From contig CAVRKE010000002.1 in assembly GCA_963722305.1 (NCBI GenBank), positions 447,649 to 511,648 of the forward strand: 64,000 bases of DNA. Reading direction: 5' to 3'. Source of the DNA: Candidatus Levyibacteriota bacterium. Lineage in GTDB: Bacteria; Patescibacteriota; Microgenomatia; Levybacterales; UBA12049. Every line of letters starts with the position of its first letter. Position 1 is the stretch's first letter. A program made the translations under genes and the position numbers. The notes under the pieces were generated by a model. That model ran no database searches. It was given only the letters and a program-made list of their open reading frames with translations, and had not been told where the DNA came from. Positions 1 to 64,000 of this stretch are shown piece by piece.

Positions 1-905
1 TGATAGTAAATGTGTCCTTTATGCTTTTCAGGCGTTACGGACAGCCCACAATCATTACATCGCAACAATCCTCTGTAAATATATGGTAAACCAGCAAACT
101 TAAAGTGTTTTTTATTAAAACTTTCTTTTACTTTCTGCACTTGGTCAAATAAATTTTGGGTAATAATTGGTTGATATTTATGCGGATAAAATTTCTTATT
201 CCACTTCATTATTCCATAATAAAATGTATCCTTGAGGATTTTGTCAGTCCAGCCATGCGACCATTCTACGCCATACTCTTCTTTTAGCTTTTTGCGTAAT
301 AAATCCATTGAAAAACTACCCATTGCATACCATTCGTAGGCTTTTTGAACAATACGAGAAGCAAACTCGTCAACCACAATTTCTGTTTTATCCTTACCTA
401 TGGAAACACGCTTATATCCAAATGATGGTCTGCTTGGATAAGTGCCCATTCTAAGCATTTGCTCTTGTGCCCGTTTTACATTATCACTAATTGCGTCAGA
501 GTAGTATTTAGCAAGTCCAAGGCTCATGCTAAAAGCAAACTTTTCTGTGGCTGAAAGATGACTGTTAATGACTTGTCCATCTGAAACAAAATGTAACTCT
601 ATCTCGTCTTTTAGAGCCTTATTGTAGAGTGCGGGAACCCGTTTATCAAAAATGTTGCGGGATAATCTATCTACTTTGTCAAAGCAAACGGCTATTTTTT
701 CTTTTTGCTCAAGAACAAATTCAAGGATGCCATCAAAATCACTACGCAGGGTTTTATACGCACTTTCATCAAAGCTAAATTCTTTGATAATTTCAAAGCC
801 TTTATTTTGACAATACTTTTTCATCCTAGTCGTTTGAGCAGGTAACGAATTGTTCGCTTCTTTTTGTTCTTCTGTTGAAACTCTAGCTATAATTATCGCT
901 TTCAT
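1..905 (-). CDS. Large serine recombinase (resolvase/invertase catalytic domain plus recombinase and zinc-ribbon domains). Partial: the C-terminus runs off the left edge of the window.
   Basis: Reverse-strand translation from about 905 gives MKAIIIARVSTEEQ... then ...DKVDRLSRN... (serine-recombinase catalytic motifs), and later CNDCG (zinc ribbon). Not in the ORF track because it has no stop inside the window. Confidence 0.8.
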   Translation of the reverse strand, partial: MKAIIIARVSTEEQKEANNSLPAQTTRMKKYCQNKGFEIIKEFSFDESAYKTLRSDFDGILEFVLEQKEKIAVCFDKVDRLSRNIFDKRVPALYNKALKDEIELHFVSDGQVINSHLSATEKFAFSMSLGLAKYYSDAISDNVKRAQEQMLRMGTYPSRPSFGYKRVSIGKDKTEIVVDEFASRIVQKAYEWYAMGSFSMDLLRKKLKEEYGVEWSHGWTDKILKDTFYYGIMKWNKKFYPHKYQPIITQNLFDQVQKVKESFNKKHFKFAGLPYIYRGLLRCNDCGLSVTPEKHKGHIYY

Positions 906-907
906 AT

Positions 908-1636
908 TTATAAATTGCACTCTTTTTGGTAATAAGGGTTTGAAGAAACCCAACTTCTTAAATTACTCCTCACATAATTGTTCCAACATGATTGGTCTGG
1001 GTCATTTGGACATGCTTGGTCAGCGGAAACATTTAATTGCAATAAGTAATCTATAATTTGATAAGCACTATTTAAGTTCGGATTTTGACTAACCCTTAAT
1101 GTAATTGATTTCCATTCTTCTTGGTTTAAGTTAGCTAAGAAAATTACCTGAGAATTAAATGCAGCAACTTCATTTTCCAAGCAAGAAGGAGCTGGTGTTC
1201 CTTCAAGTGCTTTAAGGAAAAATGTTGCATGTCTTAATTCATGCACTAGCAACGAGCCAGTTAATATGTCATCATAATTTTTGTAAGTATCATCAACATA
1301 AATACGAATATCGTTTGCATCAGATGTGTTATCAAATGCGAAATAACCTTCCGCACCATTCATCTCGCTGTGTGGTTTATAAATTAAATGGAAACAATTT
1401 GCAAAATGTCCTTTTGGGGCTTGTGGGGAATTAGGTGCTCCAATATCTTTTCCTTCAGCTAAACTTAGCGCCCTAAGTAATTCAGGAGGATTATTATAAG
1501 GCGTTGTTCTAGTGCATAAGCCAATATCTTGCTTAGGTGTTTGATTATTAGTTGATGGAGCCTGTCCTTTGATGAAATTATATCCAAGCAATATCAGTAA
1601 AATACATATTATGATGTAAGGTAATTTATTTTTCAT
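908..1636 (-). CDS. Secreted protein with an HExxH motif (LLVHELRHA). Putative zinc metallopeptidase.
   Basis: N-terminal hydrophobic signal/anchor (LPYIIICILLILLG) and an HELRH motif. No family assignment possible by eye. Confidence 0.4.
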   Translation of the reverse strand: MKNKLPYIIICILLILLGYNFIKGQAPSTNNQTPKQDIGLCTRTTPYNNPPELLRALSLAEGKDIGAPNSPQAPKGHFANCFHLIYKPHSEMNGAEGYFAFDNTSDANDIRIYVDDTYKNYDDILTGSLLVHELRHATFFLKALEGTPAPSCLENEVAAFNSQVIFLANLNQEEWKSITLRVSQNPNLNSAYQIIDYLLQLNVSADQACPNDPDQSCWNNYVRSNLRSWVSSNPYYQKECNL

Positions 1637-1818
1637 TTATGTTTAATAAAATTGTCTAAGTTTTCCTTCTTAATCCTGTATTGTTTTCCTGCCTTATGTG
1701 ATTTTAGTTTGCCAGCTTGTATCCAACGATACACAGTAAGGTAAGCAACCTTTAACATCTTTGAGACCTCTTCAATTGAGTAATACTGGTCTTCTAGCAT
1801 ATTAGTTATATTTATCAT
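1633..1818 (-). CDS. Excisionase-family helix-turn-helix DNA-binding protein (Xis/AlpA-like).
   Basis: 61 aa containing ...LTVYRWIQAGKLKSHKAGKQYRIKKENLDNF..., the typical excisionase/MerR-type HTH pattern. Sits next to the recombinase module. Confidence 0.5.
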   Translation of the reverse strand: MINITNMLEDQYYSIEEVSKMLKVAYLTVYRWIQAGKLKSHKAGKQYRIKKENLDNFIKHK

Positions 1819-2941
1819 TGTTTATCATTTCGTCTTGAAAGTCAACTAGCTTTAATAGCTCAAAACTAGTCAGATTTTTACGAATAACATCAAAAGGGCT
1901 TTTTGTAAACGGCACTTTGACACTTTTAGCTTCCGAAAACAACCTATACCAACTTCTATTGCTGTATTTCCCAAACATTACCCGAAGCTCACGAGGAGTA
2001 ACGGCATCAAGGGCGTTTTTGAGACCAAAAAGCTGAATTATACGCTTTGTTCCCAATTTTGGATTGCTAATTATAAGGTCTGCGAGCAGGGCTTTTGGGT
2101 TAGATACTTTGTAGTCAAGTAGCTTAGGTCTTTGTGCTTCTAGTTCATCTAGATAATGCAAGAGAACCTGTTGGGATATATTTGAACTAAATAGATTTTG
2201 AAAAGTAAGTTCCTTTTCTATTTTAAGCGTCTTAAATAGTTGTCTAATTTTTTGGCGATTATTAAGCCTGACTTCCATTCTCAACACTTCTAATCTTTTC
2301 TTTTCAATAAATTTTTCAAAAAGGTTAAGTTGTAAAGCATTGTCTTTTTCTATTGCTCGCTTATCGCTTTTCTTAGCCATTTCTAAGTCTTTAATTTTAT
2401 CGTAAAAAGCTACTTCATAAGAGTTGCTATGCCATTTATAACTATGCCCGTCATTACGATAATCTGTTTGATTTATATCAAGAGCAAGCGGGATATTTGC
2501 CTCTTTAATTTTACTTATCAAGTAATGAGGCGTTGAGCCATCGGTAAGTGGTATATTTTTGGAATAATGAACTGTAGATACTGGAGCATTTATAAACAGC
2601 TCCCAAAAAACTGAAATACCCATTTCCTTTAGCTTTTTTTGTAATAATTCTGCTACCTGTTTAAAGTCTTCGTCTTTTAACTCATCAAAATTATTTCCAT
2701 AGACTAATTTGGGTAGCGATAACTCTATAGACAGGGTTGGCTCATAGCGTCCTGATGTATTATATCGTTTTGTTAAAGTCAATCTAGGCTTGTAGACACC
2801 ATTTTTCAACTCTGTTTTTGTTGGATTTTGAACAAGCATAAAATAGCCTCGTGAGGCGTTCATTTTCTCTTTTTGAAATAAGTCTAATTTATTAACTAAA
2901 AACATATTCTTATCTAGCGTTAGCTTCATCGTATCTATCAT
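1802..2941 (-). CDS. Hypothetical 379-aa protein. A replication initiation role is possible but not established.
   Basis: Long ORF with K/E-rich coiled regions. Assignment rests on position between Xis and SpoVG only. No motif recognised. Confidence 0.25.
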   Translation of the reverse strand: MIDTMKLTLDKNMFLVNKLDLFQKEKMNASRGYFMLVQNPTKTELKNGVYKPRLTLTKRYNTSGRYEPTLSIELSLPKLVYGNNFDELKDEDFKQVAELLQKKLKEMGISVFWELFINAPVSTVHYSKNIPLTDGSTPHYLISKIKEANIPLALDINQTDYRNDGHSYKWHSNSYEVAFYDKIKDLEMAKKSDKRAIEKDNALQLNLFEKFIEKKRLEVLRMEVRLNNRQKIRQLFKTLKIEKELTFQNLFSSNISQQVLLHYLDELEAQRPKLLDYKVSNPKALLADLIISNPKLGTKRIIQLFGLKNALDAVTPRELRVMFGKYSNRSWYRLFSEAKSVKVPFTKSPFDVIRKNLTSFELLKLVDFQDEMINNDKYN

Positions 2942-3206
2942 AATTTTTCATTACATCTTCAAACTTACTGATGACCTCCTTTTCTATGCTTTCCGCAAAG
3001 GATTTATTTATAGGATGAAATATATTGATATTTCTTAACCCCACTTTTTTAGTAGGATAAACGAGCCTATAACCACCTTCGGGTCTTGTTATAATGCCAA
3101 TAGACCCTAAGTAAAGATTGTTGCTTAATACAAAACTTGCAAAACCGATTAAGCCGTTATTTGGCTTAACTGGTATTATTTGTATTTCAGTTATCATGTT
3201 TTTCAT
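2910..3206 (-). CDS. spoVG: SpoVG-family protein (septation/regulatory RNA- and DNA-binding protein).
   Basis: 98 aa containing IQIIPVKPNNGLIGFASFVLSNNLYLGSIGIITRPEGGYRLVYPTKK...NIFHPINKSFAESIEKEVI. This matches the SpoVG pattern (...IHDIKVIEGENGLFIAMPS...DIAHPIN...). Confidence 0.6.
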   Translation of the reverse strand: MKNMITEIQIIPVKPNNGLIGFASFVLSNNLYLGSIGIITRPEGGYRLVYPTKKVGLRNINIFHPINKSFAESIEKEVISKFEDVMKNYDRYDEANAR

Positions 3207-3428
3207 TTGTTTTTGTTTTATTTAACCGTTGGTCAATTTGTATAAGAATGGAAAATAAATCAGTTAGTCGTTTTAGTTCGTCCGAAGGCAGAATACGCCC
3301 GTCCTCATTAGGCTGTATTTGTTTCTCGTTTATTAATTTTGTTACTTCGCTTGTTTCCATTAAGCAAAGTTTATTAAATGAGGCTCGTATCCAACTGTAT
3401 ACGCTCCGTATACGGAAAATGAAGCTAT

Positions 3429-4592
3429 TTAAAAGGTTCTTTTATAAAGCGTGTTTATTTTTGCCTGATTGAAGTCGTATTGTAAGAAGTCGGTAACGCC
3501 AATTTTAGACAAGCTATTACTAATACCCCTGCAAACCTCGTAATAAGTATTCTTTGGGTCTTTTACTTCCCCTGTTGTCGCACCTTCCAATTCGCTTATA
3601 ACCTCTGAGTAGTAAATACCTTTTGTTTTTTTCAAAAGCAATTTAAGCACGGCAAGTTTTCTCGTATCTTTTTTGAATTTTGCTTGCTTTCCGTTTATAA
3701 TAAGAAGTATAGCTTCATCATCAAAAGTAAAAGAAATAGTAGGTTTGTTAGTTTTTGTTGGTTTTTGTTGGTCATTTAACGCAAAACCACTTAACATAAT
3801 CTCTTTTGTATGATTAAAAATCCGTTGAAGATGCACTTTATACTCGCCAACATCAAACTCTTTCAAATAACGCTTAGTGTCAGTTTTATAGCTCATTACC
3901 TCATTTAATTCTTCAAAAAGCATATTAAGACCCATTGCTTCAAATACCTCTTTCTTTTTCAATTTATCATCTCTTAATTTTTCGTAATCCTTATAAAGTC
4001 CGTAAAAAGATACCAATTTATCCCAACTATGCCAAACTTTAGTAGGCAATAGTCTTTGAATGTATTTTCTTTCTTCTTCCAAGAGGTCGTAGCTTGGGGA
4101 AAAAGTCCATCGGACTATAATGCCTTGACTATCTTTATCGCCAAATTTAGACATAAAATCTTTCAGTATAGGGTCATCGGAAGGTATGCTCATAAGAGCG
4201 TGTAATATGCTTCCGTATCGTCCAGCAATTGGGCCCGCACTAGAATTGATACTGCCGTCTTCTTTTTCGTAGGCTTCAAAATGTTGTAATCCTTCTTGAA
4301 AAAAATGATTTTGTTGGAGCTTCTCGTTGTTTTTAACTTGTAGCAGGATTTTATATGCTTGTCTCATTTCTTTTTTTGCAAGCTCGCCAAGTTCCGTTTC
4401 TTTTTTAGTGTCTTTTTCTTTCAGTTTATTAAAAACTTTAATAACAGGACTTAGCCTTTCGTCTTTATCATAGATTTCAACATATTCAAATAAAGTCAAG
4501 AAAAAAGGTTTTGGTATAACCATTGGTATAGCACGGTCTACGAGGGATTGAAGTTTATCTATTAATAATTGGTATTGGTCTGTTTTTTCCAT
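3429..4592 (-). CDS. Hypothetical protein (387 aa), cargo of the element.
   Basis: Uninterrupted ORF. No recognisable motif. Confidence 0.4.
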   Translation of the reverse strand: MEKTDQYQLLIDKLQSLVDRAIPMVIPKPFFLTLFEYVEIYDKDERLSPVIKVFNKLKEKDTKKETELGELAKKEMRQAYKILLQVKNNEKLQQNHFFQEGLQHFEAYEKEDGSINSSAGPIAGRYGSILHALMSIPSDDPILKDFMSKFGDKDSQGIIVRWTFSPSYDLLEEERKYIQRLLPTKVWHSWDKLVSFYGLYKDYEKLRDDKLKKKEVFEAMGLNMLFEELNEVMSYKTDTKRYLKEFDVGEYKVHLQRIFNHTKEIMLSGFALNDQQKPTKTNKPTISFTFDDEAILLIINGKQAKFKKDTRKLAVLKLLLKKTKGIYYSEVISELEGATTGEVKDPKNTYYEVCRGISNSLSKIGVTDFLQYDFNQAKINTLYKRTF

Positions 4593-4684
4593 TTCATTAC
4601 ATCTTGAAAACAGGTCTATCCTATCAAAAAAAGGTGCTTATATAAAGTGTCATACTTGAACAAGGAGTATAATAGATTTGCTCT

Positions 4685-5128
4685 ATGGGTAAGAAAGAAC
4701 TAAAACAAGAACATCCTGCAAAATCAAACAACACGCAAAACATATTCTTCATAGCTATAATCGGGATACTTTTAGTCCTTGTAGCTTATTTCTTCGGTAA
4801 ATCTCAAACTCCTACAACATTGGATAGTAATACTAGTCCAACTATCTTTTCTACCCCTAGTCCAACCGATACACCAACCCCTGAACCAATAAAAAACACT
4901 TTTAATACGCAAGCTTGCATCAATAATGCCGACTACGTAGACCAAAGTTGTATCAACAGTTGCACTAATCAAGCAAACATTCAATTGCAAAACTGCCCAA
5001 AGGATAATGTGGATAATCTTAGAAATTGTGGAAATTCAATTGAACTATGGCATCAAAGTTGCTTGGATGATTGTCTAAGCACAGCTAAAATCGCAATCAA
5101 TAATTGCAGATTGGGTATTTCCCCATAA
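4685..5128 (+). CDS. Small secreted or membrane-anchored cysteine-rich protein with a Thr/Pro-rich linker.
   Basis: N-terminal TM helix (IFFIAIIGILLVLVAYFF), a PT-rich linker and 10 Cys in the C-terminal 80 aa. A terminator lies about 150 bp downstream. Confidence 0.45.
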   Translation: MGKKELKQEHPAKSNNTQNIFFIAIIGILLVLVAYFFGKSQTPTTLDSNTSPTIFSTPSPTDTPTPEPIKNTFNTQACINNADYVDQSCINSCTNQANIQLQNCPKDNVDNLRNCGNSIELWHQSCLDDCLSTAKIAINNCRLGISP

Positions 5129-5277
5129 ACAAAACATAAGTTTTCATTAGCTTAGATAATAATCAGGCATAAACAGGTTGTAACTGAAAAGTCTCAAAGA
5201 CCGTTTGGATATTCTGTAAGCTAAACCCAAACTCTATTTTTTGGTTACTAAACATGTTTACTAGGGGGAGCATAAAA

Positions 5278-5303
5278 GACCACCCGAAAGAGGTGGTTTT
5301 TTT
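5278..5303 (+). terminator. Rho-independent terminator (ACCACC-loop-GGTGGT followed by T7).
   Basis: Sequence aaaagACCACCcgaaagaGGTGGTttttttt. The identical sequence recurs at 7659-7684. Confidence 0.7.
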
Positions 5304-5454
5304 ATGCTCTGACAGAATATGAATCGTGCTTTAGCTCGAATCTCGAGCATATCAATGTGAGATCCTGAGCGAAGCCGAAGGACTAGTCGCGAAGCAATTA
5401 GCGCTTAATATAACCTCTTCTTTACTTCTTTCTAAATTGTGAGATGATTTAGTC

Positions 5455-6135
5455 ATGGAAGAGAAAATTAAGAAAGCCAACCCAACGCTGTATAGATATT
5501 TATTTACAGTCACCACTTTTTCAAAACTTCTAGCATTAGGTCTTTTTATCATCCTTCCCTTCTTAGGGTTTTATTTAGGAATGCACTATCAACAAAAAAT
5601 AACCACAGTTACCCCAGTTATATCGGAAGTTCAGAAAATTCCAACACCAACTCCTACTTTAATTGATACTACAAACTGGAAAATATATACAAATACTGTT
5701 GCCGGATATTCCTTAAAATATCCGTCGGGTTGGCAGCTTTTGACCGATGCCGATAACTATCCTACGAACATTATATTAACAAGCCCAGATTATCGGGGAA
5801 ATTCGCCATGGACAGGAGCTAGAATAGAACTATCAGCTTACGGCACAACAACCTCGACAAATGTTAAAGACGTACTCAATGCAGAAGTAGAATCAGGCTC
5901 CCTTAGCGCTTATAAGAATTATAAAGAACTTCAAATAAACGGGGTAAGGGCAATCCAATACGATTTTATTTTTCCTGTTAATAATGGCTTACTTTTTACC
6001 TCAACTGACGTTAGCTTTATTGAGAATAAGAGAATGTATACGTTTAGTCTATCATACTATCCAAGCATAGAACCAAAAAATAAATATTTGGCGACTTTTC
6101 AAAATATTATTTCTACTTTTAGGTTGGCCCAGTAA
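5455..6135 (+). CDS. Membrane-anchored protein with a PT-rich linker and a C-terminal globular domain. Hypothetical. Copy 1.
   Basis: 226 aa with an N-terminal TM (LLALGLFIILPFLGFYLG) and a TPTPT linker. 100% identical to the ORF at 7836-8516. Confidence 0.5.
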   Translation: MEEKIKKANPTLYRYLFTVTTFSKLLALGLFIILPFLGFYLGMHYQQKITTVTPVISEVQKIPTPTPTLIDTTNWKIYTNTVAGYSLKYPSGWQLLTDADNYPTNIILTSPDYRGNSPWTGARIELSAYGTTTSTNVKDVLNAEVESGSLSAYKNYKELQINGVRAIQYDFIFPVNNGLLFTSTDVSFIENKRMYTFSLSYYPSIEPKNKYLATFQNIISTFRLAQ

Positions 6136-6292
6136 AATCAGGATTTAATTGTAGTTTCTTTATTTCTTCCCACCTCTGCCTTAATTCCCCAATATAGATT
6201 AGATTCTGGAAGGATTCCATTGCCTTTGCGGTTATAATAATCTCAGGACTGGGGAGCAAATTAGCCTCGGAAACTTCTGATATAATCAGTTT

Positions 6293-7150
6293 ATGCAATG
6301 GATTTTGCTTACACTTCTAAATGTTTTTGGAAATGGTAGCGTAATATTCTTTACAAAATCAGCAATTAAGAATACTAAATTTGGTTATGCTGGCGTAATG
6401 TTTATTACACTATTTTTTGCTGTAGTTTTGTATCTTCCAATATTTATTTTTAGCTACATAACGCATCCTGTTATTTCATCAAGTATAGATGGTTATTATT
6501 TTCTTTTAGCCTCAATAATACTTACGATATTTAATTTTTTTATTTATTTTCATGCAATCGTTATTAACGATCTTTCAGTTTTTGGACCATTAGATAGTGC
6601 TCGTCCATTTTTCGTAATTTTGTTCTCGTTGCTGTTATTAGGTCAAGTTCCTACGCATTATATTGTTTTTGGATCTATCCTTATTTTTCTAGGAGCAATT
6701 ATCCTCACCTTTTCTAAAAAATTTCTTACAGAAGCTGGTAATTTTCATAAAACATTTTTTGTGATTTTATCAACAGGACTTTTTGGTTTTATATCAATTA
6801 TTGATAAGAAAGCACTTGCCTCCATAGATCCAATAAAATACGTGTTCTTTGTTTTGCTTAGTGTCTGTATCGCAAGCGGAATTATATATTTTAGTAAAAC
6901 AAAACATATAATATTTAAACAATTTTTATCTTTAAAATTATTGGCAATGGGTGTTTTATGGGTAATTGGCTATATTGGAATTATGAGCGCTGTAAAAATC
7001 TCAACACCAAATCAAGTTATTCCTCTTCAAATGACAAGATCCTTATACCTTTCATTTTTAGGCTTTGCTTTTTTAGGAGAAAAAGGGTATTTAAGGAAAA
7101 TTATTGCAGCCGTAGTGATGTTGATTGGAGTTTATTTTATTGTCCAATAG
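6293..7150 (+). CDS. EamA/DMT-superfamily transporter (10-TM permease).
   Basis: 285 aa, about 10 hydrophobic helices arranged as two repeated halves, as is typical for EamA. Promoter-module copy immediately upstream. Confidence 0.5.
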   Translation: MQWILLTLLNVFGNGSVIFFTKSAIKNTKFGYAGVMFITLFFAVVLYLPIFIFSYITHPVISSSIDGYYFLLASIILTIFNFFIYFHAIVINDLSVFGPLDSARPFFVILFSLLLLGQVPTHYIVFGSILIFLGAIILTFSKKFLTEAGNFHKTFFVILSTGLFGFISIIDKKALASIDPIKYVFFVLLSVCIASGIIYFSKTKHIIFKQFLSLKLLAMGVLWVIGYIGIMSAVKISTPNQVIPLQMTRSLYLSFLGFAFLGEKGYLRKIIAAVVMLIGVYFIVQ

Positions 7151-7201
7151 GTTCTAACGTCGTCTACTGCTCGGAGCAAATTAGCCTCGGAATGATATAA
7201 T
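7149..7201 (+). promoter_or_regulatory. Reference copy of the conserved promoter-proximal module: AGGTTCTAACGTCGTCtactgCTCGGAGCaaattaGCCTCggaaTGATATAAT.
   Basis: Extended -10 TGnTATAAT lies 7 nt upstream of the ATG at 7208. Related copies occur at about 6241-6290, 7622-7650, 8622-8670, 13109-13165, 17330-17413, 18301-18345, 21698-21790, 23829-23888, 14945-15030 and 21079-21140. Confidence 0.55.
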
Positions 7202-7207
7202 CTTCTC

Positions 7208-7621
7208 ATGAAATTATCTTCTAATGTAAAATCCTTTCCTAAATTCTTTTCAAGATTATTTCTAACAAAAAACATTGGTGGCATTACTCTTTCTCCCAAT
7301 ATTTTTTTAAAATATGAAATACTTGCAGATTTACAAAAGGAAAATCAAAATCCTAAATACATTGCCTTATTAAATCATGAGCAGGAACATCTTAAAAGAC
7401 AAAGGGAAATGGGTTCAGTAAAGTTTTTTATTAAATATGCTTTATTTCCAAGATTTAGATTTAGAGAAGAAATAATTGCAAACAAAAAGACCGCAAAAGT
7501 CTTAAAAGAGCATGGTATTCCATTTGACTCTAATTTATATGCAAAGTATTTGTCAGGACCAATGTATTTTTGGTGTGTTTCTTATAAGGAAGCAAAGAAA
7601 GAATTAGATAAGTTGGTGTAG
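7208..7621 (+). CDS. Hypothetical protein (137 aa) with an HEQEH motif. Possible small metallo-hydrolase.
   Basis: ...ALLNHEQEHLKRQ... No firm family call. Confidence 0.3.
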   Translation: MKLSSNVKSFPKFFSRLFLTKNIGGITLSPNIFLKYEILADLQKENQNPKYIALLNHEQEHLKRQREMGSVKFFIKYALFPRFRFREEIIANKKTAKVLKEHGIPFDSNLYAKYLSGPMYFWCVSYKEAKKELDKLV

Positions 7622-7658
7622 GTAGGTTCTAACATCGTCTATCCCTCGGAGCATAAAA

Positions 7659-7684
7659 GACCACCCGAAAGAGGTGGTTTTTTT
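7659..7684 (+). terminator. Rho-independent terminator (copy 2, inside repeat copy 2).
   Basis: Identical to 5278-5303. Lies 38 bp after the stop of the 7208-7621 gene. Confidence 0.7.
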
Positions 7685-7835
7685 ATGCTCTGACAGAATA
7701 TGAATCGTGCTTTAGCTCGAATCTCGAGCATATCAATGTGAGATCCTGAGCGAAGCCGAAGGACTAGTCGCGAAGCAATTAGCGCTTAATATAACCTCTT
7801 CTTTACTTCTTTCTAAATTGTGAGATGATTTAGTC

Positions 7836-8516
7836 ATGGAAGAGAAAATTAAGAAAGCCAACCCAACGCTGTATAGATATTTATTTACAGTCACCACTTT
7901 TTCAAAACTTCTAGCATTAGGTCTTTTTATCATCCTTCCCTTCTTAGGGTTTTATTTAGGAATGCACTATCAACAAAAAATAACCACAGTTACCCCAGTT
8001 ATATCGGAAGTTCAGAAAATTCCAACACCAACTCCTACTTTAATTGATACTACAAACTGGAAAATATATACAAATACTGTTGCCGGATATTCCTTAAAAT
8101 ATCCGTCGGGTTGGCAGCTTTTGACCGATGCCGATAACTATCCTACGAACATTATATTAACAAGCCCAGATTATCGGGGAAATTCGCCATGGACAGGAGC
8201 TAGAATAGAACTATCAGCTTACGGCACAACAACCTCGACAAATGTTAAAGACGTACTCAATGCAGAAGTAGAATCAGGCTCCCTTAGCGCTTATAAGAAT
8301 TATAAAGAACTTCAAATAAACGGGGTAAGGGCAATCCAATACGATTTTATTTTTCCTGTTAATAATGGCTTACTTTTTACCTCAACTGACGTTAGCTTTA
8401 TTGAGAATAAGAGAATGTATACGTTTAGTCTATCATACTATCCAAGCATAGAACCAAAAAATAAATATTTGGCGACTTTTCAAAATATTATTTCTACTTT
8501 TAGGTTGGCCCAGTAA
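7836..8516 (+). CDS. Membrane-anchored PT-linker protein, copy 2 (identical to 5455-6135).
   Basis: 100% identity at protein and DNA level. Confidence 0.5.
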   Translation: MEEKIKKANPTLYRYLFTVTTFSKLLALGLFIILPFLGFYLGMHYQQKITTVTPVISEVQKIPTPTPTLIDTTNWKIYTNTVAGYSLKYPSGWQLLTDADNYPTNIILTSPDYRGNSPWTGARIELSAYGTTTSTNVKDVLNAEVESGSLSAYKNYKELQINGVRAIQYDFIFPVNNGLLFTSTDVSFIENKRMYTFSLSYYPSIEPKNKYLATFQNIISTFRLAQ

Positions 8517-8690
8517 AATCAGGATTTAATTGTAGTTTCTTTATTTCTTCCCACCTCTGCCTTAATTCCCCAATATAGATTAGATTCTGGAAGGATTCCA
8601 TTGCCTTTGCGGTTATAATAATCTCAGGACTGGGGAGCAAATTAGCCTCAATTATGATATAATCCTTCAACTATGGGTAGACGAGAAACG

Positions 8691-9930
8691 GATACCGTTG
8701 CAAAAACGGTCACCTGAATAGCCTCAAGAGTTCTCCAATTTCCTCAGGGTTTTGATACCGTTGCAAAAACGGTCACCTGAATAGCCTCAAGAGTTCTCCA
8801 ATTTCCTCAGGGTTTTTCATGGTCTGTTGAAGTGAAGATGTTCCATTTAACATTCTGAATTTAGCGGTACAATCGGTAAAGACTTTCAGTCTTCGTCTTA
8901 AGAAATATGCATTTAACCACATATCAGCGTGTTTAAATGATTCAAAACCTTTCAGCGGCTTTACTCTGGCTTCTAAGTGCGAGTTGTAACTTTCAATCAG
9001 ATTAGTAGTGGTGGGAATAGTTCTGTTATTCATGTAGGTGTTTAATTGCGGTAATCTCCTTTGCATGTCTAAAAGGATCGCAGAAAGTAATGAATCATGT
9101 TTGTAGGTATTATACAGTTTTGCGGCTAATGTGAGGAATTCATCTTCCGCTCTTTTGTGAGAGAACAAGTCTTCTATTCTCTGCATAAAAGGAAGATATG
9201 TTGTATCAGTTCTGACTCCAAGAGTTGTCCTGATATTCTCCTTGTAGTGATTATGGCAAAGTTGAGTAAGCACTTTAGGATATACTGACACACAGGCATC
9301 ATAGATATTGGCATTGTCATCAGAAACAATGGCCTGTAAAGGATAATTCAATAATCGTAAGGAGTTGAAAAACGTCCGGCAAGTTTGGTAGCTTTCAGAT
9401 TGGGAGAAAATATATGTTGGGATATCATGAGTAAGGTAATCAATCCCATACAAAACCGGAATCTTTCTTTCGTATCCCTTCACTTTAATATATTTTCCAT
9501 CAACCACTAATATCCCACAGAACTTACTGCAGTATTTTCTTGTTACGTCTGCTAAATGAGGGAGCTCTCCTAATTCCTTAAGGCAGCGTCTGTAGGCAGT
9601 AGATGGGTCAATTTGGTAGGTTTTTCCTAAGGAGCGGAAAGATACTCCGGTCAGATGAGCAAACAGCAATTTTCCAGTGGAGTTTTTCTTTATCCTATTT
9701 ATCTGAAACCATTTATTACACTTTCTACAAACATATTTAATTTTTCCTCTTCTTACTCCTTTACGGATAGTATTTTGGCTTTCGCAGTGGGGACATCTGT
9801 AAGATGCTGTTTTTTTTCACTCAAGGAGTATATCATCAACAAAGACAATTCTCACTGAGTGGAATTACTGCTTTTGTTTGTTAGAACAATCTAAATACCC
9901 TCTTTCAGGTGACCAAAATGCAACGGTCTC
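8691..9930 (-). mobile_element. IS1595/IS1-like insertion sequence. 27-bp imperfect terminal inverted repeats GA(T/G)ACCGTTGCA(AAAAC/TTTTG)GTCACCTGA and a 9-bp target-site duplication CGAGAAACG.
   Basis: The TSD CGAGAAACG sits at 8682-8690 and 9931-9939. Inverted repeats at 8691-8717 and 9904-9930. The left end is tandemly duplicated as two 63-bp units (8691-8753 and 8754-8816). Single transposase ORF; its stop codon lies inside the inverted repeat. Confidence 0.7.
8773..9820 (-). CDS. DDE transposase with an N-terminal zinc-ribbon (IS1595-family / IS1-related).
   Basis: The track ORF (TTG start at 9669) extends in frame upstream to a GTG at about 9820. That adds VKKTASYRCPHCESQNTIRKGVRRGKIKYVCRKCNKWFQ (CxxC...CxxC zinc ribbon). 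DDE core: VVDGKYIKVKG...AIVSDDNANI...LIESYNSHLEARVKPLKGFESF. Confidence 0.65.
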
Positions 9931-9963
9931 CGAGAAACGATAACTAGCGCTCCTGTTCCTTCT

Positions 9964-10611
9964 TTGTTTGATCCTATTCCAAAAAAATTAATACCAGATG
10001 AGGAATGGATAAGATCAACTTTTGATGGCAGCATTGGTAACGATGGAATTACTATAATCTTAAATCCAATAACCGGTGCTCCAATTAGAACAATCTTTGT
10101 TGATCTTTTCGGTCAGGCGGGCAAAATAGCTTACGAACCATTACAAAGAGCCAAATGGGCTTCGCCTAACAGGGATATTCAGCCAGGAACGCCAGAGTAT
10201 GATAAACTGAATGCGATTGCGGAAGCTGTAAGAGAAAAATGGCTAGCATGGAGAGCTGTCAATCCAAGACACGGGCCGATGAGGGAATTTAGAGTTCCCC
10301 ATTCTCCGAAACTACCCAGATTAGTTCTAATTGAGCCAGAAATCCTGCCTGAAATAAGAAAGTCCCACAGGGATGAACATAAGAAAAAAGGAAAGGCCGT
10401 GGCATCAGTCAGCATGCCAAAGGCGGTAGGGAAAAATATTTTTGAAAGTGTGGTTGCCCCCCAAATGGGATACCCAAGCTATACCAGTCCTGCGCTTATT
10501 GAACAAACTGATAGAGAAAATGCAGCTATCTATAGAAAACTTGAATTAAGACGGGCAACAATGGCAAGAAAAAGAGAAAGAATAAGAGCTAAACAACAAA
10601 AACATCCTTGA
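9964..10611 (+). CDS. Hypothetical protein (215 aa) with a basic C-terminus. Separated from its upstream promoter module by the IS1595-like insertion. Its 3' end forms the left target flank of IS110-A.
   Basis: ORF with higher GC than its surroundings. TTG start in the track, so the true start is uncertain. Confidence 0.35.
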   Translation: MFDPIPKKLIPDEEWIRSTFDGSIGNDGITIILNPITGAPIRTIFVDLFGQAGKIAYEPLQRAKWASPNRDIQPGTPEYDKLNAIAEAVREKWLAWRAVNPRHGPMREFRVPHSPKLPRLVLIEPEILPEIRKSHRDEHKKKGKAVASVSMPKAVGKNIFESVVAPQMGYPSYTSPALIEQTDRENAAIYRKLELRRATMARKRERIRAKQQKHP

Positions 10612-10618
10612 AATAAGT

Positions 10619-10724
10619 TTGTATCATTCCCCTAGAGAAAGGTATACTGAAAACGGAGAGCCAGCGAAAATAGGTTTCGGGATAGTATTTTTACTATGCC
10701 CACTGTTAGAGCAACTGGTCTTCC
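10619..10724 (+). ncRNA. Candidate bridge/seek RNA of IS110-A, 5' part (interrupted by IS3 at 10725).
   Basis: Contains CGAAAATAGGTT (compare the left target flank GAAATAAGT^T) and CTGTTAGAGC (GTTAGA is the reverse complement of the right target flank TCTAAC). Position and length match IS110-type left-end ncRNAs. Confidence 0.4.
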
Positions 10725-10778
10725 TATAATGGACCCCATAATCTGCACAGTCACCTTAGACTAAGATAGAATAGTTCT

Positions 10779-11075
10779 ATGGATCAAAAAATACGCAGAA
10801 TTCATCCACCGGCATTTAAAGCCAGAGTTGCTCTGGAGGCAATTAAGGAACAAAAAACAATTGCGGAGCTGTCAAGTATGTACGGTGTACATTCAACCCA
10901 AATAACGAAATGGAAACGCCGGGCGTTGGAGATTCTCTCGCAAGGGTTTTCAGAACATCTTATTCAACGGAAACGGGATGACCGTGAGCTGGTACAGGAA
11001 TTGTATCGGCAAATAGGAAGATTAAAAGTCGAAGTAGACTTTCTTAAAAAAAAGATGGGCATCTTCGACGAGTAG
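10779..11075 (+). CDS. IS3-family transposase OrfA (HTH plus leucine zipper).
   Basis: 98 aa: ...FKARVALEAIKEQKTIAELSSMYGVHSTQITKWKRR...LKVEVDFLKKKMGIF. Slippery TTAAAAAAAAG at about 11045-11055 near its 3' end. Confidence 0.85.
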   Translation: MDQKIRRIHPPAFKARVALEAIKEQKTIAELSSMYGVHSTQITKWKRRALEILSQGFSEHLIQRKRDDRELVQELYRQIGRLKVEVDFLKKKMGIFDE

Positions 11076-11178
11076 GGATATCCTTACTCCCGGAGAAATT
11101 GCTCTGCACATTAACAAAACAGAAAGCGTATTACCAAAGAGTATACGGGCTGATCTTCTGGATATTTCCAGATCAAGT

Positions 11179-11916
11179 TTGTACTATCAGCCAAGACCGG
11201 TTAAACCCGAGGCACTCATTTTAATGAACAGAATTGATGAGGTATATACTGCCCACCCTTTTTATGGTTCAAGACGTATGGCAAAAGAGGTTGGTGTTAA
11301 CAGAAAACAGGCACAACGCCTGATGCGTGAAATGGGCTATGAGGCATTGTATCCGAAGCCTAATTTGAGTAAACCCGATAAACAACACATGTTCTATCCG
11401 TATTTACTCAAAGGAGTAGTTGCAGGATATCCAAATCATATCTGGGGCACAGATATTACGTATATTCGGATGAAACATGGGTTTGTATATTTAACTGCCT
11501 TTCTTGATTGGTTTACCAGATTTGTTGTTTCCTGGAAGCTCTCAATTACCCTTGAAACAGACTTTTGTTTTGATGCTGCAACTGAAGCAATTGAGAAATT
11601 CGGAAGACCAACCATTATTAATGAAGATCAGGGATCACAAAATACCGATCATCTGATGACAGATCTCTGGGAAAATCACAATGTCAAAATCAGCATGGAC
11701 TCACGGGGACGGGCACTGGACAATATCTTCACCGAGAGGTTATGGAGGAGTGTTAAATATGAAGAGGTATACTTAAAAGAATACGCTACTGTTTTGGAAG
11801 CAAAAGAAAACATTGAAAACTATTTTTACTTTTACAATTATGAAAGAAAACACCAATCGCTTAATTACAGAACACCGGCTGAAATATATTTTGGAAAGGA
11901 GGAAAACTTAGTCTAA
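11179..11916 (+). CDS. IS3-family transposase OrfB (rve DDE integrase core). Expected to be expressed as an OrfAB fusion through a -1 frameshift.
   Basis: HIWGTDITYIRMKHGFVYLTAFLDWFTRFVVSW...INEDQGSQNTDH...ERLWRSVKYEEVY...YNYERKHQSLNYRTPAEIY (D,D,E triad with the K/R signature). Confidence 0.85.
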   Translation: MYYQPRPVKPEALILMNRIDEVYTAHPFYGSRRMAKEVGVNRKQAQRLMREMGYEALYPKPNLSKPDKQHMFYPYLLKGVVAGYPNHIWGTDITYIRMKHGFVYLTAFLDWFTRFVVSWKLSITLETDFCFDAATEAIEKFGRPTIINEDQGSQNTDHLMTDLWENHNVKISMDSRGRALDNIFTERLWRSVKYEEVYLKEYATVLEAKENIENYFYFYNYERKHQSLNYRTPAEIYFGKEENLV

Positions 11917-11956
11917 GTTTAGCCGTTTTACTGTGTTGACAATGGGGTCCACCTTA

Positions 11957-12108
11957 TCCCGGTAAGTAGAAAGCGATCTATTCCTGGTTGTGCTTGAAGG
12001 CACACATAACCAACAAGCATATCGTAGTACTTCCTAAGGCAAGACTTTTAAGCTCTCCTTTTCTTTCTTCTCTTTCTCTTCTTTCTTTAAGGCTTAAAAG
12101 AAAAGGAG
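11957..12108 (+). ncRNA. Candidate bridge/seek RNA of IS110-A, 3' part, together with an RBS-sequestering hairpin upstream of the transposase start.
   Basis: Contains GCGATCTATTCCTGGTTG (it mirrors the element's own right end GATTCCTGGTC). The hairpin CTCCTTTTCTTT...AAAGAAAAGGAG overlaps the AGGAGG Shine-Dalgarno. Confidence 0.4.
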
Positions 12109-13056
12109 GTGATGAAAATGATAGTTGTAGGCGTAGATGTCTCAAAAGACACCCTTGTTGCTGTGGCAATTGATAAATCAATACGAATAAAGCATTCATT
12201 TACCGTTAAGAATAACAAGGAAAGTATCGATAAGTGGTTAAATGCTCTTCCGTACAAAAAGATGCTGCTCTCTTGTGAGGCAACTGCCGAATACCACAGG
12301 GTACTTGCACTTTTGGCTCTTTCTTCTAAAATACCATTGAGGTTATTAAATCCCATTGTGACTAAGCAATATACCAAAGCAACTGTTCGAAAGAGAAAAA
12401 CTGACCCTCAAGACGCATTAACCATTGCTAAGCTGGCTCTTGCCGGAGAAGGAAGGCTGATAAGTACCCAAACTTTTCACATTGCCAAAACCCATGAGAG
12501 AACCGCCATAAAGCTAACACACATGAAACAGCGTCTTTTACTAATACAACAGCACGTACAAGAGGTAGATCCGGATGATACAGCTTCTTTTGAGGAGTTG
12601 CAGGTCTGTATTGATACCATAGAACAGTCAATCAAAGCATTTAGGAAGAAAGCAGAAGAAGAGGTTGATTCAAAACTTGTTAAACTGCTTTGCTCTATAC
12701 CGGGAGTGGGAGAAACAATAGCAACGGTACTTCTTGCGGAAATCGGAGATATTAATCAGTTCAAATCAGATAAAGCCCTCGTTGCTTATGCGGGATTGGA
12801 TCCAAAGGTCAAACAATCAGGAGGAAGATTACACCATAATACCCATTTAACTAAAAGAGGCTCTCCTTACCTTAGACAGATGCTCTATACAGGAGCTTCT
12901 ATTGCACAACGGCATGATAAGAAACTTAAGGCGTATTACGAGAAGAAGAGAGCTGAGGGAAAGAGGTACAAAGAAGCAACCATTGCGGTATCAAGAAAAC
13001 TGCTCAATAGAGTATATGCAGTTTTAAAAAGGCAGACACCTTATATACCTGGATGA
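12109..13056 (+). CDS. IS110-family transposase (DEDD RuvC-like N-terminal domain plus C-terminal Tnp domain), element A.
   Basis: 315 aa: MIVVGVDVSKDT... (DEDD N-terminal domain) ...SIPGVGETIATVLLAEIGDINQF...GLDPKVKQSGG...HLTKRGSPYLR (IS110/IS1111 C-terminal signature). About 55% identical to the 13730-14677 protein. Confidence 0.85.
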   Translation: MMKMIVVGVDVSKDTLVAVAIDKSIRIKHSFTVKNNKESIDKWLNALPYKKMLLSCEATAEYHRVLALLALSSKIPLRLLNPIVTKQYTKATVRKRKTDPQDALTIAKLALAGEGRLISTQTFHIAKTHERTAIKLTHMKQRLLLIQQHVQEVDPDDTASFEELQVCIDTIEQSIKAFRKKAEEEVDSKLVKLLCSIPGVGETIATVLLAEIGDINQFKSDKALVAYAGLDPKVKQSGGRLHHNTHLTKRGSPYLRQMLYTGASIAQRHDKKLKAYYEKKRAEGKRYKEATIAVSRKLLNRVYAVLKRQTPYIPG

Positions 13057-13170
13057 GATACATCGGTAACACTTTGAGACCAGGGGTCTTGACAAAAGAT
13101 TCCTGGTCTCTAACGGCATCTATCTCTCGGAGCTGCGTAGCCTCAAAATTGCTTCTGATATAATCATATA

Positions 13171-13320
13171 ATGAAAAAACTTTTTACCTCAGAAAGAATA
13201 ATTGACTTTACTGCTTTAAACGATATTAAGAAAGATACGGAGATAACCGTTGATTATAATTACGGAAATCCAAAAGACAATAGTCCATTATGGTTTAAAG
13301 TGATTCCACCATCTAAGTAA
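13171..13320 (+). CDS. Short ORF (49 aa) that resembles the C-terminal end of a SET-domain protein (...TEITVDYNYG...). Possible gene remnant.
   Basis: Not in the ORF track because it is under 60 aa. Sits directly downstream of a promoter-module copy. Could be a fragment or spurious. Confidence 0.2.
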   Translation: MKKLFTSERIIDFTALNDIKKDTEITVDYNYGNPKDNSPLWFKVIPPSK

Positions 13321-13429
13321 AGTTTTATTGTCATATTTTGCCCCACTCGATAACTATCTTCAGAGATAGTATAATGTTAAGAATGAGAGGAGGTATAAGT
13401 AGATTTAATCAATAAGTCTATAAAACACT

Positions 13430-13627
13430 ATGAACGGAACAATTAAAACAAAAACAGATAGAGGGTTTGGATTTATTTCTCGTGAAGGAGAAGCAAAGGA
13501 TCTTTTTTTTCACTCGTCAGATTTAAGCGGTGTTACTTTCGATGAGCTCAAAGAAGGAGCAGCCGTTACGTTTGATGTTGTGGAAAATGAAAAGGGACCA
13601 AGGGCAAAAAACGTAAAACTTGCCTAA
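13430..13627 (+). CDS. Cold-shock protein (CspA family, S1-like OB fold).
   Basis: 65 aa: GTIKTKTDRGFGFISREGEAKDLFFHSSDL...FDVVENEKGPRAKNV (RNP1/RNP2 motifs). Confidence 0.85.
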   Translation: MNGTIKTKTDRGFGFISREGEAKDLFFHSSDLSGVTFDELKEGAAVTFDVVENEKGPRAKNVKLA

Positions 13628-13729
13628 TAAAATTTGCGAAGTAATATAAAGAGTCTTCAAAGCCGTCTTAAGTGCAAGTTAAACAGGTTCTAGACCTGGA
13701 ATCTTTTGTCAAGACCCCAGGCCCGAAAC

Positions 13730-14677
13730 TCATATTGCTTTGACAACGTAGGGCGTTTGTCTTTTCCACACAGCGTAAGTACGATAGAGTAGTTTTCTTG
13801 CAACAGCAACAGTTGCTTCTTTGTAAAACTTACCTTCGCCTCTTTTCTTCTCGTAATATGTTTTAAGTTCCATATCATATCGCTGTGCAATACTGGCTGC
13901 AAGAAAAACTGTTCGTCGTAAATACGGTGACCCCCTTTTAGTCAGATGAGTATTATGATGGAGTCCAATGCCACTTTGTTTTACCCTGGGATCAAGACCA
14001 CAAAAGGCAATTAAACAATCTCCACTGGGAAATCTGGTGATATCCCCAATTTCCGCAATTAATGTAGTTGCAATAGTTGTTCCGACACCGGGAATACTCA
14101 TTAACAGCGTGTGTAACTTTGCATCAACAGTTTTTTCCGCAAAACTCTTGAATACTTTTTGTGATTTTTGCAACTGCTGTTGACAGAGTTCTAACTGTTT
14201 TACCAATGATTCATCCATAGCAATCAACTGTAATTGTTGCTGCATTAGAATAAGCATCTGTTCCATTTGGTTAAGTTTTACTGCGGTACGTACAGCCGGT
14301 TTGCCTTGAGTAAACATGGTTTTTGTAAGTAATGTTCCTTCTCCTTGCCCAACAAGTTTTGCAACAACAAAGGCATCAGATAAATCAGTTTTTCTTTTTC
14401 TAACTGTTGCCCTAGTGAATTGTTTTGTCACTATTGGATTAAGTAAGCGAAAAGTTATCCCTCTATCCAAACAGGCAAAAGCAAGTATCTGATGATAATA
14501 TCCGGTTGCTTCGGAACCAATAACTATTCTTTTCCATTTCCCGGTAACTCTTTCCAAGAATTGTTCGATTGCGCCTTTGGTATTTTCTATGAAGAATTGT
14601 TCTTTGACACGAGATGACCGATCGATCCTAACGCCAACAAGACTATCTTTGGCCACATCGATACCAATAACTTGCAT
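13730..14677 (-). CDS. IS110-family transposase, element B.
   Basis: 315 aa: MQVIGIDVAKDS...SIPGVGTTIATTLIAEIGDITRF...GLDPRVKQSGIGLHHNTHLTKRGSPYLRR. Confidence 0.85.
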   Translation of the reverse strand: MQVIGIDVAKDSLVGVRIDRSSRVKEQFFIENTKGAIEQFLERVTGKWKRIVIGSEATGYYHQILAFACLDRGITFRLLNPIVTKQFTRATVRKRKTDLSDAFVVAKLVGQGEGTLLTKTMFTQGKPAVRTAVKLNQMEQMLILMQQQLQLIAMDESLVKQLELCQQQLQKSQKVFKSFAEKTVDAKLHTLLMSIPGVGTTIATTLIAEIGDITRFPSGDCLIAFCGLDPRVKQSGIGLHHNTHLTKRGSPYLRRTVFLAASIAQRYDMELKTYYEKKRGEGKFYKEATVAVARKLLYRTYAVWKRQTPYVVKAI

Positions 14678-14944
14678 AATTTTTCACCTCCTTCCTTTGC
14701 TCTTAATTAAAGAAGGAAGAGAAAGAGAAGGAAGAAATGGAGTTTGCCAAAAAGGTCTCCCGGTGATAATATATCGGTAGGCTTGTTTGTGATCAGCGGC
14801 TAAAACCCGCAACCTGGAATCGATCGCTTACATTATCGGGGAGACCAGATGCTAGAACGGTGAGCACTTTCTCAAGAAGTCTCAAACGTCGTCACGCTGG
14901 CTCTCCGATTTCTATTCTAATCCTTCCTTAAGGTAATGATACAA
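14678..14944 (-). ncRNA. Candidate bridge/seek guide RNA in the left end of IS110-B (267 nt, upstream of the transposase).
   Basis: In transposase orientation it contains GACGACGTT (identical to the left target flank GACGACGT^T), CCGTTCTAGC (GTTCTA is the reverse complement of the right target flank TAGAAC) and GATTCCAGGT (identical to the element's own right end). It ends in an RBS-occluding hairpin CTTCCTT...AAGGAAG. Plus-strand positions: 14885-14893, 14851-14858 and 14812-14821. Confidence 0.5.
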
Positions 14945-15121
14945 ACGTCGTCCCGATGAACACGTTACTCAGGACTTCGTTGCTGCTCAATATCAGGGGA
15001 GGCTCAAATCTCATGCGCCGCTTCAAAGAAGCTAGTCCTCTTGGAGGAGTGAAGAATAAGCCTCTTATTGAAAATTTTAGTTGCTATTTCTCCTAAAATA
15101 GATTATCGTTTATTTAATTAA

Positions 15122-17239
15122 ATGACCAGCGAGATAAATATAAAAAGGGTACTAATCAATATTTATAACTCTTCCCTATTCATTCCGATAATAGTTTTTA
15201 TAATTTCTTTTATCATATATGTAATTACTCTTGCTCCGATATATTTGCCTCCGGATGGTGCAGAATTTGCTCTTTGTATTCAGTCGGTAGGGATTTGTCA
15301 TCCGGCCGGTTTCTTTTTGTATGTCTTATTGGGGAAGTTGTTTACCATATTATTCCCTTACGGAACTTTAATTTATAAAGTCAATCTATTATCAGCCCTC
15401 TTTGCCTCTGGGACACTACTGTTCTCATACCTGTCTTTAATAAAAATAGGCGTAGATAAAAAACTGTCTTTCTTAGTCGTACTCGTCTACGCATTTAGTT
15501 CGGGCATGTGGGAATTTGCCAATAGCGCTGACGTGTTTACCTTCGGGGCATTTCTGTTGAGTTTAACCTTATATACTGTTATAAAGAATAAGTTTTATTT
15601 ATCCTTTCTTTTCTTAGGCATATTAACCTCACATTTTTCCAATAGTATTATTTTATTGCCTTTACTAATTTTATACTGGAAAAAATCGGATGGAAAATCT
15701 CTGAGATCACTTCTTCAAAGTTGTTTCGTATTTCTCATTGGCGTACTTTCTTTTGTCGGATTGTTATTCTTACGCATGCAACAACAGCCACTGGTTGATT
15801 GGGGTCACGTTACCACGCTAGGAGACCTTTATAATTACCTTACCAGACAAGAATTTGGAGGGGTTTTTTTAATCCAAACGCAACAATTAACGTTTAGCCT
15901 TTCAAACCTTTTCTTACAGGCGTGGGCGTATCTTGAAGCTGTGTTTATGCAATTTGGTTTCATTCTGCCGCTGATTGCTTTATATGTAATTTTTAAAAAC
16001 AAGCTCTATAAAAATACCAAAGTAATATTCTTCATCGTCTCTTTCATTTTTCTCGCAGGTATTAATATCTTTTCTCTGTCAAGTCTTAATCCCAACGTTA
16101 GTGTTAATTTCCAATTTGAAAAATTCTATCTTTCTTCATTCACCGTATTAATTCTTTTGCTTGGGATTGGTTTGGAGAACATAAAGGAGATTACAGCCCG
16201 CAAATATATAATACCAGGCCTTCTAGTTATTATTCTTCTGATTCAGCTATTGGTCAATTTCACTTCTCACAATTACAGTAATGATTATTTCTCACTACAG
16301 ATGGTCAATAGTTCGCTTTCCGAATTACCTGACAATGCAATTGCCATAACAGTTACAAATCAAAATTTTTTTGGGGCCTGGTATGAACAAATGAATGTTG
16401 TAAATAGATATAAGCATATAACACTCTTATACTTTCCAAACAGTGCAAATACCGATTATGCAAAATATCACCCTGAATTATTTTCTAATTCGGTGACTAC
16501 ACAACAAGCTCTTGCACAGAAAACAACTGACCCCACGTCTCAGGCTGTTTTAAATATTCTTGCCCACAACCCAAATAGACCTATTTTCATATGGCAAGGT
16601 GTGTACGAAAATGGCATGTTTCTTACAAATAGTCTATTTGCAAATATGCTTACACCCTATGGTTTGTGGTGGAGAGTAAGTAATTCCCCAACTAATAACT
16701 ATACTGCTATTAGAACTAGTGAACAGTTACTCACCGGTATTAATTATACGGATATTAATACTAACGACTTGGATGACGTTCAACGCATTGAAGATCTTCA
16801 AACCTATATCCAAGCGCTACAATCTACAAGTTTTGCATTGATAAGATTAGAAAAGTATGATGAGGCACTCAATTTGTTAAATATAGCCAGTGCCCTTAAT
16901 AACAATCCCAATCTACAAAAAGAGATAGCGGCTATAAATGGGATAAAAATGTTACAGCCACAGATGAAAGTATTTATACAACAGAGGGATGAAAATAGTC
17001 TTCTCCAATTAGCCTCGATGTATTATTCGGTACGAAATTTTAGTAAATGTATCGAAATTTTTAAAGACATAACAACATTTGATCAGCAAAATGCTCAAAT
17101 GTATAGCAATATTGCAACCATGTATGCGTTAGAAAATGATAAAAATAATGCACTTGATTATTATAATAAAGCACTGCAAATAGACCCTAACCTTAGTGGT
17201 GCGCTCTATGGAAAAAATAAAGTCGAGAGTGCAGAATAA
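15122..17239 (+). CDS. Large polytopic membrane protein with C-terminal TPR repeats. Glycosyltransferase-39/ArnT/PMT-like fold is possible.
   Basis: 705 aa. About 12 TM helices in the first 380 aa. TPR-like repeats at the C-terminus (YSNIATMYALENDKNNALDYYNKALQIDPN). Confidence 0.4.
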   Translation: MTSEINIKRVLINIYNSSLFIPIIVFIISFIIYVITLAPIYLPPDGAEFALCIQSVGICHPAGFFLYVLLGKLFTILFPYGTLIYKVNLLSALFASGTLLFSYLSLIKIGVDKKLSFLVVLVYAFSSGMWEFANSADVFTFGAFLLSLTLYTVIKNKFYLSFLFLGILTSHFSNSIILLPLLILYWKKSDGKSLRSLLQSCFVFLIGVLSFVGLLFLRMQQQPLVDWGHVTTLGDLYNYLTRQEFGGVFLIQTQQLTFSLSNLFLQAWAYLEAVFMQFGFILPLIALYVIFKNKLYKNTKVIFFIVSFIFLAGINIFSLSSLNPNVSVNFQFEKFYLSSFTVLILLLGIGLENIKEITARKYIIPGLLVIILLIQLLVNFTSHNYSNDYFSLQMVNSSLSELPDNAIAITVTNQNFFGAWYEQMNVVNRYKHITLLYFPNSANTDYAKYHPELFSNSVTTQQALAQKTTDPTSQAVLNILAHNPNRPIFIWQGVYENGMFLTNSLFANMLTPYGLWWRVSNSPTNNYTAIRTSEQLLTGINYTDINTNDLDDVQRIEDLQTYIQALQSTSFALIRLEKYDEALNLLNIASALNNNPNLQKEIAAINGIKMLQPQMKVFIQQRDENSLLQLASMYYSVRNFSKCIEIFKDITTFDQQNAQMYSNIATMYALENDKNNALDYYNKALQIDPNLSGALYGKNKVESAE

Positions 17240-17329
17240 GCTTTCTTTCTTCGGTTAATTGCAGTTGATAAAGTTTTATACGCCATTATTATTAGTATTA
17301 GGAAGAATAGAAAGAGTTTGAATTAAACC

Positions 17330-17413
17330 GGCTCTAACGTCCCTCTTTCGCTTCGCTCAGGACTATAGTATCAAGGGGAACTGCGTAGCCTCAAAAATAC
17401 ATCTGGTATAATT
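17330..17413 (+). promoter_or_regulatory. Promoter-module copy (GGCTCTAACGTCC...CTCAGGACT...GGGGAAC...GCCTC...TGGTATAAT) upstream of the aldo-keto reductase gene.
   Basis: An extended -10 TGGTATAAT lies 6 nt before the ATG at 17419. Shares all the blocks of the 7149-7201 module. Confidence 0.5.
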
Positions 17414-17418
17414 ACCTT

Positions 17419-25881: not shown

Positions 25882-26004
25882 ATGGCAAAAAGACCAACCG
25901 GAGTTGGGAAAATGAAAAAATCCCACTCCTACAAAACCAAAAAAAGGCTTGAGGTAAAGCGCCAAATGCTTGCTCAAAAAGCCAAAAAACATAGAAAGAA
26001 ATAA
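25882..26004 (+). CDS. Small basic protein (40 aa, about 45% K/R). Possible ribosomal-type or nucleic-acid-binding peptide. Not in the ORF track.
   Basis: atg gca aaa aga cca acc... translates to MAKRPTGVGKMKKSHSYKTKKRLEVKRQMLAQKAKKHRKK. No confident family match. Confidence 0.3.
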   Translation: MAKRPTGVGKMKKSHSYKTKKRLEVKRQMLAQKAKKHRKK

Positions 26005-26027
26005 ACGCCCCGCGATAAAATGTGGTT

Positions 26028-27251
26028 TCAGGGTAGAAAGTCTACAAGCTCACTGGCAATATTTCTTTTTGCGGAAAAAGCTATTTTTTTAACGCTACCT
26101 TTGGAGGAAATTACCCACACTTCATTCGTATCCGCTTCAAAACCCCGATCGTCTCTCCCGACATCATTGGCCACAATCATATCCGAGCGACTTTCTTTTA
26201 AACGCTCCTTGGCGGTTCTGAGCAATTCTTTTTCCGCCAACCCATACTCCGCTTTAAATGAAACTAGAAAAATATGCGGGTTGAGTGTTTTAAGCTGGTC
26301 CAAGATTTTTTTTCTTGGCGTTAAGGTTATGGTCGCAACGTCTTTGCTTGATAATTTCCCCGTTATTGGCTCCCTGACCTGGAAATCGGAAACTGCGGCG
26401 GTATGATAAATAATATCGTAGTCTTGAATGTATTTTTTGATCAGGATAAACAATTCATCGGCAGTCGTAAACAATTCTTCGTTAATTAAATAACGGGGAG
26501 CGACCGCATGTTTAGCTCTCAAAAGCAGCACCTTGGCCCCCCTTAGATAACACTCTTCGGCAATTGCTACCCCCATTTTCCCGGAGCCTCGGTTGGTAAG
26601 GTAACGGATACCGTCTATTTTTTCCCTGGTTCCACCGGCGGTGACAATAATTTTCTTATCCTGAAGTACGCTTGTACGCTTAAGTTGTTTAAGTATCTCA
26701 TTTTTAATCAGCCCTACATCAACCAACCGGCCTTTCCCTTCGTAACCACAGGCCAGCATTCCTTTGGTTGGTCCAATTATCTGATAACCTGCCTGCCTCA
26801 GCTTTCCAATATTTTCTTGGACAAATGGATTGTTCCACATATGCACGTTCATGGCCGGACAAATAATCATCGGTGCGGTGACCGCCAGTGCGGTCGTTGT
26901 CAGATAATCATCGGCAATTCCGTGCGCCAGTTTTCCAACCACATTAGCAGTGGCAGGCGCGATAACCAAAACATCAGCTTTATCTGCAAGTTCGATATGT
27001 TCGACTTTTCGTGATTTTAAAACATCCCTATAATTAAAACCTTTTTCGAAAAGCTCGACAAACACTTTATGGCCGGAGACTTTTGCAAATTCGGCAGCCG
27101 GCACCATTTTACTGGCTGTTTTGGTCATAATCACAAAGACCTCTATTTTTTCTTTGCGCAAGAGTTTGATTAGCTCAAGCGTTTTATAAGCGGCAATGCC
27201 GCTGGTTACACCAACTAATACTGTCTGTTTCATGTCTTGGTATTGTATCAT
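26028..27251 (-). CDS. coaBC: Bifunctional phosphopantothenoylcysteine decarboxylase / phosphopantothenate-cysteine ligase.
   Basis: 407 aa with an N-terminal flavoprotein domain (LVGVTSGIAAYK) and a C-terminal DFP ligase domain (VTAGGTREKIDGIRYLTNRGSGKMG). Confidence 0.9.
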   Translation of the reverse strand: MIQYQDMKQTVLVGVTSGIAAYKTLELIKLLRKEKIEVFVIMTKTASKMVPAAEFAKVSGHKVFVELFEKGFNYRDVLKSRKVEHIELADKADVLVIAPATANVVGKLAHGIADDYLTTTALAVTAPMIICPAMNVHMWNNPFVQENIGKLRQAGYQIIGPTKGMLACGYEGKGRLVDVGLIKNEILKQLKRTSVLQDKKIIVTAGGTREKIDGIRYLTNRGSGKMGVAIAEECYLRGAKVLLLRAKHAVAPRYLINEELFTTADELFILIKKYIQDYDIIYHTAAVSDFQVREPITGKLSSKDVATITLTPRKKILDQLKTLNPHIFLVSFKAEYGLAEKELLRTAKERLKESRSDMIVANDVGRDDRGFEADTNEVWVISSKGSVKKIAFSAKRNIASELVDFLP

Positions 27252-27273
27252 GAGAGAAGAATTTTTGCGGTCT

Positions 27274-27786
27274 TTAGCGCTTAACAGGGTTCATGGTCTT
27301 ATCGTCCCAACACTCGGGCATCATGTCGGTTGGAAAATTTGGGTATGGCGCAACTGTTGAACATAAGATTTCGCCGTTTCCGTCCCAAACCAACTTCCAG
27401 GTTCCATTGACGTTTACGGCATACCACATTCCCCCTCCACCCTGGGCAGAGGCATCACCGCTGGCAAAGTCTCCCTCAATTTTTGAAACAGTGATAGTTA
27501 AAGCACTGGCATCGCTGCCGTGTTCAGCAATCAAATCATTCTTAATCGCAACTTTGAGAACCGTAGTTTCATCAATAGTCGGGGTCGGCGTTAAATTTTC
27601 AGCCGGAGAAATTTGTGATGCAGCCACTGATGGCTGATTGTTGAGTTGTTTCTCTGAAGAGGATTGAGCAGAAAGCGGCTGATTACTTTTTGTTCCCAGA
27701 TAAAATGCTCCAGCAGAAACTGCCACCAACAGCACTGCAACCAAGGCGATTTTTCCGAATAAGGCAAAAAGCCGGTCCGAATTCAT
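27274..27786 (-). CDS. Secreted or membrane-anchored hypothetical protein.
   Basis: 170 aa with N-terminal TM ALVAVLLVAVSAGAFYL. Confidence 0.4.
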   Translation of the reverse strand: MNSDRLFALFGKIALVAVLLVAVSAGAFYLGTKSNQPLSAQSSSEKQLNNQPSVAASQISPAENLTPTPTIDETTVLKVAIKNDLIAEHGSDASALTITVSKIEGDFASGDASAQGGGGMWYAVNVNGTWKLVWDGNGEILCSTVAPYPNFPTDMMPECWDDKTMNPVKR

Positions 27787-27811
27787 CTCTATAGTATTTT
27801 AGCACCACCAG

Positions 27812-28084
27812 TCAATCTTTATTAAAAAGTTTTCTTAATTCTACTTTTGCTTGTTCGAGAATTGCTCTTTTTTCCGGTTTTAAGTTTTTACCGGCCCGGT
27901 TAATATAAAAATTAAGCATGCTCATGGCAGACTGCAATGGCGTAGACTTTCGCCTGAGGCTATTTTCGGCTGAAAGTTTTAAACTCTCCGCGATTTTCCG
28001 GGGATTATCCCAAGTAAAAACTCCCTCTTCCAAATCCAGGGCAATGCTCTGTTTGGTCACTTCCCCTAACCAATTCTTGTTCAT
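27812..28084 (-). CDS. Hypothetical protein (90 aa).
   Basis: Conserved-looking small ORF downstream of rpoD. Confidence 0.35.
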   Translation of the reverse strand: MNKNWLGEVTKQSIALDLEEGVFTWDNPRKIAESLKLSAENSLRRKSTPLQSAMSMLNFYINRAGKNLKPEKRAILEQAKVELRKLFNKD

Positions 28085-28127
28085 AAACTGATTTTACCAC
28101 TGGGGAAGAAAAATAAGAGTAAGATAA

Positions 28128-29204
28128 TTATCCTAAATAGTCCTTTAATTTGTTACCGCGGGAGGGATGGCGCAGTTTCCTTAAAGCCTTAGCTTCAATT
28201 TGTCTGATTCGCTCCCTGGTGACCGCAAACATTTTTCCGACTTCTTCCAGAGTCTTTGGCCTGCCGTCTTTAAGCCCGAATCTTTCTTCCAACACCCTTT
28301 TTTCTCTGTCCGAAAGGGTGGACAGAACCTGGTCAATTTGCTCTTTTAAGAGTTCCCTTGAGGCGGTATCAAACAGGGTTGGCGCGGAAGTATCGTGGAT
28401 AAAATCACCCAGTCGTGAATCTTCTTCATCTCCAACCGGCGATTCTAAACTGGCCGGTTCCTGGGAGATTTTGATTATTTCCAGGGCTTTGTCGGGTTCG
28501 ATTCCCAAAGCTTTGGCCACTTCTTCCGGGGTTGGCTCACGGCCCAGTTCCTGCATTAATTTTCGGGAAGCCCTAAGAAATCGGTTGATGTTTTCCACCA
28601 TGTGCACCGGAATCCGGATGGTTCTGGCCTGGTCGGCAATGGCCCGGGTAATGGACTGCCGAATCCACCAGGTCGCATAGGTAGAAAACTTATAGCCTCG
28701 TCTCCAATCATATTTCTCCACCGCCCTGATTAATCCTTGGTTTCCTTCCTGAATCAGGTCTAAAAGCGTTAAGCCCCGGCCGACATATTTTTTGGCAATT
28801 GAAACCACCAAGCGCAAATTTGAATTAATCAGTATTTGCTTAGCGTGTTTATCGCCTTTTTCGACTTTTTTGGCCAAGGAAATCTCCTGGTCAAAAGTTA
28901 AAAGGGGAATTCGGCCGATTTCTTTAAGGTACATCCTCACCGGGTCGGAAACCGTGCCCTCGGTTAAAACCGTCAGTGCTTCCAATTCTTTTTCCAAGTC
29001 TTCAATCGGTTTTTCATCTTCTGTTTCGGCAGCCACCGATTCGAAAACATCGATATCCGAATGCATCAACTTATCGTAAAGTTGATCCAATTCCGCAAGG
29101 TGCTCTTCCGGATGAGGGAAAATGCTCAGGATTTCATCCTGGGTAATATAGCCCCTCTTTTTGGCACTGGTTACAATTTCTGTCAAAATATTCGGTTGTT
29201 TCAT
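28128..29204 (-). CDS. rpoD: RNA polymerase sigma-70 factor RpoD.
   Basis: Region 2.x-4.2 motifs: ...[27 protein letters not shown]... and ...[29 protein letters not shown]. Confidence 0.95.
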
Positions 29205-29252
29205 GGCACTTTATTCTAACACTTTTTAGGCACAAAAGGAACCTGCAAAGAG

Positions 29253-31019
29253 CTAATTTTTAGGCAAAAGTTCAAGCAGTTTTGTAAATTCCCCTTTGAG
29301 CCTTTGCACCTCTTGGGTTTTTCTCTCTCTTTCTTTAGTCTTTATTTCTTCCGAAATCATTCGCACCCTATCCTTGATGTACAGCGTCAACATCTCACTG
29401 GAAACTTTTGCGATTTCCTCTTGATGCTTTGCTTCGTCTGAAAACTTTGGCAAGGGAAACAGATAACAAGTATCAAAAGCCTGGATTAACTCCTTGGAAA
29501 GAATGGTTGAAAACTGCTTGATATCCAATTTCTCAACTTTCGTAAAAGCCAAACTCAAGTTTTCCAGCAATTTTTGCAAAGAGGGCGTTTCAAAGCGGTA
29601 TTGGGCTAAAATTTGCTCCGTTTCCTCAATCGCCTTTTTGGGATTCTCGTCTTGAATAATTAGCGCAAGTAGATATTCTTCTAAGACTTCCCTTCTGGTT
29701 CTTTTATCTTTTTTGGGAATAATGATTTTATCTTCCAAGTTTTTGCTTTGTAATTTATCCACTTCTTTGACCAAACTTTGCAAAGAAATATCCAGTATTG
29801 AACTTAGTTTTTTCAGGTAGTGCTCTTTCAGCACCTCATTGGCGATATTGGCAAACAGAGGCAAAAGATTATCCGTAATCTCTTTTTTGCCCTGAGCCGT
29901 ATCTTTATCATTGGTGGCCACGAATTTCTCAGTCAGATAATCGTAAACCCCAACACTGTCCCTGATGGCTTTTTTAAAAGCGGCTGGGTTTTTCTTAATG
30001 GCCTCATCCGGGTCTTTACCTTCGCTGGTAACGATAATTGCGGTGGTGAGCCCTTTTTTCTCGATTACTTCCAGGCTTCTTCTGGTGGCTTCAAAGCCGG
30101 CGTTGTCCTGGTCTAAACATAAAGTCACTTTCGGCGTAAAGCGGGCCAAAAGATTAACCTGGTTTTCGGTGAGGGCCGTACCTTTAATTGCCACCACATT
30201 TTTTATGCCCTCCATAAACAGCGAAATCGCGTCAAATTCGCCTTCTACAATAATCGCATCCTGCTTTTGCTTGATTTCATCTTTAGCTCCGTTTAAGCCA
30301 AAGAACATGCTGCCTTTGTGGTAAACCAGTGTTTCTTTGGTGTTTAAGTATTTAGGTTGGCTCTCATCCGACAAGGCTCTCCCTGAAAACCCGGTCACAT
30401 TGCCGCGGTGGTCAAAAAGCGGGAAAATAATCCTGCCCCTGAAAAAATCATAAAGCTTACTGCCCCTTTCAAAAGATACTCCGGCCATCAGGAGATCTTT
30501 ATCTTGATAGCCTTTCTTCTTAGTTAGATAATCCGACAAAGCGCTGCCGGTATTTGGCGAAAACCCCAGCTCAAAAGTCTCAATAATCCCTTTATTGATT
30601 TTTCTTTTTGTAAGCAGATAAGCGAGAGCCACTTTACCGGCCGGGTGTTCGGTTAAGATGTAATGGTAAAATTTTAAAGCCAAATTATTAATCGCAAACA
30701 GTTTCTCTTTTTCCGAGTGTTGCCCCCGGCTAAACTCCGTTTCTTTGATAGTCACTCCGGCTTTTTTAGCCAAGGCCCGCAATGCCTCCGGAAATTCCAG
30801 GTTTTCGTACTCCATCAAAAAGGTGAAACAATCCCCGCCCTTGCCACAGCCGAAACAATGCCAGATTTGCCTTTCCGGAGAAATCACAAAAGATGGCGTA
30901 TTTTCATTATGAAAGGGGCAATTGGTTTTAAAATTCCTGCCGGCTTTTTTTAAAGGAAGATATTCCGAAATAAGCGAAACGATATCAATTTTTTCCCTGA
31001 TTTCTGCTGCCTGGTCCAT
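29253..31019 (-). CDS. dnaG: DNA primase DnaG.
   Basis: Zinc-binding domain CPFHNENTPSFVISPERQIWHCFGCGKGGD and a TOPRIM domain. Classic dnaG-rpoD gene order. Confidence 0.95.
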   Translation of the reverse strand: MDQAAEIREKIDIVSLISEYLPLKKAGRNFKTNCPFHNENTPSFVISPERQIWHCFGCGKGGDCFTFLMEYENLEFPEALRALAKKAGVTIKETEFSRGQHSEKEKLFAINNLALKFYHYILTEHPAGKVALAYLLTKRKINKGIIETFELGFSPNTGSALSDYLTKKKGYQDKDLLMAGVSFERGSKLYDFFRGRIIFPLFDHRGNVTGFSGRALSDESQPKYLNTKETLVYHKGSMFFGLNGAKDEIKQKQDAIIVEGEFDAISLFMEGIKNVVAIKGTALTENQVNLLARFTPKVTLCLDQDNAGFEATRRSLEVIEKKGLTTAIIVTSEGKDPDEAIKKNPAAFKKAIRDSVGVYDYLTEKFVATNDKDTAQGKKEITDNLLPLFANIANEVLKEHYLKKLSSILDISLQSLVKEVDKLQSKNLEDKIIIPKKDKRTRREVLEEYLLALIIQDENPKKAIEETEQILAQYRFETPSLQKLLENLSLAFTKVEKLDIKQFSTILSKELIQAFDTCYLFPLPKFSDEAKHQEEIAKVSSEMLTLYIKDRVRMISEEIKTKERERKTQEVQRLKGEFTKLLELLPKN

Positions 31020-31117
31020 AGTGATGGTATTGTAACACTTAGGCTTTTATCCTGCACGTTTTTTTTTGGATGGCAGAGGGTCTTGCTTTTACTAATAGAA
31101 TGTTTTACAATCCCTAA

Positions 31118-32395
<1,278 letters not shown>

Positions 32396-32412
32396 CCCGG
32401 TTAAGGTTTCTT

Positions 32413-33819
32413 ATGAACCCTGACTTGTTCAAAATTAACGCTTTAAGCCCACTCGACGGAAGATATAAAAAATATACCCAAGGGTTAGCCCCTTATTTCA
32501 GCGAAGCCGCTTCGATGAAATACAAGGTTTTAATGGAATGCGAATATCTGATTGCGCTTTCACAGAGTCAAGGCCTCGGTGTTCGAAAATTATCCGAAAA
32601 AGAACAAGACTTAATCCGCAAAATCTATGAGAATTTTTCGTCTGAAGATGCTCAAATTATCTCCGATATCGAACTTAAGGGCTACAAAAACATCAAGGCC
32701 ACCAACCATGATTTTAAAGCCATCGAATATTTTATTAAGGATAAATTTGGACAAACCAGCCTTAAAGATTGCATAGAATGGATTCATTTTGGCCTGACTT
32801 CGGAAGATGCCAGCAATATTGCCTACGCCCTGATGTTAAGCGAGAGCTTAAGAGACGTTTATCTGCCGGTTTTGGAAGATTTAATTAGTAAAATAGTAAA
32901 ATTGGCCAAGGATAACGCCAAAATCCCGATGTTGTCCCGCACCCACGGCCAACCTGCTTCACCGACCACTTTCGGCAAGGAATTTGCAATTTTTGCCAGC
33001 CGCCTTATAAAATATGCACGTAGTCTTCAAAGTGTAAAAATTCTTGCCAAACTCAACGGAGCGGTTGGTAATTACAATGCTTTGGCGGTTGCATATCCTA
33101 AGACAGATTGGATAAGTTTTTCCAAAAAATTCATTGAGCAAATCAACAAACAGAGAAAAGTAAACTTGGAAGTGAATTTGCTAACCACCCAAATAGAACC
33201 GCACGACAGTTATGTAGAGTTATTTGATGTACTGCGTCACATCAATACCATTTTGCTTGATTTTAACCAGGATATCTGGCGCTATGTCAGCGACGGCTGG
33301 ATTATGCAAAAACCGGTGGAAGGCGAAGTCGGCTCTTCGACCATGCCGCATAAAATCAATCCCTGGTTTTTAGAAAACAGCGAAGGAAACTTGGGAATGG
33401 CAAATACACTGTTCACTTATTTTGCTGCCAAACTTCCCATTTCCCGTCTACAAAGAGACCTCTCCGACTCGACCGTACAAAGGAATTTTGGCTGTGCTCT
33501 TGGTTACTCCTTAATTGGCTTTGGGTATTTGACTAACCAGCTCGGCAGGCTGGCCGTCAACGGACAAAAAGCCAGAGAAGATTTAGAAAACCACCCAGAA
33601 ATCATTGCCGAAGCAATTCAAACAATTTTAAGACGGGAGGGAATCGCTATGCCCTACGAAAAATTAAAGGACTTAACCCGCGGCCGCAAAACTACAATTG
33701 ATGATTTAAGAAAATTCATTGATGATTTGGATGTTTCCGGCAAAGTCAAAGAAGAACTGAAAAAAGTTACCCCGCTTAACTATATTGGCCTCTCAGAAAA
33801 ATTGGTTGAGGAAATTTAG
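32413..33819 (+). CDS. purB: Adenylosuccinate lyase.
   Basis: Fumarate-lyase signature SSTMPHKINP and HGQPASPTTFGKE. Confidence 0.9.
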   Translation: MNPDLFKINALSPLDGRYKKYTQGLAPYFSEAASMKYKVLMECEYLIALSQSQGLGVRKLSEKEQDLIRKIYENFSSEDAQIISDIELKGYKNIKATNHDFKAIEYFIKDKFGQTSLKDCIEWIHFGLTSEDASNIAYALMLSESLRDVYLPVLEDLISKIVKLAKDNAKIPMLSRTHGQPASPTTFGKEFAIFASRLIKYARSLQSVKILAKLNGAVGNYNALAVAYPKTDWISFSKKFIEQINKQRKVNLEVNLLTTQIEPHDSYVELFDVLRHINTILLDFNQDIWRYVSDGWIMQKPVEGEVGSSTMPHKINPWFLENSEGNLGMANTLFTYFAAKLPISRLQRDLSDSTVQRNFGCALGYSLIGFGYLTNQLGRLAVNGQKAREDLENHPEIIAEAIQTILRREGIAMPYEKLKDLTRGRKTTIDDLRKFIDDLDVSGKVKEELKKVTPLNYIGLSEKLVEEI

Positions 33820-33823
33820 AAGC

Positions 33824-35350
33824 TTATTCCCACTCCATGGTGGCCGGCGGCTTGGTGGTAATATCGTAGACTACCCGCACCACCTCAAAAACTTCCGTCA
33901 CGATTCTTTCCGAAATTTTAGCTAAAACAGCATAAGGCAGCCTCACCCAGTCGGCTGTCATGGTGTCTTTTGATTCAATGGCCCTAATCGCAATTGTCTC
34001 ACCGTATTTCCGTTCATCGCCGGTTACTCCAGTGGTTTTAACACCGGTAAAAACCGCAAAGGCCATCCAAATATCATCATAAAGATTGGCTTTTTTGATT
34101 TCCTCAATCACAATCGCATCGGCCTTTTTTAGTATTGTCAGTTTCTCTTCTGTAACCTCCCCGATAATCCTCACTGCCAAACCCGGACCGGGAAAAACAT
34201 GCCTTACTACCATTTCCGGCGGAAATTTAAGCTCTCTGGCGATTTGCCTGACCTCATCTTTATAAAACATCCGAATCGGCTCAACGATTTTGAAGTCATG
34301 TTTCTTGGGAATTCCCCCGACGTTATGGTGGGTTTTAATTTTTTGGGCGTGGGCTGTGCCTTTACTCTCAATCACATCCGGATAAATAGTCCCCTGAATA
34401 AGAATTTTCGCCCCTAATTTTTTGGCCTCCCTTTCAAAAACCCGGATAAACGTCTCGCCAATTACTGTCCGTTTCTTCTCCGGCTCAACCACTCCTTTTA
34501 AGGCAGTTAGAAAATCTTTTTTAGCGTCAATCACCACTAATGGTAACTGCAGCTTGTGCTTAAAAGTGTCCTTGACTTCCTCCGTTTCCCCCTCCCGCAT
34601 TAAGCCCGTATCAACGTAAAAACAGGTCAAATTTTTGCCGATTACTTGGTAAGTAAGATAGGCGGAAACGCTTGAATCAATGCCGCCGGATAAGGCACAA
34701 ACCGCTTTTTGGCTGCCGATTTGTTTTTTTAGAAATTGCTTAATTTCGGCAATTTTTTCTTCGCTGATTAAAGGATGTTCTTTGCAGATGCCTAAAACGA
34801 AATTGCTTAAAACCTGCTGCCCATATTCTGTATGGTGAACCTCCGGATGGAACATTATTCCGTAGATTTTTCTTTTTTCATCGCCAAAGGCTGCTACTTT
34901 GACCGAGGGCGTTGAGCCGATAATTTCCGCGCCTTTTGGCGGCTCGACTACTTGGTCGAAATGGCTCATCCAGACTGTAAAATCCCGCTGGTTGTTTTGC
35001 CAATTGGCAAACAGGCTGCTGTCTTTTTTGAGGCCAAAAGCTGTCGGGCCATACTCTTTTTTCTTTCCCGGCGAAACGCGTCCTCCCAAAAGATGGCCTA
35101 GCACTTCCAGCCCGTAACAAATACCCAGAACCGGAATGCCCAACTCAAAAATTGCTTTATCAACTAACAGCGCGTCTTTGCCGTAGACCGAAGCCGGACC
35201 GCCTGATAGGATAATTCCTTTCGGCTGATATTGCTTAATGCTGGAAAGTGCATCTTTGGGAAGAACAATTTCCGCGCTAACCCCCAAATCCCTAATACGT
35301 CTGCCAATCAGGTGGGTTGTTTGTGAGCCGAAATCGACAATTAAAATCAT
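33824..35350 (-). CDS. guaA: GMP synthase (glutamine-hydrolysing).
   Basis: Class-I glutamine amidotransferase domain (GICYG), then an ATP-pyrophosphatase domain (SGGIDSSV), then a dimerisation domain ending PATMEWE. Confidence 0.95.
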   Translation of the reverse strand: MILIVDFGSQTTHLIGRRIRDLGVSAEIVLPKDALSSIKQYQPKGIILSGGPASVYGKDALLVDKAIFELGIPVLGICYGLEVLGHLLGGRVSPGKKKEYGPTAFGLKKDSSLFANWQNNQRDFTVWMSHFDQVVEPPKGAEIIGSTPSVKVAAFGDEKRKIYGIMFHPEVHHTEYGQQVLSNFVLGICKEHPLISEEKIAEIKQFLKKQIGSQKAVCALSGGIDSSVSAYLTYQVIGKNLTCFYVDTGLMREGETEEVKDTFKHKLQLPLVVIDAKKDFLTALKGVVEPEKKRTVIGETFIRVFEREAKKLGAKILIQGTIYPDVIESKGTAHAQKIKTHHNVGGIPKKHDFKIVEPIRMFYKDEVRQIARELKFPPEMVVRHVFPGPGLAVRIIGEVTEEKLTILKKADAIVIEEIKKANLYDDIWMAFAVFTGVKTTGVTGDERKYGETIAIRAIESKDTMTADWVRLPYAVLAKISERIVTEVFEVVRVVYDITTKPPATMEWE

Positions 35351-35351
35351 T

Positions 35352-36494
35352 TTAGTAATTTTTGCCCGGATTGGTAATTAAAACGTCGTGCGGATGAGAC
35401 TCGGTTAAAGATGCCTGGGTAATTTGCATAAAGCGGGCCTTTTGCCAAAGCTCGGCAATGTTTCTTGCTCCGACATAGTACATGCCAGATTTGATGCCAC
35501 CAACTGCCTGTTCCACTAATTCCTTGACAGTGCCTCTGACCGGCACCAAACCCTCCACCCCTTCTGCCACCAAGACTCTGTCTTTATAGCTTTTGCCGTG
35601 GAACTCGCCTTCGGATTTTATTTTGGCGCCTTTTTCCATGGCTGCCACCGAGCCCATGCCGCGGTATTCCTTAAACTGGTACTTATTGCCGCCGTTAAAA
35701 ATGTTCTTAAACCTGGCCGGCACTTCTTCTTTTTTAAGCGTAATTACTTTCCCCGGGGACTCTTTAGTGGCGGCGAAAAACCCACCCATCATTACCGCCG
35801 CTGCTCCGGCTGCCAAAGCTTTCACCACGTCGCCCGAATACTTAATTCCGCCGTCGGCAATAATCGGAATACCGGCTGCTTTGGCGGCTTTGACGGTTTC
35901 CGTAATCGCTGTAACTTGGGGCACTCCCATTCCGGAAATAATCCGGGTGGTACAAATTGCGCCCGGCCCCATCCCGACCCTGACTGCATCGGCTCCGGCT
36001 TCAACCATCGCCTTGGCACCCTCATAGGTAGCCACATTTCCGGCCATCACGTCAATTTGGGGAAAATTATTTTTAATGTATCTGGTGGTTTCGATGACTC
36101 CTTTGGAATAACCGTGGGCCGAATCAACCACAATTAAGTCAACTCCAGCCCTGACAAGAGCTTCAACCCTGTCTTCAAAACCGGTATTAGCGCCGATGGC
36201 TGCTCCAACCAATAATTGCTTGTTTTTGACTTTTTTAACCTGGTCTGCCTGTTCTTTAATGGGTAAATTGCGGTGAATAATACCAATACCACCTAAGCTC
36301 GCTAAAGCAATTGCTAACTCGCTTTCGGTGACGGTATCCATGGGCGCGGAAATAAAAGGTAAAGTAAGAGTGATGTTTTTAGTCAGTTTTGTGGAAAGGT
36401 CGATTTCGGAACGACTAAAATTGGCAAAACCAGGAAAGAGTAAAACGTCGTCAAACGAGAGGCCAACGGGAAATATAGATTTCGTAGGTTCCAT
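35352..36494 (-). CDS. guaB: IMP dehydrogenase, short form without the CBS subdomain.
   Basis: 380 aa with a catalytic loop [11 protein letters not shown] and [11 protein letters not shown]. Adjacent to guaA. Confidence 0.8.
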
Positions 36495-36519
36495 ATCTTA
36501 TTATGCTCCATTTTACTCT

Positions 36520-37640
36520 TTTTGTCAAGAAATTGTATAGGTTACGGAGTTATTCGACAATCCTTCTTTTAGAATGAGGTGGTCCATTGGAGAAATTAAC
36601 CCCAAAGACTTATGCACTCTTTCTGTATTGTAGAATATCAGATAATCAATCAGTTTTCCAGTAAAAAGTACGGGGTTATGGATGTATTCCAGATTATTGT
36701 CAATAAACTCTTCCTGAATGGTTCTATTGAATCTTTCCACAACCCCGTTGATTCTACAGCAGCGGGGATAGATAAATACTTGGGAGATTTGATGCTTTTT
36801 AAGATAATCCTCAAAGTCTCCCAGGAATTCAAGACCATTATCTGTTTGGACAGTCTTAATCCTGTAAGGATACACTACCTCAAGTTTCTTGAAGAAATCT
36901 ACCGTATTCTGGCTATTTAAGTGTTTGTACATTAAGGAGAAGGCAAATTTACCTTTAACATCAACTGCCTGGTAGAAGTAGTATCGAATACCATCCACAA
37001 ACCTTAAAACAGTGTCCATTTCAACATATCCTATCTTGGTAGGTTTAGGAGCATATCTTACTCTTATTCGCCTTGTTCTCTTTCTTTTAGCAAAGCCGCT
37101 ACCGGGATTATGGTAAATCTTGCCTGACTGTTGAAAAAAGAAGTTATTTCTCTTGATTACCTTACCGATGGTTGATACTTCTATAGCCGGAAGTCCTTCT
37201 TTAAGACAATACTTATCTAAAAGAGGTTTAATCTTCTCTTTTCCAAGTCTTGGGTGTTTTTCCCGCAAGGATTTAACATACAAGATTACCTTTGGGTTAG
37301 TTATCATAGTTCTTCTGGTTTTAGGCGTTGTTAGTGTTGGGATTAATGAGGAAATACTATTGTGACTCTCTTTTAACCGTTTCTTCCATATCCAAATAGT
37401 ATCTCTGCCAACCTTAAATGCTTCACGTGTTGTTTTCTCGCCATGTAGATCGTAGAACTCAATGATTCTAAGTCTTTCTTTAGCTATTTCATCTTTAGAG
37501 AACCTTTTAAGACTTGCTACCACTTTTTTCACCTCCTCAAGTCCTCGTATTCTACTAAAGATTGGGTATGCTCTGGCGTAATGATCCATAGTTACGAAAT
37601 GTCGAATATGTTTCGTAACTTATACAGAAATTGAGGAAAA
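36520..37640 (-). mobile_element. IS481-family insertion sequence (about 1.1 kb). Inverted repeats of about 26 bp: TGTATA(G/A)GTTACG(G/A)A...ATTCGACA.
   Basis: Left inverted repeat at about 36534-36559. Its right partner is the reverse complement of about 37609-37636. Single rve-type transposase whose stop lies at the edge of the inverted repeat. Boundaries are accurate to about 10 bp. Confidence 0.6.
36525..37589 (-). CDS. IS481-family DDE transposase (integrase core domain).
   Basis: 354 aa: ...YVEMDTVLRFVDGIRYYFYQAVDVKGKFAF...TVQTDNGLEF...NGVVERFNRTIQEEF... Confidence 0.8.
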   Translation of the reverse strand: MDHYARAYPIFSRIRGLEEVKKVVASLKRFSKDEIAKERLRIIEFYDLHGEKTTREAFKVGRDTIWIWKKRLKESHNSISSLIPTLTTPKTRRTMITNPKVILYVKSLREKHPRLGKEKIKPLLDKYCLKEGLPAIEVSTIGKVIKRNNFFFQQSGKIYHNPGSGFAKRKRTRRIRVRYAPKPTKIGYVEMDTVLRFVDGIRYYFYQAVDVKGKFAFSLMYKHLNSQNTVDFFKKLEVVYPYRIKTVQTDNGLEFLGDFEDYLKKHQISQVFIYPRCCRINGVVERFNRTIQEEFIDNNLEYIHNPVLFTGKLIDYLIFYNTERVHKSLGLISPMDHLILKEGLSNNSVTYTIS

Positions 37641-37663
37641 TTATTGTATTTTGTTGTTTTCGT

Positions 37664-38380
37664 CTATCTTCCAAAAATTATGTCATTTCCAAAAACCACA
37701 TTATTGTTGGTTGCTACACCAACGCCAATGTGGGAATAATTACCCAAAATTTGCTCTCTATGGGGCGTGTCTTGGGCATAAGTCCACTCTATCAGATGAA
37801 CTGCGAGTAAAGCTCCCCCCTTCCCACCATCTTCACCAAAAGCACTAAATCCCAGCTGCTTTGATTTATCGGGTGCTTGTTGTAAAAACCCTGCATGGTC
37901 GTCAAGGTCATAACCGACATAATACTGTGCACGAGATTGTGCCCAAGCGGCAAGACCATCATCCCAATTTAGAGTAGACATGCCATTTGCTTGTCTATAG
38001 TTATTTACAGCAACTGCTATTTCTTGCGGAGTTGCCATTCGCGAATCAGAATTAAAATTCGAACTGTACTCACCATTTCCAGTTTGATTTACTTTCCCCC
38101 AATTAGTATTATTGGAAACAGGAGATGGTTGAACATAATTTTGTTGAGTTGTAGGTGTTATAACCGGAGGACTTGGTGTCAACGTTGGGCTTGAAACAGC
38201 AATAGTAATTGAGTCATTCTTTAGAACGTTAACCGGATTCTTAGGAGAACTTATTGATAGAAATTGATTTTTAAAAATAAATCCTAAAAGTAAGACAGCT
38301 AAAATTAAGCCAATAAAACTAAGATTATCATTCTTAGTAGCTGGTTCTTTTCTTCTTGCAGTCTTCTTTTGCTTTGCCAC
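37664..38380 (-). CDS. CAP/SCP/PR-1 superfamily protein with an N-terminal membrane anchor.
   Basis: 238 aa with a TM (FIGLILAVLLLGFIF), a PT-rich linker, and CAP motifs HLIEWTYAQD and GHYSHIGVG. Confidence 0.6.
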   Translation of the reverse strand: MAKQKKTARRKEPATKNDNLSFIGLILAVLLLGFIFKNQFLSISSPKNPVNVLKNDSITIAVSSPTLTPSPPVITPTTQQNYVQPSPVSNNTNWGKVNQTGNGEYSSNFNSDSRMATPQEIAVAVNNYRQANGMSTLNWDDGLAAWAQSRAQYYVGYDLDDHAGFLQQAPDKSKQLGFSAFGEDGGKGGALLAVHLIEWTYAQDTPHREQILGNYSHIGVGVATNNNVVFGNDIIFGR

Positions 38381-38481
38381 AATACACCTCTAAAGTCCTT
38401 ATACGCTTTTTGGGAGATTAAGTCAAAGCTAAGGAAAAATGTACTTCTTTTTTCAGGAAATTTTGCTTATACTATGCTTAT

Positions 38482-40017
38482 ATGCTTGCCCGCGTATTTT
38501 CTTCCGCCGTCGTCGGCCTTGACGGCTTGCCCGTCGAAGTTGAGGTGGATATTCAAAACCAGGGGCTTCCCTCTTTTACCATCGTCGGGTTGCCGGATAA
38601 AGCGGTTGAGGAAGCCAAAGAAAGAGTCCGCAGCGCGATTAAGAATACCGGCTGTGAATTTCCGCCAAAAAGAATCACCGTAAACCTCGCGCCGGCCGAC
38701 CTACCTAAAGAAGGCGCTTCTTATGATTTGCCGATTGCCTTGGGCATTCTGCTTGCCTCAGGACAGGTCGTAAGTGATGTCTCCGCTGCCTTTTTTACCG
38801 GTGAACTTTCCTTAGATGGAAGACTTAGGCACACCAACGGCATTTTGCCGATGGTCTTGGTGGCCAAAGAGAAAAAATTCAAGCAAGTTTATCTGCCGGA
38901 AATAAATGTTAACGAAGCCTCAATTGTTAAAGGGGTTGAAGTTTACCCGGTTGAAAACTTACTTACACTTCTAAAACACTTGACAAAAGAGGTTCTGATA
39001 ACTCCCGCCAAACCCAAAAGCCTGGAAAGTTACATGCAAAAACAAACTTATGATTTTGACATGGCCGACATCCAGGGCCAGGAGCAGGCAAAAAGGGCTT
39101 TGGAGATTGCTGCTGCCGGCGGACATAATTTGTTATTGAAAGGCCCGCCCGGCGCCGGAAAAACCTTACTGGCACGCACCATGCCTTCGATTTTACCAAA
39201 GCTAACGCTTGAGGAAAGTTTGGAAGTGACCAAAATCTACAGCATTTCCGGACTGTTGGATAAAGACCCGATTATTGTTGAGCGGCCATTCCGCTCACCG
39301 CACCACACTACTTCGCATATTGGCTTAATTGGCGGAAGCGCCACGCCAAAACCGGGCGAAATCTCCTTGGCCCACCGCGGTATTTTGTTTTTGGACGAGT
39401 TTCCCGAATTTCCGCGGCACGTTTTAGAGGCTCTTCGTCAACCGATGGAAGACGGTTTTGTGGTTATTTCAAGAGCCAACGGCCGCATTCTGTTTCCTTC
39501 CAAATTTATTTTGTTCGCCGCAGAGAATCCTTGTCCCTGTGGCTATTTCGGCGACCCGACGCACACCTGTAAATGTTTGCCCGGACAAATTTCGCGCTAC
39601 CAAAAGCGAATTTCCGGACCGATGCTGGATAGAATAGATATTCATTTGGATGTGCCGGCGGTCAAAGTCGAAAAACTGACTTCTAGGGAAAAATCGCTCA
39701 ATGAAAGCTCAAAAGTAATTCAAAAAAGGGTCCAAGCGGCCAGAGATATTCAAACCAAACGCTTTAAGGGAATAAAAATTACCTCCAATGCCGAAATGTC
39801 CAATAAAGATATTCGGAAGTTTTGCCTACTTTCCGACGAATGCTTATCACTTTTAAAATTAGCGGTGACCAGAATGCAATTGTCGGCCCGTTCTTACCAA
39901 AGAACGATTAAAATCGCCCGCACCATCGCCGATTTGGAGAATGAGAAAGAAATAAAACCGCAGCACATTGCCGAATCACTCCAGTACCGGCCGAAGATGG
40001 AAAATATTCTCTATTGA
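38482..40017 (+). CDS. YifB/ComM family Mg-chelatase-like AAA+ ATPase.
   Basis: 511 aa with an N-terminal Lon-SSD-like domain, Walker A GPPGAGKT, and a C-terminal ...IKIARTIADLE. Confidence 0.9.
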   Translation: MLARVFSSAVVGLDGLPVEVEVDIQNQGLPSFTIVGLPDKAVEEAKERVRSAIKNTGCEFPPKRITVNLAPADLPKEGASYDLPIALGILLASGQVVSDVSAAFFTGELSLDGRLRHTNGILPMVLVAKEKKFKQVYLPEINVNEASIVKGVEVYPVENLLTLLKHLTKEVLITPAKPKSLESYMQKQTYDFDMADIQGQEQAKRALEIAAAGGHNLLLKGPPGAGKTLLARTMPSILPKLTLEESLEVTKIYSISGLLDKDPIIVERPFRSPHHTTSHIGLIGGSATPKPGEISLAHRGILFLDEFPEFPRHVLEALRQPMEDGFVVISRANGRILFPSKFILFAAENPCPCGYFGDPTHTCKCLPGQISRYQKRISGPMLDRIDIHLDVPAVKVEKLTSREKSLNESSKVIQKRVQAARDIQTKRFKGIKITSNAEMSNKDIRKFCLLSDECLSLLKLAVTRMQLSARSYQRTIKIARTIADLENEKEIKPQHIAESLQYRPKMENILY

Positions 40018-40039
40018 TTTCGACTGCTATAATTAAGGC

Positions 40040-40699
40040 ATGGAAAATATTACTTGGTATGGTCATGCCAGCTTTAGTTTTGTCGATGAGAGCGGCAACC
40101 GCATTTATTATGTTGACCCGTTCGGCTTGCCTGCCCTGAGCCTGCCGAAGGGTGATTTAATCTTTATTACCCACGCCCACCCCGACCATTTTTCGCCTGC
40201 GGATATTGAAAGAATCCTCAAAAATGAAACTGTGATAGTAGCTCCGCCGGATATTCTGGCCAGAATTGAGCGTGATGAAAGCTTGAAAGTAAAAGTTGAA
40301 CCGAATAAGAGTTATGAAGTAAAGGGTTTCAAATTCCAGACAATTCCCGCCTACAACAGCAATCCCGCTAAGCTGAATTTCCATCCGAAAGTGAATAATT
40401 GGGTTGGCTATATTTTTGAGCTAAACGGTAAGCAGATTTATCACGCCGGTGATACCGATTTTATCGAGGAGATGAAAGGTTTGAAAAAGTTGAACTTGGA
40501 CGTGGCAATGTTGCCAATGGACGGCCATTATACAATGACTGTTGAAGAAGCAGCCAAAGCTGCCAACGCGATTTGTGCCAAAATTACGGTTCCCATGCAC
40601 TACCGCCGCCAAAATCCGCAGAATTACCAGGAGTTAGAAGAAAAATTTAAACAACTGGTTACCAATTCTGAGGTGGTTGTTCTTAAAGAGTTAAGATAA
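40040..40699 (+). CDS. Metallo-beta-lactamase-fold hydrolase.
   Basis: Motif FITHAHPDH (HxHxDH). Confidence 0.8.
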   Translation: MENITWYGHASFSFVDESGNRIYYVDPFGLPALSLPKGDLIFITHAHPDHFSPADIERILKNETVIVAPPDILARIERDESLKVKVEPNKSYEVKGFKFQTIPAYNSNPAKLNFHPKVNNWVGYIFELNGKQIYHAGDTDFIEEMKGLKKLNLDVAMLPMDGHYTMTVEEAAKAANAICAKITVPMHYRRQNPQNYQELEEKFKQLVTNSEVVVLKELR

Positions 40700-40927
40700 A
40701 TCCGGTCCCCGCATCCAATCTACACTAGAATCGCAAACCACACTTAAGGCTAGTAAGCCTGTTGCCAACACTGCCCCTTTTAGAATTGTCAATAAAGGAG
40801 AATGGTGCCTAATAATTTCAAACGCTGATTTTGCAACTGTAAAGGCGGCTACTACCTTTGACCCGTTTTCCAAGGCTGTTGCCGCAACGTTTAAATTATC
40901 TGTTCTGACCTCTGCTAGTGCTACCAT
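40691..40927 (-). CDS. Hypothetical small protein (78 aa). Doubtful gene.
   Basis: ORF in the 270-bp gap between convergent genes. Weak RBS and low-complexity A/L/V-rich sequence. Confidence 0.15.
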   Translation of the reverse strand: MVALAEVRTDNLNVAATALENGSKVVAAFTVAKSAFEIIRHHSPLLTILKGAVLATGLLALSVVCDSSVDWMRGPDLS

Positions 40928-40971
40928 ATTCGAAGGAGTTTATCATGTCTATGAAGCCATGTCAAACTTAC

Positions 40972-42009
40972 CTAGAGTAGTTTTGTCTGTTTGGTTTGCT
41001 TTGGCAGCTCGATTTTTAAATGATGATAGGCGGCCGGCGTGGCCACGCGGCCCCGTGAAGTTTTTTTAACAAAACCAATCTGCATTAAATACGGCTCAAC
41101 CACTTCTTCAATCGTGCCGATATCCTCACTAATGGTTGAGGCAATGGTTTCAATCCCCACCGGCCCGCCGTTATGTTTTTCAATAATCGCTTTAAGGTAG
41201 CGGACATCGGACGAATCCAAGCCCACTTCATCAACCTCCAGCATATCCAAGGCTTTGGTAATTAGCTCTTTATTTAATTTTCCTTCAGCTTTGACCTGGA
41301 CAAAATCTCTGGCCCGTTTTAAAAGTTTTAAGGCAATGCGTGGTGTGCCGCGGGCTCTTTTGGCAATTTCTAAGATTGATTCTTTATCAACCGGTACTTT
41401 TAATTTTGAGGCTGCCTTATGAATTATTTCTTCCAAATCTTTTGGGTCATAAAACGTGAGTCTGTGCACAACGCCAAACCTGTCCCGAAGAGGAGCCGAC
41501 ATTAGTCCAATTCTGGTAGTAGCACCAATAATCGTAAACGGCGGAAGGTCAAGCCTTAAGGTTCTCGCCGACGGGCCTTTGCCGATAATAATATCCAAAG
41601 CATAATCTTCCATCGCCGGATATAAAGTTTCTTCAACTACTTTATTCAGTCTGTGGATTTCGTCAATAAACAAAATGTCCCCTTTTTCCAAATTAGTAAG
41701 AATGGAGGCTAAATCGCCGGCCCTTTCAATTGCCGGTCCCGAGGTAACGCGGATATTAACCCCCATCTCCTTGGCAATGATGTGGGACAAAGTCGTTTTC
41801 CCTAAACCAGGAGGACCGTAGAGTAAAATATGCTCAATTGCTTCCTTGCGTCTTTTGGCCGCGGTAATGCCGATGCGCAAAGATTCTTTAATTTTCTTCT
41901 GCCCGGCAAACTCTTCCCAGGAGGTAGCCCGGAGTGAAGTAAACAACACCTCTTCCTCGGGAGTTTCGGTTTCCGCTTTTTCCACTTTTGGTTTATCGGT
42001 TTTATTCAT
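40972..42009 (-). CDS. ruvB: Holliday junction branch-migration helicase RuvB.
   Basis: AAA+ motifs [12 protein letters not shown] and DEIHRL. Confidence 0.95.
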
Positions 42010-42063
42010 AATTATTGATTAACGATTTCTTAATTCTTAAATCCTAAATCTGAAATCTTCAAT

Positions 42064-42645
42064 CTAAGCGCTGCGCCCCAGCGCTTTCAGCGCCAATCTG
42101 ATTTTTTCTTCAGTAGAAATTCCCTCTTTTTTAACCAGCCGCACTGCTTTTTGTGCTTCGCCTGTGGAAAAGCCGAAATTTTTGAGAGCCTGGGCCACTT
42201 CGGCATTTTCCTGCAAGTCCTTACCTGATAAATCCAAATCCGCCGTTCCTCCCATTTTATTTTTTAGCTCAATAATAATTTTCTGGGCGTTTTTTGTCCC
42301 TAAGCGCGGAACAGAGGTAAAAAAGGCTACGTCGCCTTTAATAATGGCTTCAATTATGTCTTTTCGCTCACCAAAAGAAAAAATATTCAAGGCAGTTTTT
42401 GGCCCGACGCCGGAAACTGTTAGTAAGCTTTCAAATAATCTCAAATCCTCCGCTTCCAAAAAACCAAAAAGGTCCAGTGCATCTTCGCGGACATAAGTAT
42501 AGGTAAATAATTTAATCGACGCTCCTTCAGAAAGCTTTGAAAAGATACTTTCCGGAATCAAAACTTTGTAGCCAACGCCATTGACGTCGATCATTGCAAA
42601 AGGCCTTTGGAGCAGATCAACTTTTCCCTTGAGGAAACCTATCAT
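42064..42645 (-). CDS. ruvA: Holliday junction DNA helicase RuvA.
   Basis: MIGFLKG... with an OB domain plus two HhH motifs (LLTVSGVGPKTAL). Confidence 0.9.
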   Translation of the reverse strand: MIGFLKGKVDLLQRPFAMIDVNGVGYKVLIPESIFSKLSEGASIKLFTYTYVREDALDLFGFLEAEDLRLFESLLTVSGVGPKTALNIFSFGERKDIIEAIIKGDVAFFTSVPRLGTKNAQKIIIELKNKMGGTADLDLSGKDLQENAEVAQALKNFGFSTGEAQKAVRLVKKEGISTEEKIRLALKALGRSA

Positions 42646-42669
42646 AATTCTTTCTGATTATAGCACAAG

Positions 42670-43158
42670 CTATTTTGTAAACTTTGTGAACTTACTGGAA
42701 AAAGCGTGGGCTAAAGCCACTGCCAAAGCATCTGCTGTATCGTCGGGTTTGGGAATTTCCTTTAAGTTGAGTAACGTCTTGACCATTTTGCCGATTTGTT
42801 CTTTTTCCGCCCGGCCATAACCGGTCAAAGCCATTTTCACCTGCAAAGGCGTATAAATTGCAATATTAAGCTTACTTTGTGAGGCCGCCAATAAAATTAC
42901 GCCGCGCGCTTGCCCGACCACAAAAGCAGTTTTGGCATTAGTGTTGAAAAATAATTCCTCAATTGATAATGAATCGGGCTTGTAGACCTTAATTAAGTTT
43001 GAAATTATATTGTGAATTTCTTTTAACCTTTCCGGCACTTCTTTTTTAGAGCTGGTTTCAATGCAGCCAAACTTTACAACTTTTAACTTTGAACTTTGAA
43101 ATTCAATTATTCCCCAACCGCACCTACCAATTCCGGGGTCAATACCAAGTATTCTCAT
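42670..43158 (-). CDS. ruvC: Crossover junction endodeoxyribonuclease RuvC.
   Basis: MRILGIDPGIGRCGWGII... RNase H fold with catalytic D residues. Confidence 0.9.
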   Translation of the reverse strand: MRILGIDPGIGRCGWGIIEFQSSKLKVVKFGCIETSSKKEVPERLKEIHNIISNLIKVYKPDSLSIEELFFNTNAKTAFVVGQARGVILLAASQSKLNIAIYTPLQVKMALTGYGRAEKEQIGKMVKTLLNLKEIPKPDDTADALAVALAHAFSSKFTKFTK

Positions 43159-43220
43159 TTTACCAACCTATAATAGCATATCTTGTATTCGGAAGGGATT
43201 TAAGCTAAAATAAATACTTA

Positions 43221-43940
43221 ATGAAGCGGTATAAATTAAAAGTTGACAAACGAAAAGTTTTGGGCAAACAGGTGAAGAAATTAAGGAAAGATGGAACTTT
43301 ACCCTGTAACATTTACGGCAAAGACATTAAATCAACCGCTGTCCAGGTTCCGCTGAAAGATTTTGACACAGTTTACAAAGAGGCCGGTGAAACCGGTTTG
43401 GTTGACGTTGATTTGGAAGGGAAAATCACCCCGGTCTTAATCCACAACATGCAAAAGGATTTCCGCGGCAATGTTTTACACGCCGATTTCTTCCAGGTTA
43501 ATTTGAAAGAAAAAGTCAAAACCATGGTGCCTTTGGAAATTATCGGTGAACCGAAAGCTGTTCTGGAAAAAACAGGGCTGTTGATGAATATTTTGTCCGA
43601 AGTGGAAATCGAAGCACTGCCTGAAGAACTGCCGGAGAGTATTCAGGTCCACGTTGAACATTTAGCCAATATTGACGAGCAAATTACTGTTGCCGACTTG
43701 AAAGTTCCGGCCGGCGTTACGGTTTTAACCGAACCGGAGCAGGTCATTTCCAAGATTGGTGAATTAGTGACCAAAGAAGCCGCCGCCGAAGCAGCGGCAG
43801 CCGAAGCAGCCAAGGCCGAAGCAGCGGAAGGCGCAGCGCCGGCAGAAGGAGCAGCTCCCGCCGAAGGAACCCCGGCTGAAGGAGAAACTGCTAAAGAACC
43901 CACCAAAGAAGAAGCCAAACCAGAAGCCCCAGTCGCCTAA
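43221..43940 (+). CDS. rplY: 50S ribosomal protein L25 / general stress protein Ctc with a C-terminal Ala/Glu/Pro-rich tail.
   Basis: N-terminal L25 domain (MKRYKLKVDKRKVLGKQVKKLRKDGTLPCNIYG). The C-terminal 60 aa are low-complexity AAEAAAAEAAKAEAAEGAAPAEG. Confidence 0.8.
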   Translation: MKRYKLKVDKRKVLGKQVKKLRKDGTLPCNIYGKDIKSTAVQVPLKDFDTVYKEAGETGLVDVDLEGKITPVLIHNMQKDFRGNVLHADFFQVNLKEKVKTMVPLEIIGEPKAVLEKTGLLMNILSEVEIEALPEELPESIQVHVEHLANIDEQITVADLKVPAGVTVLTEPEQVISKIGELVTKEAAAEAAAAEAAKAEAAEGAAPAEGAAPAEGTPAEGETAKEPTKEEAKPEAPVA

Positions 43941-44393
43941 TTATTGTTTATCGAAAACCGCCTCTAATTTTATTGCGTCTGTAAAATTTGGGTCTAAACT
44001 TAAAGCTTTTTCGTTTTCCAGTTTCGCTTTTTGGAAATTGCCAAGTTGATAATCCAACATTGCCATTTGGAAATAAGCATCTTTATAACCATCATACTTG
44101 TCACTAATTGATTGCCAGAAATTAATTTTTGCTTGAATTTGTTGTCTTTGCGCCAAAATTTGTTGGGTTTTGGCAAAGTCTTGGTAAGTTCTGAGACCAA
44201 AAAAACCAATTCCGCAGACTAATGCGATTATCACTATTAGCGTTGTTAAAATTTTTAAGGACAGCGGTATTTTATTGAGTTTATCCCGCCATGACGGGAT
44301 AAACTTTATTTTTGGCAGTTTTTTAAAAGCCAGCTTTTCGGTAATTCTTCGGTAAATATTCGGGAATTGTGAGGCTAAGTGTATCTTTTTCAT
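43941..44393 (-). CDS. Membrane-anchored TPR-like protein, hypothetical.
   Basis: 150 aa with a TM (LTTLIVIIALVCGIGFFGL) and a TPR-like C-terminus. Confidence 0.4.
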   Translation of the reverse strand: MKKIHLASQFPNIYRRITEKLAFKKLPKIKFIPSWRDKLNKIPLSLKILTTLIVIIALVCGIGFFGLRTYQDFAKTQQILAQRQQIQAKINFWQSISDKYDGYKDAYFQMAMLDYQLGNFQKAKLENEKALSLDPNFTDAIKLEAVFDKQ

Positions 44394-44417
44394 ATTTTGG
44401 CTTGCCCTTCCGAAGCT

Positions 44418-46535
44418 TTACGCGAAGGAGGGCCATTGACTAATAATCAATTCTGTTTTTGTTAATTTGGGAAACTTTCCCCATAGTTCCTCTGTTATAA
44501 ATGGCATAAACGGATGAAGTAATTTCAGAGAAATAATCCAAACATGACGCAAAACTGAAAGCGCTTCCCTATCCCCTTTTTGCAATCTTTCTTTTATTTG
44601 CTCAATATAAATATCCGCAAATTTGTGCCAAATAAATTCATAAGCATGGTCAATTCCATCGTTAAATCTGTATACTTCTATCGATTTACTAACATTTTTT
44701 ATAAACTCGTCTGTAGCTTTAAGTATTTCTAAATCCTCTTTTGAAAGGCGCTTATCTAATTCTCTTGAATAGAAAGGTATTTCTTTTCCTTTAAATAATT
44801 CTGATTCAAACTGCAGTTCAATAAATCTTCCTATGTTCCAAAGTTTATTACAAAATTTCCTGGCTGCTTCAAGTTTTGGATAAGAAAGCGCCTGGTCACT
44901 GCCGGTTGCGTTTCCATAAATTAAGGCAAAACGGACTGAGTCTGCGCCGTATTGATCGATAAGCTCAAGAGGGTTTACCACGTTTCCTTTGCTCTTGCTC
45001 ATCTTCTTACCATACGGATCAGTTACCATCCCATGAAGTAGAACATGTCTAAATGGAACCTCACCGGTGATGTAAATTCCAAGCATTATCATTCTTGAAA
45101 CCCATGCTTTTAAAATGTCCGCGGCCGTTTCTAAGACTGTCGTTGGATAAAATTTTTCAAAATCTCCAGGCCTTGCGGTTTGAAGAGCGACAAAGGGCCA
45201 TTGCCCCGAAGAAAACCAAGTATCAAAAGTGTCCTTATCTTGTTCCCAGTCTTCTCCGTCGGGAGCATTTCCTTCAGTAACTACCCACTCCCCTGTCTGC
45301 TTGTTTTTCCAGGCCGGAATTCTAATCCCCCAGACAATCTGGCGGGAAATATTCCAATCTTGCAAGTTTTCCATCCACTGAAAATATATTTTTTCAAAGT
45401 TTTTAGGAAAAATTTTAATTTTCTCATCTTTGACCACCCGAATGGCTTTTTGCTTAAGCTTATCAACCTTAATAAACCATTGCTCAAGAGGTAAAGGTTC
45501 AATTGGATTTTTGCATTTATAACAAACGCCGATTCTATGAATGTAATTTTCATCAATTTTTTCAATTAACCCTTTTGCCTGCATTTCCTCAACCACTACC
45601 TTGCGGGCTTGCTTAACATACAAACCGGCAAATTTTCCTGCTTTTTCATTCATTTTCCCATCAAGCCCGATTACCTGAACCATTGGTAAATTATGTCTTT
45701 TTGCAACTTCATAATCATGAAAATCGTGTGCCGGTGTAATCTTTACTGCCCCTGTTCCAAATTCAGGATCTACCATTTCATCGGCAATCACTTTAATTTT
45801 TGCCTTACCCAAAACCGTTTCGATCTCTATTTCTTTACCAACGTATTGTTTGTATCTTTTATCGTCAGGGTGAACTGCCACAGCTGTATCGCCAAATTTA
45901 GTTTCCGGTCGGGTGGTAGCTAAAACTAAAGGGCCGTATTTTATGTAATAAAGAGGATTATTTCTTTCTTCATAAACTACTTCAAGATCCGAAAAACCTG
46001 TCCCATCGAAAGTACAATAATTAACTAAGCGCTTGCCTCTATATGCATATCCGTCATCAAATAATTTTTTGAAAGTTTTGTAAACAAGTTCAACAATTTC
46101 CGGATTAAGCGGATACTTTTCTCTTGACCAATCAAGCGAAAGCCCTAAGCGCCTTAATTGTTTTTCGATAGTACCCCTATTTTCTTCCACGTAATCCCAA
46201 ATCATTTTGTAAAGTGTTTCCTGATCAAAATCCAAGCGCGATTTCCCTTCCGCCCGCAGCTTTTTCTCAAAAACAAACTGAGTTTCTATACCAGCATGGT
46301 CCGTTCCTGGAAACCATAACGTTGAATCCCCTGCCATGCGGTGATATCTGATTAAAATATCTTCAACCGTAAACATTCCATGTCCAAGATGAAGTGAGCC
46401 GTTAGCGTTTGGCAAAGGAAGCATGATGCAATATGGTTTTCCATTGGGGTTTATCTCCGGTTTAAAATAACCTTTTTCTTCCCAACTCTTATAAATCTTT
46501 TCTTCGACTGCTTTGTGGTTATAAACTTTGTCCAT
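44418..46535 (-). CDS. valS: Valine-tRNA ligase, short form (705 aa, lacks the C-terminal coiled-coil extension).
   Basis: HIGH motif PNANGSLHLGHG, GTDHAGIETQ (ValS-specific) and KMSKSKGNVV. Confidence 0.85.
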   Translation of the reverse strand: MDKVYNHKAVEEKIYKSWEEKGYFKPEINPNGKPYCIMLPLPNANGSLHLGHGMFTVEDILIRYHRMAGDSTLWFPGTDHAGIETQFVFEKKLRAEGKSRLDFDQETLYKMIWDYVEENRGTIEKQLRRLGLSLDWSREKYPLNPEIVELVYKTFKKLFDDGYAYRGKRLVNYCTFDGTGFSDLEVVYEERNNPLYYIKYGPLVLATTRPETKFGDTAVAVHPDDKRYKQYVGKEIEIETVLGKAKIKVIADEMVDPEFGTGAVKITPAHDFHDYEVAKRHNLPMVQVIGLDGKMNEKAGKFAGLYVKQARKVVVEEMQAKGLIEKIDENYIHRIGVCYKCKNPIEPLPLEQWFIKVDKLKQKAIRVVKDEKIKIFPKNFEKIYFQWMENLQDWNISRQIVWGIRIPAWKNKQTGEWVVTEGNAPDGEDWEQDKDTFDTWFSSGQWPFVALQTARPGDFEKFYPTTVLETAADILKAWVSRMIMLGIYITGEVPFRHVLLHGMVTDPYGKKMSKSKGNVVNPLELIDQYGADSVRFALIYGNATGSDQALSYPKLEAARKFCNKLWNIGRFIELQFESELFKGKEIPFYSRELDKRLSKEDLEILKATDEFIKNVSKSIEVYRFNDGIDHAYEFIWHKFADIYIEQIKERLQKGDREALSVLRHVWIISLKLLHPFMPFITEELWGKFPKLTKTELIISQWPSFA

Positions 46536-46573
46536 CAGCCTATTTTAACATACCCTAAACCTGAAGAACAAAG

Positions 46574-47878
46574 TTACTGAACTTCAATCAATTTATAGCC
46601 GCGGGTTTTTATTGTTTGGAGTTCAAAGTTGTTATTCTGCAGCTTAAGTTTGCTTCTAACTCTTCCCGCCAGTTTGTCAATCGCCCAGTCGGAAATTCCC
46701 AACTCCTGCGCTTCCGGCCAAACTTCCTCAATGATTTTTTCCCTTTCACAAATTACGTCTATATTCTTTTTTAAAAATTCAAAGAACATTAATTCTTTCT
46801 TGCTAAACTCCGCCCCACTACCTTTTGATTCCTCTTTTCGCCTTTGTTTAACATAGTACTCAAAAAGCGGGCTGAAAATTTTTAATTTTTGTCTGTCTAC
46901 GCTTACAAATCCGCTGTTCCATAAATAATTCCCCTTTTTCCTTTCCTCTCTTGTCACTTCTTCCTTATTGACGATTTTTAAAAGAATGTTTTGCTCCTCT
47001 TTGTTTAAGTTTTCCCACAGCTCTTCCGACTGCAGCCTGATCCTTTCGTCCTTAACCAAATGCTCCAGCAATTCTTCCTTGGTTTTGACAGGGACACGCG
47101 GCTCATGCAGAGAAATTAAACCCAGTTGCAGATACTGAAAATGGCCATCGACCAAATTTAAAAATTCGTTCTCTAAATTTTCTCCCAGTTTCAGATTGTA
47201 GCGTCCTTTGTAGGCATTAAAGATTATTCTACTATCCTCTTTTTTTGTCGGCTTAATATAAATACCCTTGTAGGCAATTGCCAAAATTGCATGGGATGAA
47301 ACCGAGGGAAAAATTCTTCTGAATGGCAGAAAACTGGTAAAAACGTAAGTTAATTGTTGGTGCGAAGCTTCCCGAAGGCCTTCTAAGTTAGCAAAAAACT
47401 CGGGAGTAACCGAGGCGCCCAGCCTGTCAAACCTGATAAAAAAGAGTGTTGGCAAAAAGCCTTGTTCAATTATTTTATTAAGCGAAACCCGAATGCTGTC
47501 AATGGTAAAAAATAAGTCCTGCAGTTGAATGCTTTCCAAAAACATTCCCCTGATTTCTTTTTTGACTGCTTCGCTCATGTTTGAACTCTCAACTCTGTCG
47601 ACAATTCTTTTGAAAGTCAGTGTCCAAAAAGGCGCAATTTCACACTCAACCAAATCAATAAGATTTACAGGTATAAACAAATGTTTTTTTGCATCATTTA
47701 AGTAATTACTGGTAACGTCCTGGCGGTTAATAAAAAAACGCAGGAAATTGCTGATACCAATCCTTTTTATACCGATTAAAACCACCGAATGGTGGTTACT
47801 TAAATGGCTGCCTAATTCTTTGGCATCTTCGTACCGAAAAATTAGCGGGAATTGTGCTGTGATGGGAAATTCTGCCAT
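46574..47878 (-). CDS. Putative transcriptional regulator: N-terminal degenerate P-loop/AAA-like domain plus a C-terminal OmpR/PhoB-type winged helix.
   Basis: The C-terminal 90 aa match the trans_reg_C pattern (...ICEREKIIEEVWPEAQELGISDWAIDKLAGRVRSKLKL...IKTRGYKLIEV). N-terminal ...HHSVVLIGIKRIGISNFLRFF... . Confidence 0.5.
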   Translation of the reverse strand: MAEFPITAQFPLIFRYEDAKELGSHLSNHHSVVLIGIKRIGISNFLRFFINRQDVTSNYLNDAKKHLFIPVNLIDLVECEIAPFWTLTFKRIVDRVESSNMSEAVKKEIRGMFLESIQLQDLFFTIDSIRVSLNKIIEQGFLPTLFFIRFDRLGASVTPEFFANLEGLREASHQQLTYVFTSFLPFRRIFPSVSSHAILAIAYKGIYIKPTKKEDSRIIFNAYKGRYNLKLGENLENEFLNLVDGHFQYLQLGLISLHEPRVPVKTKEELLEHLVKDERIRLQSEELWENLNKEEQNILLKIVNKEEVTREERKKGNYLWNSGFVSVDRQKLKIFSPLFEYYVKQRRKEESKGSGAEFSKKELMFFEFLKKNIDVICEREKIIEEVWPEAQELGISDWAIDKLAGRVRSKLKLQNNNFELQTIKTRGYKLIEVQ

Positions 47879-47992
47879 GGCTTCCCTATTTTAATTACCG
47901 TTTTGTTTTTTAGCAAGCAGTAGTAACGTCAGGTTTTTGTCAACAATGAGTCTTCTCGCTGTCAAGCGCGCCATGATAATCTAATTTAAAAT

Positions 47993-48328
47993 GTGGATAA
48001 TATGGGAATTAAAGATACACATCCAGGATTAGGCGGAGGCAGTCACGCTGCATATCGTGCTCATATGGAAGGACTAATGGTACATTCAAAACGTTTACGA
48101 GAAGCGGGTACGCTGCCAGTGGTAAAAGCAGAAGGATTAAGAGCCAGAAGAGACAGGCTAAGAACAGAGGCAGAGCAAGCAATGTTAAGAGGAGCTGGCG
48201 AAGCAAGTTCTGCTTCCGTTTCAGGAACAACTGATGATGGGACTCATTCCGGTGATGCCTCTGGTGGTAATCCAAATACAGACCTAAGTTGGGTCTTAGA
48301 TACTCCCCCGTGGGCAACAGGAGAATAA
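47993..48328 (+). CDS. Hypothetical Gly/Ser/Arg-rich small protein (111 aa).
   Basis: Isolated ORF with unusually high local GC. No motif. Confidence 0.25.
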   Translation: MDNMGIKDTHPGLGGGSHAAYRAHMEGLMVHSKRLREAGTLPVVKAEGLRARRDRLRTEAEQAMLRGAGEASSASVSGTTDDGTHSGDASGGNPNTDLSWVLDTPPWATGE

Positions 48329-48329
48329 T

Positions 48330-51023
48330 TTATTTTACCGTTAAATCTACTGACACTTCCCTATCCCTACTAATTTGCGTTGATAATGAAGCTTCGTTTC
48401 CTTTTGTTTGAATATCCGCTGAAGAATCCAAAACTTTAAAACTGGTTGGAAAACTGAAAGAAAAGTTATAAGGATCAACATCCACCCCCGGTTGTTTGAA
48501 AAATTTAAGGTTATAGGAAATTTCCGGTTGCGACAGACTGATTGTTTGGGCCAGCTGATAGTCAACGGTGATGGTGGTTGTTACCTGCGGTTGAATATTG
48601 ACCAAAAACCCATAAACGCTATTTTGCCCCTGGTCTTCCCTATCTACCTCCAGCCCACTTGGCGCAATAAAACCTTTCTTCTCGTAAACCGACGGGTCGG
48701 TAATCGCCGGGACAATTTTTTGCCCTATCCCGTTTATCGCAATACTGGAAATACTGGTATTAAGTGGCAGAATAAACCTTAAATAATTTTTGTAAACCCC
48801 GCCCAACGGCGAATTTGTTTGGGAGTTATTTTTAAATATCACACTTAAGCTCTCGGTGATGCTTCCGTCTGATTTCAGACTAACACTGTGCAATAAGTTC
48901 CTGGTAATATAATAATTCACTTTATTGGCCCCAAGATTGGCTTCATTAATTCCCACAAAGTCATTGACAGTTGCACTGTTACTTACTCTTTCGTCGACCA
49001 AAGCCGAAGACCAACCGTTAATCGCAAAAGCCGCTTCCTGGTTGGCATTATTAAAAGCAAATAGGACATGTTTTTCATAAATTGACTGTGATAGTGCCTG
49101 AAGCAAAGTGACGTAAGGCAAATCTTTTTCGGTGGAGATCTTGGCCTCTAAGGAATTATAGAATGACCTTAAGAAATCCTTTTTTTGGGTTGAGCCGGGA
49201 AAGAAATCATCCTCGGCATGCGCTTGGGCAATTTGGAAAAAATTAGCGGCATTTACAGTCTGGTTGTAGTCGGGAACATTGACCGACCCTACCACCGACA
49301 AAATGTTTTTGACAAAAGACAAATCAACCCCAATGACTCCGTCAACCGACTGGTGCATTTCCGTGTTCAAAAAGACGGCCGAAGCAATTGCCCCTTTGGA
49401 AAAATCGACATTAAAATTACTATCCCGCAAAAACCAATGGATTAACGGCAGATATCTTCTGATTGGATACGGCGGTTCAATATGCCCTTTAAGCTGACCG
49501 TCGGCGTCATAGACGTCATAAATGTTAAAACCGGTAACCATACCTTTATTGACCGACAAAATGCCATAGGAACCAATGAATCCCCCGCCCGGCCTTAACT
49601 CCATATTATTTTGAAAAAGAATCAGATAAGTTCTTTGCCCGTTAAAGCCGAATATATCCGGCCAAAAATCGATGGTTGAAGAAACTATTTTGAGCGAATC
49701 GCTAAGTTTATTAATCAGGCTTTGCGGAATTAAACCCTTCTGCTCTTCCTGGTTATACAGGTACAAAGCATTATTCACCTCTACCAAGGCGCCGGAAAAA
49801 TCAGCTGCAGCGTTGTTGGATTTTCCGGCGATGATTGCTTTAAACTTATCCGCTGCATCAAGCAAGGACAGGACGCAAATGGAGATTTCCTTGCCGGAGC
49901 TGATGCTGCTGACAATCCCGCCTAAGCTTTCTCCCTGTCCGATAAGATTGCCCTCTTCCACCAGAATGGTTGACGATGTTTGTGCCACTAAAAAGCTGCC
50001 GGAAGCAAGTGAAGCAAAAGTTTTGGAAACCGGCAAATTACTGTTTTCAAGACTGTTTTTCACTACCACTAAGGACCCAACCCCAAAAAAAGAAAACAAT
50101 AAGGTTGATAAAAGCGGCAGTAAAACCAGAAAAATTAACAAGGCAAAGAGGGTCTTAAAACTATAAATATTGTTATTCTTCTGTCCGTAGTGGGCAATTT
50201 CCGGTTTTTCTTCTTTCGTTGGATTAGTTTTTAAAATGCTACTGTAATCAATCCTCTTAATCCTATCTTCCAGGTCATATTTTTCTCCGAGAATGTATTT
50301 TCCTTCTTCTGCCTTAATTAAAGCGTTTTGTTTAAGTTTTAGCTCGTTGGTAAAATCGATTTTTAAATCCGGATCTTTTTTCTTAAACAGGTTGGCCAAA
50401 GATAAAAGCGTTATCCCATGTTTTGGCCAAAGATAAACAAGTTTTTCTTTTTCATCGCTACCAAATGAGGCTTCCAAAATTCCCTGCACAACGTCATCAA
50501 AACAAATGGGGTTAATTATTTTAGTGCCATCCCCGGGGATTAGAATTCTCCCCTGGGCGGCGGATTGCAGAATAAATTTATTAATAATCGTTCGTGGATT
50601 ATAAATAGCGTCTGTTTTAAAAATCTCGCCCGTAATGATTAGTCTCGCCTTATCATAAACATTAATAAAATTAGTCAAGATGTCGCCTGTTACGGCGGTT
50701 TGCCCAACGACCAAGCTTAAGGATGAATCATCTTTTTTTGCCTTTTTGATAAATTCCTCCATTAACTCTTTTGGCATTTCGCAAGCTTGATCAATCAGAA
50801 AGATGTGGGAATAGGTATTGTCGGGGATGGTCGGAGTTTTTTTGCTAAAAGGAACGTGGACAATATTCTCCAATACTTCCGGTGTTTTTTTACTGACGTA
50901 AATGACGATTGCTTCATCTTTTAACTGTTTTGCCAAAGCCTCGCCGATATCACCTTCTTTATCCACCACCAACATCGGGTATTCAAGTTTTTTTTCGCTG
51001 GTAATAAAGGCAGTGCGGTTCAT
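48330..51023 (-). CDS. DUF4012-domain membrane protein (897 aa): N-terminal cytoplasmic Rossmann-like region, one TM, large extracytoplasmic DUF4012 region.
   Basis: RTYLILFQNNMELRPGGGFIGSYGIL matches the DUF4012 hallmark (R.YL.LFQNN.E.R..GG..GSY). Confidence 0.6.
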   Translation of the reverse strand: MNRTAFITSEKKLEYPMLVVDKEGDIGEALAKQLKDEAIVIYVSKKTPEVLENIVHVPFSKKTPTIPDNTYSHIFLIDQACEMPKELMEEFIKKAKKDDSSLSLVVGQTAVTGDILTNFINVYDKARLIITGEIFKTDAIYNPRTIINKFILQSAAQGRILIPGDGTKIINPICFDDVVQGILEASFGSDEKEKLVYLWPKHGITLLSLANLFKKKDPDLKIDFTNELKLKQNALIKAEEGKYILGEKYDLEDRIKRIDYSSILKTNPTKEEKPEIAHYGQKNNNIYSFKTLFALLIFLVLLPLLSTLLFSFFGVGSLVVVKNSLENSNLPVSKTFASLASGSFLVAQTSSTILVEEGNLIGQGESLGGIVSSISSGKEISICVLSLLDAADKFKAIIAGKSNNAAADFSGALVEVNNALYLYNQEEQKGLIPQSLINKLSDSLKIVSSTIDFWPDIFGFNGQRTYLILFQNNMELRPGGGFIGSYGILSVNKGMVTGFNIYDVYDADGQLKGHIEPPYPIRRYLPLIHWFLRDSNFNVDFSKGAIASAVFLNTEMHQSVDGVIGVDLSFVKNILSVVGSVNVPDYNQTVNAANFFQIAQAHAEDDFFPGSTQKKDFLRSFYNSLEAKISTEKDLPYVTLLQALSQSIYEKHVLFAFNNANQEAAFAINGWSSALVDERVSNSATVNDFVGINEANLGANKVNYYITRNLLHSVSLKSDGSITESLSVIFKNNSQTNSPLGGVYKNYLRFILPLNTSISSIAINGIGQKIVPAITDPSVYEKKGFIAPSGLEVDREDQGQNSVYGFLVNIQPQVTTTITVDYQLAQTISLSQPEISYNLKFFKQPGVDVDPYNFSFSFPTSFKVLDSSADIQTKGNEASLSTQISRDREVSVDLTVK

Positions 51024-51042
51024 TAGCTTTATTCTAATTACT

Positions 51043-51462
51043 CTACGGCCGGTTGTCTAGGGCAAAGTTCACCATGAAGTCAGCCTTAATATTTTTCTCT
51101 CTGGGGACATGAGCATAAAAAACCGGAATTTTCAATTCTGCTTCTTTTTGCCTAATCGCAAAGACAAACTCTCTGATTTTGGGGTTTTTGACTTTGAATA
51201 AGCCGGTTAGCTGTGAATAAGCAAGTTGTGAATCCATATAAAAATTTATTCTCTCTATCGCAAATTTCTCCTTATTTGCCAGGGCCCAATTAAACCCCTC
51301 AAGAATTGCCGAATACTCGGCCACATTGTTGGTTGCCTCTCCAATTGTTTTCCCAATCCTGGCTAGCTCATGATGATTTTCGTCTTCGATGAAAACCCCT
51401 AAAGCCGCCGGGCCGGGATTACCTCTGGCTCCCCCGTCTGTAAAAATAGCAATTTTGGACAT
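51043..51462 (-). CDS. rnhA: Ribonuclease HI.
   Basis: IFTDGGARGNPGPAALG...NNVAEYSAIL...DSQL (DEDD catalytic residues). Confidence 0.85.
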   Translation of the reverse strand: MSKIAIFTDGGARGNPGPAALGVFIEDENHHELARIGKTIGEATNNVAEYSAILEGFNWALANKEKFAIERINFYMDSQLAYSQLTGLFKVKNPKIREFVFAIRQKEAELKIPVFYAHVPREKNIKADFMVNFALDNRP

Positions 51463-51463
51463 T

Positions 51464-52696
51464 TTAGATTCTCTTTTCCAATAGGTTTTTGACGCTGAAA
51501 ACTTTTCCGATCAGTAAAACAAAAACTATTGCTTCCGAGATAAGGGTTATTGTAGCACAAGCCACATAAGAAAATTGCGGAATAAAGATGATGTTTAAGA
51601 TGATGTTTAAAAAGGTTGAGAATAAATAAACAAACATCAGGAACTTTTGTTTCTCAAGCGTGATTAACACCCACTGCAATAAACTGGTCGTAAAGAAAAA
51701 GGGTAAAGATAAAAGAAGAATTCTAAACGGAATCATCGAATCGATAAAATCACTTTTGATTAAAGCAAACAGCGGAGAGGCAAACCAAAAAGGAATAATC
51801 AGCAAAAACGACGATAACAAGAAAATGACAAAATAGTTTTTGACAAAACGGAAAAACTGAACACTGTTATTTTTATCCCTAATTAGGAAAGGGTAAATGG
51901 CATTTGAAAGGAATAAAGGAAGGGCGATTAAAAAATCAAAAAATTTATAAGCCAGCCCGTAGATACCAACGTCCTTGGTTGGGGAGAGAAGTGAAAGAAT
52001 AAACATATCCGCCCGAAAATAAACTAAATTAAAAACCAACATTAAGCCAACCGGCAAAGACTTTACGAAAATTTCTTTGGCAAATTGTTTGTTAAACATA
52101 AACGGCAGCATGGGTTCTTTGCTTAATTTAATTAGCAGCAAAGCGCTGACAAAACTGCTCGCAACAAATGCGAACAGGATTAAAAAAATAGAAAAATTTA
52201 AGAACGCAAAGATTAAAACCAGGCCAAGATTTACCAATGCGCCGATTATCATACCAACCATGTATGAAAAATAATTAATTGTTTTTTGAAAGACAGCCGA
52301 GGTTGAGAGAATAATGCTTTGCGCAAAAACACTAAAGGAAAAAATAAAGATGCCAATTCTGACACTATCTGAAAATCCTGAGTTTAGGGAAGCATTATAG
52401 GGAAGAATAAGTGCAATCAAATTCAACGCCGAGAATACAATTAAGGCAATTAAAATTCTTAAGTAAAACAGGTTTTTAAAACTAGGTTTTTCATACTGCA
52501 GAAAAAAGGCATTTAAGCCAAAGTCCAAAACCAAATAAAACAGCGCCACGTAGGCAGTGACTTTGGTGAAATCTCCGTAGCCTAAAACCCCAAACTTTCT
52601 GGCAATGACAATGGTAATTAAGAAACCGATAAATGAAGTAGTCACTCTGGCCAGCGTTTGGTAAAGAGTATTTTTGGCAATTTGTATATGCTGCAT
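51464..52696 (-). CDS. Polysaccharide/oligosaccharide flippase (MOP/Wzx-like, 12 TM).
   Basis: 410 aa, about 12 TM helices, N-terminal MQHIQIAKNTLYQTLARV typical of Wzx/MurJ-like flippases. Confidence 0.6.
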   Translation of the reverse strand: MQHIQIAKNTLYQTLARVTTSFIGFLITIVIARKFGVLGYGDFTKVTAYVALFYLVLDFGLNAFFLQYEKPSFKNLFYLRILIALIVFSALNLIALILPYNASLNSGFSDSVRIGIFIFSFSVFAQSIILSTSAVFQKTINYFSYMVGMIIGALVNLGLVLIFAFLNFSIFLILFAFVASSFVSALLLIKLSKEPMLPFMFNKQFAKEIFVKSLPVGLMLVFNLVYFRADMFILSLLSPTKDVGIYGLAYKFFDFLIALPLFLSNAIYPFLIRDKNNSVQFFRFVKNYFVIFLLSSFLLIIPFWFASPLFALIKSDFIDSMIPFRILLLSLPFFFTTSLLQWVLITLEKQKFLMFVYLFSTFLNIILNIIFIPQFSYVACATITLISEAIVFVLLIGKVFSVKNLLEKRI

Positions 52697-52730
52697 ATTT
52701 TTATGTTAGCAGATTATAATCACTGATTAA

Positions 52731-54083
52731 CTAACTATTTTTGCGGGCAAGGATTATCCCGATTGATAATGACATTAACAACTGTCCTTGTTGGAGAGTT
52801 AAAAAATAATGGTCAAATGAGCCTAAAAATATGACGGAAAAAAAGAGCATCCATAAGTACCTGTTTCCCGGTTGTTTTATTTTTAAGATTAATTCTTGCA
52901 GACATTTATATAAAAGGTAAACAAAAAAACCAAGTCCGACAATTCCGGTTTCGGACAGCACCAAAAGAAAAATATTATGCACCGGTTGAATCAGCAAAAT
53001 TACCAGTTGCGAATTCGAAAAACTCAGGTTGTTAAAAAAATTATTAACTCCGACTCCAAAAACGGGATTTTGAGAAAACATCTTGAAAGACTGGTTCATC
53101 AGCTCGGTACGCTCAACAAGCGATTCGTCGGAAAGTTTGGTTAAAGAAAACCTTTGCAGAATAAACGAGTTTTGAAAAACAAAATAGAGACAGATTAATA
53201 GAAGCAGCGTTAGCGCTAGCCCCAACAAAAGCTGCGGATTGGTAACTCTGTTCTTATATTTTTTCACCACAGTAATTCCAAATAGAATTATTAGATAAAG
53301 CCCCCACAGAAAAATTGCCGTTCGGGAAAGTGTCAAGACTAAACATGCTGTTCCCAAAACAACACCTATCACCAGTAAAGCTGTTTGCTTTTGGCTTTTG
53401 AAAAAAAATAAAAGATAGAGCATCGCCATTAGCAAAAAAGCGGCTAAAATATTAGGGTGAGAAAAGGTGGCATAAGGCCTTAAGAAGAGTTGCCCGTTAA
53501 TTGAAGCATTGGCAATCCCTGGAGTTTGCGCATTAAAAGCCCTTTCTCCGAAATAATAAAATATTCCGTTAATCGACCCTTGATTAAAGTACTGCCAAAA
53601 AGCCAACAATGATTCAAAAATCACACCTATCAGAAAACAATAAAAAATAAGCTGCTTATTGAAACTCTTAAAATTGCTGATGACAAAAATGGTTAAAAAA
53701 CTGTATTCTAAAAATTTAATTATTCCATAACCGCCCGCCAATGGATTTCTGGAAGCAACTACACCGACCATCAGACCCAACAGTAAAAGCGCAAAAGCGA
53801 TTAAATAATTTTTATTTACTCCTTTAAAAAATATTACCAACCGCTGCAGGTTAAATAAAAAAATTAAAATTATAAAAATATCTGTGAGGTAGAGAGTTGG
53901 GGAGAGGTAATCGAGTCTTAGCCCAAAAACAAATGCAGAGTTTGGCCAAAAATGTTTGCCTAACTCGGTTGGCAGAAACAGCATTAGGAGATAAAAGAAA
54001 GCGTATGCAAGTTTATTTTGGCCTAATAACCAAAACCCTGTCTTTGCCTTCTCCGGTCGATTCTGATGCAACTTCTTTGTCAT
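52731..54083 (-). CDS. O-antigen ligase/polymerase-like (Wzy_C-type) polytopic membrane protein. The true start is probably an internal Met (about 53984), so it does not overlap jag.
   Basis: 450 aa, at least 10 TM, with a large periplasmic loop containing ...LTLSRTAIFLWGL... typical of the O-antigen ligase domain. Confidence 0.5.
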   Translation of the reverse strand: MTKKLHQNRPEKAKTGFWLLGQNKLAYAFFYLLMLFLPTELGKHFWPNSAFVFGLRLDYLSPTLYLTDIFIILIFLFNLQRLVIFFKGVNKNYLIAFALLLLGLMVGVVASRNPLAGGYGIIKFLEYSFLTIFVISNFKSFNKQLIFYCFLIGVIFESLLAFWQYFNQGSINGIFYYFGERAFNAQTPGIANASINGQLFLRPYATFSHPNILAAFLLMAMLYLLFFFKSQKQTALLVIGVVLGTACLVLTLSRTAIFLWGLYLIILFGITVVKKYKNRVTNPQLLLGLALTLLLLICLYFVFQNSFILQRFSLTKLSDESLVERTELMNQSFKMFSQNPVFGVGVNNFFNNLSFSNSQLVILLIQPVHNIFLLVLSETGIVGLGFFVYLLYKCLQELILKIKQPGNRYLWMLFFSVIFLGSFDHYFLTLQQGQLLMSLSIGIILARKNS

Positions 54084-54462
54084 CTTGTAAAAGAAGGTGG
54101 ACGACTCGTCTTTCCCAGGACTTTAAATCGGAAAGATAGACTTCTTTATTCTCTGCTATTGCCCTTTCCTTGGCATCCTGCGCCAGTCTTTCTAACCATT
54201 CCGAACGATTTTTTTTATAGTCTCCGACTTCCAAAGAAACCCTTTTAAACTCCCCGCGCTGTTTGGCCAGAAGTAGGGCTAAAATAAGCTGCAATGCTTC
54301 CAAGGTTTCCCCATGATAACCAATCACAATTCCGCTATCTTCGGTCTCCAGCGTGACCGCGATTGTCTCTGTATCTTCCGAAACCGTAAAGTCGGTCGTA
54401 ATCCCTAGAGACTGAAAAAACTTTTTTATCGGTTGTTCTAATTTTTTATTTTTTGCTGCCAT
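54013..54462 (-). CDS. jag: Jag/KhpB RNA-binding protein (KH plus R3H domains).
   Basis: 149 aa with an R3H C-terminus. Conserved position downstream of yidC. Confidence 0.75.
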   Translation of the reverse strand: MAAKNKKLEQPIKKFFQSLGITTDFTVSEDTETIAVTLETEDSGIVIGYHGETLEALQLILALLLAKQRGEFKRVSLEVGDYKKNRSEWLERLAQDAKERAIAENKEVYLSDLKSWERRVVHLLLQDDKEVASESTGEGKDRVLVIRPK

Positions 54463-55315
54463 TTAGTTTATCCGTCCATTCCTTAATTCCGCCCAAACCC
54501 GAAATTCTGTACTGCTGTATGATACCAAAAATTGTGAAGGCGTTCCAGTACAAAGATAGGCCAACCGGAAAGTCGTAGGAGAAGAAGCCAATCATTAATG
54601 GGAAGATGTACATTGATTGCGATTGAAAAGCGGTAGCAAAATCTTCCTCTTTCTTTTCACCTGATTTTGATTTTACTTCGACCAGTTTTTTATCCGCCGG
54701 TTGGGGAAGCGAGGCAAACATCATCTTTGATTGGATAAATTGGAAAAATCCGGTCGCCACTGGGATTATAAGTATCGGCCATGTGCTCATTAGCGACAAA
54801 TTAAGCAAATGAGACGGAGTTTGGGCTAGTGGAAGACCAAAAAAATATGTGTCCCACGGTTGAGTTAATTTAAAAGAGCTGGAGTATAACATTGCGTTAA
54901 TAGTTTTTAAGGTAACCATTCCCGGCTTGACGATTAACTGTAAAGCGGCGTATAACGCCCAGATTAACGGCAACTGGATTAAAAGCGGCAAACAGCCGGC
55001 CGCCGGATTAACTCCATGTTCCTTGTAAAGCCGCATCGTTTCCTGCTGTAACATCTTGGCGTCGTTCTTGTGTTTCTCTTTCAGGTTTTTTAAATGCGGA
55101 TTTAACTCCTGCATTTTTTTGGAGGCTTTTAGTTGCGACGACATCAGGGGGTAGAGAATTAAGCGAATGATAACCGTTAAGACAATAATGGCAAAACCTA
55201 AAGCATAGGGCACATGCACAAAATTAAGGGCATGATACAAAAGCACCAATAAGTTAATTATCGGAACATACAAAATATTATGAAAGGCGCTGCCGATGAA
55301 AGAAAATAAACTCAT
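54446..55315 (-). CDS. yidC: Membrane protein insertase YidC (short form).
   Basis: 289 aa, 5 TM, ...LPLLIQLPLIWALY... 60-kDa inner-membrane insertase core. Confidence 0.85.
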   Translation of the reverse strand: MSLFSFIGSAFHNILYVPIINLLVLLYHALNFVHVPYALGFAIIVLTVIIRLILYPLMSSQLKASKKMQELNPHLKNLKEKHKNDAKMLQQETMRLYKEHGVNPAAGCLPLLIQLPLIWALYAALQLIVKPGMVTLKTINAMLYSSSFKLTQPWDTYFFGLPLAQTPSHLLNLSLMSTWPILIIPVATGFFQFIQSKMMFASLPQPADKKLVEVKSKSGEKKEEDFATAFQSQSMYIFPLMIGFFSYDFPVGLSLYWNAFTIFGIIQQYRISGLGGIKEWTDKLNGSKK

Positions 55316-55318
55316 AAT

Positions 55319-55528
55319 TTAATTACCCCTGTAAAACGGTTGACATTTTAAGATCCTCACTACCGATAAGGTTGTTCCTTTAAGAATCCCTTTTTGGGAA
55401 ATTGCGGTTTTGGCATATTCCGAACAAGTGGGGGAGAAGCGGCATTCTCCTTTTAAACCCAAATTAAACAGGGCCACGGCAATAGTCCTTTGGTAAAAAC
55501 TGATGGCGATTAAAACTAATTTATTCAT
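55319..55528 (-). CDS. yidD: Membrane protein insertion efficiency factor YidD.
   Basis: 69 aa: ...CRFSPTCSEYAKTAISQKGILKGTTLSVVRILKCQPF. Confidence 0.9.
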   Translation of the reverse strand: MNKLVLIAISFYQRTIAVALFNLGLKGECRFSPTCSEYAKTAISQKGILKGTTLSVVRILKCQPFYRGN

Positions 55529-55856
55529 TTTTTAAAACGTCCGCTTTTTTAAAAAGCTCCTGCAGGGAATTAAAAACAACTGTCTTTTGTTCTGGTTCGA
55601 GTCTTTTTTTGGCAACCAAAACAAAGTCTTTTCCCTCTTTTATGCTAGCGATTATTTCTTCTACCAAACTTCTTAAAATTCTCTTGGTTTTATTTCTGAC
55701 CACCGCTCTTTTATCTATCTTCTTGGAAACGATAAAAGCAAATCTTACTCTATTTTCTTGGTTATCCAAAACCCTTAAATTAAAAAACGGGGAGGTAAAA
55801 AGTTTGTCTTTCTTGGTCCTTACTATTCTGGCAAGGCGGTTTTGTTTTTTTAACAT
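55521..55856 (-). CDS. rnpA: Ribonuclease P protein component.
   Basis: 111 aa with the RNR-type motif ...FAFIVSKKIDKRAVVRNKTKRILRS... . Confidence 0.85.
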   Translation of the reverse strand: MLKKQNRLARIVRTKKDKLFTSPFFNLRVLDNQENRVRFAFIVSKKIDKRAVVRNKTKRILRSLVEEIIASIKEGKDFVLVAKKRLEPEQKTVVFNSLQELFKKADVLKNE

Positions 55857-55860
55857 GACC

Positions 55861-55995
55861 TTAAACCGTTAATTTATTTCTTTTTACTGCCCTTCTTTTT
55901 TTCAGCACTTTTTGCCCTCCATGAGTCTTGGCTCTTTGCAAAAACCCGTGCTTCCTCTTTCTTTTTACTTTCTTAAGCTTTCTGTATTTTTCCAT
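55861..55995 (-). CDS. rpmH: 50S ribosomal protein L34.
   Basis: MEKYRKLKKVKRKRKHGFLQRAKTHGGQKVLKKRRAVKRNKLTV. The track ORF is longer; the start is taken at the conserved Met. Confidence 0.85.
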   Translation of the reverse strand: MEKYRKLKKVKRKRKHGFLQRAKTHGGQKVLKKRRAVKRNKLTV

Positions 55996-56126
55996 TGTTT
56001 TTAAGTATAGCAAAATGCGGGAGTTTTTAAAAGTGTTAGCTTCGGTTGTTAAAAGAGATCTAGTTTTATCTATTTTTGTCTCTTGACAAAAAGTTATCCA
56101 CATTATTAAACTGCTCATTACCACTT

Positions 56127-57485
56127 ATGCAGGAAAATAAAGAAATTTGGAGTAAAATTTTAGCGGAAATCGAACTTGAAGTGTCAAGAGCAAATTTCCT
56201 CACCCTTTTTAAAAGAACCCAGCTTTTAAGCGTGGAGGAGAATGTCATTACTATTGCCGCTCCTTCGGCGATGATTATCGACCTTTTACAAAGGCGGTTT
56301 TATGCTGTAATTAAAAAATCTGCCGATAAACAGCTTGACAAAGATAGCAAAATTGTTTTTGCCCCCAAAACCATTATTGATGCCGTCAAACCACCAGAGA
56401 GTAAGGTTGGCCCGTTATTTGAAGAGGACTCTGACAAAAAAACCGTCATCGGTCATTTGCCAAGAGTGAGGGCCGACTACACTTTTGAAAACATGGCGGT
56501 TTCTTCAACCAACCAGCTGGCTTTTGTCAGCGCCTCTACGGTGGCTAAAAATCCCGGCCAAACCTACAATCCTTTGTTTATTTACGGACCAACCGGGGTG
56601 GGAAAAACCCATTTAATGCAAGCCATTGCCAATGCCGTTTATCGCCAATCTCCCAACAAGAAAATTCTTTACACCACCAGCGAAGAATTTACCAACGAGG
56701 TTGTCGAAGCCATCAGAACCAACAATACCGGCAATATGAAGAAAAAATTCCGAGAGCTTGACCTTTTAATCATTGACGACATTCAGTTTGTCGCCGGTAA
56801 AGAAAAAATTCAAGAAGAATTATTCCATACTTTTAACACTCTGGTTGATAAGTCGGCGCAAATTGTCCTTTCTTCCGACCGACCGCCGGCTGAAATAAAA
56901 CAGGTGGAAAAAAGATTGTTGTCCAGATTCTCAGGAGGGCTAACGGTTGACATCCAGTCTCCGGATTTTGAGCTAAGAACAGCCATTCTTTTAATTAAAG
57001 CGAAAAAGTACGGCGTTTCCTTAAGTATGGATTTGGCAAAAATGATTGCGCAGAAAGCCCAAGACGCCAGAGGTTTGGAAGGATTGTTATTAAGAGTGAT
57101 TACCCAAGCCCAAGCGGATAATGGGGAGATTAGCGAAGACTTGGTTTTATCCGTACTGTCTTTAAATAAAGAGGAAAAATTAAATTATTTCCACCCGGAT
57201 GAAATTATCAAAAATGTTTGTTATTTTTACGGGGTTAAATCAACCCAACTCAAAAGCCCAAAAAGGGATGCTTTTTTAGTCAGGCCACGACAGGTAGCAA
57301 TGTTTTTATTAAAAAAAGAATTGGGTTTGTCTTTTGTGGAGATTGGTAACCTGTTGGGCGGAAGAGACCATACCACTATTATGCACGGTGTAGAAAAAGT
57401 GGATAAGCTGCTGAAAAACTCTTTAATTAAGGAGGATATTTTGGGGATTCCTAAAATAGTTGTTGATAACAATGTGGAATATTAG
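56127..57485 (+). CDS. dnaA: Chromosomal replication initiator DnaA.
   Basis: Start chosen at the ATG giving MQENKEIWSKILAEIE... (the track's TTG at 56076 overlaps a DnaA box). Walker A GPTGVGKTHL, sensor II, and a C-terminal DNA-binding domain. Confidence 0.9.
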   Translation: MQENKEIWSKILAEIELEVSRANFLTLFKRTQLLSVEENVITIAAPSAMIIDLLQRRFYAVIKKSADKQLDKDSKIVFAPKTIIDAVKPPESKVGPLFEEDSDKKTVIGHLPRVRADYTFENMAVSSTNQLAFVSASTVAKNPGQTYNPLFIYGPTGVGKTHLMQAIANAVYRQSPNKKILYTTSEEFTNEVVEAIRTNNTGNMKKKFRELDLLIIDDIQFVAGKEKIQEELFHTFNTLVDKSAQIVLSSDRPPAEIKQVEKRLLSRFSGGLTVDIQSPDFELRTAILLIKAKKYGVSLSMDLAKMIAQKAQDARGLEGLLLRVITQAQADNGEISEDLVLSVLSLNKEEKLNYFHPDEIIKNVCYFYGVKSTQLKSPKRDAFLVRPRQVAMFLLKKELGLSFVEIGNLLGGRDHTTIMHGVEKVDKLLKNSLIKEDILGIPKIVVDNNVEY

Positions 57486-57610
57486 TCAGTTTATTTTTTC
57501 AACTATTTATCCACTTTTTTATCAACAGCTTATCCACCAAGAAATAGGCACAGCTTCTTGCTTTTTTCCACTTTTCCAGATACACTACTACAACTACAAA
57601 TAGATAATAT
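57486..57610 (+). promoter_or_regulatory. oriC-type DnaA-box cluster between dnaA and dnaN.
   Basis: TTATCCACT at 57507-57515, TTATCAACA at 57519-57527 and TTATCCACC at 57530-57538, with an AT-rich stretch downstream. A further TTATCCACA box at 56094-56102 sits upstream of dnaA. Confidence 0.65.
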
Positions 57611-58717
57611 ATGAAGATTACTTTTCTTTCCGATAATTTACAAAATAAAATTTCCTTTTTAAACCATGCGGTTTCGGTAAGGGGACAATTGCCTATTTTG
57701 TCTAACTTTCTTTTAGAAGCCAAAAAAGGCAAATTAACCATTAGTGCCACCGATTTGGAAATTGGTATTTCTTCCAGTCTTCCCGTCAATATTGAAAAAG
57801 AAGGCAATATTACTATTCCGGCCAAAAATTTTTCCGACCTTTTGGGAAATATTGTTAACCAAAAAATAACTCTTACTCTTGATGGTGAAACTTTAAACCT
57901 ATCCGGAGAAAAAATAAAAGCCTCTTTCCAAACCATGCCGGCAGTGGACTTCCCCAAACTTTACGAAGAAAAAGGCGAAGAAATTGTCGAGATAAAAAAA
58001 ACCGAGATTGAAAAATATATTTCCAGAATTGCTTTTTCTGCAGCCATCGACAGTTCCAGACCGGCTCTTTCCGGAGTTTTACTAGAGAAAGACAACCAGC
58101 AGGTTATTTTAGTTGCCACCGATGGATACAGGCTTTCCTTACAGAAAAACGTTTTTAAGACCAAGGAGGGGCTTAAGAAGCCACTCATAGTTCCCGCAAG
58201 GATAGTCAAAGAATTATTGTCAATCAAAGAGGACGGCGATGATGTCAAAATTTTTGTTTCCGAAAAAAATAACCAGGTCATGTTTTTGCAAAACGAAACC
58301 ATTCTGGTCGGAAGATTAATTGAGGCGGAGTACCCGGATTATGAAAAAATAATCCCCAGCGAATTTGCAACCAAAATAGAAGTGGATAAAGACGCACTGC
58401 ATAATGCGATTAGAATTTGTTCTGTTTTTGCCAGAGAAACAGCCAATATTGTGAAGTTTACAATTGAAAAAAGTAAAATAATTGTTTCCGCCAACTCCCC
58501 TTCGGTGGGGGAAGACACGGTTGAGTTAGACGCCAAAACCAGCGGTGAAGAAAACGAAATTGCCTTTAATGCCAAATACCTACTTGATCTCTTGTCTGCC
58601 CTTGAGGAAGAAGATTTGATTTTTGAAATGAATGGCCCGTTAAATCCCGGGGTATTTAAAATAAAAGGGGACGATACTTTTCTTCATTTAATCATGCCAA
58701 TCCGGGTGCAAGGGTAG
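57611..58717 (+). CDS. dnaN: DNA polymerase III beta sliding clamp.
   Basis: 368 aa, three-domain clamp. MKITFLSDNLQNKISFLNHAVS.... Confidence 0.9.
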   Translation: MKITFLSDNLQNKISFLNHAVSVRGQLPILSNFLLEAKKGKLTISATDLEIGISSSLPVNIEKEGNITIPAKNFSDLLGNIVNQKITLTLDGETLNLSGEKIKASFQTMPAVDFPKLYEEKGEEIVEIKKTEIEKYISRIAFSAAIDSSRPALSGVLLEKDNQQVILVATDGYRLSLQKNVFKTKEGLKKPLIVPARIVKELLSIKEDGDDVKIFVSEKNNQVMFLQNETILVGRLIEAEYPDYEKIIPSEFATKIEVDKDALHNAIRICSVFARETANIVKFTIEKSKIIVSANSPSVGEDTVELDAKTSGEENEIAFNAKYLLDLLSALEEEDLIFEMNGPLNPGVFKIKGDDTFLHLIMPIRVQG

Positions 58718-59404
58718 TTACCGAGAAGAAACATTCCACTCAATATTAAAAGAATTAGATTTTACCCCAATATTAGCTAATGCTGTTAAAACTTTTGTTT
58801 TTAAGGCGTTATATTGTGCTTGAGCATAACCCTTAGGAAGATAAAGATAGACAAAGAAGGAATTTTTTGGCGTATTAAAGCCGACAAAATAATCATTAGT
58901 TGAAATTGGGATTTGATAATACCAAGGATTTTTGGCATAGAAATCCTGCATGGCATTTTTAAGCAAATTATCGTTTTTCCCTTGAATTAACATTTGATCT
59001 TGCTCGGAAACAGCACTTTCAAGCACTGTTGAGAAAGACCAACTGTAGGATTGGTTACGATAATTAACCAGTACGGTGTATTTGGTGTTGGGGGCAAGCG
59101 CAACGTTGTTCTTGTAAACTATTTTGGTGCTATCCACTGACCAAACGCTGGCACCATCAACCTCTGGGTTTATGGAGAGGATAACGAGTTTTTTCTCAGA
59201 GTCGGACAAGGGTCTTGAAAATGTTACAGAGATTTCCAGGAAAAGATTATTAATTGAGTTTACCTGAGGAGAAACACTTTTAATATTATAAGTGCCAATC
59301 CCTAAAATACTTAACAAAACAACCACGATTAAGAAAACGCCAAGAATAGCTAAAACCAAGATGGCGGAAATAGATAACAAATGGTTTTGAATAATATTTT
59401 TCAT
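58718..59404 (-). CDS. Membrane-anchored extracytoplasmic protein, hypothetical. Part of the T4SS-like cluster.
   Basis: 228 aa with an N-terminal TM (ILVLAILGVFLIVVVLLSILGIG). Confidence 0.4.
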   Translation of the reverse strand: MKNIIQNHLLSISAILVLAILGVFLIVVVLLSILGIGTYNIKSVSPQVNSINNLFLEISVTFSRPLSDSEKKLVILSINPEVDGASVWSVDSTKIVYKNNVALAPNTKYTVLVNYRNQSYSWSFSTVLESAVSEQDQMLIQGKNDNLLKNAMQDFYAKNPWYYQIPISTNDYFVGFNTPKNSFFVYLYLPKGYAQAQYNALKTKVLTALANIGVKSNSFNIEWNVSSR

Positions 59405-61162
59405 TTAATGTGCCAAGCCAAACCACAACCCATTAACATCGCCTTTCCAGGGCCAAGATACCACCTGATTCCCTTGAATTGAATACTTTGGATAATCTCC
59501 AGGCCCTAAAGGCGTGTTGGCATCAATCGTTGTCATGCTTCCAACACCGTTAGTGACATTGATAGTGTAAACGATGTCGACGTGAACATCAATCACGTCC
59601 CTGCAGATTGTGGCAAAAGAAGTGCCGGCAGGAGCCTGCTCTGTTAGCCAAAAAACAACATCACCGGGACGAACATTGGTGACATCGGCTGATTCTTGAA
59701 CATGATAGCCGGCAATTGCCGCCCACTGTTCTATCTGGTGACAAACGCGTGAGCTGGTTGGCCCGGGAACCCCGGCCAATTTATAGGCGTCTCTAACTAG
59801 GTATGTACAAAAATATGTCCCCCCACCGCAACCACTACATGTTCCCACCGCGGTCTTTGTGGCATAGCCATTATTACTAAATGTGGTACTTAATTTATTA
59901 TACATATCGTCACATCCAAGGACGGGATTTCCATTACTATCGTAAACACGACAGTTATAGTCACAACAGTGGCCCCTGGTGGTTAAGGCGCTGTTAATAA
60001 GTTTTGCCCAATCAATGACATTATTCCCTCCACTAGCTGGCGTTGGGGTTGGTGTCGCTCCGCCACTACCTCCACCTCCCAGGTCTGCTACTGGCGCTCC
60101 TGCGCCCATCAGGACAATAGTGAGGAGAAGAAGAATGATGATAATAATAACCGGGAGGAAGGACATTAGGCCTGGTGAAAATAAGTTCCCTAAAGGTAAA
60201 GGCAGTTTTGGCCGCCGAATTGGCCTAGAAATGTGGAAAATTGATCTAATATTAGGGGGGTTAGGGACAGCAGCGGCCGGGGAAGAAACCTTGCCGCCTC
60301 TTAATCTTTGATTTACAGATTGGTTGACCCTAAAACGCAAGGAATTTTTTCGACGCTCATTATCAAAAGCCATGGCCCTAAGTAAAGGCCCATTGGTGGT
60401 GTTTTTAGATATCCATTCCGCGACCTGTCTATTTTTTTGGACATAGTAGTTATAATAGTCTTGAATAGCATTTCTGGATACGGCCAGGTCACTGCTTTTC
60501 CCTCCCAGAATTCGATTGGAGATCAGCACTTTTCGTCTAGCGTAAACTTTGGCTTGTTGGTCAAGATTTTGCCTTAAAATAGCATTGTCTCTTTCGATCG
60601 CCTTGGCAAGGAAGCTGTTCTGGGGAGACCCATCGGCAATCTTGTGGGCATTCACCCGGTGCCCGCTGGCATAGTTGTTGTAGAATTGTTGATGTGCCTC
60701 ATCATAGGCGGCAGCATATTTTACCTCGTCTTTCCTAAATTTTCTTGCCTGTTTCTTGGCACTTTTATCAGCCGCCTTTTCTAAATCTTTTTCTGTGTAA
60801 TCGTCAGGTTTTTTACTAAACATGGAGAGTAAGATTATCGGAGCAGCGGCTAAGCCGCCCGTTGCCCCGATATTTGCACTGCTGGTGGGGTTGGTGGTTG
60901 GTTGAGGAGCCGGTGGATTTGCTTCCGGAATAAGAGTGTCTAGGGGAACATCTCCAAGACCAAGATAGTCATCGCGGGCCTTAACCAGTCCGGCCGAGTC
61001 CGAATAGCCCAATTTTTCAAGAGTAGTTACGAGTTGATCCGGTGGATTAGTCAAAAGAGCACTTCTAATGCCCGCATTGTTTTCGCTTTTATATAAATCC
61101 AGGATTTGTTTAAAGCGCTCTGCGCTTTCGATTCTCGCGTTTTTGTCTTGGTCGTTTGCCAT
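59405..61162 (-). CDS. Membrane-anchored protein with a C-terminal CHAP-domain peptidoglycan hydrolase (T4SS/conjugation-type lytic enzyme).
   Basis: TM helix (FLPVIIIIILLLLTIVLMGAG), Gly-rich linker, then a CHAP signature: Cys in ...GTYFCTYLVRDAYKLAG..., ...PGDVVFW... and His in ...DVHVDIVY... . Confidence 0.55.
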   Translation of the reverse strand: MANDQDKNARIESAERFKQILDLYKSENNAGIRSALLTNPPDQLVTTLEKLGYSDSAGLVKARDDYLGLGDVPLDTLIPEANPPAPQPTTNPTSSANIGATGGLAAAPIILLSMFSKKPDDYTEKDLEKAADKSAKKQARKFRKDEVKYAAAYDEAHQQFYNNYASGHRVNAHKIADGSPQNSFLAKAIERDNAILRQNLDQQAKVYARRKVLISNRILGGKSSDLAVSRNAIQDYYNYYVQKNRQVAEWISKNTTNGPLLRAMAFDNERRKNSLRFRVNQSVNQRLRGGKVSSPAAAVPNPPNIRSIFHISRPIRRPKLPLPLGNLFSPGLMSFLPVIIIIILLLLTIVLMGAGAPVADLGGGGSGGATPTPTPASGGNNVIDWAKLINSALTTRGHCCDYNCRVYDSNGNPVLGCDDMYNKLSTTFSNNGYATKTAVGTCSGCGGGTYFCTYLVRDAYKLAGVPGPTSSRVCHQIEQWAAIAGYHVQESADVTNVRPGDVVFWLTEQAPAGTSFATICRDVIDVHVDIVYTINVTNGVGSMTTIDANTPLGPGDYPKYSIQGNQVVSWPWKGDVNGLWFGLAH

Positions 61163-61180
61163 GGTTTTAAGTTAATAATA

Positions 61181-63064
61181 TCAGGTTTTAAGCTTGACGT
61201 TTGTTGGCTTAATGGTTGGTTTTGCTTTAGGGCTGGCGGGTGGTTGGGATAATGTTGGAGAGAGAGTTTCCACGGGAGCTTTCTGGCTATTTTGGGCTTT
61301 TAACTTTTCTTCAGGGTTGGAAGTAATCATGGTGTGTTCATGAGGAGCGGCAATAATTTTCATGGCGACGTGGCTTTGGCCGGCAAAAAACAAACCTTCG
61401 CCAACATTTGCCGACAGCAGCAATTGTTTTTCTCCGGCGGTTAGATAAAAAATCTTCACCACCAAGTCAACCTCCGACGGGCTTTGTTTTAAAAGCATTT
61501 GGATGGAAGAGTTGGACAAAACAGCTTTTCCGTAGTCGGTGGACAAGAAGTCCTGGACATCCTGGGTAGCGGTGGTTAAGGCCAGATAATATTTTCTTGA
61601 ACGTTTGGCAATGCTATAGACAAACGAGGCGGAGTCTTCGTATTTCATCATGTACCAAGCTTCGTCCAAAACCAGCAATCTTTTTTTAAAGGTTTTTCTA
61701 ACCTTAGTCCAGACAAAATCCAAAATAATGTGCATGGCAATCGGCCTTAACTCTTCTTCCAAGGCTTGAACGTTAAAAGTAGTGAACGGGTTTTTAATAT
61801 CAAAGTTGGATTGTTGGTTGAAGATGCCCATTAAACTGCCTTTAATAAACTTTTCCAATCTTAAAGCCAGTTCTTTGGCTTGCGTGTCCTCCATGCCTAA
61901 AAGCACTTTATATAAATCTTCCATCAGCGGCGGTTGGTTTTTTTGCGTTGCCGGGTCAATCGTAATTCCCTTTGAGCGGTAGGTTTCGACCAGGGCGCGG
62001 TCGAGTATTGCATCCTGTGATGGGTCAAGCTCGCCCATGATAATTTTTAGAACACCATGCAGGGAAAGCACTTTTAGACCCAATTCATTTTCCCCCTCTT
62101 CATAAAAGCCCGAAAGGTCAAAAGGGTTAATTTTTATGGAAGACGAGGGAGTGAAAGCTACTTCTTCTCCGCCCATGGCGGAGGTTAGGGCGGTGTATTC
62201 ACCTTCGGGGTCGATAATAACTACTTCCGTACCAAACATAAATTGCCGCATCGCCTCCAGTTTTATTAAGTATGATTTTCCGGAGCCGGATTTGCCAAAA
62301 ACTACTTCGTTGGCATTTTCCAGGGAAAAACGGTCGAAAATAATCAGTGAGCCGTTTTGTTGGTTGATGCCGTACATAATTCCTTTGTCTTGTGCCAGCA
62401 TTGCTGAAGTAAACGGAAAGGTTGACGCCAGAGAGGTGGTGTCCATATTGCGGGTGATAAACAGTTTGTCCTGGCCAATCGGAATGGTCGATTTAAAGCC
62501 GTCTTCCATTTGTAAGGTTGCGGTTTTGGGCATGATTAAAATTGAATTAAGAACGGTGGTTAACCTTTTGGCAGCCTCGTTTAAGTCTTTTAGATTATCG
62601 GAGGATAAAGTGGCATACAGACTTAACTGAAAAAATCTTTCCATGCCTTTGGCCAGTTCCTCCTGCACCGAAAGCGCATCTTCGAGCGAGGCACTGACTT
62701 TGGGGTCTAATTCTAAGCCTTCTTCTTCCTGGGAAGCAATAGTTGCTTCCATTTCGGCAATCTTTCTTCTTAAATCCGATAAAACATCGACTGATTGAGT
62801 AGGGTAAATAAACATTGCGACACTCATGGAGTGGTCAAATTCAACCAGCGGCTGGAGCCAATTTGGAGAGACATATCTTGGATAACCGACTACAAATAAA
62901 GTCTTGTAATACTTCTCGCCAACCCTAATATTATTAAAGTCAACCTCAACCGATGACGGTGCAATCATGTCAGGGAGAGAAACCATGCCGCTTTGGACCG
63001 TCTTTACGGAAGCAGTAGCCGAAAGAGCAACCGGCTTTGTTGGCGCTTTTTTAAACCCCAGCAT
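61181..63064 (-). CDS. VirB4/TrbE/CagE-family conjugation (T4SS) ATPase, C-terminal two-thirds.
   Basis: Walker A GKSGSGKS, IIDPEGEY motif and Walker B LLVLDEAW. The N-terminus continues in another frame (see 63051-63725). Confidence 0.8.
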   Translation of the reverse strand: MLGFKKAPTKPVALSATASVKTVQSGMVSLPDMIAPSSVEVDFNNIRVGEKYYKTLFVVGYPRYVSPNWLQPLVEFDHSMSVAMFIYPTQSVDVLSDLRRKIAEMEATIASQEEEGLELDPKVSASLEDALSVQEELAKGMERFFQLSLYATLSSDNLKDLNEAAKRLTTVLNSILIMPKTATLQMEDGFKSTIPIGQDKLFITRNMDTTSLASTFPFTSAMLAQDKGIMYGINQQNGSLIIFDRFSLENANEVVFGKSGSGKSYLIKLEAMRQFMFGTEVVIIDPEGEYTALTSAMGGEEVAFTPSSSIKINPFDLSGFYEEGENELGLKVLSLHGVLKIIMGELDPSQDAILDRALVETYRSKGITIDPATQKNQPPLMEDLYKVLLGMEDTQAKELALRLEKFIKGSLMGIFNQQSNFDIKNPFTTFNVQALEEELRPIAMHIILDFVWTKVRKTFKKRLLVLDEAWYMMKYEDSASFVYSIAKRSRKYYLALTTATQDVQDFLSTDYGKAVLSNSSIQMLLKQSPSEVDLVVKIFYLTAGEKQLLLSANVGEGLFFAGQSHVAMKIIAAPHEHTMITSNPEEKLKAQNSQKAPVETLSPTLSQPPASPKAKPTIKPTNVKLKT

Positions 63065-63725
63065 TATTGCCCTCCCTTCCCAAAGTGATTGGTCTTGTCA
63101 TAGTTGTTGTTTGTTGGTGGTCAATGCTCTCGTGATTAAAAATGTCATAGAAAAGTCTGGTCAAATCTTCTTTAGTGAGCGTTTCCGCTTTAAGGCCGAT
63201 TCTATCCAGTTGGGAATGAAGGGATTCTGTTTTTGAATGAAGCGATGTTTTTGCGCCTAAAACAAAACTGCTGTCTGCAGATGCCGGCCCAACCGCTTCT
63301 TTGGCTCCGACAATCCCTTTCTCAAGCGAGGAATAAGAAATAACGAGGTAGAATTTCTTATCCAGAACAGTATTTACTTTAACCAATTCTTGGACGAAAT
63401 TTTGGTATAAAGCCATTTGCTTTGCCAAAGAAGAATTTTGTGTTTTAGCCCTTTCTTCGTCGAGCAGCTTAAGGTAAGAAGAAACATCAAGCCTTTTGCT
63501 GCGGATAACAATTTGGATGGCAAAAGACAGAGAGTTCAAAAGTGCCGCATAAGCATAAATCTTGGCATCTTGTTCTTCTGCGGAGAGTAGGGCGAAATTA
63601 GTCGCCTTAACCTCAATTACGCTGCAAGCATAGCCTCCGGAAAGAATAACAACATCGTCAACAATATCGACAATCTCAATGAATTTTTGAGTGGGCGCCG
63701 CATTTCTTTGGACAGTTCTAGCCAT
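63051..63725 (-). CDS. VirB4-family ATPase, N-terminal domain. A separate ORF overlapping the downstream part by 14 nt, either a frameshifted gene or a genuine split.
   Basis: ...GGYACSVIEVKATNFALLSAEEQDAKIYAYAALLNSLSFAIQIVIRSKRLD... matches the VirB4 N-terminal pattern. The frame change is near the G-rich tract at about 63075-63095. Confidence 0.65.
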   Translation of the reverse strand: MARTVQRNAAPTQKFIEIVDIVDDVVILSGGYACSVIEVKATNFALLSAEEQDAKIYAYAALLNSLSFAIQIVIRSKRLDVSSYLKLLDEERAKTQNSSLAKQMALYQNFVQELVKVNTVLDKKFYLVISYSSLEKGIVGAKEAVGPASADSSFVLGAKTSLHSKTESLHSQLDRIGLKAETLTKEDLTRLFYDIFNHESIDHQQTTTMTRPITLGREGNNAGV

Positions 63726-63726
63726 G

Positions 63727-64000
63727 TTAATTAAAAAGCGTCCTCCTTAGCTCTTCTCGTGTGTCAACCGAAATAACTTCAATCGGTAAGATAATTTGCC
63801 CACCTGCCTTAAAAGAAACGGTATCAAATTTATTTTGTTCGCGCGGGTCTTCAAACTCAATGCTGTAATCGCCATTAACCAGCGGAGTAGCTGAGGCAAA
63901 TTGTCCAAGCGCATTGGTTTTAAAAGCTCTTACCGCATTGCCCTGCTCGTTTTTTACCTCGACCAGAATATTGGGTAAAGGATTTCCGCGCGGGTCTTTG
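63727..64000 (-). CDS. Hypothetical protein, C-terminal part only (N-terminus beyond the right edge). Ig-like / carboxypeptidase-regulatory-like beta domain.
   Basis: Reverse translation gives ...PLPNILVEVKNEQGNAVRAFKTNALGQFASATPLVNGDYSIEFEDPREQ..., then a stop at about 63727. Confidence 0.35.
   Translation of the reverse strand, partial: KDPRGNPLPNILVEVKNEQGNAVRAFKTNALGQFASATPLVNGDYSIEFEDPREQNKFDTVSFKAGGQIILPIEVISVDTREELRRTLFN

What the first reader, a model, noticed from the sequence alone, without database searches (positions are those of the whole stretch)
1..5303. Edge of an integrative element: large serine recombinase, Xis, SpoVG-like protein and secreted HExxH protein in very AT-rich DNA
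A minus-strand module reads into the window from the left. It contains a large serine recombinase (MKAIIIARVSTEEQ..., not in the ORF track), a secreted HExxH protein, an excisionase-family HTH, a 379-aa possible replication protein, a SpoVG homologue (unusual as mobile-element cargo) and a 387-aa unknown. GC is well below that of the 26-58 kb backbone. The palindrome GTATACGctcCGTATAC at about 3399-3415, in the gap before the 387-aa gene, is a candidate operator or origin. The right boundary (attR) should lie between about 4600 and 5270 but cannot be placed without the left end.
Basis: partly seen in the sequence, partly recalled or inferred. Interest (0 to 1): 0.5.

Follow-up and report, generated by a model that had tools for sequence, protein, structure and literature searches.

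The report
tRNA-targeting serine-recombinase element of CPR bacteria
The left 5.3 kb of the window is most of a small integrated mobile element from a large family (ultra-small Patescibacteria and Dependentiae) for which I found no published description; it appears to copy itself by rolling-circle replication, inserts at the 3' end of tRNA genes using a serine recombinase, and has a recombinase gene that is only complete when the element is a circle.

Summary
Window 1-5270 (minus strand) holds a truncated large serine recombinase (LSR), a secreted HELRH protein, an excisionase-type HTH, a 379-aa protein, a SpoVG-like protein, a 57-aa ORF and a 387-aa protein.

New results:
- **Regulator.** The 387-aa protein ends in an OmpR/PhoB-type winged helix.
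- **Family.** More than 200 related loci share the small ORF, Rep and LSR. The slot before the LSR mostly carries restriction-modification genes.
- **tRNA target.** In 58 of 77 loci the LSR gene ends inside the 3' end of an opposite-strand tRNA gene, tRNA-Asn in Patescibacteria.
- **Split gene.** The last roughly 35 codons of the LSR lie at the other end of the element, at window 5270-5163. They join in frame only across attP. This puts the right boundary at 5267-5270.

The left end is off the window and could not be retrieved. The transfer route, the origin and the function of the tail are inferred. I found no published description of this family.

The parts
1..905 (-). Large serine recombinase, N-terminal 301 aa. 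The gene runs off the left edge; about 185 more codons are expected.
   Evidence: Translation. Pfam Resolvase plus Recombinase. PHROG 95 integrase at 4e-49. It is 94% identical to the LSR of L020 and 90% to that of L001 over 301 aa. Full-length relatives are 486-495 aa.
908..1636 (-). Cargo slot: 242-aa membrane-anchored or secreted protein with HELRH at residue 132 and 7 Cys.
   Evidence: ORF. Motif position. No family or PDB match. It occupies the position that holds restriction-modification or defence genes in related elements. The only other copy found is the identical Logan contig L008.
1633..1818 (-). 61-aa excisionase-family HTH, a candidate recombination directionality factor.
   Evidence: PF12728 HTH_17 at 1.2e-14. 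TIGR01764 scores 59.6 bits against a cut-off of 28.8. It is conserved at 66-84% identity directly after Rep in Patescibacteria loci.
1802..2941 (-). 379-aa rolling-circle replication initiator of the gpII (Phage_CRI) / Rep_trans superfamily.
2910..3206 (-). 98-aa SpoVG-fold protein, a core gene of the Patescibacteria branch. It overlaps the Rep start by 32 nt.
   Evidence: PF04026 scores 37.3 bits (cut-off 29.6). The NCBIfam SpoVG equivalog scores only 29 bits against 108. It is conserved at 57-87% identity upstream of Rep in all Patescibacteria loci.
3187..3360 (-). 57-aa protein, first gene of the core operon. Its motif L..DE..RL..LF.LLI.ID.R recurs upstream of Rep across the whole family.
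   Evidence: tblastn hits in Patescibacteria loci. The same motif appears in the ORF just upstream of Rep in Dependentiae-type loci and in L075 and L080 (pattern read by eye).
3371..3413 (-). Promoter and operator of the core operon: GTATAC at 3413-3408 and 3402-3397, GGATAC at 3392-3387 (spacing 11 and 10 bp), then a -10-like TAATAA at 3376-3371.
   Evidence: Sequence. CCGTATACGG plus the following half-sites are conserved in L001, L013, L081, L113, L115 and L116 but replaced by other repeats in L004 and others. ATAAACTTTGCTTA and the ATG are conserved widely.
3429..4592 (-). 387-aa regulator: helical N-terminal domain that varies between elements, plus a conserved C-terminal OmpR/PhoB-type winged-helix DNA-binding domain (about residues 285-387).
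4685..5128 (+). 147-aa membrane-anchored Cys-rich protein. It lies inside the element as a second, left-hand accessory slot.
   Evidence: It lies between the regulator and the element end at 5267-5270 and is present in the identical contig L008. No homologue in other elements. Other elements carry different genes here, for example a SocA_Panacea pair in L004.
5163..5270 (-). Detached 3' end of the recombinase gene. It encodes LPLVNMFSNQKIEFGFSLQNIQTVFETFQLQPVYA* and would be joined in frame to the LSR only across attP in the excised circle or in a tandem array.
   Evidence: Translation. Homologous peptide in about 55 loci. An in-frame join at the shared core was found in most loci with both ends available, about 35 of 45. 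It is contiguous with an LSR in L013, L021, L059, L091 and L150. Codon-position differences are 0.37/0.26/0.53, and the other two frames are closed in 60-62 of 62 sequences.
5264..5271 (.). Attachment-site core GGGGGAGC, the complement of GCTCCCCC and the relic of a tRNA acceptor 3' strand. The element/host junction lies within GGAG at 5267-5270.
   Evidence: Alignment of left and right junctions of 14 elements plus the window. The shared core is CTCC or GCTCCCC(C), flanked by imperfect inverted arms. The host terminator hairpin follows at 5279-5297.

Best explanation
Window 1-5270 is most of a roughly 5.9-kb integrated mobile element. It belongs to a large family found in Patescibacteria (CPR) and Dependentiae for which I found no published description.

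**Anatomy (shown).**
- An OmpR-like regulator gene comes first.
- A tightly overlapping operon follows: small protein, SpoVG-fold protein, Rep, Xis-like HTH, cargo, large serine recombinase.
- The operon is driven from a promoter preceded by three GTATAC repeats.

**Integration (shown in relatives, inferred for this copy).**
- The LSR recombines at the extreme 3' end of a tRNA gene, tRNA-Asn(GTT) in CPR.
- The TGG-CTC-CCC codons of the LSR are the complement of the tRNA's ...GGGGAGCCA end.
- The attP core therefore sits inside the LSR reading frame.
- In the chromosome the LSR ends in a few tRNA-derived codons. Its genuine last roughly 35 codons sit at the opposite end of the element (window 5270-5163).

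**Life cycle (inferred).**
- The regulator activates the operon.
- The LSR, with the HTH as directionality factor where present, excises a circle.
- The circle restores the full-length LSR gene and is amplified by rolling-circle replication started by the gpII/Rep_trans-like Rep.
- The full-length LSR re-inserts the circle at a tRNA.
- Cargo is a secreted HELRH protein here and mostly restriction-modification systems elsewhere. It is what the element offers the host.

The way the element moves between cells is unknown.
For: - **Gene content and domains:**
- **Family and synteny with variable cargo and flanks:**
- **Rep assignment:**
- **Regulator and operator:**
- **tRNA overlap:**. 58 of 77 distinct loci have it: Asn 24, His 2 and Gln 1 in CPR-like loci; Asp 10, Glu 7, Gln 6, Arg 6, Asn 1 and Pro 1 in Dependentiae-like loci.
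- **Intron-bearing targets:** at least one 'no tRNA' case, L020, is a tRNA-Asn interrupted by a group I intron.
- **Junctions, core and in-frame join:**
- **Contiguous LSR plus tail in tandem or attP-like configurations:**
- **Coding signature of the tail:**
- **Cargo dominated by R-M and defence families:**
- **Independent copy:** an identical 4583-bp copy from another sample breaks at the junction repeat.
[quoted passage not shown] The SSV type was 'so far restricted to archaea' (PMC7253208).
Against: - The left end of this copy (rest of the LSR, tRNA, other junction) is outside the window and could not be retrieved. The tRNA-Asn target and the in-frame join are extrapolated from relatives whose LSRs are 90-94% identical.
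- No circular contig was found. Contiguous LSR plus tail could all come from tandem arrays.
- L041 has a stop codon between the LSR end and the tail.
- The window Rep itself gets no Pfam hit. Foldseek against PDB found nothing.
- No origin or nick site was identified.
- The tail sequences were collected by tblastn, so the pN/pS value is biased towards looking coding.
- The Xis-like HTH and SpoVG are not detected in Dependentiae-type members.
Confidence: 0.8

Rival explanations
1. It is an integrated filamentous phage (inovirus), or a satellite of one like RS1 of CTXphi. The gpII-like Rep makes single-stranded circles that a helper phage's coat and assembly proteins package.
For: - The Rep belongs to the gpII / PF05144 superfamily typical of inoviruses.
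- The element is 4-13 kb.
- Small DNA-binding proteins sit next to Rep.
- Inoviruses have been reported in CPR genomes (PMC6813254).
- RS1-type satellites carry only regulator, Rep and small proteins (my own knowledge).
Against: - No Zot/pI-type ATPase or coat-like genes appear in the window element or among the top 25 Pfam families of 115 cargo ORFs.
- No Rep relative is present in IMG/VR (2.9 M viral contigs) or in 50,697 phage records.
- The conserved core is only small ORF, Rep and LSR.
- No helper phage is known.
Confidence: 0.1
2. It is an integrative mobilisable element. The Rep_trans-like protein acts mainly as a MOB_T-type relaxase, nicking an oriT, and the element is transferred by another element's conjugation machinery.
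For: - The fold match is to Rep_trans proteins.
- MOB_T relaxases of ICEs such as ICEBs1 NicK and ICESt3 belong to that superfamily and double as replication initiators (my own knowledge).
- The element itself has no transfer genes.
Against: - No coupling protein or type IV secretion genes are seen in the element or its relatives' cargo.
- No relative is present among 72,556 plasmids.
- Conjugation systems are not a known feature of Patescibacteria (my own knowledge, not tested here).
- The best Pfam relation is to phage gpII, not Rep_trans: 12 members against 1.
Confidence: 0.1
3. The conserved 'tail' is not part of the recombinase. It is either an independent micro-ORF or is conserved only as the DNA-binding arm (P') of the att site, and the in-frame relation is incidental.
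For: - In the window the segment starts with ATG.
- L041 has a stop between the LSR and the tail.
- Stand-alone 105-110-aa ORFs made of an LSR C-terminal remnant plus tail exist away from elements.
- The first roughly 8 codons coincide with the inverted-repeat arm of attP.
Against: - In most loci the codon before the tail is TGG or another non-start codon, and the upstream DNA is unrelated host sequence.
- Conservation extends over about 30 codons, well beyond what I would expect an LSR half-site to span (my own knowledge), with third positions most variable.
- Stop positions are conserved.
- The join is in frame in most loci, across two phyla and across different tRNA targets.
- Contiguous LSR plus tail ORFs exist.
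Confidence: 0.1
4. It is a decaying, immobile relic that is simply inherited with the chromosome.
For: - This copy carries a minimal cargo.
- It sits in an IS-rich, rearranged region.
- Relics of LSR ends occur elsewhere.
Against: - All seven genes are intact and overlap as in relatives.
- An identical copy occurs in an independent sample.
- Rep identity is 63-91% and LSR identity 73-94% across different CPR classes, with unrelated flanks and cargo. That implies recent horizontal movement.
Confidence: 0.05

Closest known systems
SSV-type 'suicidal' integrases of archaeal viruses and plasmids, and phage Mx8 IntP
   Same: attP lies inside the integrase reading frame, the target is a tRNA gene, and integration changes or splits the integrase gene. 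In Mx8 only the C-terminus is replaced, which is the closest parallel. Tandem insertion restores an intact gene (PMC7253208; PMC4383910).
   Different: Those are tyrosine recombinases; this one is a large serine recombinase. Only about 35 C-terminal residues are detached, so all recognised LSR domains remain encoded in the integrated state. The repeat left by integration is 4-10 nt rather than a tRNA fragment of tens of nt.
Large serine integrases of phages and islands (phiC31, Bxb1, A118, TP901-1, SCCmec Ccr, phiRv1)
   Same: Resolvase plus Recombinase (plus zinc ribbon in full-length relatives) architecture. Short att sites with imperfect inverted arms around a small core. A small separate protein is the likely directionality factor, and an Xis-like HTH is used by phiRv1 (my own knowledge).
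   Different: The target is the 3' end of a tRNA gene. A 2014 survey said this was unknown for serine integrases. The gene spans attP, and the host-side arm outside the tRNA is not conserved between hosts.
Rolling-circle initiators: filamentous-phage gpII / CTXphi RstA (PF05144) and plasmid RepD/RepSTK1 (Rep_trans, PDB 4cwc, 4cij)
   Different: Identity to the solved proteins is about 10%. The window protein has no direct Pfam hit and carries an extra helical C-terminal domain of about 150 aa. No relatives occur in plasmid or phage collections. The origin is not identified.
Small integrative elements with Int + Xis + Rep and defence cargo (actinomycete pSAM2-type AICEs, tycheposons, PICI-like satellites, pipolins as defence platforms)
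   Same: A compact integration/replication module plus a variable slot filled with defence genes; integration at tRNA genes.
   Different: Those use tyrosine recombinases (or other systems) and different replication proteins. This family pairs an LSR with a gpII-like Rep and lives in CPR and Dependentiae. It has no conjugation, capsid or packaging genes.

Membership tests
Large serine recombinase (serine integrase) | N-terminal resolvase catalytic domain with the serine nucleophile | tested here: met
   PF00239 at 1.1e-18 over residues 3-154. The motif ARVSTEEQ is near the N-terminus.
Large serine recombinase (serine integrase) | Recombinase domain followed by a zinc-ribbon domain with coiled coil | tested here: inconclusive
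   PF07508 at 1.7e-11 in the window fragment. The zinc-ribbon part is off the window; PF13408 is recorded (weak) in full-length relatives that are 77-90% identical.
Large serine recombinase (serine integrase) | Short att sites with a small crossover core flanked by imperfect inverted arms | tested here: met
   Reconstructed attP of relatives is ATCAACTTTGG-CTCC-CCCTAGTAGAT, with arms matching at 8 of 11 positions. The only repeat shared by the two junctions is CTCC up to GCTCCCCC. In the window only one junction is visible, at 5264-5271.
gpII / Phage_CRI (PF05144) - Rep_trans superfamily of rolling-circle initiators | Significant match to the family profile | tested here: inconclusive
   The window protein gets no hit even at E<=1. 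12 of 81 homologues hit PF05144 (best 5.8e-7). P0208, P0251, P0229 and P0248 pass the 21.7-bit cut-off over profile positions 1-216. These proteins match the window protein at E<=1e-52.
gpII / Phage_CRI (PF05144) - Rep_trans superfamily of rolling-circle initiators | Rep_trans fold | tested here: met
gpII / Phage_CRI (PF05144) - Rep_trans superfamily of rolling-circle initiators | Catalytic tyrosine and a cognate nick site or origin | tested here: inconclusive
   Y180 is invariant in 81 sequences and lies within the PF05144-matched region. Its equivalence to the catalytic Tyr was not aligned residue by residue. No origin was found.
SpoVG | Match to the SpoVG domain, and orthology to the septation regulator | tested here: met
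   The domain test is met: PF04026 scores 37.3 bits against a cut-off of 29.6. The orthology test is not met: NCBIfam equivalog NF009749 scores 29 bits against 108. It has the SpoVG fold but is not the housekeeping SpoVG.
Excisionase-family HTH (TIGR01764 / HTH_17) | Match above the curated cut-off | tested here: met
   TIGR01764 scores 59.6 bits against 28.8, and PF12728 scores 54.8 against 27. A role as directionality factor for an LSR was not tested.
OmpR/PhoB-type transcription regulator (the 387-aa protein) | Winged-helix effector domain; receiver domain | tested here: inconclusive
Inovirus (filamentous prophage) | pI/Zot-like morphogenesis ATPase and coat proteins | tested here: not met
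   No such domain appears in any ORF of the element or among the top cargo families of 115 ORFs. No Rep relative in IMG/VR or INPHARED.
Integrative conjugative element | Type IV secretion system and coupling protein genes | tested here: not met
   None in the window element or in the relatives examined.
SSV-type suicidal integrase / Mx8 IntP system | attP inside the integrase ORF, so that integration alters the gene | tested here: met
SSV-type suicidal integrase / Mx8 IntP system | Tyrosine recombinase chemistry | tested here: not met
   The enzyme is a serine recombinase. It works like that system but is not a member.
tDNA genomic island as defined by Islander | Tyrosine integrase, and a displaced tRNA fragment marking the far end | tested here: not met
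   The integrase is a serine recombinase. The displaced repeat is only 4-10 nt (GGGGGAGC in the window), and no tRNA-like fragment was found. Such detectors would miss these elements.

The most novel reading that the evidence does not exclude
The split recombinase gene is a built-in directionality switch for a serine integrase. The circle encodes the full-length enzyme, which integrates. The integrated copy encodes a tail-less enzyme ending in arbitrary tRNA-derived residues. That enzyme either excises on its own or with the small HTH, or is locked until a second copy restores the tail. Minimal Dependentiae-type members have only 48-200 nt between Rep and the LSR, so that slot holds no candidate directionality factor and such members might rely on the tail alone. 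This would be the first 'state-encoded' control of a serine integrase. It would also be the first serine integrase family dedicated to tRNA genes, and a ready-made integration tool for CPR bacteria.
Probability: 0.3. Interest if true: 0.85.

Novelty: new variant of a known kind. Interest (0 to 1): 0.68.

Why it matters
- **Mobile DNA of poorly known lineages.** Patescibacteria and Dependentiae are ultra-small, host-dependent bacteria whose mobile DNA is little characterised. This family has more than 1000 Rep cluster representatives and often several copies per genome. It appears to be a main vehicle for restriction-modification genes in these lineages.
- **Two rules of thumb broken.** tRNA genes are usually treated as targets of tyrosine integrases only. 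Integrase genes spanning attP are usually treated as an archaeal or Mx8 curiosity. tRNA-fragment-based island finders would miss these elements.
- **Practical use.** A compact serine integrase with a defined attP and a universal tRNA-Asn attB could serve as an integration tool for CPR bacteria, which are hard to manipulate genetically.
- **A testable mechanism.** The state-dependent C-terminus offers a direct test of how serine integrase directionality can be controlled.

Tried and rejected
- **Leftward extension failed.** The exact 379-aa product is not on record. The only retrievable contig with identical proteins is a 4583-bp Logan contig equal to window 689-5272. The 679-kb NCBI source contig is indexed but its DNA and accession were not returned.
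- **My own error.** The first comparisons of the LSR used an out-of-frame translation and gave falsely low identities of 41-63%. The corrected values are 73-94%.
- **Sequence searches of Rep found nothing useful.** This covers PDB, Foldseek against PDB, plasmids, phages and IMG/VR. A weak similarity to Mg-chelatase H over residues 206-298 was dismissed as a helical-region chance match.
- **Displaced tRNA fragment in the window: none** (GGTTCGAATCC). Only the short core is duplicated.
- **Replication origin not found.**
  - Synonymous-site conservation in rep peaks only at the two gene overlaps.
  - Conserved 10-mers are limited to the rep/HTH overlap.
  - A mismatch-tolerant scan timed out.
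  - The palindrome was rejected as an origin. It co-varies with the regulator's DNA-binding domain while Rep stays conserved, and only its first 10-bp unit is conserved in relatives.
- **No contig with terminal overlaps**, so no circular assembly.
- **'GGAGCA' junctions at 6253, 7173, 7644 and 8634 as further att relics.** Part of this is a repeated promoter-like block. The rest stays unexplained.
- **242-aa and 147-aa proteins:** no family in any library.
- **Literature:** nine searches found no description of this element family.

Full report
**1. What is in the window**

On the minus strand, reading from 5270 down to 1, there is a compact gene set.

| Window coordinates | Strand | Feature |
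|---|---|---|
| 5270-5163 | - | 36-codon open segment |
| 4685-5128 | + | 147-aa membrane-anchored Cys-rich ORF |
| 4592-3429 | - | 387-aa ORF |
| 3428-3361 | - | 68-nt intergenic region |
| 3360-3187 | - | 57-aa ORF |
| 3206-2910 | - | SpoVG-like, 98 aa |
| 2941-1802 | - | 379-aa ORF |
| 1818-1633 | - | HTH_17 / excisionase-family, 61 aa |
| 1636-908 | - | 242-aa HELRH protein |
| 905-1 | - | Large serine recombinase, 301 aa, cut by the edge |

- From the 57-aa ORF to the LSR, neighbouring genes overlap by 20, 32, 17 and 4 nt or are 2 nt apart. This is one translationally coupled operon.
- The palindrome is at 3397-3413. That is 2 nt off the stated position, and downstream rather than upstream of the 387-aa gene.
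- GC of the element is 0.339, below the 25-64 kb backbone at 0.414. The next 3.7 kb of host DNA has 0.343, and 9-25 kb has 0.381 and is full of IS elements (Mutator, IS3, IS110). Composition does not mark the boundary.

**2. It is one member of a large family**

- The 379-aa protein has more than 1400 homologues in the 90%-clustered protein collection (63-100% identity among the best 120). Names, where given, are Levy-, Roizman- and Pacebacteria and Patescibacteria.
- It has 1056 representatives at E<1e-3 in the 50%-clustered library.
- Its relatives were retrieved with flanks: 71 loci from species-representative genomes and 152 loci from metagenomes, of which 80 were kept.
- Hosts are Patescibacteria (Levy-, Woese-, Roizman-, Pace-, Sacchari- and Peribacteria; 56-91% identity) and Dependentiae/TM6/Babeliales (49-58%). 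A few contigs are labelled Rickettsiales or Gastranaerophilales (39-41%).
- Some Dependentiae genomes carry two or three copies.
- In 110 loci the Rep homologue is followed on the same strand by an LSR gene, 48 to 6697 nt downstream.
- In Patescibacteria the order is: regulator with a variable N-terminus, small ORF, SpoVG-like, Rep, HTH_17, cargo, LSR.
- Dependentiae-type members lack detectable SpoVG and HTH_17. They keep a small ORF upstream of Rep with the same L..DE..RL..LF.LLI.ID.R motif as the window's 57-aa protein.
- No relative exists in IMG/VR viral contigs, in 50,697 phage records or in 72,556 plasmids.
- My first LSR comparisons used an out-of-frame query. The correct figures are 94% identity to L020, 90% to L001 and L081, and 73-87% to most other Patescibacteria loci over 301 aa.

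**3. The 379-aa protein is a rolling-circle initiator**

- It has no Pfam hit of its own. Of 81 aligned homologues, 12 hit PF05144 (gpII of filamentous phages, N-terminal domain) and one hits PF02486 (Rep_trans).
- Four divergent members pass the PF05144 cut-off over almost the whole profile.
- An AlphaFold model from that alignment has pLDDT 90.
- Invariant residues include Y180-x-K182 and R221-x-E223-x-R225. From memory, this resembles the Y-D-K and R-x-E motifs of Rep_trans and gpII proteins. I did not align it residue by residue.
- I could not find the origin.

**4. The 387-aa protein and the 'palindrome'**

- Only the last roughly 120 residues are conserved between elements.
- The model (pLDDT 83.7) has an all-helical N-terminal domain and a C-terminal domain.
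- The intergenic region upstream of the core operon reads, in element orientation, CC**GTATAC**GGAGC**GTATAC**AGTTG**GATAC**GAG, then 10 nt, then TAATAA, then the start of the 57-aa ORF.
- These are three repeats spaced 11 and 10 bp apart, ending 10 bp before a -10-like box. From my own knowledge, this is the geometry of pho boxes.
- In L001, L013, L081, L113, L115 and L116 the first unit CCGTATACGG is perfectly kept while the second is degenerate. In elements with a different regulator domain, such as L004, other repeats occupy the site. Rep stays conserved throughout.
- I therefore read the site as the operator of the regulator, not as the origin. This is an inference.

**5. The recombinase ends inside a tRNA gene**

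- Downstream of the LSR in relatives, the sequence is the reverse complement of a tRNA. The LSR stop codon lies within it.
- ARAGORN confirms this. Of 77 distinct loci with a complete LSR 3' end, 58 have an opposite-strand tRNA whose 3' end coincides with the LSR end.

| Group | tRNA targets (number of loci) |
|---|---|
| Patescibacteria-like | Asn(GTT) 24, His 2, Gln 1 |
| Dependentiae-like | Asp 10, Glu 7, Gln 6, Arg 6, Asn 1, Pro 1 |

- At least one 'no tRNA' case, L020, is a tRNA-Asn interrupted by a group I intron (Rfam RF00028, 85.5 bits). L010 and L022 look the same.
- The codons TGG-CTC-CCC (W-L-P) of the LSR are the complement of the tRNA's ...GGGGAGCCA end.
- The window has no tRNA. 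This fits the tRNA lying beyond the left edge.

**6. The other end of the element carries the rest of the recombinase gene**

- At the far end of each element, right after a 4-10-nt copy of the same core (CTCC up to TGGCTCCCCC in CPR; ATGGCGG in Dependentiae), lies a conserved segment.
- In the frame set by the core it encodes LPLV(D/N)xF(R/K)N(R/Q)xIEFGFSLQNIQTVFETF... and stops after 30-45 codons.
- I found it in about 55 loci from both phyla.
- Joining the LSR end to this segment at the core gives an uninterrupted frame in most loci where both ends were available, about 35 of 45. The failures are mostly cases where my automatic core finder picked a wrong short match.
- In the integrated state the LSR ends instead in non-conserved tRNA-derived residues, such as ...WLPREDSNLEP*, ...WLRD* or ...WRG*.
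- Across 62 distinct sequences, pairwise differences at codon positions 1, 2 and 3 are 0.37, 0.26 and 0.53. The named frame is open in 59, and one of the three exceptions is my own mis-registered window copy. The other two frames are closed in 60-62. The set was gathered by tblastn, so pN/pS of 0.41 is biased.
- Uninterrupted LSR-plus-tail ORFs occur where one element abuts another or in possible circular permutations: L013 (a 528-aa ORF), L021, L059, L091 and L150.
- L041 has a stop at the junction.
- Reconstructed attP shows imperfect inverted arms around the core: ATCAACTTTGG / CTCC / CCCTAGTAGAT, 8 of 11 matching. This is as expected for a serine integrase.
- The window has this segment at 5270-5163 (LPLVNMFSNQKIEFGFSLQNIQTVFETFQLQPVYA*), preceded by the core GGGGGAGC at 5264-5271.
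- It is followed on the host side by a terminator hairpin at 5279-5297, plausibly the terminator of the tRNA gene before insertion.
- The right boundary is therefore at 5267-5270, and the 147-aa gene belongs to the element.
- With about 185 missing LSR codons, the element is about 5.9 kb. That is near the small end of the family's 4.3-13.4 kb range.

**7. Cargo**

- I scanned 115 distinct ORFs from the slot between Rep/HTH and the LSR.
- The commonest families are DNA methylases (N6_N4, N6, C5, EcoRI, Eco57I/MmeI), ResIII, HNH, GmrSD, type I specificity subunits and Vsr, which are mostly restriction-modification components. The single commonest Pfam hit is Zn_Ribbon_1 (11 ORFs), and a second theme of zinc-ribbon membrane proteins with trypsin-like domains also recurs.
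- The window's cargo, the HELRH protein, matches nothing and was not found in any other element. Its function (protease? surface or exclusion factor?) is open.

**8. How it most likely works**

Shown:
- the anatomy;
- the family;
- the tRNA-end location and split gene in relatives;
- the right junction in the window.

Inferred:
- The regulator switches on the operon.
- The LSR, with the Xis-like HTH where present, excises a circle.
- The circle carries a restored full-length LSR gene and is multiplied by Rep-initiated rolling-circle replication, perhaps assisted by the small protein and the SpoVG-fold protein.
- The full-length LSR integrates the circle at a tRNA 3' end.

Whether the tail-less enzyme is active (a switch), inactive (a lock as in SSV-type 'suicidal' integrases) or unaffected cannot be decided here. 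In vitro, fusing a directionality factor to the C-terminus of a serine integrase changes its direction (PMC5737554, listed). So a C-terminal change is a plausible control point. Cell-to-cell transfer is unknown. Options are natural transformation, a helper filamentous phage or mobilisation, and none is supported by data here.

**9. Comparison with what is known**

- The closest concepts are Mx8 IntP and SSV-type integrases: attP inside the integrase gene and a tRNA target. Those are tyrosine recombinases.
- The SSV type was described as 'so far restricted to archaea' (PMC7253208).
- Nine literature searches found no description of this family. The library does not cover everything, so prior description cannot be excluded.
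- I class it as a new variant of a known kind: an integrative, self-replicating element built from known enzyme families in a new combination, with two unusual properties.

**10. Verdict**

- The single copy in the window is incomplete, and its cargo is uninformative.
- The family it belongs to is of clear interest to mobile-DNA and CPR specialists.

Noticed in passing
window 5267-6268 and 7648-8649: Exact 1002-bp direct repeat (spacing 2381). Each copy holds a terminator hairpin and a 226-aa PsbP-like lipoprotein gene. Copy 1 starts exactly at the element/host junction core GGAG. An EamA transporter (6293-7150) and a 137-aa ORF (7208-7621) lie between the copies. An independent Logan contig (L008) ends at this repeat boundary. 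Duplication, assembly effect or recombination at the att core is undecided.
   Followed up: partly
window 7148-7178 and 7623-7653; 6253-6268, 7173-7188, 8634-8649: Two copies of TAGGTTCTAACRTCGTCTA...CTCGGAGCA end in the same GGAGCA as the att core and faintly resemble a tRNA T-arm plus acceptor end. Three copies of GGAGCAAATTAGCCTC are each followed by a TATAAT-like box in front of genes. The junctions combine two kinds of left and two kinds of right sequences around GGAGCA, as if modules had been shuffled there.
   Followed up: partly
window 8691-8816: Exact tandem duplication of a 63-nt unit. It overlaps the 3' end (C-terminal coding end) of a truncated Mutator-family transposase ORF on the minus strand (8773-9669).
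   Followed up: no
window 8773-20157: IS-rich region: a Mutator-family fragment, two IS3-type (rve) ORFs with identical domain scores (11179-11916 and 19420-20157), and three IS110-family ORFs (12109-13056, 13730-14677, 18629-19369). This explains the low GC up to about 25 kb.
   Followed up: partly
L020 13956-14170 (minus strand); probably also L010 and L022 downstream of the LSR: The tRNA-Asn(GTT) gene targeted by the element carries a group I intron in the anticodon loop (Rfam RF00028, 85.5 bits, E 4.7e-22). ARAGORN therefore reports no tRNA there.
   Followed up: partly
L161 79-408; L162 5034-5351; proteins P0271-P0279: Stand-alone ORFs of 105-110 aa consist of the last roughly 75 residues of an LSR fused to the conserved tail. 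They lie in contexts without Rep or a full LSR. They are either relics of tandem elements or a small protein in its own right.
   Followed up: partly
L013 5751-7337; L001 1-297 with 209-250: Elements sit next to another LSR gene or LSR 3' remnant on their left side, which indicates tandem accretion at the same tRNA. In L013 the left neighbour's LSR (528 aa, a different lineage) is completed by the tail of the right-hand element.
   Followed up: partly
L041 3090-3394 (minus strand): An LSR end and a tail are adjacent but separated by an in-frame stop (…LLWRP*GDAFSNHEIEFGF…). Here the LSR lies on the strand opposite to Rep. This is a counter-example or a decayed copy.
   Followed up: no

Follow-up and report, generated by a model that had tools for sequence, protein, structure and literature searches.

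A perfect 1,002-bp direct repeat in a gene-cassette array of a Candidatus Levyibacteriota genome

The repeat and the genes it encloses

We analysed a 64,000-nucleotide stretch of DNA (hereafter, the window) from a Candidatus Levyibacteriota bacterium, which has a small, Patescibacteria-type genome (679-kb contig). A script comparison found positions 5267-6268 (R1) and 7648-8649 (R2), both on the plus strand, to be 100% identical over 1,002 bp, and a repeat search and self-blastn concurred, confirming the perfect direct repeat reported in a preliminary description of this DNA. The identity ends abruptly, with not one further base matching on either side: the left flanks end in TTTACTAGGG (copy 1) and TCTATCCCTC (copy 2), and the right flanks begin with GGAAACTTCTGATATAAT and AATTATGATATAAT, respectively. 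The self-blastn alignment reaches 6287/8664 at 99.5%, solely because TGATATAAT is present in both right flanks. Both copies start with GGAGCA and end with GGAGCAAATTAGCCTC. The period of the repeat is 2,381 bp, of which 1,002 bp are repeated and 1,379 bp (6269-7647) are unique spacer; a simple tandem duplication, which needs a repeat at least as long as its period, was therefore rejected. An insertion sequence or composite transposon was also rejected, since the unit encodes a 226-aa anchored protein only and no transposase. No terminal inverted repeats of the 1,002-bp unit were found in the repeat search, and GGAGCA at both unit ends, considered as a target-site duplication, is the shared junction found at every cassette.

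The arrangement was compared with a separate k=31 assembly (Logan) of run ERR11594402, which may be the genome's own sample. Three Logan contigs, corresponding to 690-5272 (L010), 5267-6260 (L001) and 6239-7677 (L002, which covers the spacer and, at either end, exactly 30 nt of repeat), show that the junctions of the left flank with the repeat, of the repeat with the EamA cassette, and of the HEQEH cassette with the repeat are all found in read data. Downstream of the second copy, the window retains the gene order of the relatives L003 and L004, in which the repeated unit is followed by CSD (13415-13663 in the window) and then by rpoD (28128-29204).

Each copy consists of one 986-bp cassette, termed R (5267-6252 in copy 1), and 16 nt (GGAGCAAATTAGCCTC) from the start of the cassette that follows. 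The identity extends these 16 nt past R because the three cassettes EamA, HEQEH and X all open with this 16-mer. R begins with GGAGCA, which forms the base of a 19-bp hairpin stem followed by a T-run (plus strand, 5267-5310 and again 7648-7691; detected by folding, a terminator scan and direct reading). The scan scored the 5267-5310 hairpin on the minus strand, and it looks like a bidirectional terminator. A leader (5311-5454) follows, and hairpin and leader together fold better than shuffled sequences (z = -2.9), an effect that stems largely from the hairpin. The gene (plus strand, 5455-6135 and 7836-8516) is an intact ORF for a membrane-anchored protein with an N-terminal hydrophobic anchor, whose family (homologues P0002-P0033) combines a conserved N-terminal stretch of ~70 aa with variable C-terminal domains. 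It matches Pfam PsbP_2 weakly, below the gathering score (23.8 bits, cut-off 27), and PsbP at 19.5 bits (cut-off 23.5).

R closes with a ~115-nt tail, which we term the type-B cassette end (...TTCCCACCTCTGCCTTAATTCCCC...GGTTATAATAATCTCAGGACTGGGGAGC; plus strand, 6143-6257 and 8524-8638), and the repeat tail in each copy ends in CTCAGGACTGGGGAGCAAATTAGCCTC. The same element lies behind unrelated genes in contigs L049, L070 (three times), L074, L076 and L108, and is not tRNA-like (z = -1.1); compensatory covariation was looked for in it and none was seen. The repeat's own 3' tail, described earlier as leading into a promoter module, is thus a second generic cassette-end element.

The spacer holds two cassettes on the plus strand. 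The EamA cassette (6253-7172) comprises GGAGCAAATTAGCCTC, a TGATATAAT box, the EamA transporter gene (6293-7150; Pfam EamA E = 5e-21) and a junction motif, termed type A. The 285-aa product matches PF00892 with 75.9 bits in two stretches, and its two EamA domains exceed the gathering score. The homologue closest to it (79% aa), in L011, has a housekeeping context that lacks the junction motif. The HEQEH cassette (7173-7647) comprises GGAGCAAATTAGCCTC, a TGATATAAT box, an ORF for a 137-aa HExxH protein (7208-7621) that has no match in Pfam, NCBIfam or PDB, and a type-A motif (7621-7652), with the GGAGC of which R2 begins. Beyond R2, cassette X (plus strand, 8634-8690) opens with GGAGCAAATTAGCCTC, a TGATATAAT box and a 14-codon ORF and is interrupted by an IS256-like remnant. 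In ENA contig L013, block X is preceded by a tRNA-Asn 3' fragment in place of R, and the breakpoint is GGAGCA.

The junction motif and the cassette array

The type-A motif has the consensus AAAyAGGTTCTAACrTCGTCyATyCnnCGGAGC (roughly 33 nt) and corresponds to what had been described as the 5' half of a promoter module. The copy AATAGGTTCTAACGTCGTCTACTGCTCGGAGC (plus strand, 7145-7177) supplies the EamA stop codon with its TAG; a full copy was located at 7149-7200, and AGGTTCTAACATCGTCTATCCCTCGGAGC lies at 7624-7652, as described earlier for the left junction of copy 2. The pattern was found in at least 120 metagenome stretches, against a chance expectation of about one match by a rough estimate with a guessed collection size. 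Conservation of GGAGC, TCTAAC and TCGTC in the motif alignment is imposed by the search pattern, while AAAyAGGT is conserved 5' of the pattern and unforced by it. Among the matches listed, the motif is 3' of a co-oriented gene 93 versus 18 times, at a median of 14 nt past the stop codon. The distance from the GGAGC..TAGCCTC block to the TGnTATAAT box varies between 8 and 15 nt, and the block is therefore not a -35 element. Both repeat junctions fall in a recurring intergenic module, as had been proposed, but one that marks boundaries and is not primarily a promoter: the type-A motif is a widespread marker of cassette boundaries, associated with gene 3' ends and resembling the tRNA-Asn 3' end. 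Folding 11 copies on both strands revealed no shared hairpin, and a TTAGCCTC box, the potential partner of GGTTCTAA, is missing from most copies. Contig ends near motifs are twice as frequent as expected.

The tRNA-Asn(GTT) of relatives has GGAGC as its 3' end, too. Among the matches listed, motif-bearing loci contain 13 tRNAs, of which 12 are tRNA-Asn(GTT), each located upstream of the motifs and co-oriented with them. The type-A motif resembles the 3' end of tRNA-Asn in L070 (z = 4.8; none of 2,000 shuffles as good), while its similarity to that of L004 is not significant, and true tRNA-Asn 3' fragments fill the motif slot in L013, L061 and L128. The window contains no tRNA genes; as arrays in related genomes begin directly at the tRNA-Asn(GTT) gene, we infer that the anchor in this genome lies to the left of the window.

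The array in the window runs from 5267 to ~21.1 kb (21140) in the order R, EamA, HEQEH, R and further cassettes, with R at positions 1 and 4. Its units are co-oriented and mostly single-gene, each has its own TGnTATAAT box and ends in either the type-B tail of ~115 nt or the type-A element, a 33-nt pseudo-tRNA-Asn 3' end, and units are joined at GGAGC(A). The left flank (1-5266, minus strand) encodes a large serine recombinase (3-905, truncated by the window edge) matching Pfam Resolvase, Recombinase and Zn_ribbon_recom, an HTH_17 gene, SpoVG (2910-3206) and unknown ORFs (gene calls made on L010); it ends in ACTAGGG directly before GGAGCA and is probably an integrative element. In the relative L003, a different element with a serine recombinase (8403-9929) lies at the same place.

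The array is broken by IS256-like, IS3 and IS110 elements. The IS256-like (Mutator family) transposase ORF (8773-9669, minus strand; Pfam Transposase_mut) covers only positions 161-352 of the 379-position profile. An IS3-family element (10725-11957, plus strand; Pfam rve and HTH_Tnp_1) has an identical inverted copy at 19379-20611, and L013 carries the inversion isomer between the two. IS110-family element #1 (12109-13104, plus strand, transposase 12109-13056; Pfam DEDD_Tnp_IS110 and Transposase_20) adjoins TCTAACGGCATCTATCTCTCGGAGC at its right end and is cut at its left end by an IS3 copy. Element #2 (13677-14955, minus strand) has a second copy split by IS3 (18576-19379 and 20611-21089); both copies sit within a type-A motif, between GTTCTA and ACGTCGTCC, and in silico excision of a third copy in L013 gives back a perfect motif. 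Two further junctions lie on the plus strand: one at 13105-13164 (type-A remainder, GGAGCTGCGTAGCCTC, TGATATAAT box) opens a cassette with a 48-aa ORF and the CSD gene, and a degenerate one at 17330-17412 (TCTAACGTCC, CTCAGGAC and GGGGAAC, then TGCGTAGCCTC and TGGTATAAT) opens an aldo/keto reductase cassette (17419-18285).

Related arrays and known systems

In the closest relatives (91% nucleotide identity), a single R lies directly after tRNA-Asn, without EamA and without HEQEH. In relatives, nothing corresponds to the unit's first 126 nt (5267-5392), yet these are identical in both copies. R occupies essentially one genomic position in relatives, right behind tRNA-Asn; in contig L009 it lies behind another cassette's type-B tail. 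The earlier suggestion of a cassette that moves between module copies survives as a reading, but the search of other genomes places R itself essentially in one position and so gives thin direct evidence for its movement; it is other cassettes that provide the evidence for shuffling. Free combination occurs at GGAGC between cassette starts and the three kinds of end (type A, type B, tRNA). From array to array, cassette proteins of at least 90% identity change neighbours on both sides, and divergence between L004 and L005 (99.1% identical) starts at a motif edge. The L016 array has toxin-antitoxin pairs and small genes with 5 motifs between them over 8 kb, L070 has tRNA-Asn followed by 8 cassettes, and L033 contains a motif-bounded 683-bp tandem cassette duplication. 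Otherwise identical contigs were also compared for clean presence or absence of a cassette, and no such polymorphism was found. The genes adjoining tRNA-Asn in L030, L034 and L004 are rpoD/dnaG, a radical-SAM gene and a gene for an unknown protein, with no recombinase beside the tRNA, and phmmer queries with serine recombinase, IS110, IS256 and IS3 sequences against motif loci totalling 628 kb found no array-linked recombinase.

The layout resembles an integron without integron parts. As in integron arrays (sedentary chromosomal, CALIN-type), the units are co-oriented and mostly single-gene, toxin-antitoxin pairs included, a repeated site follows each unit and often overlaps the stop codon, one cassette may appear twice per array, neighbours differ between genomes, and IS110/IS1111-family elements insert into the repeated site (IS1111 targeting of attC is discussed in PMC11187229). 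Co-oriented cassettes each ending in the site were found at 5267-21140, in L016 and in L070. However, no IntI tyrosine recombinase or attI was seen, the Pfam scans of window ORFs of 1-26 kb and most of 26-40 kb giving as recombinase and transposase domains Mutator, rve, IS110-DEDD and serine recombinase only. Integron attC is an imperfect hairpin (R''-L''...L'-R'), whereas the array site is a 33-nt primary-sequence motif without such a hairpin, so that the integron mechanism is inapplicable; unlike in integrons, the cassettes bring their own TGnTATAAT boxes, and the arrays are anchored at the tRNA-Asn 3' end instead of attI.

Tandem accretion at tRNA 3' ends is known for ICE/CIME in streptococci and for islands at asn-tRNA genes. 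Similarly, the arrays here start at the 3' end of one tRNA, copies or fragments of this tRNA 3' end lie between their units, and what are probably complete integrative elements with recombinases stand at the head of both the window array and that of L003. In contrast to such accretion, the units are single genes of 0.5-1.5 kb without integrases, the separator is a derived motif common to distant lineages instead of the host's own tRNA end, and the only recombinases seen, as candidates for a cognate integrase, are large serine recombinases in two full-size elements.

IS110 elements, which are guided by bridge or seek RNA, offer a third comparison, with three IS110 #2 insertions at the same motif position and IS110 #1 adjoining one; parallels are IS621 and ISPpu9/10 in REP and IS1111 in attC (PMC11208160, PMC11187229, bioRxiv 10.1101/2025.01.17.633520). 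Because the repeat boundaries (GGAGC) lie 15-20 nt from the IS110 insertion point GTTCTA^ACGTCGTC and R lacks IS110-like ends, IS110 looks like a parasite of the motif and not the agent of the duplication.

Origin of the second copy

Taken together, we consider it somewhat better than an even chance that the repeat is one cassette present twice in a cassette array, following a very recent duplication by recombination at junction sites. The very recent timing, already proposed in the preliminary description, rests on the zero divergence between the R copies, and the closest relatives hold a single R. A copy of R would have been joined to a second GGAGC junction, with the exchange confined to junction sites. 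This could have been site-specific, a cassette circle being excised between two junctions and reinserted at the tRNA-proximal junction as in integron reshuffling, or it could have involved two short-homology exchanges, one over 6 bp (GGAGCA) at the left junction, the other over 16 bp at the right; the homology of only 6 bp at the left is equally compatible with microhomology-mediated and with site-specific events. If insertion occurred at the head of the array, R2 would be ancestral and R1 the newly added copy.

A possible but less probable explanation is an ordinary recent segmental duplication without any dedicated system, by template switching or by two illegitimate or short-homology exchanges at repeated junctions, the motif being merely a conserved 3'-UTR, terminator-like or REP-like element that supplies homology. 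By one route, R, EamA and HEQEH would be duplicated in tandem at the 6-bp GGAGCA and the second EamA-HEQEH pair then deleted between the 16-bp repeats. The junction homologies of 6 bp and 16 bp are short but real, the region is very plastic (five IS insertions, another 1.28-kb duplicate and the IS3-mediated inversion isomer), the tandem duplication in L033 is as expected from unequal crossover between ~100-nt junction repeats, and no recombinase was found linked to the arrays. However, two events or a double template switch would be required with zero divergence, and both repeat ends fall exactly on cassette boundaries. The start of arrays at tRNA-Asn in 12 of 13 cases among the matches listed, and the free recombination of cassette ends and starts across distant genomes, would also be left unexplained. 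Efficient RecA-type recombination needs a minimum of roughly 25-30 bp, and the 33-nt motif and 6-bp core are poor substrates for such exchange.

It is unlikely that the repeat is an artefact of assembly or of a mixed population, in which the true chromosome has one R and strain variants (left flank-R-X and ...HEQEH-R...) were joined, or a 2,381-bp circle of R, EamA and HEQEH was threaded in; consensus polishing of near-identical copies could also give perfect identity. The k=31 graph of ERR11594402 (left flank to R, R through the cargo to R, R to X) fits one copy plus a circle equally well, L010 (to 5272) and L001 (to 6260) end within GGAGCA(AA) and not at k-1 positions, which hints at more junction variants in the reads, and L013, which joins X elsewhere, looks error-rich and contains a fold-back. 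Against this, a 2.4-kb circle lacking a replication gene would make an implausible replicon, the spacer needs a location, and no shorter path than left flank-R-cargo-R-X takes in all four observed junctions. De Bruijn assemblers, moreover, collapse 1-kb repeats and do not duplicate them, and if the 679-kb contig derives from long reads, as the contig_NNNNN name of the sister ENA contig L013 suggests, single reads would span the 3.4-kb structure.

Gene conversion between module copies, also raised previously, here homogenising two older, diverged 226-aa-family cassettes that already flanked EamA-HEQEH, is very improbable: many family paralogues share a near-identical 5' leader and N-terminus and a type-B tail that could seed conversion, but the tract would require left flanking homology, which is absent, with identity beginning abruptly at GGAGCA and no residual similarity further left, the closest relatives are single-copy, and 5267-5392 is identical in both copies without a counterpart in relatives.

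If the duplicated arrangement is true, the EamA-HEQEH pair would be open to loss or amplification via the R copies. Like other amplifiable units flanked by direct repeats, it consists of two identical 1-kb direct repeats around a 1.4-kb cargo, between which RecA-dependent exchange would lead to deletion or amplification, and the earlier proposal that the arrangement is a substrate for such events is supported by this layout.

A perfect repeat with ends at unit boundaries

The preliminary description had reported a perfect direct repeat of 1,002 bp, and this was borne out: positions 5267-6268 are identical to 7648-8649, with not one base of identity further on either side. The contents that it had listed for each copy (a terminator, a leader and a complete gene for a membrane-anchored protein of 226 aa) were likewise found. 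The repeat unit opens at its very start with a 19-bp hairpin followed by a T-run (5267-5310), continues through a leader of about 145 nt and an intact open reading frame (5455-6135 and 7836-8516) whose product has a hydrophobic N-terminal anchor, and has a tail that ends in CTCAGGACTGGGGAGCAAATTAGCCTC. A segment of the leader, CCTGAGCGAAGCCGAAGGACTAG (5360-5395), resembles in inverted form CTTCGCTTCGCTCAGGACTA (17345-17368), which lies in a degenerate junction before an aldo/keto reductase cassette.

The 1,379-bp spacer between the two copies contains an EamA transporter gene, as identified with Pfam, and an open reading frame of 137 aa bearing an HEQEH (HExxH) motif. The HEQEH protein has no relative in Pfam, NCBIfam or PDB sequences, and the gene behind the closest EamA homologue is unrelated to it. 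Because the period is 2,381 bp and the repeat only 1,002 bp, the arrangement is not a simple tandem duplication. Instead, the array can be read as an integrative element followed by the units R (a 986-bp cassette with the 226-aa gene), EamA, HEQEH, R again and a further cassette, X, with every unit starting at GGAGC(A). The identity runs 16 nt past R because the EamA, HEQEH and X units all open with GGAGCAAATTAGCCTC; at either end, the duplication thus meets a unit boundary. Such a repeat-cargo-repeat layout predicts that, in this genome, the genes for the EamA transporter and the HExxH protein are unstable in copy number.

Relatives of the 226-aa protein are 92% and 91% identical to it, and the closest named homologue comes from a Patescibacteria MAG. 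Across the family (homologues P0002-P0033 and metagenome contig L070 from 6205 onward), an almost invariant N-terminal region of about 70 aa (MEEKIKQANPTLHRYLFTVTTFSKLLA...LPFLGFYLGMQYQQK...SEVQK) is joined to many unrelated C-terminal domains, a composition that suggests modular anchored surface proteins. Contigs of relatives from peat, wood and other metagenomes carry a single R directly 3' of tRNA-Asn(GTT), followed by a 73-aa gene, HIT, CSD and, farther on, rpoD; no EamA or HEQEH gene adjoins R in them. This backbone order is kept in the window, where R is followed by CSD at 13.4 kb and rpoD at 28.1 kb. One relative (L003) has a different serine-recombinase element exactly between the tRNA and R, with the junction ...CA/GGGAGCA. 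Downstream of tRNA-Asn in another (L004, 9917-9935), the sequence reads GGAGCA-AGGCTAATTT, which contains the exact reverse complement of AAATTAGCCT, the 10-mer that follows GGAGC in the window junctions (6253-6268).

The junctions were compared with an independent k=31 assembly of run ERR11594402, which may be the source sample and whose graph carries no copy-number information. In it, one contig corresponds to the repeat (5267-6260), a second to the spacer flanked on either side by exactly 30 nt of repeat (6239-7677) and a third to the left flank (690-5272); the junctions of the left flank with R, of R with EamA and of HEQEH with R are therefore present in the reads. The left-flank contig (L010) ends at 5272, 6 nt into the repeat, after GGAGCA, and the repeat contig (L001) ends at 6260, 8 nt short of the repeat end, after GGAGCAAA. 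Both end points differ from those that a k=31 graph predicts, and further junction variants in the reads could lie behind them.

The junction motif and its resemblance to tRNA-Asn

Both repeat junctions had been placed in a "promoter module", a description that holds only in part. The block after GGAGC (AAATTAGCCTC or TGCGTAGCCTC) is not a -35 element, since its distance to the TGnTATAAT box varies; for GGAGC..TAGCCTC, likewise rejected in that role, the gap before the -10 box ranges from 8 to 15 nt. The 5' half of the module, AGGTTCTAACrTCGTCTAyCyCTCGGAGC, is by contrast a recurring gene-end motif (hereafter type A, about 33 nt) that is also found at gene ends in relatives. A pattern search recovered it in Microgenomates, in other MAGs and in at least 120 metagenome stretches, against a roughly estimated chance expectation of about one match. 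Scanning genome contigs other than those of the source genome for GGAGC..TAGCCTC..TGRTATAAT gave 11 matches, at least three of them genuine (L016, L020 and L024) and one abutting tRNA-Asn (L022), while the others look random; viral contigs scanned for the motif yielded zero matches.

Among the matches listed, AAAyAGGT upstream of the pattern is conserved outside the bases fixed by the search, the motif follows a co-oriented gene in 93 cases versus 18 (median 14 nt past the stop), and in roughly one case in five its TAG is the gene's stop codon. Of the 13 tRNAs in these listed loci, 12 are tRNA-Asn(GTT), all of them lying 5' of the motifs and in the same orientation. Aligned to the 3' 30 nt of such a tRNA-Asn, the motif shares AAA-AGGTTCTA...GTCC...GC (z = 4.8, no shuffle as good), and the GGAGC at its end is the tRNA 3' end. 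True 3' fragments of tRNA-Asn occupy the motif slot in three contigs (L013, L061 and L128). Arrays of such units include five motif copies within 8 kb between BrnT/CopG and YafQ toxin-antitoxin pairs and small enzymes (L016), and a tRNA-Asn followed by eight single-gene units (L070). An attC-like hairpin was rejected, as 11 folded copies had no shared structure. Rfam gave no gathering-level match in the window, the sole match in 5100-8900 being a chance-level sRNA, and nothing around the tRNA fragment of L013.

A second kind of unit end, type B (about 115 nt, the tail of R), was found after unrelated genes in no fewer than seven further contexts. Considered as a tRNA-like or structured RNA element, it aligned to the type-A motif with z = -1.1 and showed a weak RNAalifold fold with no compensatory pairs.

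The type-A motif also coincides with insertion sites of an IS110-family element. Three IS110-family copies, one split by an IS3 element, lie in the 8.7-21 kb region. Insertions of one type, IS110 #2, are found at 13677-14955 and 18576-21089 of the window and at 12718-13990 of L013, an ENA contig; one copy is interrupted by an IS3 element, the two overlapping by about 3-4 bp. All three are at a single point, AAAyAG GTTCTA^ACGTCGTCC, and taking the copy out of L013 restores a perfect motif, so that the motif, judged from these insertion points, appears to be a specific target of IS110 #2. Window 15.7-19.4 kb is duplicated in inverted orientation within L013 (positions 1-3404 and 3716-8625), the identity being only 94-96% and many open reading frames broken; L013 is probably a fold-back or error-rich long-read contig, and evidence from it therefore needs caution.

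Cassette mixing and the probable origin of the repeat

At GGAGC, left partners (type A, type B or a tRNA-Asn end) join freely with right partners (xTAGCCTC, the R-family leader and others). Proteins at least 90% identical in different arrays have different neighbours on both sides, and near-identical contigs part at motif edges or at GGAGC (L003/L004, L004/L005, L122/L124 and window/L013). Motifs occur near contig ends at twice the expected frequency. In a groundwater contig (L033, 8385-9809), a 683-bp cassette with the type-A motif at its bounds is present as two tandem copies that are 99.6% identical. No presence/absence indels of cassettes were found between contigs at least 95% identical. 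A phmmer search of the open reading frames of 131 loci with serine recombinase, IS110, IS256 and IS3 queries gave no relevant match, and no integrase was linked to the arrays. At the heads of arrays, recombinases were seen only in two full-size elements, the left-flank element of the window and that of L003, and these are large serine recombinases. By eye, the ends of the two elements resembled type-A motifs, but against shuffles they gave z = 0.6 and 1.4, and the similarity was rejected.

The repeat is most economically explained by the very recent joining of a copy of unit R to a second junction. R1 (the copy at 5267) would be the new one if units are inserted at the junction nearest the tRNA, as happens in integrons and in tRNA-gene accretion. 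Alternatively, microhomology or short homology (6 bp at the left junction and 16 bp at the right) could have driven the duplication, either stepwise in two events or through a double template switch. This rival agrees with the junctions and with how plastic the region is overall, but leaves the anchoring at tRNA-Asn and the mixing across genomes unexplained. It is also possible that the repeat is an assembly or population artefact: heterogeneity is hinted at by the odd contig ends at 5272 and 6260 and by the variant contig L013. Gene conversion between module copies, offered in the preliminary description, is unlikely, since the identity begins abruptly with no homology to its left, and both copies share, base for base, an opening segment of 126 nt that relatives lack. 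Were one of these rivals right, the repeat would be an ordinary recent duplication in an IS-rich hotspot.

If, instead, recombination at the junctions is ongoing, an R-circle joint, ...CTCAGGACTGG-GGAGCA-TAAAAGACCACC, would be expected in reads, as would the empty joints ...TTTACTAGGG-GGAGCA-AATTAGCCTCGGAAAC, lacking R1, and ...TCTATCCCTC-GGAGCA-AATTAGCCTCAATTATG, lacking R2 (the copy at 7648). Such joints, if present, would explain the contig ends at 5272 and 6260.

The layout behaves like an integron cassette array, or like cis-mobilisable elements accreted in tandem at a tRNA gene. Unlike an integron, it has no IntI, attI or attC hairpin, and each cassette brings a promoter of its own. From classical accretion it is set apart by the size of its units, by their lack of integrases and by a derived junction motif that lineages share. 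We tentatively raise the possibility, while leaning somewhat against it, of a hitherto undescribed CPR gene-cassette platform, in which arrays of promoter-bearing single-gene cassettes would have built up at the tRNA-Asn 3' end. A conserved pseudo-tRNA-Asn 3' motif, with crossover at GGAGC, would delimit the cassettes; these would pass from lineage to lineage and be moved in trans by a recombinase whose gene does not adjoin the array. The 1-kb repeat would then be a fresh re-insertion, and IS110 elements would have come to aim at the cassette site in the course of evolution, much as IS1111 does at attC. A literature search of limited reach returned no paper tying Patescibacteria to integron-like arrays or tRNA-Asn islands, and none that mentions the run or the assembly by accession.

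The genomes of CPR bacteria (Patescibacteria) are tiny, and little is understood of the ways in which accessory genes are gained and reshuffled in them. A junction motif that is conserved and easy to search for would offer direct access to their flexible gene pool, which includes surface proteins, transporters, toxin-antitoxin pairs and cell-wall enzymes. It would also lead towards a recombination system that may be new, and towards a natural target of IS110.

Mobile elements and backbone genes around the array

The window is part of a 679,204-bp contig. At the left edge of the window, a large serine recombinase gene (3-905, minus strand) runs off the sequence, so that only the N-terminal 301 aa are encoded; the protein has Resolvase, Recombinase and Zn ribbon domains. 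With an HTH_17 gene and SpoVG also present, 1-5266 looks like an integrative element, putatively ending at 5266; the recombinase is only 25% identical to that of the same-site element in L003. A tRNA-Asn(GTT) is predicted left of the window, where this element would have its other end.

The region from 8.7 to 21 kb is dense in mobile elements and includes an IS256-like remnant. Directly after the start of cassette X, 8691-8816 is a perfect 63-bp tandem duplication in two copies, which takes in the end of the IS256-like transposase gene (its final 14 codons and stop codon) together with the hairpin downstream of it. Two 100% identical inverted copies of an IS3-family element lie 7.4 kb apart (10725-11957 and 19379-20611). 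L013, with its IS3 at 7393-8625, has the arrangement expected after inversion between these copies, and both inversion isomers of the segment may exist.

To the right of about 26 kb lie housekeeping genes (coaBC, rpoD, dnaG, purA, purB, guaA and guaB). Among them, outside the array, is a transposase of 354 aa with an rve domain (36525-37589, minus strand).

Follow-up and report, generated by a model that had tools for sequence, protein, structure and literature searches.

Three described systems come closest to the locus considered here. The Yersinia high-pathogenicity island is found at asn tRNA genes, where 17 bp of the tRNA 3' end are repeated. IS110/IS1111-family elements of the IS1111-attC group insert specifically in the attC repeats of integrons. 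Other members of the IS110 family, such as IS621, target the extragenic repeats known as REP/BIME. Patescibacteria (the candidate phyla radiation) have tiny genomes and mostly cannot be grown alone, and little is understood of how accessory genes enter and pass between them. A literature search on the motif described below, on Patescibacteria integrons and genomic islands and on uptake sequences found nothing relevant and no description of a gene-capture system of this kind.

The window (the whole 64-kb stretch of DNA that was analysed) carries a short repeated module, one copy of which (M1) lies at 7149-7201. Judging from sequence comparisons, this module is probably an att-type junction in a tandem array of small, mostly single-gene cassettes at the 3' end of a tRNA-Asn gene. 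M1 reads AGGTTCTAACGTCGTC TACTGCTC GGAGC AAATTAGCCTC GGAA TGATATAAT and is followed by an ATG at 7208. Its 28-nt core, AGGTTCTAACRTCGTC-N8-GGAGC, is kept across Patescibacteria; the part before N8 is referred to here as box A. The -10 box at M1 is an ordinary extended -10 promoter that belongs to the left end of the following cassette. The features of the array are as follows.

5245-5271, + strand: M0, a degenerate module (GTTACTAAACATGTTTACTAGGGGGAGC) that precedes copy 1 of a 1002-bp direct repeat.
5267-6268, + strand: copy 1 of the 1002-bp repeat, with GGAGC, a terminator hairpin, a decayed tRNA-Asn-like copy (~5326-5396), a promoter, a 226-aa PsbP-like gene (5455-6135), then ...CTCAGGACTGGGGAGC and AAATTAGCCTC.
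6242-6285, + strand: end junction of copy 1 (CTCAGGACTGGGGAGC AAATTAGCCTC GGAAACTTC TGATATAAT), upstream of an EamA gene (6293-7150).
7149-7201, + strand: M1, with box A (7149-7164), N8 (7165-7172), the GGAGC core (7173-7177) and the left end of the next cassette (AAATTAGCCTC, 7178-7188; extended -10 TGATATAAT, 7193-7201); the relative L237 has the same architecture.
7624-7652, + strand: M2 (AGGTTCTAACATCGTC TATCCCTC GGAGC), followed by a terminator and the decayed tRNA copy.
7648-8649, + strand: copy 2 of the 1002-bp repeat, between the GGAGC of M2 and AAATTAGCCTC with its promoter (TGATATAAT, 8655-8663).
10615-10619: left part of M3 (AAGTT), separated from the right part by IS110-A.
10620-13109, + strand: IS110-A, with a 315-aa DEDD transposase (12109-13056), inserted at AAGTT^CTAAC in box A.
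13110-13164, + strand: right part of M3 (CTAACGGCATC TATCTCTC GGAGC TGCGTAGCCTC ... TGATATAAT).
13692-14943, - strand: IS110-B, with its transposase (13730-14677), in box A of M4.
14944-15003, + strand: right part of M4 (AACGTCGTC, a 37-nt insert with CTCAGGACT, then ATATCAGG GGAGG).
17330-17412, + strand: M5 (GGCTCTAACGTCCCTC, an insert, TATCAAGG GGAAC, TGCGTAGCCTC, TGGTATAAT), upstream of an aldo-keto reductase gene (17419-18285).
18591-21077, - strand: IS110-B', a second copy of IS110-B, in box A of M7.
21078-21137, + strand: right part of M7 (AACGTCGTC, a G+C-rich hairpin, CTATCAAGG GGAGG), followed by a convergent NUDIX gene.
21698-21830, + strand: M8 (AAGTTCTAATGTCCCTC, a long insert, CCCCGGAGT).
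22450-22465, + strand: M10, a box A variant (AGGGTTTAGCGTCGTT) that overlaps the stop codon of a 108-aa gene.
23829-23891, + strand: M11 (AGGTCCTAATGTTGTC, a G+C-rich hairpin, TAGACTATCA GGAAAAC), the final module ahead of the core genome (yhhQ at 24478).

Fuzzy and profile searches, together with reading of the sequence, gave about 12 looser copies of the module. They share the + strand and are confined to the 5.2-24 kb region; the other 45 kb of the window, including all of 24.4-64 kb, gave none. These copies start at 5245, 7149, 7624, 10615/13110, 13685/14944, 17330, 18310, 18584/21078, 21698, 22064, 22450 and 23829. The copies at 5245, 18310 and 22064 are degenerate, and the double entries are copies split by IS110-A (10615/13110) or IS110-B (13685/14944 and 18584/21078). 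An earlier note on this DNA had reported the module at least ten times. This count stands for loose copies in intergenic positions, but the strict blocks are rarer than the note claimed. With at most two mismatches, GGTTCTAACGTCGTC occurs in the window only at 7150 and 7625; GGAGCAAATTAGCCTC has three exact occurrences (6253, 7173 and 8634), two of them inside the 1002-bp repeat; and CTCAGGACTNGGGGAGC has no match in the window with at most three mismatches. The combination GCCTC-N8-TGATATAAT, which the note had treated as part of the module, was found 9 times against 6 expected and so is not above chance.

The link to tRNA genes comes from 120 metagenome loci (599 kb) that were picked solely by a GGAGC-type module. 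Of the 20 tRNAs in these loci, 11 are tRNA-Asn(GTT), and each of these 11 precedes the module by 433-7299 nt on the module's own strand. Three more tRNA-Asn cases were found in genome loci. Among 40 tRNAs, the best matches to the module are the 3' halves of tRNA-Asn. The N8+GGAGC part repeats 5-14 nt of the 3' end of the cognate tRNA; in L213, the tRNA has CCTGCCCGGGGAGC and the module CTGCCCGGGGAGC. Box A is fused to the tRNA-Ser end CTCTCCGCCA in L049 and L094 and to the tRNA-Gln end GACCCGCAG in L069 and L070, each with that tRNA nearby. GGAGC corresponds to the end of the tRNA-Asn acceptor stem, its discriminator G and the initial C of its CCA. There is no intact tRNA in the window, and therefore the tRNA anchor is seen only in relatives, in which the inserted DNA ends, on the side away from the intact tRNA, at a directly repeated copy of the tRNA 3' end. 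Some modules are distant from any tRNA within the fetched 8 kb.

Both empty and occupied sites, with the breakpoint at the repeat, are found among the relatives. L134 has an empty site, in which tRNA-Asn runs through GGAGC directly into a CACAAG-terminator trailer. L237 has an identical tRNA-Asn and is occupied: GGAGC is followed by AAATTAGCCTCGGAA, a promoter, a 164-aa ORF and TAAATAGGTTCTAACGTCGTCTATCTCGCGGAGC, and then by AAATTAGCCTC-TGATATAAT. Because tRNA-Asn is empty in one close relative and occupied in another, M1 can be read as an internal junction of a tRNA-Asn-anchored cassette array, in which the right end of one cassette apparently meets, at the GGAGC crossover, the left end of the following one. 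Homology between L049 and L094 likewise breaks at the tRNA-Ser end and at the module, and the DNA between these points differs. Cassettes located between a tRNA and a module encode PurT-like and surface proteins, among others. Beside the same core gene, the cassettes of L128, the closest relative (93% YhhQ identity), are not those of the window, and the ORFs to which one module with its promoter is joined differ between the window and L134. These comparisons show that the module repeats the 3' end of the neighbouring tRNA and bounds DNA inserted beside it, that homology between relatives breaks at the core, and that cassette content varies among close relatives.

The 1002-bp direct repeat (5267-6268 and 7648-8649) points the same way. 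Its two copies are 100% identical, begin with GGAGC, as the earlier note had correctly placed the junction, and finish with GGAGCAAATTAGCCTC, so that both ends of the repeat lie at GGAGC. The left flanks of the two copies have only those 5 bp in common. In alignment, M2 and the start of the repeat are colinear with the 3' half and trailer of the L134 tRNA-Asn. M2 is thus interpretable as an attR-like junction, in which the right end of a cassette and the core are followed by the tRNA-Asn trailer. The repeat itself may represent the excision of one cassette and its re-integration at GGAGC.

The earlier note had also considered that the motif might be confined to this locus. In the window and close relatives the module does occupy a single variable locus, and it is absent from ~92 kb of core sequence of the window lineage and its close relatives, but it is found in very many other Patescibacteria, where it is always at a cassette or tRNA junction. 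The 28-nt core, with its fixed N8 spacing, was found in 38 instances in many candidate phyla. Across Patescibacteria, the module is intergenic and its orientation follows the upstream gene (54 co-oriented vs 13, p=4e-7); for the downstream neighbour, 42 are co-oriented and 27 convergent. An intrinsic-terminator-like hairpin follows the core in 58% of cases, compared with 26% of random windows, and these hairpins begin 4-10 nt past the module. Further copies cluster locally in the same orientation (42/43), and the median distance between modules in arrays is 708 bp (n=60). In L222, 11 nearly identical modules occupy 5.9 kb, mostly with one small co-oriented ORF between them. Co-oriented cassettes each ending in a repeat, as in integrons, are thus present both there and in the window. 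The cargo is of accessory and defence type (GNAT, NUDIX, VanY, EamA, AbiEii-type ATPases, restriction and methylase genes, and reverse transcriptases). Matches to the module in viral contigs are mostly due to chance and lie inside phage genes.

Box A is a preferred landing site for IS110 elements, as had been proposed before, with three copies inserted within this conserved box. PF01548 and PF02371 were found in both IS110 proteins. IS110-A and IS110-B' are themselves broken by IS3 copies (10725-11957 and 19379-20611, respectively). The flanks of IS110-B, GGTTCT (13686-13691) and AACGTCGTC (14944-14952), rejoin as a perfect box A, GGTTCTAACGTCGTC. As is typical of the family, IS110 flanks rejoin to an intact box A with no target duplication. 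The two IS110-B insertions are in the 5' block and inverted, as the earlier note described, but the site follows GGTTCT rather than GGTTCTA. Its placement of IS110-A after a GGT of the module was mistaken: that GGT ends the IS end ...CCTGGTCT, and the true site is AAGTT^CTAAC. In the IS110 family, a non-coding end encodes a bridge RNA with loops that pair with target and donor; the left ends here carry guide-like segments, namely GACGACGTTT / GTTCTA in IS110-B and AAAATAGGTTT / GTTAG in IS110-A, each matching the flanks of its own element. No Rfam family matches the IS110 left ends. The many copies and near-invariance of box A are presumably why IS110-family elements have guide-like segments that match it and insert there.

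The following model is proposed for the array. The right end of a cassette would be the conserved box A and N8 (AGGTTCTAACRTCGTC-N8), and DNA would be exchanged at the short core GGAGC. The core would lead into the left end of the following cassette, which in this lineage comprises AAATTAGCCTC and an extended -10 promoter whose position makes a leaderless mRNA probable. Where the array ends on its outer side, the original tRNA trailer and terminator would come after the core. Cassettes would move by site-specific recombination at the core, using a recombinase encoded elsewhere in the genome. Extended to the whole superphylum, a step that we take only tentatively, this would be an integron-like form of gene capture in Patescibacteria: tRNA 3' ends (mainly Asn, also Ser and Gln) may serve as the primary attachment site and the 28-nt pseudo-tRNA-end module as the cassette-borne site, with integrase-less single-gene cassettes inserted and excised at GGAGC by a recombinase acting in trans.

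The evidence for cassette movement is comparative throughout. No tyrosine or serine recombinase was found with Pfam, NCBIfam and PHROGs among the tested window ORFs flanking and inside the array, a set that does not include every small ORF. An integrase encoded within the element is a mark of tRNA-targeted integration. Among 251 ORFs from module-bearing genome and metagenome loci (those of genome loci within 5 kb upstream of a module), no integrase family is in the top 25 Pfam families; these summaries list only the most frequent families, and a single integrase could therefore be hidden. All-against-all BLAST and the Pfam summaries gave no recurrent gene, recombinase or other, next to modules. 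Since no recombinase was found, we infer the enzymatic mechanism. Two further points weigh against a cassette array: a core identity of 5-14 bp in a non-palindromic module is unlike a classical tyrosine-recombinase core, and the near-invariance of box A across the superphylum lies outside what the data explain.

An array of this kind could also form with no dedicated recombinase. The modules would then be homology arms (28 nt plus lineage-specific flanks of ~60 nt) through which RecA-dependent or short-homology recombination, for instance following natural transformation, would swap, duplicate and delete cassettes, and the likeness to tRNA-Asn would be a relic of one ancient insertion. The near-identity of modules within an array (L222; the three exact copies of GGAGCAAATTAGCCTC in the window), the lack of an integrase near arrays in the top-25 Pfam families and the joining of one module and promoter to different ORFs in the window and L134 all fit this explanation. 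We nevertheless consider it unlikely. On the left side, the 5 bp of GGAGC are all that the two places where the 1002-bp repeat is inserted have in common. The 3' part of the module varies with the type of tRNA nearby (Asn, Ser or Gln) and follows the local acceptor sequence, and repeated, independent events at tRNA ends are therefore required. How new cassettes gain box A is not accounted for.

Less likely still is that the module acts mainly as RNA, as a tRNA-like 3'-UTR tag (a T-arm-like hairpin, acceptor strand and NCCA) before a terminator, with a tRNA-processing or RNA-binding factor setting the 3' ends or stability of mRNAs. Co-orientation with the upstream gene and the position 4-10 nt ahead of terminator hairpins would be expected of such a tag; many copies read GGAGCCA, and a 5-bp hairpin (CRTCG-TCCA-CGAYG) that is present in one subclass shows some paired changes. 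The module is, however, absent from the ~92 kb of core genes of the lineage. When 7 window modules were folded as DNA, box A did not pair with the GGAGC side; the short forms showed no significant structure (z-scores of +0.9 to +1.1), and folding was limited to the inserted G+C hairpins. No Rfam match to the module was found in the window or in relatives, which also removes known RNA families from consideration. A signal acting purely at the RNA level would not be expected to coincide with DNA breakpoints at the core or to match the type of the tRNA beside it, and the terminator can be explained as the tRNA gene's own trailer.

The suggestion of the earlier note that the module is a dedicated promoter element (an UP-like or transcription-factor site) driving the downstream genes is largely refuted and very improbable: an extended -10 (TGATATAAT or TGGTATAAT) does stand 6-9 nt ahead of the starts at 6293, 7208, 8673, 13171 and 17419, as had been noted, and five window modules are followed by TGNTATAAT, but the distance from GGAGC to the -10 varies (17-25 nt in the window), by its orientation statistics the module goes with the upstream gene, in other genomes it is usually followed by a terminator, the copies at 21078, 22450 and 23829 face convergent genes with no promoter downstream, and GCCTC-N8-TGATATAAT is no more frequent than chance. 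The fixed -35/-10 position and association with the downstream gene that mark a sigma-70 UP-like or transcription-factor site were not found.

Several other candidates were rejected. A DNA uptake sequence does not fit copies at one locus, in one orientation and absent from ~92 kb of core DNA. The module (GUUCU..AAC and an 8-nt spacer) resembles a Nus-factor boxA or nut-like antitermination site; it is missing from core operons, and the tRNA link explains it. A presumed resemblance to 23S rRNA helix 93, the I-CreI homing site, was superseded by the tRNA-Asn alignment; the fetched loci include no 23S rRNA. Repeat doublets ~55 nt apart (e.g., in L059) suggested a mini-CRISPR, but the second repeat halves differ.

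If the cassette-array model is correct, the 28-nt tRNA-linked junction would be a simple sequence handle on variable gene pools in metagenomes. It would also represent a candidate site-specific recombination system and a possible integration site for genetic tools in Patescibacteria. The IS110 insertions would be a natural example of elements retargeted to both orientations of one 15-bp site. Assemblies of Patescibacteria genomes break at such arrays; the contig of the closest relative stops 832 bp from the boundary.

The cassette array shares features with each of the known systems. Like REP/BIME, the module is a short, multi-copy, intergenic gene-end repeat that serves as a specific landing site for IS110 elements, which have matching guide-like left-end segments. 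REPs, however, are palindromic hairpins, a type of unit not found in the folds of 7 window modules, and they are species-specific with no tie to tRNA ends or cassette boundaries. As in tRNA-targeted islands, the insert is flanked by an intact tRNA on one side and a direct repeat of its 3' end on the other, the crossover is at the extreme 3' end, tandem accretion is possible and tRNA-Asn is used, as in Yersinia. Unlike these islands, the units are single genes of ~0.5-2 kb without an integrase gene, up to 11 of them are stacked, and the box A arm is nearly invariant across the superphylum and combined with several tRNA ends. In comparison with integrons, the module is not an imperfect palindrome and is not an attC site, as its ends do not pair and it has no GTTRRRY core and no R''/L''-L'/R' boxes. 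There is no adjacent integrase: an integron has an IntI gene with attI by its first cassette, and the Pfam, NCBIfam and PHROGs search of the tested window ORFs flanking and inside the array found no tyrosine recombinase. The array is anchored at the 3' end of a tRNA gene rather than at attI, and cassettes in the window lineage bring their own promoter. As in integrons, most units of the array are single accessory genes that are co-oriented and unrelated, and a conserved repeat resembling a recombination site comes after each gene; cassettes are 0.4-1 kb, their content varies among close relatives, and IS110/IS1111-family elements insert in the repeats. In this parallel, the tRNA end would correspond to attI and the module to attC.

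The module copy at window 7149-7201 reads AGGTTCTAACGTCGTC TACTGCTC GGAGC AAATTAGCCTC GGAA TGATATAAT, with an ATG 6 nt further on. The earlier note described a reiterated module, and ~12 degenerate or interrupted copies (all on the + strand, all between 5.2 and 24 kb) were recovered by sequence reading, fuzzy search and profile search. The strict blocks that it gave, however, are far rarer in the window than it had claimed. The 15-mer of the 5' block has two window matches at ≤2 mismatches, GGAGCAAATTAGCCTC has three window copies (two of them within the 1002-bp direct repeat at 5267-6268 and 7648-8649), the middle block in the form given matches nowhere in the window, and GCCTC-N8-TGATATAAT does not exceed chance frequency there. 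The junctions of the 1002-bp repeat were placed correctly: both ends are at GGAGC, and the two left flanks have only those 5 bp in common. Between the modules lie accessory genes with no relation to one another (two PsbP-like copies, EamA, a glycosyltransferase with TPR repeats, aldo-keto reductase, NUDIX, VanY, GNAT and small unknowns). Five of these cassette genes have an extended -10 box close to the start codon:

Window 6277-6293, extended -10 box to start codon
Window 7193-7208, the same
Window 8655-8673, the same
Window 13156-13171, the same
Window 17404-17419, the same

No space is left for a ribosome-binding site at these five genes, and the cassette mRNAs are probably leaderless because the start codon lies just 6-9 nt past the -10 box.

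A genome scan for GGTTCTAACRTCGTC, with one genome per species, gave at least 120 loci. Patescibacteria of many candidate phyla account for about half of the matches listed, though they are a small share of the collection; the remaining matches look like chance occurrences in large genomes. In the Patescibacteria loci listed, GGTTCTAACRTCGTC-N8-GGAGC is a fixed extension of the 15-mer (38 instances). The module is intergenic in these loci; the gene upstream is co-oriented with it in 54 cases versus 13 (p=4e-7), and the gene downstream is co-oriented in 42 and convergent in 27. A terminator-like hairpin with a T-run lies 3' of the module in 58% of cases versus 26% of random windows, mostly starting 4-10 nt past GGAGC, and additional copies are clustered nearby (43 observed versus 5.7 expected, 42 of the 43 in the same orientation). 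The module had been read as a promoter-proximal UP-like or transcription-factor site, and this combination of intergenic position, link to the upstream gene, 3' hairpin and same-orientation clustering rules that reading out. An additional RNA-level role is conceivable; no Rfam family matched the module.

A general gene-end signal is ruled out by the absence of the module from unbiased core regions. None was found in 20-kb regions around yhhQ of three relatives (L130, L132 and L135), in the remainder of L128, or in the window's own core, ~40 kb of genes right of the array (including yhhQ, a vanX-like gene, coaBC, rpoD, ruvB and dnaN). L128 is the closest relative (93% YhhQ identity); beside its yhhQ lie a different gene and then a long-form module, where the contig stops. 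The module-free core and this different gene show that the module is a marker of a hypervariable locus.

In L134, a relative with 85% YhhQ identity, a tRNA-Asn(GTT) lies upstream of yhhQ. Three cassettes come after it, and each has at its end a module with the window's own AAATTAGCCTC + TGATATAAT extension. Because this tRNA ends in ...AGGTTCTAGGTTCGAGTCCTAGTCGCGGAGCCA, GGAGC corresponds to the acceptor-stem end plus the discriminator G and the initial C of CCA; GGAGCCA is read in many modules elsewhere. Two further window modules, M2 (7624-7652) and the degenerate M0 (5245-5271), plus the 130 nt that open the 1002-bp repeat, align colinearly with the 3' half of the L134 tRNA-Asn, its terminator and a second, decayed tRNA copy. 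Among 40 tRNAs of the Patescibacteria loci, the best module match is to tRNA-Asn 3' halves. A metagenome scan for the GGAGC-type module (120 loci, 599 kb in total) provided the decisive test: tRNA-Asn makes up 11 of the 20 tRNA genes, where <1 is expected given ~45 tRNA genes per genome, and all 11 are upstream of the module on the same strand, 433-7299 nt away. N8+GGAGC reproduces 5-14 nt of the cognate tRNA end, and in variants of the module the same box A, the arm preceding it, is fused to other tRNA ends: CTCTCCGCCA in loci with tRNA-Ser genes and GACCCGCAG in loci with tRNA-Gln.

Two partial tRNA-Asn 5'-half copies, each with a G+C-rich hairpin insert, lie at L134:6950-7103, just upstream of the intact tRNA-Asn, and suggest that the 5' side too has been rearranged repeatedly. 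Separately, a ~180-nt conserved element lies directly 3' of various tRNA genes in Parcubacteria-type genomes:

L013:170-350, post-tRNA element
L060:1639-1819, the same
L031:624-804, the same
L074, L026, L035 and L084, the same

Within this element are ACTAGTGGACTTTT, a TTTCT/AGAAA hairpin, GGTTCTAAC and CCCGTATAGGGAA, and GGTTCTAAC recurs 102 nt past its first occurrence. No Rfam family matches the element, and its consensus fold has little covariation.

Breakpoints fall at the core of the module. L134 and L237, both of the window's lineage, have the same tRNA-Asn. L134 is an empty site, with GGAGC running directly into CACAAG and the terminator; L237 is occupied, with GGAGC followed by AAATTAGCCTCGGAA, a promoter, a 164-aa ORF and TAAATAGGTTCTAACGTCGTCTATCTCGCGGAGC, then AAATTAGCCTC-GTGATATAAT-ATG. 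L049 and L094 have a tRNA-Ser and a 77-nt module-bearing island in common, and the intervening DNA is different. In L125, a viral contig with capsid, portal and terminase genes, A+T-rich DNA with a terminator and canonical module becomes G+C-rich exactly past GGAGCC (14690-14760); this may be a prophage junction at the module or an assembly chimera, and is only a hint of a breakpoint. The median distance from one module to the next is 708 bp (n=60), and the 5.9-kb contig L222 carries 11 near-identical modules, mostly with one small co-oriented ORF between them.

The module region is dense in mobile DNA, including three IS110 copies. Both IS110 types have termini TGTATCATT...CCWGGTCT and insert after GTT without duplication. 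IS110-A inserted once, in the module's orientation (AAGTT^CTAAC), and IS110-B twice, on the opposite strand (GACGACGTT^AGAACC). Their left non-coding ends are alike save two short segments, GACGACGTTT and GTTCTA in IS110-B and AAAATAGGTTT and GTTAG in IS110-A, and each pair matches the flank on the left of its own element and the complement of the right-hand one. Targeting in the IS110 family is directed by a guide RNA, and the segment matches fit such a mechanism. The idea that the module is a "safe harbour" for mobile DNA is thus supported for IS110 by these insertion sites and matching segments. Other insertions, in the window and in other loci, are:

Window 8691-9930, IS256/Mutator-family element, 9-bp target duplication CGAGAAACG
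Window 10725-11957 and 19379-20611, two IS3-family copies, inverted relative to each other, 100% identical
Window 21087-21122, 23845-23874 and 5368-5382, G+C-rich hairpin inserts
L031:1361-1406, L034 ~5890-5930 and L134 ~6980-7070, G+C-rich hairpin inserts

The IS256-like element splits the cassette gene starting at 8673 and has a perfect 63-bp tandem duplication (8691-8816). One IS3 copy is inside IS110-A and the other inside IS110-B'; both are nested, very recent insertions. The short hairpins (e.g. CCGCCCGC...GCGGGCAGG; GAGCGAAGCCGAAG-type) lie in otherwise A+T-rich DNA at precise points in modules, decayed tRNA copies and even box A, and resemble small insertion elements of a family of their own. 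Two large ORFs of 379 and 387 aa on the minus strand, directly left of the array (1802-4592), are candidates for mobile-element functions; neither matched Pfam or NCBIfam, nor PHROGs meaningfully. In the core-gene region, ORF 36525-37589 carries rve-type integrase core domains and is the DDE transposase of another IS, and a 15-nt periodic repeat (CCGAAGCAGCGGCAG-like; 43771-43932) within ORF 43221-43940 encodes an Ala/Glu/Lys-rich low-complexity stretch.

The proposed model is as follows. Window 7149-7201 is probably a junction inside a cassette array anchored at tRNA-Asn: box A + N8 form the right end of one cassette, GGAGC is the crossover core, and AAATTAGCCTC + extended -10 form the left end of the next. 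In this model M2 is the outer, attR-like junction, joining a cassette end to the old tRNA trailer, which also accounts for the terminators 3' of modules elsewhere. A trans-acting enzyme presumably carries out site-specific recombination at the core, as with integron cassettes; no integrase was seen among the window ORFs tested or among the families that recur in 251 neighbouring ORFs. Homologous recombination between modules is a weaker rival to this site-specific model. The module is not an integron attC site, as its folding is unlike that of attC. Literature searches found no published description of the combination of stacked single-gene, integrase-less cassettes, a near-invariant 16-nt arm across the superphylum and the use of several tRNA ends; integrated islands flanked by direct repeats of tRNA 3' ends are already well known, as are integron arrays.
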